From the UHGV virus genome UHGV-1374627: DNA of 37,279 bases; one strand, given 5' to 3'. The translations under genes were made by a program, and so were the position numbers. Numbering within the stretch: the stretch's first letter is position 1; each line of letters begins with the position of its first letter. Below the pieces are notes generated by a model. That model was not told the DNA's origin. It saw only the letters and a list, made by a program, of their open reading frames with translations, and did not search any database. This document shows, piece by piece, positions 1-37,279 of the stretch. Source of the DNA: a virus.

Positions 1-2
1 AT

Positions 3-320
3 TGCTATTCTCTAGCATCAATCACAATTCCAAATGGGGTAACAAGGATTGGCGACTCTGCGTTCAATCATTGCTATTCTCTAGCATCAATCACAATTCC
101 AAATGGTGTAACAAGGATTGGCATATCTGCGTTTTATGGTTGCTATGGCGTTGCTTTCTATGATTTCACAGCTTGTACAACGGTTCCGACACTAGCAGAC
201 ACCGACGCTTTTGGCAACATCTCTGCTGACTGTCAAATTCGTGTTCCAGCATCGCTTGTCGACGAATGGAAGGCTGCTACAAACTGGAGTACCTATGCAG
301 ATTATATTGTGGGGGTGTAA
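3..320 (+). CDS. C-terminal end of BspA-type leucine-rich-repeat (LRR_5-like) tail fibre / receptor-binding protein, 5'-truncated by window edge
   Basis: Frame open from window edge to TAA 318-320. Translation ...IPNGVTRIGDSAFNHCYSLASITIPNGVTRIGISAFYGCYGVAFYDF... has two IPxGVTxIGxxAFxxC repeats. A ~69-nt tandem nucleotide repeat is visible at 1-70 and 61-130. The same repeat type occurs in the partial gene at the other window edge. Confidence 0.7.
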   Translation, partial: CYSLASITIPNGVTRIGDSAFNHCYSLASITIPNGVTRIGISAFYGCYGVAFYDFTACTTVPTLADTDAFGNISADCQIRVPASLVDEWKAATNWSTYADYIVGV

Positions 321-322
321 AG

Positions 323-571
323 ATGATTCAAAGAGAACTTTATGCACAGCGTAAAGATGGTGTAAAGCTATACCGTACATATTCTGATGCAGGAATGATG
401 ATTCGGCAGAATGAGACTGATGCGGAATATGCAGAAGCTATCGATGTTGAGGGTGCGGCATATACCTATACAGAGACGGAAACGCCGATTGAAAAGCCGG
501 GGCTGACTACGGAAGAACGTTTGCAAGATGCTGAGACGGCACTAGGAATCATGTTTGGGGAGGCGGAATGA
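323..571 (+). CDS. hypothetical small protein (82 aa) downstream of fibre gene
   Basis: ATG 323 lies 2 nt after the fibre stop and is preceded by a GGGGG purine run. The ORF is in the track (as 266..571) and overlaps the next gene in an ATGA junction. Confidence 0.5.
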   Translation: MIQRELYAQRKDGVKLYRTYSDAGMMIRQNETDAEYAEAIDVEGAAYTYTETETPIEKPGLTTEERLQDAETALGIMFGEAE

Positions 572-1005
572 TGACCTACACAGAAAGGGCCAGAGCATTG
601 CGCCCCTATATCGTCAAGGCTTCAGCCAGTCTTGAGGACGCAGACGCGGTCAAGGCAAAGGAACTTTACGCCCGCTGGGCGGTTGGGGTGGCAGTTGCGG
701 TTGGAGACCGGCTGCTCTACGGAGAGAGGCTTTACCGCGTGACGCAGGCCCACACGACGCAGGAAGGTTGGGAGCCGGACAAGACACCGGCAATGTTTAC
801 GGTCATCGACGAGGAGCACACAGGCACACAGGGCGACCCCATCCCCGCCGCGAAGGGCATGGAGTACACCTACGGCCTGTATTACACCGATCCGGAGGAC
901 GGCAAGCTCTACCGCTGCGAACGGACGGGCGAGCAGCCGGGCGGCAAGGTGACGCTTCAGTTCCTGCCTCATGAGCTGGTGGGGCTGTATTTTACCGAAG
1001 TATAA
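568..1005 (+). CDS. small protein with chitin-binding type 3 (CBM5/12)-like motif
   Basis: ARWAVGVAVAVGDRLLYGERLYRVTQAHTTQEGWEPDKTPAMF fits the W..G..Y..GD.V.Y.G..Y.C...H.....W.P...PALW pattern of CBM5/12. A degenerate second copy follows (YRCERTGEQPG). Confidence 0.55.
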   Translation: MMTYTERARALRPYIVKASASLEDADAVKAKELYARWAVGVAVAVGDRLLYGERLYRVTQAHTTQEGWEPDKTPAMFTVIDEEHTGTQGDPIPAAKGMEYTYGLYYTDPEDGKLYRCERTGEQPGGKVTLQFLPHELVGLYFTEV

Positions 1006-1018
1006 AGGAGAAAGAGAA

Positions 1019-1357
1019 ATGGATGCAACCACGATCATTGTAGCGATCCTCGGCTCGTCTGCGCTGACGACCGTCGTTCAGGCAATCGTCAGCGCGATCC
1101 AGAAGAAGAAAGGCAAGGGCGACGCGCAGAGCGCCCACCTGAAGGCAATCGACGAGAAGATCGACAAGATCACGAGATTGCAGGATGAGCAGTATTTAAG
1201 CATTCTGCGCCTCACGATCATGTCGGAAGAGATGCCCATGTCGGAGCGGCTGATCGCCGGGAAGAAGTACGTCAATCGCGGCGGCAACGGGGATGTCAAA
1301 AAGGCGCTCCATAAGCTCGAAGAGCAGTGCGAGGCCGGACGGCATGAGGCAAATTAG
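1019..1357 (+). CDS. membrane protein (N-terminal TM helix, coiled C-terminus), possible holin-accessory protein
   Basis: AAGGAGAAAGAGAAATGG RBS precedes ATG 1019. MDATTIIVAILGSSALTTVVQAIVSAI is a hydrophobic helix followed by a Lys-rich stretch. It lies directly upstream of the lysis genes. Confidence 0.5.
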   Translation: MDATTIIVAILGSSALTTVVQAIVSAIQKKKGKGDAQSAHLKAIDEKIDKITRLQDEQYLSILRLTIMSEEMPMSERLIAGKKYVNRGGNGDVKKALHKLEEQCEAGRHEAN

Positions 1358-1382
1358 AAAGAGCCGCCTGACGAAGGGGAAG

Positions 1383-1595
1383 ATGGCACGGCAGCTGGTG
1401 TATTTCTGCATCTGGGTGCTGTTTGGCGTCCTGCTCTGGGCGGCGATGGTCAAAACCGCAGCACTGGTGATGGACAGGGACATAGACCTTTCCGACATCC
1501 TGACCTACGCCGGAGCTGCGTTCGGCGGGGAGCTGCTGATGCTCCTTGCGAAGAGAGTATTTGCAAAAAAATCGGACGACGAAGGGAGTACATAA
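1383..1595 (+). CDS. holin-like small two-TM membrane protein
   Basis: GAAGGGGAAG RBS precedes ATG 1383; an alternative ATG 1344 is possible. Two hydrophobic segments (LVYFCIWVLFGVLLWAAMV, LTYAGAAFGGELLMLLA) are followed by a charged tail, a holin-like topology. Confidence 0.5.
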   Translation: MARQLVYFCIWVLFGVLLWAAMVKTAALVMDRDIDLSDILTYAGAAFGGELLMLLAKRVFAKKSDDEGST

Positions 1596-1596
1596 T

Positions 1597-1821
1597 ATGG
1601 ACAAAATTATGAAACGGATTTCGAATCTGCTGAGCGTGAAGTCGTTGGTGACGCTGCTGCTGACGGTGGTGTTTACGGTGCTGGCGCTGCGGGGTGATAT
1701 CACAGGGAAAGACTTCTTGACGATCTTCCTGATGGTCATCACGTTCTATTTCGGCACGCAGTCGCAGAAGGCGCAGGACGCGATGGACTCGAAGGGTGAC
1801 GACAATGGCACTGAAAATTAA
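1597..1821 (+). CDS. holin (two-TM, 74 aa)
   Basis: GAAGGGAG RBS precedes ATG 1597. Segments LVTLLLTVVFTVLAL and FLTIFLMVITFYFG are followed by a charged C-terminus. The gene overlaps the endolysin start. Confidence 0.6.
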   Translation: MDKIMKRISNLLSVKSLVTLLLTVVFTVLALRGDITGKDFLTIFLMVITFYFGTQSQKAQDAMDSKGDDNGTEN

Positions 1822-2485
1822 CGATACCATCCGGGCAACGAGAGTGGGCGGCAAGCGTCCGCTCTCGGCTATCCGGGCAATCGTGTTTCACTACACGGCC
1901 AATACCGGTCTGCACGCGACGGCGCTTGGCAATGCCCGATACTTTGCCAACGGCAGCGAGGGACGCGCTGCTTCGGCACATTTCGTGGTCGACGAGGGCG
2001 ATACCGTTTACCAGTGTGTGCCGCTGAATGTGGTTGCGTGGGCCGTGGGCGACGGCAGGAGCGGCAAATACGGCAAGGTGTACGGCAACTACAACACCGT
2101 CAGTATCGAGATGGTGAGCCACACGGACGCTTCTGGCAAGTACTACATCCCGGAGGCGACGATGCGCAATGCCGCGCGGCTCTATCAAATGCTGCTGAAG
2201 CAGCTGCCGGGCGTGCAGGCCGCAATCCGGCACTATGACATTTCGATGAAACTGTGTCCGCTGCCGCTGATTGACGAAAAGAAATGGGCGGACTTTAAGA
2301 AACTCTTGGAGGAGGTGGACGAAGTGGTAACAAAGGCAAAGATGATCATTGACGGAAAAGAGATCGAGGTCGAACGGATCTTAAAGGACGGTACGAATTA
2401 TATTAAAATTCGCGATATTGCAAAGGCGCTGGATCTCGAAGTTAGTAATAAAGGGAACATTCCCATTCTGAATCATAAGCAGTAG
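1805..2485 (+). CDS. endolysin, N-acetylmuramoyl-L-alanine amidase (Amidase_2/PGRP fold) with C-terminal cell-wall-binding-like domain
   Basis: AIVFHYTANTG...SAHFVVDEGDTVYQCVP...AWAVGDG is the Amidase_2 signature. The C-terminal ~70 aa (IDGKEIEVERILKDGTNYIKIRDIAKALDLEV) resembles copper-amine-oxidase-like wall-binding repeats. The gene follows the holins. Confidence 0.85.
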   Translation: MALKINDTIRATRVGGKRPLSAIRAIVFHYTANTGLHATALGNARYFANGSEGRAASAHFVVDEGDTVYQCVPLNVVAWAVGDGRSGKYGKVYGNYNTVSIEMVSHTDASGKYYIPEATMRNAARLYQMLLKQLPGVQAAIRHYDISMKLCPLPLIDEKKWADFKKLLEEVDEVVTKAKMIIDGKEIEVERILKDGTNYIKIRDIAKALDLEVSNKGNIPILNHKQ

Positions 2486-2511
2486 CGCCCCTGTGTGCCG
2501 CGCCACCCGGA

Positions 2512-2778
2512 TTGGAGGTGGTGACGATCAGCGCGAGGGTGCGGATTCCGGATGACTTGGACGGCCTGCTGCAAGGCGAGTGGGAGCAGATCATATCTCA
2601 GGCAGGCTACAGTGAGCAGGATGCGGAGATCGTCCGGCGCTATGTCGTGGGCAAGACGCCGCAAATTGATATCGCGGTGGAGCTGGATATGGCGCGGAGC
2701 ACGATCACCCGCAGACTGCCGCAGATCTACGCACGAGCGCGGCACACGGCAGCAAAGCTGCGAATGATAAACGAGTAA
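2512..2778 (+). CDS. small sigma-70 region-4-like HTH DNA-binding protein
   Basis: DAEIVRRYVVGKTPQIDIAVELDMARSTITRRLPQI looks like sigma region 4 / LuxR-type HTH. GGAGGTG is upstream. The start is uncertain (TTG 2512, GTG 2518 or 2521). Confidence 0.5.
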   Translation: MEVVTISARVRIPDDLDGLLQGEWEQIISQAGYSEQDAEIVRRYVVGKTPQIDIAVELDMARSTITRRLPQIYARARHTAAKLRMINE

Positions 2779-2960
2779 CAGATACAAGATATTGTGACGG
2801 TACAAAAGCCCCCGGCAGGAGTGATCCTGTCGGGGGTGGTTTTATTTGCGTCAGAAATGCATCACTCATGCTACCTTCGTGCGTCCCTTAGAAATTTGAA
2901 ATCCCTCATACTGAACGTAGGAACTGGCCAGTTCACTACATTTTTTTGGAGGGAAACTCT

Positions 2961-3512
2961 ATGGAATACGCAAGCAACGGCAAGGCAAATGCGGCGCTGA
3001 CCACTGGCATCATCGGCACGGCGGGCGTCGGTCTTGGACTGCTGGGCAATCTGCTCGGCGGCTGGGGCCGCAACGTTGCGGCATGCAGCGAAAACACGCC
3101 GGTGAGCCGGTACGACCTCAACCGCGAGCAGGAGATCGCCACGAAGGACAGCGAGATCGCGCTCCTGAAGGCCAACACCTACAACGATCAAAAGATGCTG
3201 GAGATGTATGCGTACATCGACGGCCAGCTGAAGGACGTGCGCAAGACGCTCTGCGATCAGGCCGTCCACAACCAGCGCACCGAGGACAGTTTCGTGCTGG
3301 CTCGTCAGGACATTGCGGCGGTTAAGGCCGAACTGTCCAACGAGATCAAGATGGAGGCCGAGCGGCGCTGCTGCGGCGACAACAGCATCGTCACCTATGC
3401 CAACGCGACCTTTTATCCCAAAATGGTTGCCGACATCACCACCGGCACCGGCACCACGGCGCAGACGCTCTACAATCCGCTCCCACAGTGCGGGGGCTGC
3501 TGCAAAAAGTAA
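2961..3512 (+). CDS. hypothetical membrane/coiled-coil protein with Cys-rich C-terminus
   Basis: GGAGGG RBS precedes ATG 2961. A Gly-zipper hydrophobic segment (TTGIIGTAGVGLGLLGNLLGGWG) is followed by a coiled-coil region, and the C-terminus reads ...RRCCGDNS...PQCGGCCKK. Confidence 0.55.
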   Translation: MEYASNGKANAALTTGIIGTAGVGLGLLGNLLGGWGRNVAACSENTPVSRYDLNREQEIATKDSEIALLKANTYNDQKMLEMYAYIDGQLKDVRKTLCDQAVHNQRTEDSFVLARQDIAAVKAELSNEIKMEAERRCCGDNSIVTYANATFYPKMVADITTGTGTTAQTLYNPLPQCGGCCKK

Positions 3513-3516
3513 GCCA

Positions 3517-3540
3517 AAGGGGCGGCAATAGCCGCCCCAC
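3517..3540 (+). terminator. rho-independent terminator-like hairpin
   Basis: GGGGCGGCaataGCCGCCCC stem-loop lies immediately after the stop at 3512 and is followed by ACCTT. Confidence 0.55.
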
Positions 3541-3561
3541 CTTAAAAATGGAGGTAACCTT

Positions 3562-3900
3562 ATGGTGACGATAGATCAGGCCATGCGCGGCGTGGCGCAG
3601 TATGCCGACAATGAGATCATCCCGCACCTGCCAACCGGAAAGGGCATTGGAGCCGGGATCGCGCTGGCGCTCATCCTGGACGGCGGCAAAAACCGCATTC
3701 TCGCGCTAAAGGATCATCCGGCGGTGAAGATGATGGGCATTATGGATGAGGAGGGAAACATCGACCTTGACCGGCTCTACAACGCCGCGAGGACGCGCGT
3801 GGACGGCAAGAAGATCCCGTGGGACATTCCGATCATTGGAGAACTCAAATTTGACGTGAACGACGTCGACCGGCTTTACAAATACATTCAGGAGGCATGA
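3562..3900 (+). CDS. hypothetical protein
   Basis: GGAGG RBS precedes ATG 3562. The 112-aa ORF has a phage-like codon pattern and no recognised domain. Confidence 0.5.
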   Translation: MVTIDQAMRGVAQYADNEIIPHLPTGKGIGAGIALALILDGGKNRILALKDHPAVKMMGIMDEEGNIDLDRLYNAARTRVDGKKIPWDIPIIGELKFDVNDVDRLYKYIQEA

Positions 3901-3901
3901 G

Positions 3902-4366
3902 ATGAAACATTATATTGAAGAACTGAAACGGCAACTGCATGAGATCATGGAGCTCCCGGCGACGCTTGGCCGTGCGGAAGAAATCACGGTGTACGCGGAT
4001 GCCATTTGTGCGCTGCACAAGATGGGGAGTCACGAGGATGGAGAGGACACAGAATTCACCCGCGAGGACGCTGAAAAGTGGGTATCGCACATGGAGAACG
4101 AGGACGGCACGACCGGCGCACGCTGGACAATGGAGCAGACGGACGCTGTGGCCAACATCACAGGTGTTCATGCGAAGTCCTGCATCTGGTGGGCGGCAAT
4201 GAACATGATGTACTCGGATTATTATTCCGTGGCGGCGAAATACGGCCTCGACCGGCCAGAATTCTATGCCGACCTTGCCAAAGCGTTCCTCATGGATAAG
4301 GACGCCGGAGGGGCGGAGGCGAAGATGGCCGGGTATTATCATGGGATTGTGCTCCGTCACAGCTAA
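3902..4366 (+). CDS. hypothetical protein
   Basis: ATG 3902 overlaps the previous stop (TGAGATG). The 154-aa ORF is acidic and has no recognised domain. Confidence 0.5.
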   Translation: MKHYIEELKRQLHEIMELPATLGRAEEITVYADAICALHKMGSHEDGEDTEFTREDAEKWVSHMENEDGTTGARWTMEQTDAVANITGVHAKSCIWWAAMNMMYSDYYSVAAKYGLDRPEFYADLAKAFLMDKDAGGAEAKMAGYYHGIVLRHS

Positions 4367-4433
4367 CGCCTATTGCATATCTATTGCAGATACAACAAAA
4401 TTTCTATTGTAAAATCAACACATCCTGAATGAA

Positions 4434-4477
4434 TGGGGTTCAAGAGGCCGCTAGTTCGAATCTAGTCACTCGGACCA
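4434..4477 (+). other. tRNA 3'-end fragment (T-arm, acceptor 3' strand and CCA): att core of the integration site
   Basis: GCTAG-TTCGAAT-CTAGT is a T-stem/loop with the canonical TTCGAAT loop, followed by CACTCGG-A-CCA. No complementary CCGAGTG 5' acceptor strand or anticodon arm occurs upstream, so this is a fragment rather than a complete gene. Confidence 0.55.
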
Positions 4478-4478
4478 G

Positions 4479-4513
4479 AAAGTACCGCAAAACGTATGTT
4501 TTGCGGTACTTTT
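4479..4513. terminator. bidirectional rho-independent terminator
   Basis: Perfect 15-bp inverted repeat AAAGTACCGCAAAAC gtat GTTTTGCGGTACTTT, followed by TCTTCTGC on the plus strand. It sits between convergent genes 3902..4366 (+) and int (-). Confidence 0.65.
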
Positions 4514-4612
4514 CTTCTGCTTCTTTACGAAATTGTACGGGTATGAATCGGACTAAACCGGTCTGTTTTGGTCTATTGCATACTCTGTTGCATACCATAT
4601 CAAGAGGGCAAA

Positions 4613-5725
4613 TTAGAGCTGTGTGGCGATATTTACGGCAGATTTCAGGTCGGTATGGGTGTAATGTGTGGTCATTTCCATCGAAGTGTGCCCGATCATG
4701 GCCATTTTGTCAGCGTCCGGCGCGTCAATTTTTTTCATGAGGGTTGCAAAAGTATGGCGGCAGGAGTGCGGCACCAGGCGGCGCACTCCTGCCTGCTCCA
4801 GCGCCGGATAATACCATTTCTCTCGGAATTTTTTCTGCTGCACCTTCTTCCCGTCCTCGGAAAAGATGAATCCTGGCTTTTCCCATTGCAGCACGTAGTC
4901 AATGATTTTAGGGCTGATGGCCACAATGCGGTGCATGCCGGCCTCCGTCTTTTCGCCGCCGACAAAATAATAGCTCTGGTTGATCTCATCATAATGGAGA
5001 TTTGTGTCCTGGAGCTGGAGCAGCTCCTCAAGCCGGAAACCGGTGTAACACAGGATGAGCACAAGCTCGATCCTTGGCACCGTGCCGACGGCTTTTTTCA
5101 TTTTTTCGAGTTCCTCATCGGTAAACGGTTCACGGCCAGCTTGCGTCTCGCCGCCCACACGGAGCAGCTCCGCATAATTCTTACTTACGACGTCGTCGCG
5201 CATTGCAAAGCGAAACAGCATCGTCCCCAGTGCCTTCATGTTCTCCTGCGTCCGGCGCCCCTTCGGACAGGCATCCAGGCAGGCCTGCAATGCTGCCGTC
5301 TTTAAATCGGCCATCTTCGCGAACCAGATCGGTTCATAGTATTTGTAGGCGGCTTTGTAGCAATTCATCGTGCTGGCCTTTACGTCCTTTTCGTGCTCGG
5401 CCTCCCATTTTTCATAGATCTGCCGGAATGTGATGTTTGCTGACAAGGCGGAAAGCTGGACGCGGAGCTGCGGGATATACTCCTGCGCTTCGCGCTTTGT
5501 TTTAAAGCCACTCTTCGTTCGCGTCCGGCGCAGAGGCTTCCCATCTGGCCCTGGAATATAGCCAATCGTAGCAACAGCGCGCCATGTGCCATTCGGCAGC
5601 TTGTAGACACTGCCGGTGCCATTCCCCCGTGCTTTTGGTCTTCGTTCTGGTCTCTCCTGCTTCGCGCCGCACTGGGCGCAGAATGGGCCGTCCGGAACGT
5701 CTTGTTTACATTTGCGGCAGATCAT
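4613..5725 (-). CDS. int: tyrosine recombinase (phage integrase) with N-terminal zinc ribbon and arm-binding domain
   Basis: The N-terminus is CRKC...CAQCG followed by RPKARGNGTGSVYKL (arm-type DNA-binding). The catalytic region contains HSCRHTFATLM and IGHTSMEMTTHYTHTD (R, HxxR and Y motifs). The gene is adjacent to the tRNA fragment, with a GGGGGTG RBS. Confidence 0.93.
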   Translation of the reverse strand: MICRKCKQDVPDGPFCAQCGAKQERPERRPKARGNGTGSVYKLPNGTWRAVATIGYIPGPDGKPLRRTRTKSGFKTKREAQEYIPQLRVQLSALSANITFRQIYEKWEAEHEKDVKASTMNCYKAAYKYYEPIWFAKMADLKTAALQACLDACPKGRRTQENMKALGTMLFRFAMRDDVVSKNYAELLRVGGETQAGREPFTDEELEKMKKAVGTVPRIELVLILCYTGFRLEELLQLQDTNLHYDEINQSYYFVGGEKTEAGMHRIVAISPKIIDYVLQWEKPGFIFSEDGKKVQQKKFREKWYYPALEQAGVRRLVPHSCRHTFATLMKKIDAPDADKMAMIGHTSMEMTTHYTHTDLKSAVNIATQL

Positions 5726-5729
5726 AGCG

Positions 5730-6131
5730 TCACCCCCAATAGCGGAGACAGATCGCAGCCGTCAGATGGTCGCGCACCCAGCCGATCTTTGGACTAAGCA
5801 GATCGACGAGCAGGAGTATCCCGGCCAGAAAGACAATGCCGAGCAGCGCGGCGATGATCTTTCGCTTTAACTTCATGGATTGCTGGCAGAACGCGACTGT
5901 TTGACGTAGGTGCTCAATTTCCTTCCGTGCGTCGTGAAGCTCCTGCTGGATATCAGATTCCGGTGGAACATCATCCGGATGGATGTCGCAAAAGCGGTCG
6001 AGCGAGATATGCAGGAGGCGACAGACAGGGCCTACAGTGTCGATTCCGGGATTTAATATTTCCCCACGCATGAATTGACCAATGTTCTTCAGAGACTTTC
6101 CGGAGGCGTTAGCCAAATCTTGATAGGTCAT
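5730..6131 (-). CDS. membrane-anchored XRE-family HTH protein (HTH, coiled coil, C-terminal TM)
   Basis: MTYQDLANASGKSLKNIGQFMRGE is an XRE HTH. QQELHDARKEIEHLRQ is coiled coil. IIAALLGIVFLAGILLLVDLL is a TM helix. The stop is 4 nt from the int start. Start ATG 6131 is preferred over the TTG 6206 used by the ORF track. Confidence 0.65.
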   Translation of the reverse strand: MTYQDLANASGKSLKNIGQFMRGEILNPGIDTVGPVCRLLHISLDRFCDIHPDDVPPESDIQQELHDARKEIEHLRQTVAFCQQSMKLKRKIIAALLGIVFLAGILLLVDLLSPKIGWVRDHLTAAICLRYWG

Positions 6132-6312
6132 GTTCGGATAGCGGCTTTCCTTCTTGTTTCGACAAATTTCAGACAAATCTTGTTTCAAAAAACGACTTCC
6201 TTTCAAAAAAGCACTTTTATGGGAACAAAAAAGGAACTTCTAGTTCTCGACAAATCACCTTCCCGGGGTGTAATCTGTACTTGCAAGCAGCTCCCACACG
6301 CTTGCAGCGGCC

Positions 6313-6350
6313 AAAAAGCCCCGCCGTCGATGGGATGATCGACGACGGGG
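6313..6350 (-). terminator. rho-independent terminator (minus strand) after HIRAN-like gene
   Basis: The minus strand reads CCCCGTCGTCGATCAtcccATCGACGGCGGGG followed by CTTTTTGG, 9 nt downstream of stop 6359. Confidence 0.5.
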
Positions 6351-6358
6351 TGATCCCA

Positions 6359-6970
6359 TCAAAACTTATTGATGATTCTAGCCAAAATCCAAATCGTTAA
6401 AATTGCAACAGCTGCGATCTTAATTGCCAAGCGTCTTATTCTAATGGCTTTTCCTGCGGATGTTTCCTTTTTTCGGCCAGCGTTCTCGGTCGACCGCTCG
6501 AATGATTTTGGTCTTGGTGGTTGCCGACGAGTATCTTGCGGTGTCGGCACATCCTCCCCGTTTTGTTCCGCTGGACTTATCAGTTTTACTGTGAGGTGGA
6601 CTCCGTAGTAGTGTTGCTCGTCATCCTCGTCACACTCGTCATCAATGTCATCCCCAATAACTTTATCCGGCCCGCCATGGACACCAGTTGTTGTAATCAC
6701 CATCAGATACCCACAAGCACTTTTCCTCTCAAAAACAGCCGCAATATTTGCAGGGACGTTCCCTATTGTTTTGTTATCAAGTTTGATATGATATGCTGGG
6801 CTTCCATTATAGTCATACGGAACAAGTACCGCATCGACACAGCCACTCGTTGGCAATTCGGATATGATTTTTTGTCGGCTAGAGCCATCATCATTCTGAT
6901 ATGTAACCCCTGCTGCGTTAAAACTCCAAAATTCAGACCCATTTTTTTCGGTGTGGCATTTGTAATTCAT
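6359..6970 (-). CDS. HIRAN-like domain protein with acidic linker and C-terminal TM anchor
   Basis: FNAAGVTYQNDDGSSRQKIISELP...VLVPYDYNGSPAYHIKLDNKTIGNVPANIAAV resembles the HIRAN pattern (VAGV.Y...R...L..G..L.L.REP.NPYD.NAI.V....IGYVP...A). An acidic run DDIDDECDEDDEQ follows. The C-terminus RRLAIKIAAVAILTIWILARII is a TM helix. The start is set at the ATG with AGGAGA 8 nt upstream. The track's longer 6359..7099 ORF runs into the repressor's 3' flank. Confidence 0.55.
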   Translation of the reverse strand: MNYKCHTEKNGSEFWSFNAAGVTYQNDDGSSRQKIISELPTSGCVDAVLVPYDYNGSPAYHIKLDNKTIGNVPANIAAVFERKSACGYLMVITTTGVHGGPDKVIGDDIDDECDEDDEQHYYGVHLTVKLISPAEQNGEDVPTPQDTRRQPPRPKSFERSTENAGRKKETSAGKAIRIRRLAIKIAAVAILTIWILARIINKF

Positions 6971-7110
6971 ACGCATATCTCCTGTGTGCAAATTGTTGCT
7001 TTGTGCGATATAATATACATGACCGCTGGGCAAAGGGAAATGAAAAAGAAAGGAACGCTTTGGTATGACTGAACTGCTGAAAGAATTGATGTCGCTCACA
7101 CCGGAAGGAC

Positions 7111-7443
7111 TTAGTCGTTTCGCCGGGTATATCGCTGCCTTAAAAACGCGAGATAAGAGCGAGCCTCAGCCTGAGCATCCGGCGGAAGCTCCATAAATTC
7201 TTTTGCTACTTTGTAGGCCTCATCGGGTACTCCGGTGAGGTTTTCTTTTTTGTCGTCGCTGTCATCAATCAAGTAATCGACGGATACACCAAAAAAGTCG
7301 GCAATCATTTTCCAGATTTTCATTCCTGGATCGTACTTCCCTGTCTCGTATCCGGAGATTGCTGCCTGTGATAAATTCAGCGCCTCCGCCAGTTCTTTTT
7401 GATTCAGCCCCTTACTCAAACGGACTTGCTTCAGACGATTCAT
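7111..7443 (-). CDS. CI-like repressor, XRE-family HTH
   Basis: MNRLKQVRLSKGLNQKELAEALNLSQAAISGYETGK is a canonical XRE HTH. A GAGGTG RBS is present. The gene is divergent from the cro-like gene across the operator region. Confidence 0.85.
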   Translation of the reverse strand: MNRLKQVRLSKGLNQKELAEALNLSQAAISGYETGKYDPGMKIWKMIADFFGVSVDYLIDDSDDKKENLTGVPDEAYKVAKEFMELPPDAQAEARSYLAFLRQRYTRRND

Positions 7444-7452
7444 GGCCCTCAC

Positions 7453-7597
7453 CTCGTTTATATTATATCAGCCTTTTTTATTTTTCCCACAAAAAATAAA
7501 GAAAATTTATAAAATTTGATTTTCACTATTGACACATCAAGATTCTTGATATATAATCCAGAATATCAAGAAACCTTATATTCAATCAAGACAGAAG
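7453..7597. promoter_or_regulatory. divergent immunity switch: P_R-like and P_RM-like promoters with palindromic operators
   Basis: Plus strand: TTGACA (7529-7534), a 17-nt spacer, then TATAAT (7552-7557). Operator ATCAAGAtTCTTGAT (7536-7550) sits in the spacer. Additional ATCAAGA half-sites lie at 7565-7571 and 7585-7591, with a TCTTGATAT/ATATCAAGA inverted pair. Minus strand: TTGTGG, an 18-nt spacer, then TATAAT (-10 at plus 7462-7467) ahead of the repressor RBS. Confidence 0.8.
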
Positions 7598-7810
7598 GTG
7601 ATTAACATTAACGGTATCAAATCCAAGCGTGTCGAAGCGGGCCTGTCGCAAAAGCAGCTCGCTGAGATCATGGGCGTCACACAGGCGGCCATTGCGAACT
7701 GGGAGACCGGCGGTGTGTATCCGCGCGCCTCGCAGCTCCCGGCGCTGGCCGAGGCGCTGAACTGCACTATCGACGATCTTTACAACGGCGGAAAGGAGGC
7801 GGGCGGATGA
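7598..7810 (+). CDS. Cro-like XRE-family HTH regulator
   Basis: IKSKRVEAGLSQKQLAEIMGVTQAAIANWETG is an XRE HTH. It is the first gene downstream of the consensus promoter. Start GTG 7598 sits directly after AGAAGG, so the start codon is uncertain. Confidence 0.75.
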   Translation: MININGIKSKRVEAGLSQKQLAEIMGVTQAAIANWETGGVYPRASQLPALAEALNCTIDDLYNGGKEAGG

Positions 7811-7989
7811 CGGACGCAAGATTGCGGCGCAAGGTCATGAGCCTAGAGCGGCGGCTCTCTGAGGCCGAGGAAAAAATCCTTGCGTTGAAAACAGTTGCCG
7901 AAGCCGCAATAGAACTCTCGGCGGAGCCAGCGGAAGATTTTATTACGCAGTATCTCGCTGGATACTATGACCGGAGGTCACGCGTATGA
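7807..7989 (+). CDS. hypothetical small coiled-coil protein
   Basis: ATGA overlap with the cro-like gene. The 60-aa product is Arg/Glu-rich and helical. Confidence 0.45.
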   Translation: MTDARLRRKVMSLERRLSEAEEKILALKTVAEAAIELSAEPAEDFITQYLAGYYDRRSRV

Positions 7990-8105
7990 ACGAGCGAGAG
8001 AAAGAGGAACGTCAATACCATGTCGGCGTGGCGATCAAGCTGGTTTTGCTGGCGCTTGCGCTGCTTGGGTGGATCATTGAGCTGAAAAAGCTCGGCGCAT
8101 TTTGA
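7986..8105 (+). CDS. small membrane peptide (39 aa)
   Basis: ATGA overlap with the upstream ORF. The product MNEREKEERQYHVGVAIKLVLLALALLGWIIELKKLGAF contains one TM helix. It is not in the ORF track because it is under 60 aa. Confidence 0.35.
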   Translation: MNEREKEERQYHVGVAIKLVLLALALLGWIIELKKLGAF

Positions 8106-8121
8106 GAAAGGAGCGAAAGGA

Positions 8122-8325
8122 ATGTCTACGATGGATGAACTGCGGAGCTGCCAGAAGTTCTTTATCACACCTTGCGAAGCCGCACCGTATATCGGCGTCA
8201 ATCCGCACTGGATCAGGCTGATGGCTCGTGAGCATCCGGAGCGGCTCGGATTTGACACGCTGTGCGTCAACAACCGAGTCAAGATCAACCGTGCGTCATT
8301 TATTCGGTTTTTGGAGGGCACATGA
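8122..8325 (+). CDS. HTH_17 / excisionase-like (MerR-type) DNA-binding protein
   Basis: GAAAGGAGCGAAAGGAATG RBS. ITPCEAAPYIGVNPHWIRLMAREH...RVKINRASFIRFLEG matches the excisionase-family HTH pattern. Confidence 0.6.
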   Translation: MSTMDELRSCQKFFITPCEAAPYIGVNPHWIRLMAREHPERLGFDTLCVNNRVKINRASFIRFLEGT

Positions 8326-8367
8326 TCTCCACCACTGATATTATCCCACCAAAGGAGTGAGAAATCC

Positions 8368-8814
8368 ATGCAGGAAGCATACATCAATATCTGCGCGGGG
8401 TGTCGAAAAAAGGCACATAAGACGCAGGAGCAGTGGGCAGAAGTGCTGCGCGTGTCGGTCGAGACGGTCAAGGCCTGGGAAGGCAATCACCGTATCCCGG
8501 ACAACTATCATGTCTGCCTGATGGTCAATGCCTGCGGCGATACCTGGTTCGCGTACAAGCACCTTTTGCAAATCTCGGACAGCCTGAATGTACTGCCGGA
8601 TATGAAGCGTCAGCCGCTTCCGCTGGCCGTGATCCAGCTGGTCAACCGCATCATCGGCTTTGCTGACCGGAACCGCGACAAGGAACTGCTGCGCATCGCA
8701 GAGGACGGCGTGATCGACACCGCCGAGCGGCCGGCCTATGACCAGATCGTGAACGAGCTGAACGACATCATCGCGGCGGCCTACACGCTGCGCTATGCGG
8801 AGGATTCGGAATGA
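8368..8814 (+). CDS. HTH-domain early regulator
   Basis: AAAGGAGTGAG RBS. KTQEQWAEVLRVSVETVKAWEGNHRIPD is an XRE-like HTH. The C-terminal domain has no recognised match. Confidence 0.55.
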   Translation: MQEAYINICAGCRKKAHKTQEQWAEVLRVSVETVKAWEGNHRIPDNYHVCLMVNACGDTWFAYKHLLQISDSLNVLPDMKRQPLPLAVIQLVNRIIGFADRNRDKELLRIAEDGVIDTAERPAYDQIVNELNDIIAAAYTLRYAEDSE

Positions 8815-8914
8815 AAAGGGCAGAAAAAAAGAGCCGCCCGGCTGCTGCGAACAACCGAGCGACTGCGTATCCCGTGAACGAGACACTTGAAAGCATCTTC
8901 AGTATATCATCAGA

Positions 8915-9718
8915 ATGTTTGTTTTGCAAGGGGGTGAATCGATTTTGAGCGAAGATTTTCGCGCCTTTTGGTCGGTCATCCCGGCCACGGTGCTGGATGA
9001 TATGTCCATCCCGGCCAATGCGAAGATCCTCTATGGGGTGCTGTCGTCGCTGATGCGGCGCGAGGGCTACTGCTGGCCCAGCAATGCGCAGCTCGCCGAG
9101 GCGATGCACTGCTCCGAGGACGTGGTCAAACGATGGGTGTCGGCGCTGGCCGAGGCCGGACACATCCGCGTCCGCATCGAGCCGAACCGCAAGGTCGGCG
9201 GCAAGATCCGCTACATCTCGCCAGTGCTGGCAGAGCCGTCCATCACGCCCTCGCAGGATGGGTACGGGGACGAATGTCCCGGTACGTACGGGGATAAAAA
9301 TCCCCGGGTAGGGGGACAAACTTCCCCGTCTATATATAAGGATGGATATAAAAAAGAGAATAAAAAGAAAAAGGAAAAAGAAAAACCGCAATCGGCTGAC
9401 GCCGTTGCGGCCTCCCTCCTGTATAAATGCGAGCAGAACGGTCAGCCGCTGGTGGATGCCATGCAGCGGTTTTTGCAGATGCGCGTTGAGATCAAAAAGC
9501 CGGTCAAGTCCATGCAGGCTGCTGCCATGCTTTGGAACAAGCTCGTCAAGCTGTCTGCCGGTGACCCGGACTACATGGTCGCCCTGCTGGATAAGGCGAC
9601 CGAGCGGCAATGGCTGAGTCTGTTCCCGCTGAAGGATGACGAGCTGCCGCAGAACCGGCAGGCTGTCCCTGCTGATAATGCCGGGCGCGTGGATCTCAGC
9701 GGCGTGGAGTTTGTGTGA
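8915..9718 (+). CDS. replisome organizer / replication initiator (winged-helix N-domain, DnaD-like C-domain)
   Basis: ANAKILYGVLSSLMRREGYCWPSNAQLAEAMHCSEDVVKRWVSALAEAGHI is the phage replisome-organizer N-terminal wHTH. The C-terminal LLYKCEQNGQPLVDAMQRFLQMR...MLWNKLVKLS is DnaD-like. The gene carries an internal Lys-rich low-complexity linker. The alternative start TTG 8945 has an AGGGGGTG RBS. Confidence 0.75.
   Translation: MFVLQGGESILSEDFRAFWSVIPATVLDDMSIPANAKILYGVLSSLMRREGYCWPSNAQLAEAMHCSEDVVKRWVSALAEAGHIRVRIEPNRKVGGKIRYISPVLAEPSITPSQDGYGDECPGTYGDKNPRVGGQTSPSIYKDGYKKENKKKKEKEKPQSADAVAASLLYKCEQNGQPLVDAMQRFLQMRVEIKKPVKSMQAAAMLWNKLVKLSAGDPDYMVALLDKATERQWLSLFPLKDDELPQNRQAVPADNAGRVDLSGVEFV
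9266..9390. repeat. origin-like segment inside initiator gene: three GGGGA...TCCCC inverted-repeat elements followed by a ~60-bp AT-rich tract
   Basis: GGGGAcgaatGTCCC, GGGGAtaaaaaTCCCC and GGGGGAcaaacTTCCCC lie at 9266-9328. A ~60-nt A/T-rich run (tatatataaggatggatataaaaaagagaataaaaagaaaaaggaaaaagaaaaa) follows at 9329-9388, within a 60% GC genome. Confidence 0.45.
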
Positions 9719-11085
9719 TGGCCAGCAAACAAGATGCGCTGATCAGCGCACAGACTTCCGTCCTCGGCTCGATGATCATCGATTCGCGCTGCGTCCCCGT
9801 CGTGATGGAGACGATCAAGGAGGACTATTTTACAGTCGGCCAGTATCGGACGATCTTCAATGCGATCCGTGCGCTGGCTGGCGAGGGACGTCCGATCGAC
9901 GCCGTGACGGTGCTCGACCGGGCTGGAAAAGCCTACACCGACCTGATCGGCCAGATCATCACGGTCACGCCGACCGCCGCCAATGTCCGCGAGTATTGCC
10001 GTATCCTGCGGAGCGAGGCCCGCTTGCAGCTGCTCAAGGATGCAGCCGGCGCAATGCTCGACGCGGAGGACGAAGACGAGATCCGCACGGCGCTGGATCA
10101 GGTCAACCGCATCATGGTCGACAAGCCTGGCATCCGGGCCATGAATATGGCGCAGGCGCTGGAAGATTTCTACCGGCGGCACGATCCATCCGTCAAGCCG
10201 GACTTCCTGCCGTGGAAGTTTGCCAAGCTCAACAAATACCTCCGGACGGAGCCGGGAGACCTCATCTACATCGGCGGCTATCCCTCGGACGGCAAGACCA
10301 CGCTTGCACTGCACACGGCCCGAGAGCAGGCAAAAACCAAAAAGGTCGGGTTCTTCAGCTATGAAACAAACTGTGGGAAGCTGGCAGACGCGATGGTCTG
10401 CGCTGCCGCGCAGATCGGCCTGCCAACCATCCAACTCAACAAACTCGGCGAAAACGAGTGGGACGAACTGGCCTACATTTCCACAGATTTCACGGGCCGT
10501 AATCTCGACATCATTGAGGCCGCCGGCATGACGGTCACGGACATCCGCCTCTACACGATGGCGCACCACTACGATGTGATCTACATCGACTATGTCCAGC
10601 TCATTCCGGCCAGCGGGAAAAGCCGCTGGGAACAGGAGGATTTCCAGCGGGTCAGCGCCAATAGCCGTGCGCTCAAGCTCTTTGGTCTCCAGTGTGGTGT
10701 GACGATCGTGGCACTCAGTCAGATGACGAGGCCGCAGCGCAACAAGGACGGCATGATCCCGCCGCCGACAATGTCTAGCCTCCGCAGCACCGGCCAGATT
10801 GAGCAGGATGCGGACGCCGTTCTGCTGATGTTCCGCGAGGATCAAAAGGCAAAGGACGCCGACCGCATCATCACCTTCGGCAAGATCAAGACCGGCGCGG
10901 CAGGCGGCTCTTTCAAACTCCACTTCGACGGCGAAATGCAGACGTTCAGCGACAAGCCGAACGAGCGCAAGCAGCGCCGCGAGGAAGTGCAGCAACAGAC
11001 GAAAATGCAGGAATTCCGGGAACTTCCAAAAAGCGAACCGCTCCCGGATGATTTCCCATTTGAACGAAAGGAAGAAAACACATGA
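9715..11085 (+). CDS. dnaB: replicative DNA helicase, DnaB family
   Basis: The N-terminal DnaB domain reads LISAQTSVLGSMIID...EDYF. The Walker A is GGYPSDGKTTLAL. RecA-like motifs follow (IYIDYVQL, SQMTRP). The 456-aa product overlaps the replisome organizer stop. Confidence 0.9.
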   Translation: MMASKQDALISAQTSVLGSMIIDSRCVPVVMETIKEDYFTVGQYRTIFNAIRALAGEGRPIDAVTVLDRAGKAYTDLIGQIITVTPTAANVREYCRILRSEARLQLLKDAAGAMLDAEDEDEIRTALDQVNRIMVDKPGIRAMNMAQALEDFYRRHDPSVKPDFLPWKFAKLNKYLRTEPGDLIYIGGYPSDGKTTLALHTAREQAKTKKVGFFSYETNCGKLADAMVCAAAQIGLPTIQLNKLGENEWDELAYISTDFTGRNLDIIEAAGMTVTDIRLYTMAHHYDVIYIDYVQLIPASGKSRWEQEDFQRVSANSRALKLFGLQCGVTIVALSQMTRPQRNKDGMIPPPTMSSLRSTGQIEQDADAVLLMFREDQKAKDADRIITFGKIKTGAAGGSFKLHFDGEMQTFSDKPNERKQRREEVQQQTKMQEFRELPKSEPLPDDFPFERKEENT

Positions 11086-11897
11086 AAGCAATCGCAATCC
11101 TGAATCTGAAAGGCGGCGTCGGAAAGACCGTCACTGCCGTCAACATGGCCCACATCCTGGCCGCCGATCACAAACAGCGTGTGCTCCTGGTTGACTGCGA
11201 CAGCCAGTGCAACGCGACGGAGTTCTTCGGTGTGCGGCCCGGAATGGGAACGGTCACGCTGGCCGACATTCTGCGCGGCGACTTCGAACCGTACGTCTCG
11301 GAGCTGGTCACGGGCACGGATTATCCCGGCGTCGACGTGATCCCCGGCTCTGATGAGCTGATGGACATGGATATGTCCCAAATCACGAGTCAGCGCGTCA
11401 ACGGCCGTGTCCTCGCGGATCTGTGCTGCACAATCGGTGAGGATGACGAGTACGACTACGTCCTGTTCGACTGCCCGCCGGCCTTTAATGCAGCGAGCGC
11501 CGCGGCGCTTTTGGCTGCGGATGAAGTTATCATCCCGATCAAGCTCGACGCCTTTTCCATCCGGGGGCTGGCCAATGTCAGCCGACAGATCGACAATATG
11601 CAGCGCATCAATCCCAAGATCCGCGTTGCCGGGGCGCTCATCACGATGTGGCGCAACGTGCCCGTCGTGCTGGAGGCCGAGGGCAGTCTCCGCGACTGCG
11701 GCCTGCTGCCGGTATTTCAGACGGTCATTCGCCGCACTGACAAGGTCGACGAGATGACCTTCGAACGCAAGCCCATCGCCATCTATTCCCCGCGCAGCGC
11801 CGCCGGCTATGATTACCGAAGCTTTGTGCAGGAGTATTTGGAGCCGCCCGTCACAATGGACGATATGCTGAGAGGAGGCGTTGACCGTGCCGTTTGA
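11082..11897 (+). CDS. parA: ParA/Soj-family partition ATPase
   Basis: The deviant Walker A reads IAILNLKGGVGKTVTAVNMAH. LLVDCDSQCNAT and DYVLFDCPPA are consistent with ParA. The start overlaps the dnaB stop in an ATGA junction. Confidence 0.9.
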   Translation: MKAIAILNLKGGVGKTVTAVNMAHILAADHKQRVLLVDCDSQCNATEFFGVRPGMGTVTLADILRGDFEPYVSELVTGTDYPGVDVIPGSDELMDMDMSQITSQRVNGRVLADLCCTIGEDDEYDYVLFDCPPAFNAASAAALLAADEVIIPIKLDAFSIRGLANVSRQIDNMQRINPKIRVAGALITMWRNVPVVLEAEGSLRDCGLLPVFQTVIRRTDKVDEMTFERKPIAIYSPRSAAGYDYRSFVQEYLEPPVTMDDMLRGGVDRAV

Positions 11898-12969
11898 TGT
11901 GAGCCGTATTTTGCAGGACGCCGCACCTGCACCGAAAGATATGACGCTGCCGGAAACAGGGCCGCGGACGGCAGAGACCATCGGAAGCGAGATCCGCTAT
12001 CTGTCCCATCAGGCCAAGTGCATGACGGTCTGGTTCGGTGTGGAGATCGGCAAGCGCCTTGCCGAGGCGAAGGCCATGGTCGGCCACGGCGGATGGCTGG
12101 ATTTCCTGAAAAACGAAACGGAGTTTTCGCAACCCGCCGCAAATCGATTCATGCGGATTGCGAGGGAATACGGCGAAAAAGCAAATTATTCAACGTTGAA
12201 TAATTTGAGCGTTTCCAATGCTTTGCGGCTTTTGGCCGTGCCAGAAGAGGAGCGCGAAGAGTTCGCCGAGGCGGTCGATGCGGAGAATCTTTCCGCCCGC
12301 GAGCTGGAACAGGCCATTCGGGAACGCGATGAGGCACGGAAGCAGCTGGAGGCCGAGCGCGCGGCCAGTGAGGGCACGGCGCTGAAGCTGGCCGACATCA
12401 CCTCCGCCCTCGATGCGGAGAAAGAAAAGACGGCAGCGCTCAGGGAGCGCACCGACGCGCAGGCAGCGAAGATCACGGAACTGGAAAACCGGCCGGTCGA
12501 GGTCGCCGTGCAGGCGGCAGACCCGGCGGAGATCGAAAAGGCCGTTGCGTATGCGCTGGCCGAGGCGGAGAAAAAGCACAAGGCCGACGTCGCTGCGCTG
12601 GAAAAGCGCCGCAGGGAGGCCGAGAAGAAGCAGGCGGAGCTTCAGGCCGAGGCTGCGAAGGCCATGGCCGATCTGAAAAACAGCACAGGCCGTGCCGATG
12701 AGCTGAAGCACCGCGTCGAGACGCTTCAGTCCGAGCTTGAGGCCGCAAAGGCAAACGCCGAGAAGCTTCAGAAGGCAGGGGCGATCCAGTCGGACGCGGA
12801 CATTGCCGTCTTTCAGAGCTTCTTTCAGGCGGTGCAGGAAAACTTCAATCGCGCCTGCGGCCTGATGCAGAAGATCAAGACTCGTGACGCGGAGAAGGCC
12901 GCGAAACTGGCCCGGTTCAGCCGGGACGCGCTGGCAAAGATGTCGGCGCTGGTCGAAAAGGAGGCATGA
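11881..12969 (+). CDS. ParB-like partner protein (DUF3102-like N-domain plus long Ala/Glu-rich coiled coil)
   Basis: IGSEIRYLSHQAKCMTVWFGVEIGKRLAEAKAMVGHGGWLDFL resembles DUF3102 (KorB/ParB-associated). The remaining ~250 aa are AEKKQAELQAEAAKA-type coiled coil. The gene follows parA with overlap. Confidence 0.6.
   Translation: MTVPFDVSRILQDAAPAPKDMTLPETGPRTAETIGSEIRYLSHQAKCMTVWFGVEIGKRLAEAKAMVGHGGWLDFLKNETEFSQPAANRFMRIAREYGEKANYSTLNNLSVSNALRLLAVPEEEREEFAEAVDAENLSARELEQAIRERDEARKQLEAERAASEGTALKLADITSALDAEKEKTAALRERTDAQAAKITELENRPVEVAVQAADPAEIEKAVAYALAEAEKKHKADVAALEKRRREAEKKQAELQAEAAKAMADLKNSTGRADELKHRVETLQSELEAAKANAEKLQKAGAIQSDADIAVFQSFFQAVQENFNRACGLMQKIKTRDAEKAAKLARFSRDALAKMSALVEKEA
12183..12206. 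repeat. perfect 24-bp palindrome AAATTATTCAACGTTGAATAATTT embedded in ParB-like gene (candidate parS/centromere site)
   Basis: Exact 12+12 inverted repeat. It is AT-rich in GC-rich surroundings. Confidence 0.6.
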
Positions 12970-13133
12970 TGGCAAAAAAGAAGCGGCGGACACTCCCGCC
13001 GCCATCTCATGGGACGGAATGTTATAACCTGCTGTGCCCGTATCGGCACAACAGCACGCAGTCAGCGTATAGCTGCGCGATAATTCGCCTCTGCGCGGCC
13101 CGAAAACTGGAAAGGAGTCCACGCCATGAATGA
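12969..13133 (+). CDS. small Cys-containing protein (54 aa), possible zinc ribbon
   Basis: Product MAKKKRRTLPPPSHGTECYNLLCPYRHNSTQSAYSCAIIRLCAARKLERSPRHE. The gene overlaps both neighbours and is not in the track. Confidence 0.3.
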   Translation: MAKKKRRTLPPPSHGTECYNLLCPYRHNSTQSAYSCAIIRLCAARKLERSPRHE

Positions 13134-13362
13134 GCCTTTGACTCTGCAAGAGCTTGTGGAGATGAACGGTCAGCAGGTTTGGGCTGGCGAGCCGTTTAAC
13201 GATTGGGTCAAACTCATAATCGGCCCCTATGGCATTCCAAGCAGTATGCCCCCTGTAAAATTGTACCGTGCCCAACCAGATACGTTCGTGGAAGCAGGAA
13301 AGGCTGACAATGAAGCGCATAACGAGCTGGAACGGCGACTGTGTGCGGATCAACGGGCATAG
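13126..13362 (+). CDS. hypothetical protein
   Basis: GGAAAGGAG RBS. The 78-aa ORF has no recognised domain. Confidence 0.45.
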   Translation: MNEPLTLQELVEMNGQQVWAGEPFNDWVKLIIGPYGIPSSMPPVKLYRAQPDTFVEAGKADNEAHNELERRLCADQRA

Positions 13363-13403
13363 CTTTTTCCACGATGAAAATTACATGAGGGTGGTAATCA
13401 CGG

Positions 13404-14030
13404 ATGAGTAAAGCAGTTTTAATCAGCATCCGTCCGAAATGGTGCGAGAAAATCGCGTCCGGAGAAAAGACCATCGAGGTTCGCAAGACGCGGCCGAAGA
13501 TGGAAACGCCGGGCAGGTGCTACATCTACTGCACGCAGAGCGCTGATATGCTTTGGATTTTGAAGGAAAGAGAACGGTCTCTCCATCCTGATAAAATAGC
13601 GGATGTTTTCAAGGCTGCTAAATGCGGCGGAGCATATCGGGGGAATGGCAAGGTCATCGGTGAATTTGTATGTGATCGAATCGACACGATCCTTCCTGAA
13701 AACGAACCATACGGCATTTACAACATCGACGACGATTATGTCTTTCAGACGTGCCTTGAATATGGTGCGCTTTGGAACTACGGAAACGGCCAAACGCTAT
13801 ACGGCTGGCACATTTCAAACCTGAATATCTACGATGAGCCGAAGGAGCTGGGAGAGTTCACGGCTGCTTGCAGGTATAAAAATGATGATGGGTCGTGCCC
13901 GTCACGTAGGATTGCGTGTTCGTTCCAGAGATATGATTACAACCCAGACGGAAGCATTAACATCGCGGAATGTGAAAATACAATTCGCCGTCCGCCCAAG
14001 AGCTGGGGATATGTGGAGGAATTGCCATGA
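13404..14030 (+). CDS. ASCH-domain protein (PUA-like fold)
   Basis: AVLISIRPKWCEKIASGEKTIEVRKTRP is the ASCH N-terminal signature. The 208-aa product has a Cys-containing C-terminal extension. Confidence 0.7.
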   Translation: MSKAVLISIRPKWCEKIASGEKTIEVRKTRPKMETPGRCYIYCTQSADMLWILKERERSLHPDKIADVFKAAKCGGAYRGNGKVIGEFVCDRIDTILPENEPYGIYNIDDDYVFQTCLEYGALWNYGNGQTLYGWHISNLNIYDEPKELGEFTAACRYKNDDGSCPSRRIACSFQRYDYNPDGSINIAECENTIRRPPKSWGYVEELP

Positions 14031-14230
14031 AGCCGCCGTGTGAGAGGGACTGTCCGGGGCGGTCAGCGGAATGTCACGCCAGGTGCGCGCCTTATCTGGA
14101 ATATGAGGAAGCAAAACAGGCGGAATATCGGGCGAATGTGGCTGAAAGAGACCGGAACGCTTACACTGCGGACGCGGAAAAGCGGTCACGGAGTGTAGCG
14201 AGATTGAAAAGAATGGGGCTGCTGAAATGA
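14027..14230 (+). CDS. Cys-rich small protein (CxxxC...CxxxC) with basic C-terminal helix
   Basis: Product begins MKPPCERDCPGRSAECHARCAPY. Its 3' end (ERDRNAYTADAEKRSRSVARLKRMGLLK) is duplicated downstream of the methyltransferase gene. Confidence 0.5.
   Translation: MKPPCERDCPGRSAECHARCAPYLEYEEAKQAEYRANVAERDRNAYTADAEKRSRSVARLKRMGLLK
14141..14230 (+). repeat. left copy of ~85-bp imperfect direct repeat flanking the methyltransferase gene
   Basis: gcttacactgcggacgcggaaaagcgg...ggggctgctgaaATGa aligns with 14992-15075 (gcctacactgcggacgcgaagaagcgg...ggggttgctgaaATGa) at ~75-80% identity. Confidence 0.7.
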
Positions 14231-14991
14231 CGCATCTGAGTTTGTTTTCGGGTATCGGCGGACTTGATCTTGCTGCGAAATGGGCAGGATTTACAACCGT
14301 TGGGCAATGCGAATTTGCAGATTACCCAACAAAAGTGCTGGAAAAGCACTGGCCGGATGTGCCGCGCTGGCGTGACATCCGGACTTTGACGAAGGAGAGT
14401 TTTTATGAGCGGACAGGCCTACGAACAGTTGACGTTATTTCCGGCGGATTCCCATGCCAGCCCTTCTCCGTGGCTGGAAAGCAAAAGGGCAAAGGGGATG
14501 ATCGATACCTCTGGCCGGAGATGCTCCGAGTTATCACCGAGCTGCGCCCGCGTTGCGTTGTCGGTGAAAACGTTTCTGGACTTGTTCGAATTGCGCTTGC
14601 GGGAATCCTTTCCGAACTGCAAGGCGTCGGCTACGAAGCAAGGGCTTACAGTTCTGCGGCTTGGGATGTCGGCGGACTGCACAAGGGAGAGAGAATCTTT
14701 ATCGTGGCCGCGGCCAACGACGGGCGCGCCGCTGTGCGGCGGAACACACAACTTCCGGCAGATGGTGGCACTGAGAGACGCGGGGGCCGTCACGGAGGAG
14801 GAGCGGAAAAACCTGACCTGTGGAAGCGGTGGGAAGTCGAACCCCGCCCTTATGGAGTGGCTCATGGGATTCCTAATCGGGTGGACAGACTTAAATGCCT
14901 CGGAAACGCGGTAGTGCCGCAGCAGGCATATCCGATTTTCAAGGCATTGGCGGAAGAATTGCAGAGGGAGAAAAGACGTGAGAGAAGTTGA
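14227..14991 (+). CDS. DNA (cytosine-5)-methyltransferase, compact form
   Basis: Motif I is LFSGIGG. Motif IV is GGFPCQPFSVAG. Motif VI is VVGENVSGL. Motif VIII is RIFIVAA. Motif X is LGNAVVP. The very short variable region implies a minimal target-recognition domain. Confidence 0.9.
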   Translation: MTHLSLFSGIGGLDLAAKWAGFTTVGQCEFADYPTKVLEKHWPDVPRWRDIRTLTKESFYERTGLRTVDVISGGFPCQPFSVAGKQKGKGDDRYLWPEMLRVITELRPRCVVGENVSGLVRIALAGILSELQGVGYEARAYSSAAWDVGGLHKGERIFIVAAANDGRAAVRRNTQLPADGGTERRGGRHGGGAEKPDLWKRWEVEPRPYGVAHGIPNRVDRLKCLGNAVVPQQAYPIFKALAEELQREKRRERS

Positions 14992-15075
14992 ACGGAGCCG
15001 CGACGCCTACACTGCGGACGCGAAGAAGCGGTGTAAGAGCGTGGAGAGACTACGGAAAGCGGGGTTGCTGAAATG
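14992..15075 (+). repeat. right copy of direct repeat; encodes an out-of-frame relic of the upstream gene's C-terminus
   Basis: It translates to ERSRDAYTADAKKRCKSVERLRKAGLLK*, compared with ERDRNAYTADAEKRSRSVARLKRMGLLK* in the left copy. A possible 32-codon GTG-initiated ORF spans 14978-15075. Both copies end in ctgaaATGa, where ATG starts the next gene. Confidence 0.65.
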
Positions 15076-15918
15076 AATCGGATTGCGCGGGTATTCCCAA
15101 GAAAGACGGCTGCATCGCCTACGGATACGCTAGCGTTCTTCGGTGCACCGACAATCGAGAATATCGCAGATTGTATCAAGGCTGAAGTTGAAGCGGTGCA
15201 CATCTCTACAACCTTCACATGGGACATTCCGCGTGCAGAAGATCTCTACTATGCGTGGCAAATCCTCGGTGTTCCGGTTGAAGTTGGAGGCCCGGCATTT
15301 GATGACCGCATGGGTGATTTCACGCCGGGAATGTATCTCCGAGACGGCTATATCTTCACGTCGCGCGGCTGTACGAAGGAATGTTGGTTCTGCTCGGTTC
15401 CGCGCTGCGCACATGGCGTGATTCGGGAGCTGCCGATCGTGGATGGCTGGAATATCCTCGACGACAACATTCTCGGAACGTCAGAGCAGCACTTTCGGGC
15501 GGTATGCGAAATGCTCAAGCGGCAGGAGCATTTTGCAATCTTCACCGGAGGACTGGAACCGTCTTTGCTTCAGCAATGGCAGGCGGATTTGTTGCAGGAG
15601 GTAAAACCGAAGCGGCTTTACACAGCATACGACACAAAGGATGATCTGGAACCTCTGATTGAGATGGGGCGGAAACTACGCCTTGCGGGGTTCCGGCCAA
15701 AGAGTCACGCCATGTGCTGCTATGTCCTTGTTGGATATGCTGGGGACAGTTTTGAGGACGCGGAGTTGCGGCTGACACAGACCATGCAGGCCGGATTTGT
15801 ACCATACGCAATGCTTTTCCGGGATGAAGAAGGAAAAACGGACGCCGCGTGGCGAAGGTTTCAACGTGAATGGTGCAGGCCGATTATCACGGGGAAGAAA
15901 TTCAATGAATATTGGTAG
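15073..15918 (+). CDS. radical SAM-like enzyme
   Basis: TSRGCTKECWFCSV is a CX3CX2C motif with an aromatic residue before the third Cys. AIFTGGLEPSLL is the GGEP-type SAM-binding motif about 70 aa later. The ~65-aa N-terminal extension has no recognised match. Confidence 0.6.
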   Translation: MNRIARVFPRKTAASPTDTLAFFGAPTIENIADCIKAEVEAVHISTTFTWDIPRAEDLYYAWQILGVPVEVGGPAFDDRMGDFTPGMYLRDGYIFTSRGCTKECWFCSVPRCAHGVIRELPIVDGWNILDDNILGTSEQHFRAVCEMLKRQEHFAIFTGGLEPSLLQQWQADLLQEVKPKRLYTAYDTKDDLEPLIEMGRKLRLAGFRPKSHAMCCYVLVGYAGDSFEDAELRLTQTMQAGFVPYAMLFRDEEGKTDAAWRRFQREWCRPIITGKKFNEYW

Positions 15919-15929
15919 GAGGATCTGTA

Positions 15930-16823
15930 ATGGACTTGGAACAGAGCGCGTTTGAGGCGCTGCGGTTCGCGTCGGCACAGAGCTTGAAGCTCTACAAGCA
16001 GCCGCTTGTTATTACCTACTCGGGCGGCAAGGACTCGGACGTGCTTTTGCATCTGGCTGGGAAATCTGGTATCCCGTATGAGGTGCTGCACTCACTGACT
16101 ACGGCGGACGCACCGGAAACCGTATGGCACGTACGGGAGACCTTCCGCCGATTGGAGCTGGCGAACGTAAAGTGCGTTATCGACGCGCACGTCCAGCCGG
16201 ACGGGAAGTGCGCTACCATGTGGAATTTAATACCGAAGAAAATGGTGCCGCCCACAAGGATCAAGAGGTACTGCTGCGCGGTACTCAAAGAGGGCGGCGG
16301 AAAAGGGCGATTTATTGCAACAGGCGTAAGGTGGGCCGAATCGTCGAGGCGGAAAAACAGCCGCGGTGCGATTGAGGTATCCACCAGAGACAAAAACAAG
16401 CGACTGATCCTGATGGACGACAACGACGAGAGCCGGATGCAATTTGAATCGTGCCAGCTCAAGGGCCAGCGGACGGTGAATCCGATTATTGGATGGGGCA
16501 ACAAGGAGGTGTGGGACTACGCGGAGACTGAGAAGATCTGCATGAATCCGCTCTATGGCTGCGGCCACACGCGGGTTGGATGTATCGGATGCCCGTTAGC
16601 TTCGAAACGTGCCAGAATAGAGGAATTTATAATCTGGCCGAAATACAAGCAAGCATATATCCGCGCGTTTGATCGGATGCTGGAGGAACGCCGCCGCCGC
16701 GGTAAGATGGAGGGCGGGATGCGATGGGGCGAGACCGGCTTGGATATATTCAACTGGTGGATGGAAAATGATGTGCTTCCGGGGCAGGAAGTATTAAAAG
16801 AATTTCGGGAGGATTTGATATGA
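15930..16823 (+). CDS. PP-loop ATP pyrophosphatase of the PAPS-reductase/DndC-like family with C-terminal Cys cluster
   Basis: VITYSGGKDSDVLLHLA is a PP-loop SGGKDS motif. NPIIGWGNKEVWDYAETEKICMNPLY matches the PAPS-reductase W..DVW.Y....NPLY pattern. YGCGHTRVGCIGCP is an Fe-S/zinc-like cluster. GTAGGAGGA RBS precedes ATG 15930. Confidence 0.8.
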   Translation: MDLEQSAFEALRFASAQSLKLYKQPLVITYSGGKDSDVLLHLAGKSGIPYEVLHSLTTADAPETVWHVRETFRRLELANVKCVIDAHVQPDGKCATMWNLIPKKMVPPTRIKRYCCAVLKEGGGKGRFIATGVRWAESSRRKNSRGAIEVSTRDKNKRLILMDDNDESRMQFESCQLKGQRTVNPIIGWGNKEVWDYAETEKICMNPLYGCGHTRVGCIGCPLASKRARIEEFIIWPKYKQAYIRAFDRMLEERRRRGKMEGGMRWGETGLDIFNWWMENDVLPGQEVLKEFREDLI

Positions 16824-17266
16824 ATTTGAAGTCGGAAGAACTGGTCAAGGCGCTGAGGTGCTGCGCAGAGGGCGAGTGCAAAGACTGCGCCATGCATGAG
16901 GATAAGCAGCGCTGCCAAGAGAATTTATTGGACAAAGCCGCTGAAGCCATCGAGCGCGACCAGAAGGAGATTGACGAGCTTCGGGAGAAGCAGCGGTGGA
17001 TTCCTGTAACAGAGCGGCTGCCGGAGGAACGAGAACTTGTAAACGTGGTGTGGGTGAACAGAGTGCCGGAACCGTATTACGAAAAAATAAAAGGAGTTCC
17101 GTTTTCAGGGACTGCGTGTTTCTTCGGGGGACGCTGGTATTGGGATTCACCCATAGTCCTCGACCTGTTGTCGGAATACGGGAAAGATGATCCTGATTTG
17201 GTGGATGATGCCGTGGACATCACCCACTGGATGCCGCTGCCGGAACCGCCGAAGGAGGTGGAGTGA
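16820..17266 (+). CDS. DUF551-like phage protein with N-terminal Cys motif
   Basis: WIPVTERLPEERELVNVVW ... HWMPLPEPP matches the DUF551 pattern. The N-terminus reads CCAEGECKDC. Confidence 0.55.
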   Translation: MNLKSEELVKALRCCAEGECKDCAMHEDKQRCQENLLDKAAEAIERDQKEIDELREKQRWIPVTERLPEERELVNVVWVNRVPEPYYEKIKGVPFSGTACFFGGRWYWDSPIVLDLLSEYGKDDPDLVDDAVDITHWMPLPEPPKEVE

Positions 17267-17409
17267 TGGAAAATCTGTTGCAAAACTTCGCCAGCGGGCT
17301 GTGGATCGTATTGGGCGTGTACTGTTTCTTCGGGCTAAGGAAGTGGAACAAGCGGTTCAGCAAACTGTATGACGAGTTGAAGGAGGAGGTGGAGCGATGG
17401 AACGACTGA
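17266..17409 (+). CDS. small membrane protein (47 aa)
   Basis: Product MENLLQNFASGLWIVLGVYCFFGLRKWNKRFSKLYDELKEEVERWND. It overlaps the stop and start of its neighbours. Confidence 0.35.
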   Translation: MENLLQNFASGLWIVLGVYCFFGLRKWNKRFSKLYDELKEEVERWND

Positions 17410-17843
17410 CTTATTTCAAAGACGGATACTGGCGGGTAAATTTCAGCGGAGTGCAGTACCAGGCAGATTTTGTTGACCGTCTCGCAGCCTATGAGGACAG
17501 CAGACTATCCCCGGAGGATGCGGCAAATCTGCACGCAATTTTGAGAATGGGCGACGGCATGACGCTGATGCGCTTGCGGGAGCTGGCCGTGGCAGATCAA
17601 GAGGGGCGCGTGATCGTCTTGCCGTGTAAGGTGGGCGCTAGAGTGTATATCCCGGACATTGAATCCAAAACCGTTGCGAATGTCAGAGTGCAAGGAATTT
17701 CAATTACACCAAAAAGCCGTGTTGTCTTACACTTTGGCGGGTATCCTGTTGAATCTGCATGGGGAGATAGATGCGGGATAGATTGGTTCCTCAACCAAGA
17801 GGGAGCTGAAAAGGCGCTGGCGGAAATGGAGGGAAAGGCATGA
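17397..17843 (+). CDS. hypothetical protein
   Basis: The 148-aa ORF is translationally coupled to its neighbours. It has no recognised domain. Confidence 0.5.
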   Translation: MERLTYFKDGYWRVNFSGVQYQADFVDRLAAYEDSRLSPEDAANLHAILRMGDGMTLMRLRELAVADQEGRVIVLPCKVGARVYIPDIESKTVANVRVQGISITPKSRVVLHFGGYPVESAWGDRCGIDWFLNQEGAEKALAEMEGKA

Positions 17844-18169
17844 GCTTCGGCAAGAAAACGCGGGAATCGGTCTATGCGAAGTATGACGGCCACTGTGCCT
17901 ACTGCGGACGGGCTATCGACATCAAGGATATGCAGGTCGATCACTTTCTACCACTCAGAGCATGGGGTATTGAAGATGACGGAACGGATGATATTTCAAA
18001 CCTCATGCCATCCTGCCGGATGTGCAACCACTACAAGCGGGCAAATTCTCTGGAAACATTCCGGCGGTATATTGCAGAGATTCCGCGCAAGCTCCGCGAG
18101 AACTACATCTACAAGGTGGGCGTGGTTTACGGGAATGTAGTTGAAAACGAAAAGCCGATCAAGTTCTAA
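17840..18169 (+). CDS. HNH endonuclease
   Basis: CAYCGRAIDIKDMQVDHFLPLRAWG...NLMPSCRMCNHYKR has the CxxC...DH...N...CxxCN layout. Confidence 0.8.
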   Translation: MSFGKKTRESVYAKYDGHCAYCGRAIDIKDMQVDHFLPLRAWGIEDDGTDDISNLMPSCRMCNHYKRANSLETFRRYIAEIPRKLRENYIYKVGVVYGNVVENEKPIKF

Positions 18170-18189
18170 TTTGAAGAAATGGAGGGCAA

Positions 18190-18375
18190 ATGATGGTAAA
18201 AAGAATCTGCGACCGATGCGGAGCCGAAATAAACCCTACAAGTTCGGCAACGTATGTAAACGTAAGGGGCGCATATTGCGAAAACACGGGAGAAGTCGAG
18301 CTTTGCTGTTCATGCGGGATGCGAATTCGTGAATGGCTAAAACCGGCCGAGGAGGGCAAGAAGGATGGCGTATAA
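18190..18375 (+). CDS. zinc-ribbon small protein
   Basis: Product CDRCGAEI...CCSCGMRI has two CxxC pairs. Confidence 0.5.
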   Translation: MMVKRICDRCGAEINPTSSATYVNVRGAYCENTGEVELCCSCGMRIREWLKPAEEGKKDGV

Positions 18376-18532
18376 CGTTTACTTTTCTTGCGACTCGTGC
18401 GGAGCCACATATAACTGGGTAAACCACGCAGTTTCGTATTCTGCCGCCGTTTCGATTGCGAGAAGCTACGGATGGAGCGTTGGGAAACACGGGTGGTTTT
18501 GCTCAGAGTGCCGAAAGAAACGGAGGTTATGA
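18365..18532 (+). CDS. zinc-ribbon small protein (55 aa)
   Basis: Product MAYNVYFSCDSCGAT...WFCSECRKKRRL has CxxC...CxxC. The start overlaps the previous stop. Confidence 0.35.
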   Translation: MAYNVYFSCDSCGATYNWVNHAVSYSAAVSIARSYGWSVGKHGWFCSECRKKRRL

Positions 18533-18620
18533 AGGATGGATAAGTTAAAGACGTGCCCGTTCTGCGGCGGAGATGCCATCTTTTTTCGAAAAGCATATGC
18601 AGTGAACAGGAGGGTAACCG

Positions 18621-18821
18621 ATGGGGCAACATAAGCACAACCCGACCGCTATTGCGGCGGCAAAAGGCGAGCTGCCGCCGAAGAAGCGAGCGCCGCAGCT
18701 GACCAAGCGGCAGGCGGAGCGGCTTTTGAAAGCAGAGATCCTGAGTAGATGCACGCCGCTGCTTGCACTGCCGTATGAAATGCGAAACAGAATCGGGAGG
18801 GAGTATATGTATTATGACTGA
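18621..18821 (+). CDS. hypothetical basic small protein
   Basis: AACAGGAGGGTAACCG precedes ATG 18621. The 66-aa product has no recognised domain. Confidence 0.5.
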   Translation: MGQHKHNPTAIAAAKGELPPKKRAPQLTKRQAERLLKAEILSRCTPLLALPYEMRNRIGREYMYYD

Positions 18822-19125
18822 TTATATCCGGCGCGAGGATGCGCTGCGCGCCGTGCAAAGGCAAAGAGGCGCGAACAGAAGCCCTGCGCAAAATGAAATG
18901 CTCAACAGAATTAAGACTGATATAATTCGTGCGCCAGCCGCCGACGTTGCGCCGGTGGTGCGCTGCAAGGACTGCGAGTATGCGCGTGATCTCGGTTTTC
19001 AGTTCGGCGGGTTGGTGCATGAGTCGTGGTTTTGCATATACAATGGGCCTCACACCACAGGCGCAAATGATTTTTGCAGCCACGGGCAAAAACGAAAGGA
19101 AGGAGAAATTGAAGATGATCCTTGA
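18814..19125 (+). CDS. hypothetical Cys-containing protein
   Basis: ATG 18814 has GGGAGGGAG upstream. The product contains CKDCEY...FCIYNGPH...FCSHG. Confidence 0.45.
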   Translation: MTDYIRREDALRAVQRQRGANRSPAQNEMLNRIKTDIIRAPAADVAPVVRCKDCEYARDLGFQFGGLVHESWFCIYNGPHTTGANDFCSHGQKRKEGEIEDDP

Positions 19126-19282
19126 TGTTTTGAATCTGCTGGCGCTGATCGAGTGGATCGCGCTGGGCGTTGTTGTCTGGCTCAAGGCGCGGAGCCTGTA
19201 TCGCCGCTCGAAAGCGGTGCTGGACGCGCTGCAATCGGAAGAAACGGAGGTTTATGAAGATGACGCGGAAGCGATGCCGTAA
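19115..19282 (+). CDS. small membrane protein (55 aa)
   Basis: AGGAAGGAG RBS. The product MILDVLNLLALIEWIALGVVVWLKARSLYRR contains a TM helix. Confidence 0.4.
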   Translation: MILDVLNLLALIEWIALGVVVWLKARSLYRRSKAVLDALQSEETEVYEDDAEAMP

Positions 19283-19481
19283 GTTGCTGATGGCCTGCGG
19301 AGCCACCAGGAACGAAGCAAACCAAGCTATGCGCTTTGCGCACAAAGTGTACAATTGCACAAACTACGAATGTCTCTACCTCGCATTGAAGCCGCTGCTG
19401 TACTTGCAAATCCTTCGCAACCGACCTGGCGTTCCCGACACAGTGCTTAAAGCATTTGGTATCAATCCGGATGAACTATAA
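19254..19481 (+). CDS. hypothetical basic protein
   Basis: GGAGG precedes ATG 19254. Product begins MKMTRKRCRKLLMACGATRNEANQA. Confidence 0.45.
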   Translation: MKMTRKRCRKLLMACGATRNEANQAMRFAHKVYNCTNYECLYLALKPLLYLQILRNRPGVPDTVLKAFGINPDEL

Positions 19482-19498
19482 ATGATTTGGACTTTTGC

Positions 19499-19571
19499 CC
19501 GCGCGGGATGCCATTGCCGTGGCGGGGAGGATCAGCCGGATGATATAGCCAGCCCGGCTCTCCGGGCTGGC
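19499..19571. repeat. two GC-rich hairpins upstream of Rep gene (candidate double-strand origin / nick site)
   Basis: CCCGCGCGGG palindrome at 19499-19508. Hairpin GCCAGCCCGGctctCCGGGCTGGC at 19548-19571. No T-tract follows, so it is not a typical terminator. Confidence 0.5.
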
Positions 19572-19602
19572 ACACAAAGAAAGGGATGATAACATCAGTC
19601 GA

Positions 19603-20313
19603 GTGATAGAGCTTCAGGCCGGGACGCGGTTCCGAGCCATTGAGCTGGCCGCGGCTCCGCAGCAAAAGCAGACACGGGCGTCGCGGCAATTTGAGACGAG
19701 CCTTGTACGGGAGGCCGTGAACATCAAGACCGCCTGCATGCGGTTGGAATTTCTGCTTTATGCAAACTTTGCAGTGGATGATTGGTTCGTGACGTTGACC
19801 TATGACGAGGATTTTCTTCCACCGAACTATGAGACGGCCCGGAAGAATCAGCCGGCCTACTTCCGCAGGCTGCGGCAGGCGCGCCGGGCGGAGGATCTCC
19901 CGTTTGATTATGTGTACGTCATGGAGGGTCTGCACGGAGATCATCGCATCCATCACCACTTCGTGACCAAGCGCGCGCCGGGCAACGACATCGCCCTATT
20001 CCGTGAACTGTGGGGCAAGGGCTTTGTCGATGTGCAGACCATTGAGGAGTTCGGCGGCTATCGCGCCGTCGCGCAGTACATGACCAAGGAGCCGCGCAAG
20101 ACCGGCAAACTCCGGGTCGGCGCTCGGATGTGGACACCAAGTATCGGGCTGGTACAGCCGGAGCGGCATGACATCGAGCTTGCGCCGGGCGAGCACTACT
20201 CGCCGCCGCCAGGCGCTTCGGCCTTTGAGGGTGGAAAGTTCCCGGAACGTATCGAAAACTGTTACGGAACCTTTGTGACCTACGATTTCGAAATCCCGGC
20301 TTTGCAAACTTAA
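19603..20313 (+). CDS. rolling-circle replication initiator, HUH endonuclease of pC194/pUB110 (Rep_1)-like type
   Basis: Motif I is FVTLTYDE. Motif II is HGDHRIHHHFV (HUH). Motif III is AVAQYMTKE (catalytic Tyr). The start is uncertain (GTG 19603 or ATG 19738). Confidence 0.7.
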   Translation: MIELQAGTRFRAIELAAAPQQKQTRASRQFETSLVREAVNIKTACMRLEFLLYANFAVDDWFVTLTYDEDFLPPNYETARKNQPAYFRRLRQARRAEDLPFDYVYVMEGLHGDHRIHHHFVTKRAPGNDIALFRELWGKGFVDVQTIEEFGGYRAVAQYMTKEPRKTGKLRVGARMWTPSIGLVQPERHDIELAPGEHYSPPPGASAFEGGKFPERIENCYGTFVTYDFEIPALQT

Positions 20314-20328
20314 TATCTATATTTTGAC

Positions 20329-20577
20329 TTGAAACAATATATAAATACTGGGAAGGAGCGACAAAAGGACTTGCAATCTGAGAAACGGCGTGATATACTG
20401 TTAGTGTCAGCAGACGGGAAGTTGATTTGCCCGTTGTGCGGGCGGCCGACGCAGCAGCGTGTGCGGCCGACGACCGTGCTGACAGACTTCCCGCTGTACT
20501 GCAAGCTGTGCAAGCGAGAGTCGATCGTGAATATGAGCCAGAGCCAAAACCATCGAGTTAGTGCCAGCGCCAAATGA
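20329..20577 (+). CDS. zinc-ribbon small protein
   Basis: Product LICPLCGRP...YCKLCKRE. It is preceded by a 40-nt AT-rich region. A possible TTG 20371 start follows a GGAAGGAG RBS. Confidence 0.45.
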   Translation: MKQYINTGKERQKDLQSEKRRDILLVSADGKLICPLCGRPTQQRVRPTTVLTDFPLYCKLCKRESIVNMSQSQNHRVSASAK

Positions 20578-20646
20578 TTTGACCGTGAAAACGGAGAATC
20601 GTTTGGCGCTTTTGTTTTGCACCCGAGGTGATAGCCGGATGGCATG

Positions 20647-20690
20647 AGCGCCATGATCTCCGTCGTGAGGTCATGGCGCTTTTTGTTTGT
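20647..20690 (+). terminator. rho-independent terminator separating early/replication genes from packaging genes
   Basis: AGCGCCATGA, a 14-nt loop, TCATGGCGCT, then TTTTTGTTTGT. Confidence 0.7.
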
Positions 20691-20692
20691 CC

Positions 20693-20986
20693 ATGGATTA
20701 CAAAAGCAAACGCTGGCTGCACCTGCGCGACGCGGTGCTCCGGCGTGACAAATACCGATGCCGAGAGGCCGCAAGGTTCGGCAGGAACGAGCTGGCGACC
20801 GTTGCCCACCACGTCTACCCGGTGGAAGATTTCCCCGGCTGGCAATGGTGCAGCTGGAATCTGATCGCTGTGAGTCAGGCAGCGCACAACAGCTTCCACG
20901 ACCGCGTGACCGGCAAGCTGACCGATTGCGGTCTCGCGTGGCAGCGGCGAGTGATCCCCCCTCCCGATGCGCCGCCGCCGTTCTGA
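20693..20986 (+). CDS. HNH endonuclease (packaging-associated, adjacent to terminase)
   Basis: RWLHLRDAVLRRDKYRCREAARFGR...VAHHVYPVEDFPGWQWCSWNLIAVSQAAHNSFH has the phage HNH pattern. Its position immediately upstream of terminase is typical. Confidence 0.85.
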   Translation: MDYKSKRWLHLRDAVLRRDKYRCREAARFGRNELATVAHHVYPVEDFPGWQWCSWNLIAVSQAAHNSFHDRVTGKLTDCGLAWQRRVIPPPDAPPPF

Positions 20987-21050
20987 CCAAAGCACCGGAG
21001 TGGGCCCCCTTTTCCGACGGCGGGAAAACGGGCGGAGGGGGTAAGCGAGG

Positions 21051-23378
21051 ATGACCGAGGCGCGCGGGTGCGCGCGAGAATTGAATCATGCGGTGCGGGC
21101 GCAAACGACGCGCCTGCGCGAAACGCCGGAGGCTGTGCCAGGCAGCAGCGACATTGGGAACGCCGCCATTGCCTTCTCAGATCCTCCTAACTGGGCCCGG
21201 AGCCGCCGGGCCTGGCAGAGTCTCCGGCATGCGGGAGGTGAGCACTTGGCCAGAGAGGACATGATCCGGAAGGACATGGAGCTGGTCGGAACCTACAACG
21301 AGATATTCGAACCGACGATCAAGCAGCTGGCCAAGGCGGAACGCGAACTCTCCCGCGCAGAGAAAGAGTGGAAAAAGCAGGGTGGGCAGCGGATCTGCAC
21401 CATGGTCAACAAGACCGGTGCAGAGTACACCGCCAAGAGTCCGTACTGGGCGGCGGTCGAAGATCTGCGCGCGACGGTGCAGTCTCTCCGCAATCAGCTC
21501 GGCCTGACGCCGACCGGCCTGAACAAGGCCAGGTCGAAGCTCCAGCCGACCGCGACCGGGAACAGCAAGATTGAGCAGCTGCTCGCGGCGGCACACGACC
21601 ACGCCGTAGAGCAGGGCGCGCAGTATCAGCGCGACGTCGACGCCTTTGTCGAGTCGGTGCTCTCCGGAGAGTCCGGGCTGTGCGAAGACGTTGTCCTATC
21701 CTGCAAACGGTATGTCGCGGATCTCGGCTCCGGCAAGTGGGATTTCCGAGCAGAGCCGGCCAACGATATCCTCGCGATCATCGAGACGATGTTCTGCCAC
21801 CAGCAGGGTGAATTCCTCGATGCGACGCCGCTGCGCGGCACGCCATTTCTTCTGCTCCCGTACCACAAGTTTATTGTCTACAACCTGATGGGTTTTTATC
21901 TGCCGGATACAAAGATCCGGCGCTTCAAGGAAGCTGTGGACTTTATCCCCCGCAAAAACGTCAAGACTACCTTCGCGGCCTCTCTGGCCGGAGCGCTAGC
22001 CATGTATGAGCGTGCCTCCGGCTCTAAAGTCTATGAGGTTGGCGGCGCTTTGAAACAGGCGCTCGAAGGTTTTGACTTCCTCAAATACAACTTCAACCGC
22101 CTCGGCGTAACAGTCCGGGACGATCCAAACCAGGGGCTGCGTATCATCGACAACAACATGGAGCGGTCCATTTCCGGTGACATTGGTGACGGCATGATCT
22201 CGATCAACGCCCTTGCCGCGAACCCTGACAAACAGGACTCCTTTAACTGCAACATCGTCATCGCTGACGAGGCCCACACCTACAAAAGCCCGCAGCAATA
22301 TCAGATTCTGAAGGACGCAACCAAGGCGTACACCAACAAATTGGTCATCATCATCTCATCCAACGGCCCCAATGCCCGCGGCTTTTTGCTCGGCCACTTG
22401 GACTATTGCCGGAAGATCCTGCGCGGGACCGTCACCGGCAACGCGGCAGACAGCATCTTCTGCTTCCTCTGCTCCGCGCCGACACTGGAAAACGGCGACG
22501 TTGACCTGCATGATCCGGCTGTGCTGAAAGCAGCCTCGCCGGGCTGGGGCTACTCCATCCGCCCGCAGGACATGATCAACGACGCGGCTATGGCCGCTGA
22601 AAACCCGGCGCTCCGGCCGGAGTTCCTCAATAAATCGCTGAACGTCACAACGAACGCGATCAAGGCATGGTTTGACATCCAAGAGTTCCGCAAGAGCGAC
22701 GAGAAGTACGACTGGAACTATCGGCAACTCGCGAAGCTGCCTATCCGTTGGTATGGCGGCACAGACCTTTCGAAGCTGCACGACCTTACGGCCGGCTGCC
22801 TCTTCGGCCACTACAAAGGCGTGGACATTATCATTTCGCACGCATGGTTCCCGCGGCCGGCCGCCATCGTCAAGGCACAGCAGGATCAAATCCCGCTGTT
22901 CGGCTGGCAGGAGGACGGCTGGCTGGACATGACAAACGACAAGGTCACAAATCACCACGATGTGGTGCAATGGTACAAAAAACTGCGCGCCGATGGGTTT
23001 AAGATCCGCCGCATCGGACACGACCGAAAATTCTGCCGCGAATACTTCGTCGAGATGCAGAAGGAACGCTTCCCCATCAAGGATCAGCCGCAGCTGTTCA
23101 CACGGAAATCCGAAGGTTTCCGCTACCTGGAGGCCAGCGCCAAGAAAGGAACGCTCTACTACATGCACGCCGAACCCTATGAGTACTGCGTACAGAACGT
23201 TGCCGGCATTGAGAAGGCAGACGACATGGTCATGTATCAAAAAATCGAGCCAAACCTCCGCATCGACCTCTTTGATGCCTCGGTGTTTGCGGTTTGCGCT
23301 TATCTCGAAGATCTGACCGCCAGCAATAAGGCGGCAGGCTGGTATGACAAGAAAGACAAGGACGGTGATGCAGATTGA
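21051..23378 (+). CDS. terminase: P27-family small-subunit-like N-terminal region fused in frame to Terminase_1-type large subunit
   Basis: Residues ~70-165 (ELVGTYNEIFEPTIKQLAKAE...NKTGAEYTAKSPYW...LRNQLGLTPTGLNKARSKL) match the P27 TerS C-terminal pattern, including GLTPxxRxKL. This runs without a stop into TerL motifs: QYQRDVDAFVESVLSGE, GTPFLLLPYHKFIVYNLMGF, a Walker-A-like PRKNVKTT and the Walker B NIVIADEAH. The nuclease half has D-rich motifs. No in-frame start codon is present near the TerL N-terminus. Confidence 0.85.
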   Translation: MTEARGCARELNHAVRAQTTRLRETPEAVPGSSDIGNAAIAFSDPPNWARSRRAWQSLRHAGGEHLAREDMIRKDMELVGTYNEIFEPTIKQLAKAERELSRAEKEWKKQGGQRICTMVNKTGAEYTAKSPYWAAVEDLRATVQSLRNQLGLTPTGLNKARSKLQPTATGNSKIEQLLAAAHDHAVEQGAQYQRDVDAFVESVLSGESGLCEDVVLSCKRYVADLGSGKWDFRAEPANDILAIIETMFCHQQGEFLDATPLRGTPFLLLPYHKFIVYNLMGFYLPDTKIRRFKEAVDFIPRKNVKTTFAASLAGALAMYERASGSKVYEVGGALKQALEGFDFLKYNFNRLGVTVRDDPNQGLRIIDNNMERSISGDIGDGMISINALAANPDKQDSFNCNIVIADEAHTYKSPQQYQILKDATKAYTNKLVIIISSNGPNARGFLLGHLDYCRKILRGTVTGNAADSIFCFLCSAPTLENGDVDLHDPAVLKAASPGWGYSIRPQDMINDAAMAAENPALRPEFLNKSLNVTTNAIKAWFDIQEFRKSDEKYDWNYRQLAKLPIRWYGGTDLSKLHDLTAGCLFGHYKGVDIIISHAWFPRPAAIVKAQQDQIPLFGWQEDGWLDMTNDKVTNHHDVVQWYKKLRADGFKIRRIGHDRKFCREYFVEMQKERFPIKDQPQLFTRKSEGFRYLEASAKKGTLYYMHAEPYEYCVQNVAGIEKADDMVMYQKIEPNLRIDLFDASVFAVCAYLEDLTASNKAAGWYDKKDKDGDAD

Positions 23379-24556
23379 GAGTGAAGCCGCAGCGCAGAGG
23401 GATGGACCCAGCGCTGCAAAAATGGATGATCGGCGCGATCGACGCTGATACGTTGGCCGTTCCCGGCTACACGCGCCTGATCGACAGCCCGGATGTGCTC
23501 GCCGCCATCGGCGGCCTCGCTGATATCATCTCGAACGCTACGATCCAGCTCATGCGGAACACCGATGACGGCGACGTCCGCGTTCGCAATCAGCTGGCGC
23601 GCTTCATGGACATTTCCCCGTGGCGGCACGGGACGCGCAAGGATCTGATCTCCTGGATCGTCTGGACGATGCTGACGACCTCGACCGGAAGTGCCTTCCT
23701 CCTGCCGCACACGGAGCGTGGCCTCCTGAGCGAGCTGGAGCCGATGCCAGGCGCGTATGCGCTGAGCGACGATAACGGCCTGACCTACTATGTCATGTGG
23801 CAGGGACGGCGATATGCGGCCGACAGCGTACTCCATTTCAAACGCTGGCCCGACCCGGCACAGCCCTGGCAGGGAATCGGCCTGCGGATCAGTCTCCGGG
23901 ATGTGACCGCGAATCTCCGGCAGGCGGCCGCCACGAAAAAGGGCTTTATGTCCGACAAGTGGAAGCCGAGCGTGATCGTCAAGGTGGATGCGCTGGCCGA
24001 TGAATTTGCCGATGAGGCGGGACGCAAGCGGCTGGTCGATCAGTATATGTCCGGTAGCTCCGCGGGCGAGCCGTGGGTGATCCCGGCAGAGCTGATGGAG
24101 GTGCAGCAGGTCAAGCCCCTGAGCTTGACGGATCTCGCCATCAAGGACAGCGTGGAACTGGACAAACGCGAGGTTGCTTCGCTGGTCGGTGTGACGCCGT
24201 ACATGGTCGGCGTCGGCAGTTATTCCGATGCGGAGCACAACCACATGATCCGCACCACAGCAGTCACGATCTCCAACATCATCTGCCAGGAGCTGACGCG
24301 AAAACTGCTGATCTCCGAGGAGATGTATTTCCAGATGTCCACACGCCGGCTTTATAGCTACACGCTGCAGGAGCTGGCCAGCGTGGCCGACGATCAGTAC
24401 ATCCGCGGCCTGATGGACGGAAACGAGGCCCGCGATTGGCTCGGCCTCAGCCCGCGCAAGGGCCTGAACGAGCTGGTCATCCTCGAAAACTACATCCCTC
24501 GCGGTATGATCGGCAATCAGAAAAAACTAGAAGGAGGCGACGGCAATGCCGAATGA
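23375..24556 (+). CDS. portal protein (HK97-family-like)
   Basis: The ~390-aa product is coupled to the terminase stop and precedes the prohead protease. The overall pattern is portal-like. The start is probably ATG 23402. Confidence 0.8.
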   Translation: MRVKPQRRGMDPALQKWMIGAIDADTLAVPGYTRLIDSPDVLAAIGGLADIISNATIQLMRNTDDGDVRVRNQLARFMDISPWRHGTRKDLISWIVWTMLTTSTGSAFLLPHTERGLLSELEPMPGAYALSDDNGLTYYVMWQGRRYAADSVLHFKRWPDPAQPWQGIGLRISLRDVTANLRQAAATKKGFMSDKWKPSVIVKVDALADEFADEAGRKRLVDQYMSGSSAGEPWVIPAELMEVQQVKPLSLTDLAIKDSVELDKREVASLVGVTPYMVGVGSYSDAEHNHMIRTTAVTISNIICQELTRKLLISEEMYFQMSTRRLYSYTLQELASVADDQYIRGLMDGNEARDWLGLSPRKGLNELVILENYIPRGMIGNQKKLEGGDGNAE

Positions 24557-25130
24557 ACGCCAGCAGCGGCAGGTGCGCTGCGTAGCCCAGCAGTTCCAGA
24601 CGCGCTCGGCCAACGATGATTTGTTCCTCGAAGGCTATTTCTCCGTCTTTAACAGCGAATACCCGCTTTGGGAAGGCGCGAGCGAGATCGTAAAGCCGGG
24701 CGCTTTTACCAATTCCGTCTCCGGAGATGTCCGGGCGCTCATCAACCACGATTCCAGTCTTGTGCTCGGCCGCACGAAGGCCGGCACGCTGACGCTACGG
24801 CAGGATGAGCGGGGCCTCTGGGGCAGCATCAGAATCAATCGGGACGACGTTGACGCCATGAACCTCTACGCCCGCGTCCAGCGGGGTGACGTTGACCAGA
24901 GCTCGTTTGGATTTGACATCAAACGCGAAACCTTTGTGGATCTCGGCGACGGAAAATGCCGCTGGGAAATCGAAGAGGTCGATCCTCTCTACGAGGTGTC
25001 TGTCTGTACGTTTCCGGCCTACACGGAAACGTCCGTCAGCGCCCGCAAGCAGGATCTGGCCGAAATTGAAAAACGCCGCGCCGAGGCCTGGCGCAGCGAC
25101 ATGAAAAAGAAACTGGGAGGTACACAGTAA
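24546..25130 (+). CDS. prohead maturation protease (HK97 / S78-family-like)
   Basis: LFLEGYFSVFNSEY...ALINHDSSLVLG is the HK97-protease pattern. Its position between portal and capsid is canonical. Confidence 0.8.
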   Translation: MPNERQQRQVRCVAQQFQTRSANDDLFLEGYFSVFNSEYPLWEGASEIVKPGAFTNSVSGDVRALINHDSSLVLGRTKAGTLTLRQDERGLWGSIRINRDDVDAMNLYARVQRGDVDQSSFGFDIKRETFVDLGDGKCRWEIEEVDPLYEVSVCTFPAYTETSVSARKQDLAEIEKRRAEAWRSDMKKKLGGTQ

Positions 25131-26819
25131 ATGGCATTAAAAGTTTTGCTGCTGCGGAGCCGTCTTGCACCGCTGCAGACTGAGCTTCAGACGCTCGAAA
25201 CCACGCGCAATGGCTTCGCGGCCCGCGAAGCGGAGCTGGAGCATGACATCGCCGAGGCGCAGACCGATGAGGAGCGCAGCGTCGTTGAGGCCGCTGTGAA
25301 TGCTTTTGAGCAGGAGCGCAGCGCGAACGCCGCGGACATCACCCGTGTGCAGGAACGGATCAACGAGATCAACGAAGAAATCCGCAGTCTGGAAGAAGCG
25401 CAGACGCCGCCCGCATCTGATCCCCCGGCGGCAGAGCCGACCGGAACCACCAACACCGAAAGGAGTAATCATTCCATGCCTATCAACAACCCGGAGCGCC
25501 GTTGGTTCGGCCTCACCTATCAGGAGCGCGACGCGCTGCTGGCGCAGCCCGCCGTCAAAGAATTCCTGCAGCGCGTCCGCGAGGCGCGCAGTCAGCAGCG
25601 CAGCGTAAACGGCGGCGAACTCGGCATCCCTGATGGTTTTCTGCCGATCCTGCGCGATCTGACCTATCAGGAATCCAAGTTCCTGCGCTACTGCTTCACC
25701 ACGAGCTTCCGCGGCACCACGCGCCAGAACGTTGCCGGTGTTGCACCGGAGGCCATCTGGACCGAAATGACCGACGCGCTCAACGAGCTCGACATTGACT
25801 TCTGGCAGCTGACGATGGACGGCTACATGGTCGGCGGCTATATGGCTGTCCCGAACTCGCTGCTGATGGATGACAGTGACCTGCAGCTCGCCTCGACCAT
25901 CCTTCAGGCACTCGCATCCTCGCTCGCAAAAGCGATCGATAAGTCCATCTGGTTCGGCACCGGCGAAAAGATGCCCGTTGGCATCCTGACCCGTCTGGCC
26001 GCAACCGCGAAGCCCGCATGGTGGGGCGCGCAGCAGGGCGATTTTACCGACCTGCATACCAGCCACATTCTGAAACTCGACCTCTCCGCCAAGACTGGCG
26101 TCGAGTTCTTCCAGCCGCTGGTCGCGGCGCTGGCTGTGGCCAAGCCGGACTACTCCAACGGAACGGTCGTCTGGACCATGAATCGCAAGACACATCTCGA
26201 CCTGATGTCCCGCGCGTTGGCCTACAACTCCGCTGCGGCCATGGTTGCAGGCGTCAACAACACTATGCCGGTCGTCGGCGGTGTGATCGTCGAGTGGGAA
26301 GTCATGCCGGACAATGAGATTGCAGGCGGTTTCCTGAGTCTCTATCGCTCGGTCGAGCGCGAGGGCACGCTGATCGAATCCAATACAAATGTGCGGTGGC
26401 TTCAGAATCAGACCTGCTATAAGGGCCTCCAGCGCCGCGACGGTAAGCCTGCCATCGGCGAAGCGTTTGTGGTTGTAAACTACGGTAACGCAACCCCGGC
26501 CACGACTACGACTTTTGGCAAGGACCTTGCCAACACTGCGATCGGCACTCTAATCGTGACGACGGCAGCCGGCACCGGCGCGTCCGGCGACAGCACCGTG
26601 ACGGTGGCCGGCAACAGCTCCGGCGCGCTGAAATACCAGGTCGGCGGTCAGGCCGTGCCTGTGGCGAACGGCGAGCCCATCGGCAAGGGCTGGACAGATC
26701 TGCCCGCAAATAAAACCATCAAGAGCGCCACGACCGGCGCGACCATCACCGTCGTTGAGGTCAACGCGGACGGCAAGGCCGTGGCCGTTGGCTCCGGCAG
26801 CGTGACCGCCAAGGCATAA
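25131..26819 (+). CDS. major capsid protein (HK97 fold) with N-terminal coiled-coil delta/scaffold domain and C-terminal Ig-like extension
   Basis: The N-terminal ~110 aa are coiled coil (LQTELQTLETTRNGFAAREAELEHDIAEAQ...), as in HK97-type capsids with a fused scaffold. The gene follows the protease. The C-terminal ~110 aa are Thr/Gly/Val-rich beta-type (TVTVAGNSSGALKYQVGG...ATITVVEVNADGKAVAV). Confidence 0.8.
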   Translation: MALKVLLLRSRLAPLQTELQTLETTRNGFAAREAELEHDIAEAQTDEERSVVEAAVNAFEQERSANAADITRVQERINEINEEIRSLEEAQTPPASDPPAAEPTGTTNTERSNHSMPINNPERRWFGLTYQERDALLAQPAVKEFLQRVREARSQQRSVNGGELGIPDGFLPILRDLTYQESKFLRYCFTTSFRGTTRQNVAGVAPEAIWTEMTDALNELDIDFWQLTMDGYMVGGYMAVPNSLLMDDSDLQLASTILQALASSLAKAIDKSIWFGTGEKMPVGILTRLAATAKPAWWGAQQGDFTDLHTSHILKLDLSAKTGVEFFQPLVAALAVAKPDYSNGTVVWTMNRKTHLDLMSRALAYNSAAAMVAGVNNTMPVVGGVIVEWEVMPDNEIAGGFLSLYRSVEREGTLIESNTNVRWLQNQTCYKGLQRRDGKPAIGEAFVVVNYGNATPATTTTFGKDLANTAIGTLIVTTAAGTGASGDSTVTVAGNSSGALKYQVGGQAVPVANGEPIGKGWTDLPANKTIKSATTGATITVVEVNADGKAVAVGSGSVTAKA

Positions 26820-26835
26820 GAGAGGGGGCTGTGGA

Positions 26836-27126
26836 ATGTCAGCAAACCTGCGTCTGACTTACATGAAGGTTGATCTTGGCATTTTGTCGTGCGCTGATCA
26901 ACAGGAGCTTTATATGCGCGGTCTGCTGACCACAGCCGAATCCTTTGTCCGCCGGCGCGGCATCACGCTGGCGGACGACAGCGACGAGGATGACATGCTG
27001 GTCGGCTCCGTGGCCGCGTGGATGTATCGTGCCCGCGGCAACACCGAGCGGGCGGCACTCCCCCGGAATCTTGACATCATGATCAAGGATCGGCTGTGCC
27101 ACGAGAAAATGAGGGACGGTGGATGA
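26836..27126 (+). CDS. head-tail connector / DNA-packaging (gp6-like) protein
   Basis: Position, size and fold class only. The 96-aa product follows the capsid gene. Confidence 0.5.
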   Translation: MSANLRLTYMKVDLGILSCADQQELYMRGLLTTAESFVRRRGITLADDSDEDDMLVGSVAAWMYRARGNTERAALPRNLDIMIKDRLCHEKMRDGG

Positions 27127-27464
27127 TCTACGACAAGATTTTGACGATCTACACGCTGCTCCCTGGTCGGTCTCCTGCCGTGCGCAAGCTCAAGGCCGTC
27201 AGCCAGCACTTTTACTGCGAGCGCACGGTGTACGCCTCCCGGTTTTACGCCGGGAAGCAGGTCGGGCAGAAGCTCGTGCGCATGGTGTCCATGCCGCGCA
27301 GCGTATTCGACGCGCCGATCGAGGCTGACCAATACTGCACACTGGAGGACGGCCACGTCTATCGCATTGACCAGGCGCAGCGCGAACAGGACGCCGACGG
27401 CCTCGACATCAACACGTTAAGCCTTGCGGAGCCGGAGGGAAAATATGAGTTATTCCAAGATTGA
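27123..27464 (+). CDS. head closure (head-tail joining) protein
   Basis: Position and size (113 aa). The start is ATG 27123. Confidence 0.5.
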   Translation: MIYDKILTIYTLLPGRSPAVRKLKAVSQHFYCERTVYASRFYAGKQVGQKLVRMVSMPRSVFDAPIEADQYCTLEDGHVYRIDQAQREQDADGLDINTLSLAEPEGKYELFQD

Positions 27465-27780
27465 AAACGCGCTCAAGACCGTCCTGCCGGATGCGGTCTA
27501 CAAGGTACAGGCCCCGGAGACAACGGACGACGGTGAGCCGCTGCTCCGCTATCTTGTCTGGACGCCGACCGGCGACCGCTACGCCTACGCCAACAGCCGC
27601 CCCTTTGCCACGATCTATCAGGCTGTTGTGACCGTGGCCACGCAAACCGAAGATGATACGCTCCCCGCCGAAGTCTCAAAGGCTTTGGCGGATGCGCATA
27701 TCGCGATGCAGATGCCGGAGCACTCCTACGACGTCGAGACAGCCACCTACTACACGGACATTCCCTGTGAGGTGATCTGA
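27445..27780 (+). CDS. neck/tail completion protein
   Basis: GGAGGGAAAAT precedes ATG 27445. The assignment rests on position and size. Confidence 0.5.
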   Translation: MSYSKIENALKTVLPDAVYKVQAPETTDDGEPLLRYLVWTPTGDRYAYANSRPFATIYQAVVTVATQTEDDTLPAEVSKALADAHIAMQMPEHSYDVETATYYTDIPCEVI

Positions 27781-28220
27781 TGGCGCAGATGGAGACCGAC
27801 GGCATTGAAGAGGCCATCCGGCAGCTGAATAAGGCCGATCTGTTTACCGACGAGAACGTGAAGCGGATGCTGACAGCCGGCTCCGAGGTCATGCTGACCT
27901 CTGTAAAATCTGCCTTTGTGGAGTCCGGACATAACAGCCCCGGCCGAAAGCGGCGTACTGGCGAGACGCTGCGGCATATCACAAAGGCTCGTGTCGTCCG
28001 GAAGGACAAAAATGGCGTCCCGTATATGTTCGTTACGATCCACGGGAAGGACAGCCGCGGGCAGCGGTACGGCACGAAAGGCTTTGTGCTGAACTACGGC
28101 CGGCGAACCGGCGGCAAGATCCCGGCAGACTATTACTGGTCGACCGCGGTACACAACACCTGGCAGCAGGCCAACGACAAAATGTCCGACGTCGCTGCCG
28201 ACATTCTGAAAGGAGAATGA
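27780..28220 (+). CDS. tail terminator / HK97 gp10-like neck protein
   Basis: Position. ATGA overlap with the upstream gene. 146 aa. Confidence 0.5.
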   Translation: MAQMETDGIEEAIRQLNKADLFTDENVKRMLTAGSEVMLTSVKSAFVESGHNSPGRKRRTGETLRHITKARVVRKDKNGVPYMFVTIHGKDSRGQRYGTKGFVLNYGRRTGGKIPADYYWSTAVHNTWQQANDKMSDVAADILKGE

Positions 28221-28221
28221 C

Positions 28222-28833
28222 ATGCCTGAATTTGATCTTCGCGGCATGAAGGTCGCGAAATACAATTACGACAAAACGCAGAAGAAAATCAGTTATGACA
28301 CGCCGATGTCCATGGGCGACGCAATGACGGCCAATCTCGAACTCAAGTTCGCGGAGGGACGTCTCTATGCCGAGTCCGCGCTGGCCGAGTACATGAAGAA
28401 GGTCACGGGCCTGACAGTCAGCCAGGGCGTGAAGTACATCCCGGACGAGACGCAGAAGTTGCTTTTCAAAGCGTATGAGCTGAGCCGTTCGGTCGGTTCC
28501 GGCTCGCCCAAGACCGTGAAGAGCATGGCCTACGGCAAGACCTCGACCGGTCAGTACGTCGGCAGCGGATTCTATGCGCCGGATATGATCGACGGCGTAG
28601 AGAAGTTCACGGCGATCTTCGTCCACAAGACGCTGTTCGGCCCGCCCAGCAAGGCGCTCCAGACCATGGGCGAGCAGATCAACTTCCAGACGCCGACGAC
28701 CTCCGGCGAAGCGCTGGTCGATGACGCAGGCCACTTGATGGAGTGGGACTCGTTTGACACCGAGGCCGAGGCCATTGCATGGCTCGACGCCTGCTTCACG
28801 ACGGAACCGACCGTCGTCACGGAGGGAGGATAA
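28222..28833 (+). CDS. major tail protein (phi13/TP901-1-like tube protein)
   Basis: The 203-aa product lies immediately upstream of the G/GT chaperone pair. The overall pattern is typical of siphovirus tube proteins. Confidence 0.7.
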   Translation: MPEFDLRGMKVAKYNYDKTQKKISYDTPMSMGDAMTANLELKFAEGRLYAESALAEYMKKVTGLTVSQGVKYIPDETQKLLFKAYELSRSVGSGSPKTVKSMAYGKTSTGQYVGSGFYAPDMIDGVEKFTAIFVHKTLFGPPSKALQTMGEQINFQTPTTSGEALVDDAGHLMEWDSFDTEAEAIAWLDACFTTEPTVVTEGG

Positions 28834-28836
28834 ACC

Positions 28837-29214
28837 ATGGATCTCCGTTTGAAAACGCTGCCGTTTGAGTATGGCGGCCACACGCTCCAGCTCTGCTGCA
28901 ATTTCAACGTGCTGGCAGATCTTCAGGCGGCCGGCGAACTGGATGAGATGCTCGATGAGAAGCGTTCCTTCCGGAATTTCACGCGGCTGCTCGCGGCGCT
29001 GGTCAACGAGGCCGCGAACGCTGCCGGGCTGGATCTCTCCGTCACGGATCGCGAGATCGGCCGTGCGGTGAGCTGGAAGGAGTTCCGCCGCATCCAGAGC
29101 GATGTGTTCGGCCTGCTGTTCGCAGCGGTCTTGGCTCCGGACGATGACGAGGCGGAGCCGACCGAAGAAGAAACAAAAAACGTGGAGACCAAGGAAGCGG
29201 CAGCGACGGCCTGA
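28837..29214 (+). CDS. tail assembly chaperone (gpG-like)
   Basis: The 125-aa acidic protein lies upstream of the tape measure gene. Slippery heptamer A_AAA_AAC sits at 29175-29181 near its 3' end. Confidence 0.75.
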   Translation: MDLRLKTLPFEYGGHTLQLCCNFNVLADLQAAGELDEMLDEKRSFRNFTRLLAALVNEAANAAGLDLSVTDREIGRAVSWKEFRRIQSDVFGLLFAAVLAPDDDEAEPTEEETKNVETKEAAATA

Positions 29215-29432
29215 ACTTCGCTTGGTATCTGAATATCTGGATCAATGTCCTGCATAACGACGAGGCCGTTTTCTGGCGGACAATGACGCCGGCGCGGTGC
29301 GTAGCGCTTTACCGTGAGTTTTTCAAGCTCATGGGCGCACCGAGCCGGCGTTTCGTTTCTGAGGCTCCTGCGGAGCCGGAGAAGCCCGCCCGCTTGTCGT
29401 TGTCGGCATATCTGATGGGAGGTGGCGGTTGA
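28837..29432 (+). CDS. gpGT-like chaperone produced by programmed -1 ribosomal frameshift
   Basis: The -1 frame is open from the slippery site to TGA 29430-29432. It encodes ...GLNFAWYLNIWINVLHNDEAVFWRTMTPARCVALYREFFKLMG..., typical of a T extension. Its stop overlaps the tape measure ATG 29432. Confidence 0.6.
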
Positions 29433-31369
29433 TGGCTGCCCCGAGTATCAACACAAAAGTCAAAATGGATGGCGAGCGCGAATACAAGGCAGCGCTTGCC
29501 GAGATCAAGAGCGGCCTGAACGTTCTGAAATCCGAGCTGAATCTCGCGTCCGAGCAGTTTCGGGATAACGCGGACAGCGTCGAGGCACTGACCAAGAAGA
29601 ACGACATCCTCGACCGCACGATTCTGACGCAGAAGGAAAAAATCGAACAAATTGAAAAGGCGCTCCGGTCCTCGGCATCCGCCTATGGTGAGGCGGATGA
29701 ACGCACCAATCGCTGGAAAACGCAGCTCAACAATGCACAGGCCGAATTGGTCAAGATGGAGCGTGCATTGAAGGATAACGAGGACGCGCTCCAAAAAGCA
29801 CAGAGAGAGGCAGACGGCACGACGAACGCTTTTGGCAAGCTGAAAAAAGCTCTGTCCGACACCAAGGAGCAGGGCGGCGGCATCAAGGGCCTGTTTGCCA
29901 ATCTCAAGGAGGAGTTCTCCGGCAACAACGAGGTCATGCGCGGCCTCGGTGACGCGCTGACGGACGTGTCCGGCAAATTTGGCATCCAGCTTCCAGAGGG
30001 CGCACAGAAGGCCGTGCAGTCTCTCAACGGCATCCATGCAGGTGCGGCTCTGGCTGTGACCGGTCTCGGCCTTGTGGCCGCTGCCGTGGTCAAGGCCGAA
30101 AAGGCCCTCGTTGACATCACGAAAGAGGCAGGCGCTGCGGCGTCTGAAATTCTGAAGCTGTCCTCCGTCACTGGGCAGTCAACCGAGTCCATTCAGGAGT
30201 TTGACTATGCAGCCGAAATGATCGGTGTTTCGTCCGACCGCATCCGCGACTCTCTCAAAGAGACCACCAACAAGATGCAGGAGGCGCGGGACGGCAATGA
30301 AGCTACCGCCGCCGCTTATGCTAAGCTCGGCGTGGCCATCACGGACGCGGATGGCAATCTCCGCAGCGCCGAGGATGTGTTTTACGACACCATCGACGCG
30401 CTCGGACAGATGGAAAACCGCACAGAGCGCGACGCCGTTGCAATGGACCTCATGTCTGAGTCGGCGCAGGAGCTGAACCCGCTGATCGACGCGGGCAGCG
30501 ACACGCTGAAAAAATACGCCGACGAAGCGCACGAAATGGGCTATGTGCTCGACAATGACGCGCTGACCTCGCTGAAAGCCGTAGACACTGGTTTCCAGAC
30601 CTTGCAGAAAACACAGGAGGCCGTCAAAAATCAGATGGCCGCAGAGTTTGCGCCGTACCTGACAAAAGCGCTGGAGGACATCCGCGAGCTGATTCAGAAG
30701 GTCGGCAAGGCGCTGATCGAGTCCGGCGCGGTCGACGCCTTCGGCAGCATCCTGGAATCCTCCGTCGCGCTGCTGGAACCGCTCGGCTCGCTGATCTCCG
30801 CGATCCTTCCGGCGCTGGCCGCAGCGCTGAAGCCCATCGCGCAGACGGTCGCGCTGATCGCGGACACCGCCAACGTGATCGTTGGCCTGTTTACGTTCAA
30901 CGGCGACAAGATCAAAACCGCGCTCGGCCTGAACGCCAGCTCCGGCCAGCTCAGCAACATGCAGCGTGCCAGCGGTGCCTATAATGGCTACCGCTATTCG
31001 CAGTCTGCGGGCTGGATTACAGAGGGCACCTACACGGACGCGGAGCTGCGGTCGATGTACAACAGCGAGGTTTCCGCTGGGACGGCGCAAGGGACCTTTG
31101 AGGCCTGGAAAAATGCCGGGTCGTGGCGCAGGAACGCCAGCGGCACAGACTGGTTTCCCGGTGGGCGGACGCTGCTGAGCGAGCACGGCGCGGAGACCGC
31201 GATCCTGCCGCAGGGCACGCGCATCCTGACCGCGCAGGAGACGCGCCAGACCGGCGGCGATACTTACAACATCACGATCGACGCCCACACGGTGCGGGAG
31301 TTTGAGGACATCCTCCGCATCGTGCAGGAGCGCCGCAGAGTGGTTCGGATGGGAGGCGCAACTGGATGA
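29432..31369 (+). CDS. tail tape measure protein
   Basis: The 646-aa product has long Ala/Glu/Lys-rich coiled coil and hydrophobic segments (GAALAVTGLGLVAAAVV), with a Trp/Gly-rich C-terminal region. Its position after G/GT is canonical. Confidence 0.85.
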   Translation: MAAPSINTKVKMDGEREYKAALAEIKSGLNVLKSELNLASEQFRDNADSVEALTKKNDILDRTILTQKEKIEQIEKALRSSASAYGEADERTNRWKTQLNNAQAELVKMERALKDNEDALQKAQREADGTTNAFGKLKKALSDTKEQGGGIKGLFANLKEEFSGNNEVMRGLGDALTDVSGKFGIQLPEGAQKAVQSLNGIHAGAALAVTGLGLVAAAVVKAEKALVDITKEAGAAASEILKLSSVTGQSTESIQEFDYAAEMIGVSSDRIRDSLKETTNKMQEARDGNEATAAAYAKLGVAITDADGNLRSAEDVFYDTIDALGQMENRTERDAVAMDLMSESAQELNPLIDAGSDTLKKYADEAHEMGYVLDNDALTSLKAVDTGFQTLQKTQEAVKNQMAAEFAPYLTKALEDIRELIQKVGKALIESGAVDAFGSILESSVALLEPLGSLISAILPALAAALKPIAQTVALIADTANVIVGLFTFNGDKIKTALGLNASSGQLSNMQRASGAYNGYRYSQSAGWITEGTYTDAELRSMYNSEVSAGTAQGTFEAWKNAGSWRRNASGTDWFPGGRTLLSEHGAETAILPQGTRILTAQETRQTGGDTYNITIDAHTVREFEDILRIVQERRRVVRMGGATG

Positions 31370-33384
31370 GTGTTACACAGAAAATATATGCCAAAGCATT
31401 TGCTTTTTTGGATTTTACGAATCAAGGAGCAAATCTCCATACGGGGAATCAAGTGACCCTTGAAAATGGCTCCGATAGGATTTTGCTAAAATTCAATGAT
31501 GTCCCATCCTCAATGCAATTTAAGCGAATTTCCGCGATTTCGCTATCAATGTACTGCCGTTCTGCTGTGTCAACAGATACGATATACGGCTATGGCACAG
31601 TTGATTTTTCTGCGTTCGACGGCTCAGGAACATTCGACGAAAATACAGTTACATACGCTTCATGGCCGCAAACAAGTCCGGGCCATTTGCTTATTTCTGA
31701 TTCCACCAATATATCCGATTTGCCACAGTGGAAGAAAACGTACGCTTTGAGTGGAAGCGGCTCTTACGGCGATGTGCTCGTTTCATGCTTGGGCAACTGC
31801 GCAGTGGCTAGTGCTGGTTTCTATAAAGCGCAAAATGCAGTGTTTGATGTGAGCGGTGCAAACGCTCCGTATATTGAGATTACCGTTGATGACACGACTC
31901 TCGTAGACACCCTCGCGTTAAAATCACTGGCCCCAGCATCCGGGGCTATCAATCGTTTTTCGGACAGTATATTCACATGGGGCATTACGACCCCAACTCT
32001 TTGCATACCTAAATTAGTTCAAGCATCTGCAACTTTTCGCTGGCGCGCTTCCGGGTCTAGCACTGTTCACGAAGTTTCAGTTAGTGGATCAGCAAATAGT
32101 GTAACCATTCCAAAAAACACATTCCCGAGTGGGAATATCCAGTGGCAGATTATGCTGACTGCAAACAGCGGAAAAACGACAACGTCGGAATGGATCACGC
32201 TATCTGCATCGGATCAAAAACCAACTGCTGAAACAGTTGCACCTCAAAGCATTGTAATCGATGCAAGCGTTTCCAACAAATTTACATGGAGACACATCAT
32301 CTCAACGGGTACGGAGCAGACAAAGGCTGAGCTGCAAATCTCGTCGGACAATAGCACATGGGCCGCGCTGGCCACAGTGGTTGGCTCCAGCAATTCCTAC
32401 ACAGTTCCGGCGAACACGCTCGGCAGCGGGACGAAATACTGGCGCGTTCGAACCTATAACACCGACAATGTGGCCAGCGAATGGAGCGCATCGGCGCAGT
32501 TCGTCTCGGTTGGTGCGCCGGATGCTCCAGTGGTCGTCATTCAATCCACGACCCCGCGCCCCTCAATCAGCTGGCAGGTAACGGGCCAGCAGGCTTATCA
32601 AGTTGAGATCGATGGTGTGACGGCCAGCGGAACACGCTTCGGAACCAATAAGAGCTACCGCTCTCCGGCCTATCTGGCCGATGGCAGCTACACGGTGCGC
32701 GTCCGTGTGCAAAACGAATACGGCTTCTGGTCGCCGTGGGGCACGGCGGCGTTCCCGGTCACAAACGTACCGGGCGGCACGATCAGGCTGACCGCCGAGG
32801 GCGGCATCGAGGCGGCACTCAGATGGACGCCGGGCAGCTTTGACTACTATCTGGTCTATCGGAATGGCGTGGCTATCGCAAAGGTCACGGAACCGAGCTA
32901 CACCGATGCAGCCAGCATTGGTGGTGTGCGCTATCAGGTGCGCGGCTGCTACGACAACAGCGACAATTACAGTCTGTCCGAGGCCGTGGAGGTCACGGTC
33001 AGCACAGACAACGTCCGACTCTACGACATGGAGCGCGGCGAATGGCTGCACTTCCTCTATGATTCTTCGGCACACCGCAGCACGGGCCTGAACCTGTCCC
33101 ATGACATCCAATATGTCCAGCTCTCCGGGCACACCTACCCGGTCGCCGAGCGGAGCGAATTTAAGTCCCGCGCGCTGCAGATCACCTGCGTCTGCGCGGA
33201 CGACGCGGAGCGGCAGGCTCTGCGGGCGCTGCTCGGACACCTAACCTGCTGCAAGACGCCGGAGGGTAACATGACCATCGGCTACCCGGCCAGCATCACG
33301 GAAAACTCTGACGATTTCTTCAGCACTTACAGTTTCACCATCGAGCAGATCGACCGAAAGGAGGAGATCGACCTTGATTCGTGA
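31366..33384 (+). CDS. distal tail protein (Dit-like) with inserted FN3/carbohydrate-binding-like domains
   Basis: Position directly after the tape measure gene. Internal beta-rich repeats with W..R motifs (YWRVRTYNTDNVASEWSA, IQWQIMLTANSG) resemble FN3. The product is 672 aa. Confidence 0.6.
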   Translation: MSVTQKIYAKAFAFLDFTNQGANLHTGNQVTLENGSDRILLKFNDVPSSMQFKRISAISLSMYCRSAVSTDTIYGYGTVDFSAFDGSGTFDENTVTYASWPQTSPGHLLISDSTNISDLPQWKKTYALSGSGSYGDVLVSCLGNCAVASAGFYKAQNAVFDVSGANAPYIEITVDDTTLVDTLALKSLAPASGAINRFSDSIFTWGITTPTLCIPKLVQASATFRWRASGSSTVHEVSVSGSANSVTIPKNTFPSGNIQWQIMLTANSGKTTTSEWITLSASDQKPTAETVAPQSIVIDASVSNKFTWRHIISTGTEQTKAELQISSDNSTWAALATVVGSSNSYTVPANTLGSGTKYWRVRTYNTDNVASEWSASAQFVSVGAPDAPVVVIQSTTPRPSISWQVTGQQAYQVEIDGVTASGTRFGTNKSYRSPAYLADGSYTVRVRVQNEYGFWSPWGTAAFPVTNVPGGTIRLTAEGGIEAALRWTPGSFDYYLVYRNGVAIAKVTEPSYTDAASIGGVRYQVRGCYDNSDNYSLSEAVEVTVSTDNVRLYDMERGEWLHFLYDSSAHRSTGLNLSHDIQYVQLSGHTYPVAERSEFKSRALQITCVCADDAERQALRALLGHLTCCKTPEGNMTIGYPASITENSDDFFSTYSFTIEQIDRKEEIDLDS

Positions 33385-34417
33385 CGTCTCCTACCACGTC
33401 AACGTCCTGCGCAACGGAGCCGAGTTTACCCGGCTCCATTGGCGCAGCGGCGACAACCCCAACATCATGGTCAACAAGGACGCCGAGATCAAAGGCAGCT
33501 TCTCCGGGCGGTTCTACGTGCCCGACACGGTCGATCTGCTGTCAGACGAGCTGCAGCCCGTCATGCGGCTGAACGGCGTGGAGACGCCGCTGGGCGTCTT
33601 CCAGACGGCGACTCCGAGCCGCGCGACCGACCGATACAACACGGTCGTCCAGATTGAGGCCTATGACCGCTGCTGGCGGCTGCAAAACCAGCGTACGGAG
33701 AACATCCTGCACATCGCCGCCGGCACGTCCTACATTACGAAGATCCGCCAGATGCTGACGGAGGCCGGGATCGGGCTGGTCATTGCGGCTCCGTCCACAG
33801 CCACGCTCCAGACCGACCGCGAGGACTGGGAGATCGGCACGACCTACCTCGCTATTATCAATCAGCTGCTGGCCGAGATCAATTACAGCGATGTGTGGTT
33901 CGACGGCAGCGGAATCGCGCATTTGGAGCCGTATGAACAGCCCAGCGCCGACCGCATCGATCATGCCTATTCCTATAACGACGTCGTCCACGCGCAGCCG
34001 ATCGGGCCAGATCACAATGACGAGACGGACATTTTCAACGCGCCGAACGTCTTTGTCCGAATCTGCAGCAATCCGGATCTCGATGCCGACATGGTGGCCA
34101 CGGCGGTCAACGAGTCCCCGACGTCCAGCACGTCCACGTTCAAACGCAAAATGCGCATTGTGGATGTGCAGCGTGTGGACAACATTGCAAGTCAGGATGA
34201 GCTTCAGGCCGCCGCAGACCGCGCCCGGAATGAATCCATGTTAGCGGCGCGAACCATCACATTTCAGACACTCAACGAGCCGGGGCACGGCGTCGGGGAC
34301 ATCATCTCCATCGACGACCCGGAGTTGGCCGGGATCTACGAGGAGACCGGCTGGTCGCTGACCATGGCCGCCGGCCAGATGATGCAGCACACAGCGAAAA
34401 GGACGGTGATCGCATGA
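33374..34417 (+). CDS. tail hub / Tal N-terminal-domain-like baseplate protein
   Basis: Position after Dit. The 347-aa size is consistent with the gp27-like hub domain alone. Confidence 0.55.
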   Translation: MIRDVSYHVNVLRNGAEFTRLHWRSGDNPNIMVNKDAEIKGSFSGRFYVPDTVDLLSDELQPVMRLNGVETPLGVFQTATPSRATDRYNTVVQIEAYDRCWRLQNQRTENILHIAAGTSYITKIRQMLTEAGIGLVIAAPSTATLQTDREDWEIGTTYLAIINQLLAEINYSDVWFDGSGIAHLEPYEQPSADRIDHAYSYNDVVHAQPIGPDHNDETDIFNAPNVFVRICSNPDLDADMVATAVNESPTSSTSTFKRKMRIVDVQRVDNIASQDELQAAADRARNESMLAARTITFQTLNEPGHGVGDIISIDDPELAGIYEETGWSLTMAAGQMMQHTAKRTVIA

Positions 34418-34653
34418 TGGATCTGTTTACGGCCACGCTGGAGAGCCCGCAGGAATCGCCGCTGCTCTCGCTGGCGACGATCGGCGCGAAGTACACGGAC
34501 GGCGTCTCGCTGATCTTCCCCGGCCAGACCGAGGCAACTGCGAAGCACTACCGCTGCAATCCGGACGTCACCTTCGCTGCGGGCAATCGCGTCCTGATCG
34601 CCCGCGTCAGCGGCAGCTATGTGGTGCTGTGCAAGGTCGGCAAGCCAAAGTAA
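34414..34653 (+). CDS. small tail-associated protein
   Basis: ATGA overlap with the upstream gene. 79 aa. Confidence 0.45.
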   Translation: MMDLFTATLESPQESPLLSLATIGAKYTDGVSLIFPGQTEATAKHYRCNPDVTFAAGNRVLIARVSGSYVVLCKVGKPK

Positions 34654-34663
34654 GGAGGTAGCT

Positions 34664-34984
34664 ATGAGCCTAAAAATCATGCAGGGCGACCAGTACGCCA
34701 TTGTATTTACTGGGACGCAGGACGGCGCGCCGCTCGACTTATCAAAAATCGAGATGATCGAGTTCATCGTTGGGAAGCTGCGCAAAATCTACCCCGGCGA
34801 GGTCACGACGGACACAGACGGAAACTTCCTGTTCCCTCTGACGCAGGAGGAAACCTTCCTGTTCAAATCCGCTTCTCAGGCCGTTCAGATCCGCGTCAAG
34901 TTTACCGGCGCGGAGCCTGTTGTCATTGGTACCAGCATTGAGGGCATCCGCGTGAGCGATTCCATCAGTAAGGTGGTGCTGTGA
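34664..34984 (+). CDS. hypothetical tail protein
   Basis: AAGGAGG RBS precedes ATG 34664. 106 aa. Confidence 0.45.
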   Translation: MSLKIMQGDQYAIVFTGTQDGAPLDLSKIEMIEFIVGKLRKIYPGEVTTDTDGNFLFPLTQEETFLFKSASQAVQIRVKFTGAEPVVIGTSIEGIRVSDSISKVVL

Positions 34985-35175
34985 TGATCCACTTTGACAT
35001 CGGCGGGAAGCCGAGCATCCAATTCAGCATGCCGCCCTTGCGGGTGTCACCCGGCGGCAGTGGCGGCGGCAACGTCTCATCTGCACAGATCAACACCATT
35101 GTAGTCCTCGACCGGGCGGAATATGACGCGCTGGACGTCAAGGACGTAAAGACACTGTATCTGATTCGGGGGTGA
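34981..35175 (+). CDS. hypothetical small tail protein
   Basis: ATGA overlap with the upstream gene. The product has a Gly-rich loop (GGSGGGN). Confidence 0.4.
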   Translation: MMIHFDIGGKPSIQFSMPPLRVSPGGSGGGNVSSAQINTIVVLDRAEYDALDVKDVKTLYLIRG

Positions 35176-35179
35176 CGGA

Positions 35180-35323
35180 ATGATCACAGTCGGAGAAGAA
35201 CAGCTCAAGGAGTTGTTTGTCGGTGAGATGGGCATTAAGAAGGCCTGCATCGGCGAAGAACCCATCTATACCCGCCCGGGCGGATATTTATACATCGAAC
35301 TGAGCGAAAAGAAAGGGGCATAA
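35180..35323 (+). CDS. small protein (47 aa)
   Basis: GGGGGTGA RBS. Product MITVGEEQLKELFVGEMGIKKACIGEEPIYTRPGGYLYIELSEKKGA. It is not in the track. Confidence 0.3.
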   Translation: MITVGEEQLKELFVGEMGIKKACIGEEPIYTRPGGYLYIELSEKKGA

Positions 35324-35326
35324 CCT

Positions 35327-35989
35327 ATGGCAAGTTTTTTCAATCTAATTCTTGATACGCTTGCACCGTCTGGGTTGACACTGAAGCTCAACAGCGGCGC
35401 AACGTATGCAACAAGCAACACCGTCACCGCAACGATCACGCTGACGGATGAAACCAAGACCGGCTACCAGATGAAGTTCTGGGGCATCAAGGTGGCTGCA
35501 ACGGAAGAAGATGCATCGTGGGAAACCTTTGCGGCCAGCAAGTCCATCATCCTGACGGAAGGCGATGGCCTGAAAACCGTGCATATCAAGGTGCGGGACG
35601 ACGTTGGCAACGAAACGGCTGCGGTCGCAGCTTCCATCACGGTCAACACTGCGGTTCCGGTGATCACAATCACTGGCCCCGATAAGACCAGAATTTCCAA
35701 AGTTACCGGCTTCGACACCTGCGCGTTCTCCTTCACCTGCGACGTGGACTTCGAGGAATACACGGTGCGTGTTGTTCCGAGCACCAGCAGCCTCCATGAC
35801 GCCGGTACGCAGATCCCGACCACTGGCGGCTCCACAAACACCTCCGGCAGCAAGGGCGGCTACAAGAAGGCCACGGCGATTGATGTCACCATCAAGGGCG
35901 CCGACCTTGCGACGGCATCCTCCGGCGACGGCACGAAGATCATCAAGGTCTTTGTGAAGAACGCTGCCGGGACTTGGAGCGTGGCATAA
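35327..35989 (+). CDS. Ig-like domain tail fibre / receptor-binding accessory protein
   Basis: The product is Thr/Val-rich with beta-sandwich-like repeats (TVTATITLTDETKTGY, ASITVNTAVPVITITGPDKT). Confidence 0.55.
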   Translation: MASFFNLILDTLAPSGLTLKLNSGATYATSNTVTATITLTDETKTGYQMKFWGIKVAATEEDASWETFAASKSIILTEGDGLKTVHIKVRDDVGNETAAVAASITVNTAVPVITITGPDKTRISKVTGFDTCAFSFTCDVDFEEYTVRVVPSTSSLHDAGTQIPTTGGSTNTSGSKGGYKKATAIDVTIKGADLATASSGDGTKIIKVFVKNAAGTWSVA

Positions 35990-36366
35990 TGGCCGCGCCG
36001 GGACTGACGTTCACCATCACAGGGAATAAAATCTCGGCTGTCTCCGGTTTCGATTCCATCACCGTCAAATTCTCGTCGGACATCGCATATCAGGCATTCG
36101 AGTGCCGCGCGACGAAAACCGGCGAGGACTGGGGGCGCGGGAAAGGGGCGCTCATTGCGTCCTTTTCCCAGACCCCGGCGGGGACGGAGCGAACCTTTGA
36201 GGTCTACGACGATTTTCTCCTGAGTGGTGACGGGGAATATCGAATCTCCCTCTACGCACAGGGCGCAGACGGAAGCTGGAATGATAACTACGGCTTTGTG
36301 CCGTCCGGCACGACCAAGACCATGTTGACGGCAGACGGCAAGGAATTTCTCTGCATGAAGGAGTGA
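35989..36366 (+). CDS. Ig-like domain tail protein, paralog of preceding gene
   Basis: TAATG overlap with the upstream gene. LTFTITGNKISAVSGFDSITVKFSSD parallels the preceding protein's ITITGPDKTRISKVTGFDTCAFSFTCD. Confidence 0.5.
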   Translation: MAAPGLTFTITGNKISAVSGFDSITVKFSSDIAYQAFECRATKTGEDWGRGKGALIASFSQTPAGTERTFEVYDDFLLSGDGEYRISLYAQGADGSWNDNYGFVPSGTTKTMLTADGKEFLCMKE

Positions 36367-36370
36367 TTTT

Positions 36371-36568
36371 ATGGCAGACCAGTACAACAGTGCGCACACT
36401 GGCGCAGAGATCGATCAGGCGGTGTCTGACGTCCAGAACAATAAGGCCGCATGGGGCACGAAGGAGCTACCGAATGTCACTACTTCGGACAATGGAAAAT
36501 TCCTGCGTGTTGTGTCTGGTGCATGGGCGGCTGCGGAGATCGCAAACGCGAATGGAGGTAGCTTCTGA
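36371..36568 (+). CDS. hypothetical small protein
   Basis: 65-aa ORF. Its stop overlaps the fibre gene start (TGATG). Confidence 0.4.
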   Translation: MADQYNSAHTGAEIDQAVSDVQNNKAAWGTKELPNVTTSDNGKFLRVVSGAWAAAEIANANGGSF

Positions 36569-37279
36569 TGGCTGAATATTTGACAAATACAACCGACCTG
36601 ACAAAGGTTGCAGCAGCTATCCGGGAGAAGGGAGGCACATCTGATTTGCTTGTCTACCCGGATGGATTTGTGACAGCGATTGGGAACATTCAGACTGGTG
36701 GCACCACACCCGGAGCACCCGGTGACATTACGTTTTATGACTATGACGGTACGATTGTCACGTCTTGGACATTAGAAGAACTAGCAACAAAGACCGCGCT
36801 ACCAGATTATCCGTCTCATGAAGGGCTGATCTGTCAGGGCTGGAACTGGTCGCTTGCTGACCTCAAGACCACAAATCGCAAGATGAATGTCGGCGCAATG
36901 TATATCACGGATGATGGCAAAACCAGAATCTATATCCGTCTGGAAGAAGGGCGTACGTCTCCGATGCTTGGCGTTTGTCCGAATGGTACTGTCACCGTGG
37001 ATTGGGGTGATGGAACCACACCCGATACGTTGACGGGAACAAGCACATCGACGGTGAAGTGGACACCAAATCATGCTTATGCTGCAGCGGGTGAGTATGT
37101 AATAAAACTGACAGTTGATGGGACAATGGGGTTTTATGGGACTTCATCTTCTAATCAATATAGTGCAATTCTCCGGTATTCATCTGGTTCGGACGCTCGT
37201 AATTATGTTTACCCAAACAGCGTTCAGAAAATCGAGATTGGAAGTGGTGTAACAAGTATTGGCGACTTTGCGTTTTATA
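36567..37279 (+). CDS. N-terminal part of BspA-type LRR tail fibre / receptor-binding protein (3'-truncated by window edge)
   Basis: The frame is open to the window end. The C-terminal visible residues ...YPNSVQKIEIGSGVTSIGDFAF begin the same IxIxxGVTxIGxxAF repeat found at window positions 3-320. Confidence 0.7.

Follow-up and report, generated by a model that had tools for sequence, protein, structure and literature searches.

The window analysed here, a 37,279-nucleotide stretch of the virus genome UHGV-1374627, carries genes for an integrase, a CI-like repressor, DnaB, ParA/DUF3102, a terminase and an amidase, as identified by profile searches, and the hosts are Oscillospiraceae/Clostridia metagenome-assembled genomes. 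A first-pass annotation had placed four genes of nucleic-acid-modification type, encoding an ASCH-like protein, a C5 methyltransferase, a radical-SAM enzyme and a PP-loop ATPase, on the + strand between 13404 and 16823. Their coordinates and strand hold (Table 1), and profile, motif and fold matches establish the domain assignments of all four products, each to a family of that type. The genes had also been called consecutive; their order is right, but a small gene, here labelled p67, separates the ASCH-like and methylase genes. ATGA overlaps and a GGAGG site join the genes of this slot, evidence for a single transcription unit, and no enrichment of promoter- or terminator-like sites was found in the region. 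The genes would thus be transcribed together and translationally coupled via the start/stop overlaps, from a position that has the replication/partition module (DnaB, ParA, DUF3102) on one side and the late genes on the other. The PP-loop gene is joined by a further ATGA to a DUF551 gene, which lies downstream in 43/80 loci of each of two sets of related loci, anchored on the radical-SAM and the PP-loop gene, respectively, and whose C-terminal DNA matches a region of coliphage Louie annotated 'Lar-like restriction alleviation protein | hypothetical protein'. Gene families were sought in window ORFs between 266 and 23378 that are at least 100 aa long, and in the small ORFs of the region (the scanned ORFs below).

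Table 1 Features of the variable slot and its immediate surroundings
Feature	Position	Strand	Size or evidence
ASCH-like gene	13404..14030	+	208 aa
p67 (label given in this analysis), small Cys4 protein	14027..14230	+	67 aa
Direct repeat copy 1, 3' end of intact p67	14143..14230	+	repeat search
C5 DNA methyltransferase alpha chain	14227..14991	+	254 aa
Nested +1-frame ORF, presumed methyltransferase beta chain	14405..14914	+	169 aa
Direct repeat copy 2, 3' remnant of other p67 allele	14989..15076	+	repeat search
Stand-alone radical-SAM enzyme	15073..15918	+	281 aa
PAPS-reductase-family PP-loop ATP pyrophosphatase	15930..16823	+	297 aa
DUF551 protein, usual right-hand slot neighbour	16820..17266	+	PF04448 2.4e-8

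The ASCH-like protein exceeds the Pfam ASCH gathering score (25.3 against 21.2 bits), with a match confined to the N-terminal 40 of 103 profile positions, and also matches phrog_3136 (1e-28), in keeping with its annotation as an ASCH domain protein. Weaker similarity is seen to the Zymomonas ASCH ribonuclease structures 5gus/5guq and, at the N-terminus only, to PADLOC PDC-M11B (6e-9). Its architecture is an N-terminal ASCH/PUA-like barrel followed by a Cys-containing C-terminal extension, and a protein of this fold would be predicted to bind nucleic acid. The gene is mosaic, its homology to the sister phage L011 stopping at about 13867, and is found at variable placement in 31/80 and 35/80 loci of the two anchored sets. 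The neighbouring p67, which has no family matches in profile searches, contains a conserved Cys4 motif (PPCx3CPxRx3Cx3C) and an ATGA start/stop overlap at each end; homologues lie directly 5' of the radical-SAM, PP-loop or methylase gene in 39/80, 52/80 and 62/62 loci, respectively.

The methylase alpha frame matches PF00145 (1.5e-35, profile positions 1–166 only), phrog_363 (1e-76), TIGR00675 (105 bits, cutoff 100.65) and M.HhaI (3e-14 over residues 4–166), and contains motifs I (FSGIGG), IV (GGFPCQPFS), VI (ENV), VIII and X (LGNAVVPQQA), so its identification as a C5 cytosine methyltransferase stands. Its description as compact does not, since the gene encodes a nested two-chain enzyme whose second, +1-frame ORF had been overlooked. 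The apparent 'short target-recognition domain' of the alpha chain is a low-complexity linker, because this stretch is read in the other frame: codon-position variability indicates frame-1 coding in the methylase core and not between motifs VIII and X. The nested ORF has a Shine-Dalgarno sequence (AAGGAG, 14392–14397) 7 nt before its ATG, encodes WPxPT-type recognition repeats and a motif-IX-like NPALMEWLMGFLIGWTDL, and matches phrog_1008 (4e-12). In 17 homologues the +1 frame is stop-free for 175–246 codons, while the +2 frame has 11–19 stops, and synonymous-codon shuffles give P=0.0002–0.046 per gene. Frame-2 translations align in a protein-like manner, with indels of whole codons, and the layout recurs in the distant relatives L259 and L260. 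Sequence comparison thus demonstrates the nested layout and predicts the activity; in the window, the recognition region of the beta chain is shortened and partly degenerate (WPRPT, GFLIGWT), and this chain might be inactive.

The arrangement resembles that of M.EcoHK31I, a natural heterodimeric C5 methyltransferase with its beta chain encoded in another frame inside the alpha gene (PMC2836561, PMC3404938), a comparison that draws on the published description of that enzyme. As in M.EcoHK31I, motifs I–VIII and X reside in the alpha frame and motif IX in a nested other-frame ORF with its own Shine-Dalgarno sequence and ATG. In contrast, the nested frame of the phage family also encodes target-recognition-like WPTPxA/TPCAxD repeats, a domain assigned to alpha in M.EcoHK31I, and the phage enzyme is an orphan with no cognate endonuclease. 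A methyltransferase of this kind would methylate phage DNA against restriction.

The radical-SAM assignment is borne out by invariant CX3CX2C and GGxE motifs and by a predicted radical-SAM fold, closest to TsrM, MgmA, RimO and MiaB, in which a small N-terminal Rossmann-like domain precedes the radical-SAM core. Compared with the class-B (B12-binding-domain) enzymes TsrM, MgmA and AprD4 and the methylthiotransferases RimO and MiaB, to which identity is 12–18%, the phage protein is short (281 against 417–567 aa). Its N-terminal domain of ∼75 aa and four strands scores 17.7 bits with Pfam B12-binding, under the gathering score of 32.1, and lacks conserved cysteines; auxiliary-cluster cysteines are missing from the protein, and its core is not followed by TRAM or any other C-terminal domain. 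The family comprises 1,683 clusters at 50% identity, almost all single-domain and of 270–300 aa, and is a large, stand-alone, uncharacterised phage family. With one 4Fe-4S/SAM site, the enzyme would perform a radical reaction, its substrate most likely being a nucleic acid or nucleotide.

The PP-loop protein most likely starts at ATG 15930, which has GGAGG 7 nt upstream and fits homologues of 296–297 aa; TTG 15912, the mechanical ORF start, is disfavoured on both counts. As annotated, it is of PAPS-reductase type (PF01507, 73.5 bits with the gathering score at 22.5; phrog_424, 5e-34), and its SGGKDS motif, Cys-Cys dyad and C..CxxC group are present and invariant, the cysteines being a 4Fe-4S-type set. 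Its scores are far under all NCBIfam equivalog cutoffs, excluding CysH, DndC and QueC as identities, and the nearest profile is the PAPS domain of BrxP (PADLOC, 1e-22, that domain only; DndC, 1e-7). Both PHROG and JGI nevertheless list the family among auxiliary metabolic genes under the name 'phosphoadenosine phosphosulfate reductase', a reading adopted in virome papers (bioRxiv 10.64898/2026.02.18.706556; PMC10945359), under which a true PAPS/APS reductase would boost host assimilatory sulfate reduction and the radical-SAM enzyme would likewise be metabolic, neither being DNA-directed. The CxxC does align with cluster cysteines of the solved reductase 7lhr, a chain named 'Phosphoadenosine phosphosulfate reductase'. 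The protein, however, scores 32–40 bits against cutoffs of 154–254 for the CysH, APS-reductase and PAPS-reductase models, and the CysD cutoff is also unmet. In true sulfonucleotide reductases, the catalytic C-terminal Cys lies in an ECGLH motif; in 15 homologues of the phage protein the CxxC is never followed by another cysteine, so this residue is missing. The scanned ORFs contain no further sulfur-assimilation genes, BrxP is the top match in the defence library, and the gene's neighbours are DNA methylases, Mom-like and restriction-alleviation-type genes. We therefore regard a metabolic role as highly unlikely.

The protein is better described as a solitary PP-loop/Fe-S protein related to the sulfur-inserting domain of BrxP (BREX type 4), SspD and DndC, with which it shares SGGKDS, the Cys-Cys dyad and CxxC. 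It differs from BrxP in having no DUF4007/SspB part, and from phosphorothioation systems in that no DndD, SspC or BrxC ATPase, nor any other partner ATPase, and no DndE or SspB partner occurs among the scanned ORFs; phosphorothioation requires a PAPS-domain protein together with an NTPase (PMC12914056). Evasion of Dnd has been reported for a vibriophage PAPS reductase (Piel et al. 2022, as cited in PMC13551039 and PMC10945359), and the window's gene is similarly solitary and in a variable phage region, where, according to PMC13551039, PAPS reductases cluster. No Vibrio phage is among the 19 tblastn hits of the PP-loop protein, so the vibriophage protein is not detectably close. The phage protein would most likely interfere with, or borrow, host phosphorothioate-based systems.

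A cryptic 7-deazaguanine (QueE/QueC-like) or Dnd-like phosphorothioation pathway, in which the host supplies the missing steps, could be read from the DndC matches and a weak local QueC match (4.7e-4) of the PP-loop protein. Yet the QueE, QueC and DndC models all remain well short of their cutoffs (DndC, 31.6 against 290.4 bits), the radical-SAM fold resembles class-B and methylthiotransferase enzymes more than QueE, and the two genes assort independently (below). FolE, QueD, DpdA/TGT, DndA, DndD and DndE are absent from the scanned ORFs, as the first-pass annotation had noted, and no partner genes of any known hypermodification or phosphorothioation pathway were found there. Such a pathway is thus extremely unlikely, and the first-pass annotation had rightly set it aside.

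The same annotation had suggested a possible hypermodification or anti-restriction module. Spelled out, this would be a facultative two-enzyme module hypermodifying phage DNA, by thio-/methylthio-type or other chemistry, in which the PP-loop/Fe-S protein adenylates the target or mobilises sulfur, a MiaB/RimO-like radical-SAM enzyme completes the reaction, and the methylase and ASCH protein are accessory. The two genes adjoin in the window, 11 nt apart, and lie side by side, in either order, in 24–29 of 80 radical-SAM loci; the PP-loop protein has a Cys dyad and CxxC typical of sulfur-transferring relatives (PMC10853773), and Dnd chemistry has been proposed to include a radical-SAM-type step (PMC12707154, PMC10853773). 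The check that the annotation itself had put forward, neighbourhood conservation of the pair, fails, however. With genes sought by tblastn (E≤1e-5) over ±5 kb, 24/80 radical-SAM-anchored loci contain the PP-loop gene (29 when a PP-loop motif scan is added) and 12/80 PP-loop-anchored loci the radical-SAM gene, so most copies of either gene occur without the other. Anchoring on the neutral p67 gives 56 viral contigs, 11 with both genes, 5 with radical SAM only, 31 with PP-loop only and 9 with neither (Fisher odds ratio 0.64, p=0.51), counts that are not independent, given the phylogenetic relatedness of the loci and their origin mostly in a single IMG dataset (3300045988). When the methylase is included, these contigs divide into PP-loop only (25), radical SAM and PP-loop (9), methylase and PP-loop (6), none (6), radical SAM only (5), methylase only (3) and all three (2). 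Distant radical-SAM homologues in other phyla have a PP-loop neighbour in 1/11 loci. In addition, no cysteines that could hold a methylthiotransferase auxiliary cluster are conserved in the radical-SAM N-terminal domain, and the scanned ORFs include neither a cysteine desulfurase nor an ATPase or DNA-targeting partner. The radical-SAM and PP-loop genes are independent of each other, and a joint module is very unlikely. When both are present they are nearly always adjacent, an adjacency that arose in both orders and could reflect some selection for linkage.

Comparison of related phages reveals instead a slot built of cassettes. L232 is 98.7% identical to the window over 12901–15070 and resumes at 15931, and hence lacks exactly the radical-SAM gene (15071–15930), a clean single-gene indel. 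L011, with flanks 94–96% identical, holds only an ASCH variant, p67 and the PP-loop gene in the slot, with neither methylase nor radical-SAM gene. Among the 80 loci of each anchored set there are 71 and 76 distinct gene orders, with radical SAM-PAPS and PAPS-radical SAM both seen. A repeat search of the window identified an 88-nt direct repeat (72% identity, spacing 846 nt) flanking the methylase gene: copy 1 ends in ATGA at the methylase start, and copy 2, which is promoterless and reads ..DAKKRCKSVERLRKAGLLK*, ends in ATGA at the radical-SAM start and acts as a cassette boundary. The copy 2 segment matches DNA directly 5' of the PP-loop gene in L011 and L014, and a further copy of the p67 3' end lies between the radical-SAM and PP-loop genes in L176. 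p67 is thus the left edge of the variable slot and its 3' end a recombination joint; recombination at short, conserved boundaries, chiefly this one, would add, remove and reorder cassettes. Overall, 13404–16823 is probably a cargo slot, occupied by independent single-gene cassettes, within the hypervariable accessory region of a temperate, siphovirus-like prophage whose hosts are uncultured Oscillospiraceae/Clostridia.

Relatives also carry, at this slot, a Mom-like gene (phrog_1384, 1e-41), a second methylase family (phrog_757, 2e-46), Lar/DUF551-type proteins and HNH endonucleases, and D12 N6- and C5-methylases adjoin distant radical-SAM homologues, as they do in L007. The Mom-like gene and other methylases mark the slot as a DNA-modification/anti-restriction hotspot. 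The first-pass description of a DNA-modification or anti-restriction island is thus fair in a loose sense, from the slot content of relatives, but not as one new hypermodification pathway. The anti-defence role of the cassettes is predicted from guilt by association and from the single vibriophage report, as cited; with all their biochemical activities predicted, each would most likely act alone, aiding survival of phage DNA against host defences. Like moron/anti-defence hotspots of temperate phages, the slot has co-directional, packed small genes between replication and late modules, differences by single genes between near-identical phages, a repeated ∼90–100-nt boundary sequence, and cargo of mostly DNA methylase, Mom-like, Lar/DUF551-type, HNH and PAPS-reductase genes (for PAPS clustering, PMC13551039). 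Unlike them, it is bounded by the 3' end of one particular Cys4 mini-gene, p67, and it also holds an uncharacterised radical-SAM family.

The cargo slot of the window (13404–16823) is a recombination-driven hotspot of independent DNA-modification and anti-restriction cassettes, within what looks like a complete temperate phage genome. The window encodes phage-type proteins (amidase, integrase, CI-like repressor, HTH replication protein, DnaB, and ParA with a DUF3102 protein) together with a REP_ORF2-G2P protein and the large terminase, and its close relatives come from human-gut viral contigs and from metagenome-assembled genomes of Oscillospiraceae/Clostridia. The first-pass annotation described four consecutive genes with nucleic-acid-modification-related folds, and profile searches back all four assignments (see table); the genes are co-directional and tightly packed on the plus strand, but a small gene, p67, separates the ASCH gene from the methylase. 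The ASCH match exceeds its gathering score (25.3 against 21.2 bits) with only profile positions 1–40 of 103 aligned, and phrog_3136 aligns with the protein over its full length. ATGA start/stop overlaps couple ASCH to p67, p67 to the methylase, a p67 remnant to the radical-SAM gene and the PP-loop gene to the DUF551 gene on its right, and from these overlaps the slot genes are predicted to be one transcription unit; promoter- and terminator-like sites did not exceed the frequency seen after shuffling the sequence. Before the PP-loop gene there is instead an 11-nt spacer containing GGAGG, which lies 7 nt upstream of ATG 15930 and, as homologues are 296–297 aa long, makes this ATG the most likely start.

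Features of the cargo slot, with coordinates in the window
Feature	Coordinates	Strand	Profile matches and remarks
ASCH-like protein	13404-14030	+	PF04266 ASCH 25.3 bits; phrog_3136 1e-28
p67, conserved 67-aa Cys4 gene	14027-14230	+	sits between ASCH and methylase genes
C5 methyltransferase	14227-14991	+	PF00145 1.5e-35; phrog_363 1e-76
Nested ORF in methylase gene	14405-14914		+1 frame relative to 14227-14991
Radical-SAM enzyme	15073-15918	+	
PAPS-reductase-family PP-loop protein (ORF)	15912-16823	+	PF01507 73.5 bits; phrog_424 5e-34

The radical-SAM and PP-loop genes had been suggested to belong to a single hypermodification or anti-restriction module. A single hypermodification module is not supported: the check suggested for it, conservation of the gene neighbourhood, fails on five counts, and the two genes assort independently. 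Firstly, the sister phage L011 is 94% identical to the window over 8201–13867 and 96% over 18957–21726, and of the slot genes it carries just p67, the PP-loop gene and a variant of the ASCH gene. Secondly, the related locus L232 is 98.7% identical over 12901–15070 and the alignment picks up again at 15931, so that what is missing is exactly 15071–15930, the radical-SAM gene from its own ATG up to the PP-loop ATG; the window and L232 are thus a natural near-isogenic pair differing only by the radical-SAM gene, ideal for comparison. Thirdly, of 80 IMG/VR loci anchored on radical-SAM homologues (82–99% identity), 24 have a PP-loop homologue within 5 kb (29 with a motif scan), nine a methylase and 31 an ASCH gene; with the PP-loop gene as anchor, 12 of 80 loci have a radical-SAM gene and 19 a methylase. 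Fourthly, nearly every locus has its own gene order (71 and 76 distinct architectures in the two sets, respectively), and the two genes occur in both orders. Finally, we used p67, which precedes the slot, as a neutral anchor in 56 contigs that extend 3 kb or more beyond it on the downstream side: 25 carry the PP-loop gene only, nine radical SAM and PP-loop, six methylase and PP-loop, five radical SAM only, three the methylase only, two all three and six none. Both genes are therefore present in 11 contigs, radical SAM without PP-loop in five, PP-loop without radical SAM in 31 and neither in nine (Fisher odds ratio 0.64, p=0.51), in a census of related loci, mostly from one dataset, with genes detected by tblastn within 5 kb.

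The same separation is seen at greater distance. Radical-SAM homologues of 41–66% identity occur in Acetivibrio, Ruminococcus, Synergistaceae, Aminicenantes, Pirellulales, Azospirillaceae, Bacteroidales and Dehalococcoidia genomes, with a PP-loop ORF nearby in just one of the 11 loci examined. The gene is found alone in two isolated phages, a Methanomassiliicoccales virus and Marinitoga virus 1, and in Bacteroides phage BKO1-TP3 a PAPS reductase lies ∼4 kb from it.

A likely route for this shuffling is visible at the p67 boundary, where an 88-nt direct repeat (14143–14230 and 14989–15076, 72% identity) lies on both sides of the methylase. The first copy is the p67 3′ end and the second a promoterless remnant of the other p67 allele, ending in AKKRCKSVERLRKAGLLK and a stop codon; both terminate in the ATGA that opens the following gene. 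In L011 and a second relative, L014, a p67-3′-end segment stands directly upstream of the PP-loop gene, while a third, L176, has an extra copy between its radical-SAM and PP-loop genes (6978–7077), and across loci the repeat around cargo genes is ∼90–100 nt long. Taken together, the repeat copies and these placements indicate that the p67 3′ end behaves as a boundary sequence for cassette exchange, with breakpoints at start codons. Related loci such as L161 (6231–6737) and L101 (4273–4935) have, in this slot, a Mom-like DNA-modification gene (phrog_1384, 1e-41) and a methylase of another family (phrog_757, 2e-46), and D12 N6-methylases and C5-methylases adjoin distant radical-SAM homologues. 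It is therefore in a loose sense only, as a hotspot, that the original idea of a DNA-modification or anti-restriction island survives. The p67-bounded slot offers a defined place to seek new anti-restriction genes of Oscillospiraceae phages, and for virome annotation it illustrates that a run of ‘modification-fold’ phage genes can be shuffled independent cassettes, not a pathway. Within the ASCH gene, the 94% homology to L011 ends internally at 13867 and L011 carries a 178-aa ASCH variant; the Cys-containing C-terminal part of the gene product is a module that has been exchanged.

The methylase had been described as compact. It is a C5 methyltransferase, with motifs I, IV (PCQ), VI (ENV), VIII and X in addition to the PF00145 match, but its organisation goes beyond that of one compact chain: frame 1 runs from motifs I–VIII through a low-complexity stretch to motif X, motif IX lies outside this frame, and a +1 ORF is placed wholly inside the gene. 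This ORF begins at a conserved ATG preceded at 7 nt by a strong Shine-Dalgarno sequence (AAGGAG), and it contains NPALMEWLMGFLIGWTDL, which we take from its consensus to be motif IX. In 17 homologues with 55–78% frame-1 identity stops in the +1 frame are confined to nt 1, 10 and 160, after which this frame is open for 175–246 codons, while the +2 frame has 11–19 stops. Chance or composition is an unlikely cause, given that synonymous-codon shuffles return P=0.0002–0.046 per gene and that the frame-2 translations align in a protein-like manner, with WPTPxA/TPCAxD repeats, indels of whole codons and the sequence GGQLNPxWVEWLMGFPxGWTDL, presumably motif IX by its consensus. A ‘shadow’ of frame-1 conservation accounts for the N-terminal part of the ORF, where LFPADSHASPSP is simply the +1 reading of GGFPCQPFS, and not for the recognition-repeat region; codon-position variability tracks frame 1 in the core, and in the stretch from motif VIII to motif X it peaks at the third position of frame 2. 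A double programmed frameshift is excluded by the overlap of the motif-IX and motif-X coding stretches on the same nucleotides.

This layout matches the experimentally studied nested α/β architecture of M.EcoHK31I, and the gene fits a predicted heterodimer of that type, with a motif-IX β chain encoded inside the α gene. The β chain of the window is shortened and somewhat degenerate (WPRPT, GFLIGWT), and this allele recurs at 98–100% identity in at least 10 contigs. Distant relatives, with copies from a 143-kb contig and from soil phages, have the same nesting. A search with the repeat region returned 807 ORFs; among the 120 matches listed all are short (60–167 aa) and none has PF00145. Nested C5 methylases of the M.EcoHK31I style are evidently common in gut and soil phages, where gene callers mislabel them, either taking the gene for a ‘compact’ methylase or reporting a short orphan ORF, of which there are 807. 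In one methylase relative (L257, 1905–2925) the coding of the core, the first repeat, the second repeat with motif IX, and motif X is divided among three frames; this is probably a copy in decay, or else an error of assembly.

The CX3CX2C and GGxE motifs from which the radical-SAM enzyme was first recognised hold in all 17 homologues (invariant C100/C104/C107 and G159-G160-x-E162). The protein scores below the PF04055 gathering score (19.1 against 29.5 bits), although some homologues do bear a precomputed match, and phrog_9298 ‘radical SAM domain protein’ matches at 8e-18. With this match, the invariant residues and a good AlphaFold model (pLDDT 84.8, pTM 0.81) showing the partial TIM-barrel fold, the assignment is secure despite the missed Pfam threshold. 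The family is large (5,231 matches; 1,683 clusters at 50% identity, 268 of them at E≤1e-30), its members almost all single-domain proteins of 270–300 aa, and as a stand-alone phage family it is a concrete lead. The N-terminal ∼75 residues are modelled as a four-stranded Rossmann-like half-domain with invariant R6, F8, P9, R10 and D18, and no Cys before residue 100 is conserved among the 17 homologues. MiaB and RimO have an auxiliary 4Fe-4S cluster on three conserved N-terminal Cys and end in a TRAM domain; here there is no counterpart of either, the protein ending ∼170 aa past its radical-SAM cluster, which rules out a methylthiotransferase. The fold resembles the class-B cobalamin enzymes TsrM and MgmA, whereas the N-terminal domain is just ∼75 aa and the Pfam B12-binding match is weak (17.7 against 32.1 bits). 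With so short a half-domain, devoid of conserved Cys, the family falls outside the methylthiotransferases and is not clearly one of cobalamin enzymes.

Several further comparisons were negative: profile searches of the radical-SAM/PP-loop region ORFs gave no QueE match, Foldseek of the model against viral structures nothing at E≤0.001, and a PDB profile search with the family nothing below E=0.3. Among family members there are no informative fusions, the longer ones showing only N-terminal extensions without Pfam matches or an intein, and literature searches found no characterised phage radical-SAM enzyme of this type. We infer from gene context only that the substrate is a nucleic acid or nucleotide. 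The intein, with an HNH homing endonuclease (PF14890 2e-15, HNH_3 8e-7), splits a 550-aa homologue (P0249) right after the first Cys of CX3CX2C, as mapped by profile position.

The PP-loop protein is, as first proposed, of the PAPS-reductase family (PF01507, 73.5 against 22.5 bits), with an invariant S31-G32-G33-K34-D35-S36 loop, a Cys-Cys dyad and a CxxC that aligns with cluster cysteines of a solved chain, 7lhr, which bears the name ‘Phosphoadenosine phosphosulfate reductase’; AlphaFold modelled it poorly (pLDDT 46.8, from 15 close homologues). Sulfonucleotide reductases have a catalytic Cys near the C-terminus (ECGLH motif). None of 15 homologues has a Cys after the CxxC, so this catalytic Cys is missing, and CysH, APS-reductase, CysD and DndC models score 28–48 bits against cutoffs of 154–413. 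A CysH-type PAPS/APS reductase is accordingly rejected (NF002537 39.6 against 154; TIGR00434 32.5 against 165; TIGR02055 32.7 against 235; TIGR02057 28.4 against 254). The proposed likeness to DndC does not hold up at the profile level (TIGR03183, 31.6 against 290.4 bits), although dyad and CxxC are common to both proteins.

Partner genes were sought among window ORFs of at least 100 aa in 266–23378 and the small ORFs of the slot region. As the first-pass annotation had noted, FolE, QueD, DpdA and DndA/D/E are absent from this set, as are SspB/C, BrxC, 5-hmdU kinase and cysteine desulfurase. The lack of DndD and DndE there counts further against DndC, and the 7-deazaguanine pathway is dismissed on a QueC match that is local only (4.7e-4), with no QueE, FolE, QueD or DpdA in these ORFs. 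The ParA of the phage is an ordinary partition ATPase paired with DUF3102, not a DndD-like partner. Thymidine hypermodification clusters include a 5-hmdU kinase, an aGPT-Pplase and a radical-SAM isomerase (PMC8989533); no 5-hmdU synthase, kinase or transferase Pfam family occurs in the scanned ORFs. The top defence-library match is the BrxP PAPS domain (1e-22), ahead of DndC (1e-7), but the 297-aa protein covers only positions 134–345 of the 779-position BrxP model, and the DUF4007/SspB-like domain and BrxC/SspC ATPase neighbour of BrxP/SspD systems are both lacking in the scanned ORFs.

In Dnd, Ssp and BREX type 4 systems, phosphorothioation requires both a PAPS-domain protein and an NTPase, and a Bacteroides strain with a PAPS reductase and without DndD makes no phosphorothioate (PMC12914056). 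PMC13551039 describes solitary phage PAPS reductases as clustering in variable regions, and one phage PAPS reductase is reported to promote Dnd evasion (Piel 2022, as cited in PMC13551039 and PMC10945359). We favour a reading in which the PP-loop protein would act as a counter-defence mimic or hijacker of host phosphorothioation machinery; it has no detectable closeness to the vibriophage proteins. Phage PAPS reductases have alternatively been read as sulfur auxiliary metabolic genes (bioRxiv 10.64898/2026.02.18.706556), a label on which we urge caution because the window protein lacks the catalytic Cys and falls below every CysH cutoff.

It is improbable, in our estimate, that the radical-SAM and PP-loop proteins, where both are present, cooperate on an unprecedented thio- or methylthio-type mark or, less radically, that the radical-SAM enzyme alone makes a DNA mark or destroys a defence signal. 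In the cooperative case, adenylation of a position in DNA (or RNA) and sulfur delivery would fall to the PP-loop protein, and a MiaB/RimO-like radical-SAM core would finish the modification of phage nucleic acid. Were the enzyme to act alone, it would represent a new phage counter-defence enzyme class across anaerobe phages (∼1,700 clusters at 50% identity). With independent cassettes as the preferred reading of the slot, the novelty that remains is the uncharacterised stand-alone radical-SAM family and the role of solitary phage PAPS-reductase-like proteins.

Outside the slot, 11082–12969 encodes the ParA-type ATPase and the DUF3102 protein, which has a long coiled-coil tail; together they are possibly a partition module, which, with an integrase in the same phage, would hint at a lifestyle that is plasmid-like or dual. 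The gene of the REP_ORF2-G2P-type replication-associated protein (19603–20313; PF23343, 5.8e-15) lies directly upstream of the terminase gene and is conserved in sister phages, and the 775-aa large terminase (21051–23378) is a fusion of an N-terminal domain of small-terminase type (PF05119, 2.9e-8) with the ATPase and nuclease domains of TerL.

Follow-up and report, generated by a model that had tools for sequence, protein, structure and literature searches.

The DNA analysed here, a stretch of 37,279 nt referred to throughout as the window, belongs to a temperate phage of human-gut Clostridia (probably Oscillospiraceae), the hint of a host coming solely from relatives of its radical-SAM-like (rSAM) gene on contigs that had been assigned to MAGs of Oscillospiraceae and Clostridia. 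Between an ASCH-domain gene on the left (13404-14030; PF04266, E = 2.6e-5; phrog_3136) and a DUF551 gene on the right (16820-17266; PF04448, E = 2.4e-8) lies a hypervariable island of DNA-modification cassettes; these genes and all other features of the island described below are on the plus strand. The ASCH stop codon overlaps, in the sequence ATGA, the start of a small gene here called A (14027-14230), which is followed by the gene for a C5 DNA cytosine methyltransferase (MTase; 14227-14991), the rSAM gene (15073-15918; phrog_9298, E = 8e-18, with a weak match to PF04055 and a CxxxCxxC motif at residues 100-107) and a PAPS-reductase-like gene of the PP-loop type with its own AGGAGG upstream (15930-16823; PF01507, E = 2.9e-20; PAPS below). 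The extent of rearrangement across this region is considerable: more than 90 gene orders occur among some 123 contigs, and the cassettes found directly after A in this phage group comprise three different MTases, rSAM, the PAPS-reductase-like gene (in many relatives) and DUF551. The rSAM gene has 122 relatives in viral contigs; in relatives of the phage it appears as a cassette directly after an intact A. Joints within the island hold fragments of A (both 5' and 3'), PAPS, DUF551, MTase and N-MTase genes, and gene calls from metagenomes include chimeric ORFs containing only part of A. Among annotated phage genomes the island has no close relative, and the matches there were short ones to the MTase.

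Gene A encodes 67 amino acids, with four invariant cysteines (C5, C9, C16 and C20) followed by a helical hairpin in an AF2 model of high quality (pLDDT 91). It has 313 close homologues, and its 174 cluster representatives are all 51-119 aa long. No match was found in Pfam, PHROG, NCBIfam or PDB sequences, nor among PDB folds when the confident model was searched with Foldseek, and a search of bacterial genomes, one for each species, returned zero matches. The 3' end of the gene, GGGGyTGCTGAAATGA, combines the stop codon of A, the start codon of whatever gene follows and, 8 nt upstream of that start, a G-rich stretch; judging from this layout, the end of A probably doubles as the translation-initiation region of the following gene.

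The MTase matches PF00145 over its residues 1-167 (E = 1.5e-35) and phrog_363 (E = 1e-76), and its reading frame, frame A, carries motifs I (FSGIGG), IV (FPCQPFS), VI (ENV), VIII and X (GNAVVP) within the set I-VIII and X. Nested in its +1 frame is a further ORF of 169 codons (14405-14914; phrog_1008, E = 4e-12) that starts at an ATG preceded by AAGGAG and a 7-nt spacer, and contains a TRD-like sequence and one resembling motif IX (SNPALMEWLMGFLIGWTDL). This nested frame is held open by selection: no MTase variant of the island interrupts it, homologous +1 ORFs of 161-245 codons occur in six unrelated phages, and synonymous shuffles put the probability of a stop-free frame at between <0.0002 and 0.010, the signal being located in the part that overlaps motifs IV-VIII. 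A double ribosomal frameshift linking the two frames was considered and rejected, a separate nested gene being preferred, because the +1 frame remains open across motifs IV-VIII and has a conserved start of its own. A precedent exists in M.EcoHK31I, a C5 methyltransferase made of two polypeptides: its beta chain is read in a different frame from within the alpha gene, and its TRD has been assigned to alpha (PMC2836561). In both enzymes frame A supplies motifs I-VIII and X, whilst an ORF nested in another frame carries the motif-IX-like GFPxGWT segment, and the nested ORF is a candidate beta subunit. The phage system differs in that it is the nested frame that holds TRD-like (W)PTPxA repeats, the frame-A sequence there being of low complexity, and in that its nested ORF is longer (161-245 codons) and begins before motif IV. 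Small C5 methyltransferases of many Firmicutes phages thus carry an unannotated nested ORF.

Flanking the MTase gene is a direct repeat of the 3' end of A. Copy 1 (14141-14230) is the end of the intact gene and copy 2 (14987-15076) follows the MTase, the two aligning without gaps at an offset of 846 nt with 64 of 90 nt identical (71%), or 76% over the best 76 nt. A preliminary description had reported direct repeats of about 85 bp that duplicate the end of the upstream gene, which stands, although its figure of 75-80% identity was slightly generous. The match is far above random: its z score is about 9.8 against a background with mean 22.7 and s.d. 4.2 across the whole window on both strands, where the runner-up 90-nt match reaches 41/90, and its local alignment score of 61 compares with at most 32 in 2000 shuffles. 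Both copies terminate in CTGAAATGA, the ATG of which opens the MTase gene after copy 1 (14227) and the rSAM gene after copy 2 (15073); downstream of that ATG similarity ends, with 5 of 20 positions identical. Copy 2 is thus a truncated copy, in the same orientation, homologous to the matching part of the intact neighbouring gene A. As had been proposed, it still encodes, out of frame with the MTase, a recognisable paralogue of the A C-terminus, reading VERSRDAYTADAKKRCKSVERLRKAGLLK where copy 1 reads AERDRNAYTADAEKRSRSVARLKRMGLLK, with 20 of 30 residues identical. Copy 1 can be divided into an a segment (14141-14161), an invariant core, TACACTGCGGACGCG (14162-14176), a b segment (14177-14218) and the junction CTGCTGAAATGA; the core of copy 2 lies at 15008-15022. 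This 15-nt core was considered as a uniquely conserved element and rejected as such, since third positions vary even less in codons 27-36 of A.

Direct repeats bracketing a single gene could be taken for a local tandem duplication of the A 3' end, created on insertion of the MTase, much like a long target duplication, and followed by divergence in place to the ~71-76% identity seen today. The copies are instead two circulating alleles of the gene A 3' end. Copy 1 (allele a1b1) matches the full-length A tails of viral contigs L003, L004 and L005 at 100% identity, and copy 2 (allele a2b2), 100% identical to L001/L002, is 97-99% identical to full-length A tails in L021, L022, L025 and L029. The full-length A of the copy-2 type directly adjoins the same rSAM gene in L021, L022, L029, L030 and L032. 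As each copy is 97-100% identical to a different full-length allele found elsewhere, the preliminary reading of a diverged duplication falls away. Two further observations count against it: in L001 and L051 the same relic is paired with a different copy-1 allele, and the differences between copies show no preference for any codon position (9/8/9), a pattern also found between functional alleles. Nor do the data fit a transposon target-site duplication: the island genes include no transposase, and in place of a short exact duplication there is a repeat of 90 nt at 71% identity. Duplication in place is therefore extremely improbable. Exchange among alleles is itself seen in this gene: full-length A genes show all four combinations of a1/a2 with b1/b2, and the window's own A carries, relative to L051/L001, a 26-nt allele patch (14136-14161) that ends at the invariant core.

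The joint between the MTase and the truncated copy (14959-14977) can be read by comparison with L037/L055, in which the MTase is joined natively to DUF551. The window matches that junction as far as CAGAGGGAG (14970), including GGGAG (14966-14970), the ribosome-binding site of the native MTase-DUF551 junction. The A side begins at about GTGAGAGAA. For the intervening 7 nt (14971-14977, AAAAGAC) the match is with the 5' edge of a different A-tail scar, and no full-length A in the sample shares them; AAAAGnnGnGAGAGAA is likewise present only at scars joining an A tail to the MTase or to a DUF551 fragment. Since AAAAGAC points to another type of scar, the primary joint may have been overwritten and the present scar may be of a second generation. 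One consequence of the joint is that the MTase C-terminus (REKRRERS) and stop codon (14989-14991) are supplied by joint and relic sequence, the stop falling within the relic in another frame; other native 3' ends of the MTase are found in L037/L055 and in L006/L011/L034.

What remains of A after the joint is a relic of codons ~36-67, of allele a2b2, open as a 32-codon frame from a GTG (14978-15076). The description of this ORF as having a GGGAG ribosome-binding site is borne out by the sequence, the motif lying 7 nt upstream of the GTG, and the stop overlaps the rSAM start. Translation of the relic is plausible from these signals, and the combination of a good ribosome-binding site, a GTG and a stop placed on the rSAM start suggests, at about even odds, that the relic may act as a coupling leader for rSAM. 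It is a different matter to suppose that it is a functional small gene, a truncated A paralogue kept for its peptide. The initiation signals and open frame would suit such a role, as would the observation that the tail is open in every scar seen, a 1-nt deletion in L054 even fusing it in frame to an upstream fragment. Relics are, however, no more than ~3% diverged from functional A alleles, and at such near-identity openness needs no selection. None of the four invariant cysteines is present in the relic, which also has just half of helix 1 from the A fold; moreover, its N-terminal context varies in every scar, and there is no record of it as a called gene. Retention for the peptide is therefore improbable, and a product without the Cys4 knuckle is unlikely to function as a protein.

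The arrangements from which the window could have been built are both found in relatives. Firstly, the predicted empty site, with no MTase between A and rSAM, exists: full-length A adjoins the same rSAM gene via ATGA in at least 15 related viral contigs, and the same configuration with its ATGA overlap occurs in the MAG contig L143. Secondly, A followed by the MTase and then by another gene is represented by A-MTase-DUF551 in L037 and A-MTase-PAPS in L006, L007, L011 and L034; the MTase-PAPS joint of L006, L011 and L034 differs from the window's. As the two copies match distinct alleles and the empty site exists, the window represents an A-MTase arrangement linked to one of the A-rSAM type at the latter's truncated A tail. 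The identical MTase-tail joint precedes rSAM in the window, L001 and L002, PAPS in L005, and PAPS2 in L051, L161 and L163. Contig L051 corresponds to L001 without 1033 bp: the flanks are 99.8% and 99.9% identical between the two, and the tail is chimeric. L161/L163 show a second, distinct crossover point within the tail; two independent tail-to-tail crossovers have thus removed or added the rSAM cassette. The earlier view of the repeat as the footprint of a cassette moved by recombination at a gene junction holds in this respect, but a one-off insertion does not, given that one joint stands before rSAM, PAPS and PAPS2, that the tails recombine and that comparable scars made of gene fragments are common in the island. 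One must consider that breakpoints are sampled from survivors only, so that they fit a recombination hotspot and selection on the products alike. Repeated sequences can also mislead metagenome assemblers, and repeated tails might in principle yield such an arrangement as an assembly chimera. The odds of this are close to negligible: the copies are just 71-76% identical with a longest common run of 15 nt, and the identical arrangement recurs in independent assemblies from different samples (L001; L002, which equals L162).

Copy 2 is therefore best read, with good though not complete confidence, as the scar of an out-of-register recombination between related phages at gene A. One parent would have carried A-MTase-DUF551 and the other A-rSAM, and in the crossover, out of register and at a few bases of microhomology, the MTase end, just past the ribosome-binding site that had served the gene formerly downstream of it, would have become linked to a mid-gene position in the second parent's A. 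This would leave an intact A with both cassettes, and the second parent's A tail standing before rSAM. Relatives document the allelic origin of the copies and the parental arrangements; the exact order of events, in which either the MTase or rSAM was added, we infer. Two tails in one genome in turn provide homology for further exchange, in which tail-to-tail crossovers drop or add the intervening cassette and carry the unit of MTase plus tail ahead of other genes, as seen in the relatives.

Recombination of this kind is well known from temperate phages, where mosaicism arises by illegitimate or relaxed homologous recombination between relatives (modular evolution; De Paepe et al. 2014, PMC3945230; mycobacteriophages, PMC3029335). 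As there, modules are swapped among relatives, joints lie at or near gene boundaries, traces of border homology remain, and diverged sequences (here ~76-80% identical) recombine. The present locus is unlike those cases in that the sampled contigs include the out-of-register product together with both parental arrangements and with several secondary recombinants; in that the homology at the borders comes from the 3' coding end of a single small gene, which recurs before many cassettes; and in that no Rad52-like recombinase was identified among the window ORFs scanned. Indeed, no recombinase of any kind was recognised among the 20 ORFs scanned beyond a phage-type integrase.

The repeated tail might alternatively serve as the recognition site of a site-specific cassette system, whether akin to the attC of integrons or the target of a homing endonuclease. 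The same element of ~90 nt flanks several cassettes, all of which begin at the same ATGA, integron-like elements have been reported in phages (PMC9892861), and an HNH gene is present at 17840-18169. An array of exchangeable single-gene cassettes, each with a repeated element, is certainly reminiscent of integrons, but there is no integron integrase here and no attC-like folded palindrome. RNA folding of both A tails, alone and together with their flanks, revealed no significant structure (z from -0.65 to -2.0). The left edges of A fragments vary from scar to scar (codons ~19, 22, 27, 36, 40 and 45), and crossovers fall at differing points within the tail. The single integrase (4613-5725) is of the typical phage type with an arm-binding domain and lies 9 kb from the tails, and the HNH gene adjoins the terminase rather than a cassette. 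A site-specific system is thus highly improbable, and out-of-register recombination between relatives remains the preferred account.

Another parallel is offered by the PeSL regulatory cassettes, intergenic elements made up of a promoter and terminator stem-loops, found in the hyperplastic regions of T4-type phages (Arbiol et al. 2010, PMC2839356; Comeau et al. 2014, PMC4122927). In both systems non-essential genes of a hypervariable region are flanked by a short repeated element bearing expression signals, and a gene lying between two copies is lost, gained or exchanged when these recombine, as here between L001 and L051 (1033 bp, chimeric tail) and in L161/L163. The element described here differs in being a coding gene end with an overlapping stop and start, and in having no promoter, terminator or stable fold.

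The MTase had also been described as a moron. Morons are autonomous extra genes between conserved phage genes, and the MTase resembles one in being an accessory gene placed between two genes that are adjacent in relatives. In the strict sense the term does not apply. Searches limited to consensus sigma-70 promoters and intrinsic terminators found none flanking 14227-14991, and counts over 12900-17400 were not above those in shuffles; GC content is 0.52-0.60 across the MTase and 0.49-0.57 in its flanks, with no shift in composition; and the gene belongs to a series whose members are linked through overlapping stop and start codons.

A more speculative reading, to which we attach some weight without considering it likely, is that the 3' end of A with its ATGA could act as a portable adapter, at once a coupling or initiation module and a recombination handle for modification cassettes, with the relics serving as coupling leaders. 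Were this so, phages would be able to stack, swap and drop anti-restriction cassettes by means of a protein-coding counterpart of PeSLs or attC sites.

The event itself is of a known and ordinary kind; it is the documentation that is unusually detailed. Phage mosaicism is usually inferred from its end products, and here the intact gene, the relic, both parents and at least two secondary recombinants are publicly available. For annotation there is a warning: in islands of this type, short ORFs and 'fusion' ORFs are scars. The locus is also a possible natural test bed for how much homology phage recombination systems need, for whether breakpoints cluster by mechanism or by selection, and for whether gene ends bearing the translation signals of the next gene are preferentially retained. 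The modification genes of this island probably set which restriction systems the phage evades, and the locus provides a base-by-base view of a gut phage lineage combining them.

The repeat that flanks the MTase gene is real. The last 90 nt of gene A, the small Cys4 gene upstream (copy 1, 14141-14230), align without gaps to 14987-15076 (copy 2) at 64 of 90 positions, no other 90-mer match in the window exceeding 41/90 (z ~9.8 for the repeat), and shuffles of copy 2 never gave a local score above half of that observed. Both copies finish with CTGAAATGA, at which exact point the similarity ends, and 20 of 30 residues are identical when copy 2 is read in the frame of A. The preliminary description was accurate in its coordinates, in the relic ORF and in its GGGAG site; its repeat also stands, at an identity nearer 71–76% than the 75–80% it had claimed.

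Genes within and bordering the variable DNA-modification island all lie on the plus strand, with stop and start codons overlapping at the joins: an ASCH gene (13404-14030), A (67 aa, 14027-14230), a C5 methyltransferase (MTase, 14227-14991), the 32-codon GTG ORF that is a relic of A (14978-15076), a radical-SAM-like gene (rSAM, 15073-15918), a PAPS-reductase-like gene (PAPS, 15930-16823) and a DUF551 gene (16820-17266). The window covers the greater part of the genome of a temperate tailed phage, with an amidase (1796-2485), an integrase on the minus strand (4613-5725), a DnaB-like helicase (9715-11085), a ParA-like ATPase (11082-11897) and a DUF3102 gene (11881-12969) ahead of the island, followed by an HNH gene (17840-18169), terminase (21051-23378, plus strand), portal (23375-24556), capsid (25131-26819, plus strand) and tail genes. 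The terminase is a single 775-aa ORF with a small-terminase domain (Terminase_4, residues 74-157) N-terminal to the ATPase and nuclease domains of a large terminase, and represents either a TerS-TerL fusion or two genes that a mechanical ORF call ran together. The C-terminal domain of the major capsid protein resembles the S-layer SbsC C-terminal (Ig-like) domain (E 5e-5, with a score slightly below the Pfam cut-off). Close relatives of rSAM occur on contigs that were assigned to MAGs of human-gut Oscillospiraceae and Clostridia.

With A and the rSAM protein as queries, searches of viral contigs returned 136 loci, and tblastn and blastn were used to compare them. Copy 1 shares 100% identity with the tails (3' ends) of full-length A genes in three related contigs (L003, L004, L005), and copy 2 shares 97–99% identity with those of six others (L021, L022, L025, L029, L030, L032). 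As each copy matches the tails of different full-length A genes, the ‘diverged repeats’ are two alleles of one gene end, coexisting in the phage population and now brought together in one genome, rather than the duplication followed by divergence previously proposed. In most contigs with the copy-2 type, A adjoins the same rSAM gene via the same ATGA. The empty site that had been predicted is not only found but common: A directly precedes rSAM in 15 or more viral contigs, as well as in contig L143, which was binned with a Clostridiales MAG. The order A-MTase-relic-rSAM was encountered only in the window, L001 and L002 (the last recovered also as L162).

In relatives, the 3' end of MTase is found in two native contexts, MTase|DUF551 (L037, L055; ...GAATTGCAGAGGGAGGATTTGTTATGA) and MTase|PAPS (L006, L011, L034), and the window tracks the first as far as CAGAGGGAG (14970). 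Beyond this point comes AAAAGAC GTG AGA GAA GTT GAA CGG..., in which the sequence from the GTG on corresponds to A from about codon 36, and the GGGAG before this GTG is the ribosome-binding site of DUF551 in the parental arrangement. The C-terminus of the MTase varies among contexts (REKRRERS, REDLL, GGSNGFGTERV) because its frame runs into whatever follows, here the relic, where it ends at an out-of-frame TGA. A second type of scar, an 80-codon ORF between rSAM and PAPS (L003:4998-5240, also L001, L002, L004 and L060), links the first DUF551-type codons (NLKPKELIREAMRANP, with ATG changed to ATA) with a divergent A tail; the 5' edge of this ORF, AAAAGCAGCGAGAGAA, is matched at the MTase|relic joint of the window. 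Since the seven bases AAAAGAC match this edge (L001-L004) and have no counterpart among the sampled full-length A genes, the joint in the window may be second-generation.

Recombination between tails can be followed across relatives. An identical MTase|tail joint stands before rSAM in the window, L001 and L002, before PAPS in L005 (where the central region of the MTase differs) and before a second PAPS type in L051, L161 and L163. L051 equals L001 minus 1033 bp, with 99.8% identity over the A and MTase segments and 99.9% over the downstream 1.5 kb, and its single tail combines the left end of the first relic of L001 with the right part of the second; in L161 and L163 the outcome is the same, but for a crossover point further right. 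Tails of full-length A genes comprise variable segments a1/a2 and b1/b2/b3 around an invariant 15-nt core, found in all combinations (a2b2 19, a2b1 14, a1b1 6, a2b3 5, a1b2 2, a1b3 1), and several different genes are found downstream of each of the b types. Against its closest relatives (L051, with 100% identity over the upstream 2 kb), the A of the window is set apart mainly by a 26-nt patch (14136-14161) ending at the core.

The reading with the best support is that co-resident relatives carrying different cassettes after A crossed over out of register; the products to survive selection would be those in which both A and the downstream expression signals are intact. The final 16 nt of each tail (GGGGyTGCTGAAATGA) hardly vary and contain the stop codon of A, the start codon of the following gene and, 8 nt upstream of this start, a run of G. 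This suggests that the end of A is also the translation-initiation region of the following gene; retention of tails in scars would follow from this. Recognition of the repeat as a recombination footprint was right in outline. Acquisition of the MTase as a strict moron is not borne out, and the locus differs likewise from PeSL-like or attC-like elements, since promoter and terminator sites at the cassette do not exceed chance, and neither a stable RNA fold nor a GC shift marks it. Site-specific recombination is countered by the variable breakpoints, and no recombinase was recognised among the 20 window ORFs scanned.

The protein encoded by A has four invariant cysteines within its first 20 residues, is confidently modelled (pLDDT 91) as a Cys knuckle and then two helices (21-45, 48-62), and matched no family or solved fold. 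As the relic would encode only the end of helix 1 and helix 2 of this model, it is unlikely to function as a protein. Judged by its start signals (GGGAG, 7 nt, GTG), with a stop overlapping the rSAM ATG, its translation as a leader is plausible; gene-caller records contain no such ORF. Codons 27-36 of A (14105-14134) are its most invariant stretch at the nucleotide level across 33 distinct alleles (third-position diversity 0.075 vs 0.16–0.31 elsewhere), and many scar breakpoints (codons 19-45) fall around them.

The MTase gene itself contains a +1-frame ORF of 169 codons (14405-14914, plus strand), started by AAGGAG, a 7-nt spacer and ATG, whose translation matches phrog_1008 (E 4e-12). Homologous nested ORFs occur in MTase genes of six unrelated Firmicutes phages; equivalents of 161–203 codons lie within C5 MTase genes in Paenibacillus phage Lily (annotated ‘g62 internal gene’), Lactobacillus phage Lc-Nu, Bacillus phage yong1 and Lacticaseibacillus phages R9.1 and R23.9, with phrog_1008 matches at E 1e-27 to 1e-41. 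Synonymous-codon shuffling that kept the frame-A protein gave P(no +1 stop) of <0.0002 to 0.010, the signal residing in the part overlapping motifs IV-VIII, and selection at synonymous sites keeps these ORFs stop-free. In all island MTase variants the nested frame is open for 200–245 codons and carries (W)PTPxA repeats and GQLNPTWVEWLMGFPxGWTDL, frame A being low-complexity there; its content is TRD-like and motif-IX-like. In M.EcoHK31I the beta chain, which provides motif IX, is encoded within the alpha gene in a different frame (PMC2836561), and by analogy the MTase is probably a two-polypeptide enzyme of this kind. One relative (L079:2263-3236) has the N-terminal catalytic half of the MTase continuing in frame into the nested-frame TRD (...LWPTPRAN...LNPTWVEWLMGFPPGWTDLNASGTP*), with motif X (GNAVVPQQAYPIFKAL) open downstream in the -1 frame; the arrangement may represent a natural fusion of alpha and beta, a pseudogene or a site of frameshifting.

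Far from recording the single insertion event first envisaged, the scar is one of many. More than 90 ASCH-to-DUF551 gene orders occur among ~123 distinct contigs, assembled from cassettes that include the C5 MTase, a second small C5-like MTase (‘U’), an N6/N4 MTase (‘N’), rSAM and PAPS-reductase-like genes, and partial-gene pieces are frequent at the joints. The rSAM and PAPS-reductase-like genes (15073-16823) are neighbouring yet separable cassettes; the former encodes a CxxxCxxC motif and a weak B12-binding-like N-terminus, the latter a PP-loop protein with faint DndC similarity (E 7e-8), and the two may form a DNA-modification pair. Codons 1-28 of A are duplicated 5' of N in L005, L006, L007, L014 and L040, joined at a GAGGAA common to the 3' end of ASCH. 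The order at these loci (L006:3235-4204 and L014:3235-4204 among them), A codons 1-28, the N6/N4 DNA MTase (DPPY motif, 224 aa) and full A, is a mirror image of that in the window. A tails are fused to the first rSAM codons in L055-L057 and to a C-terminal fragment of MTase in L054. Repetition of PAPS residues 218-297 ~40 nt past the intact gene (L010, L029, L032, L035) and the short DUF551 5' fragments that precede the next gene in many contigs are further partial-gene scars of the same island. A search of 1.8 billion cluster representatives gave 174 members of the A family, all of 51–119 aa, and several are called ORFs in which just the 5' part or just the 3' part of A is joined to other sequence. 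The event belongs to an already known class, of which it is a clear example with rich sampling.
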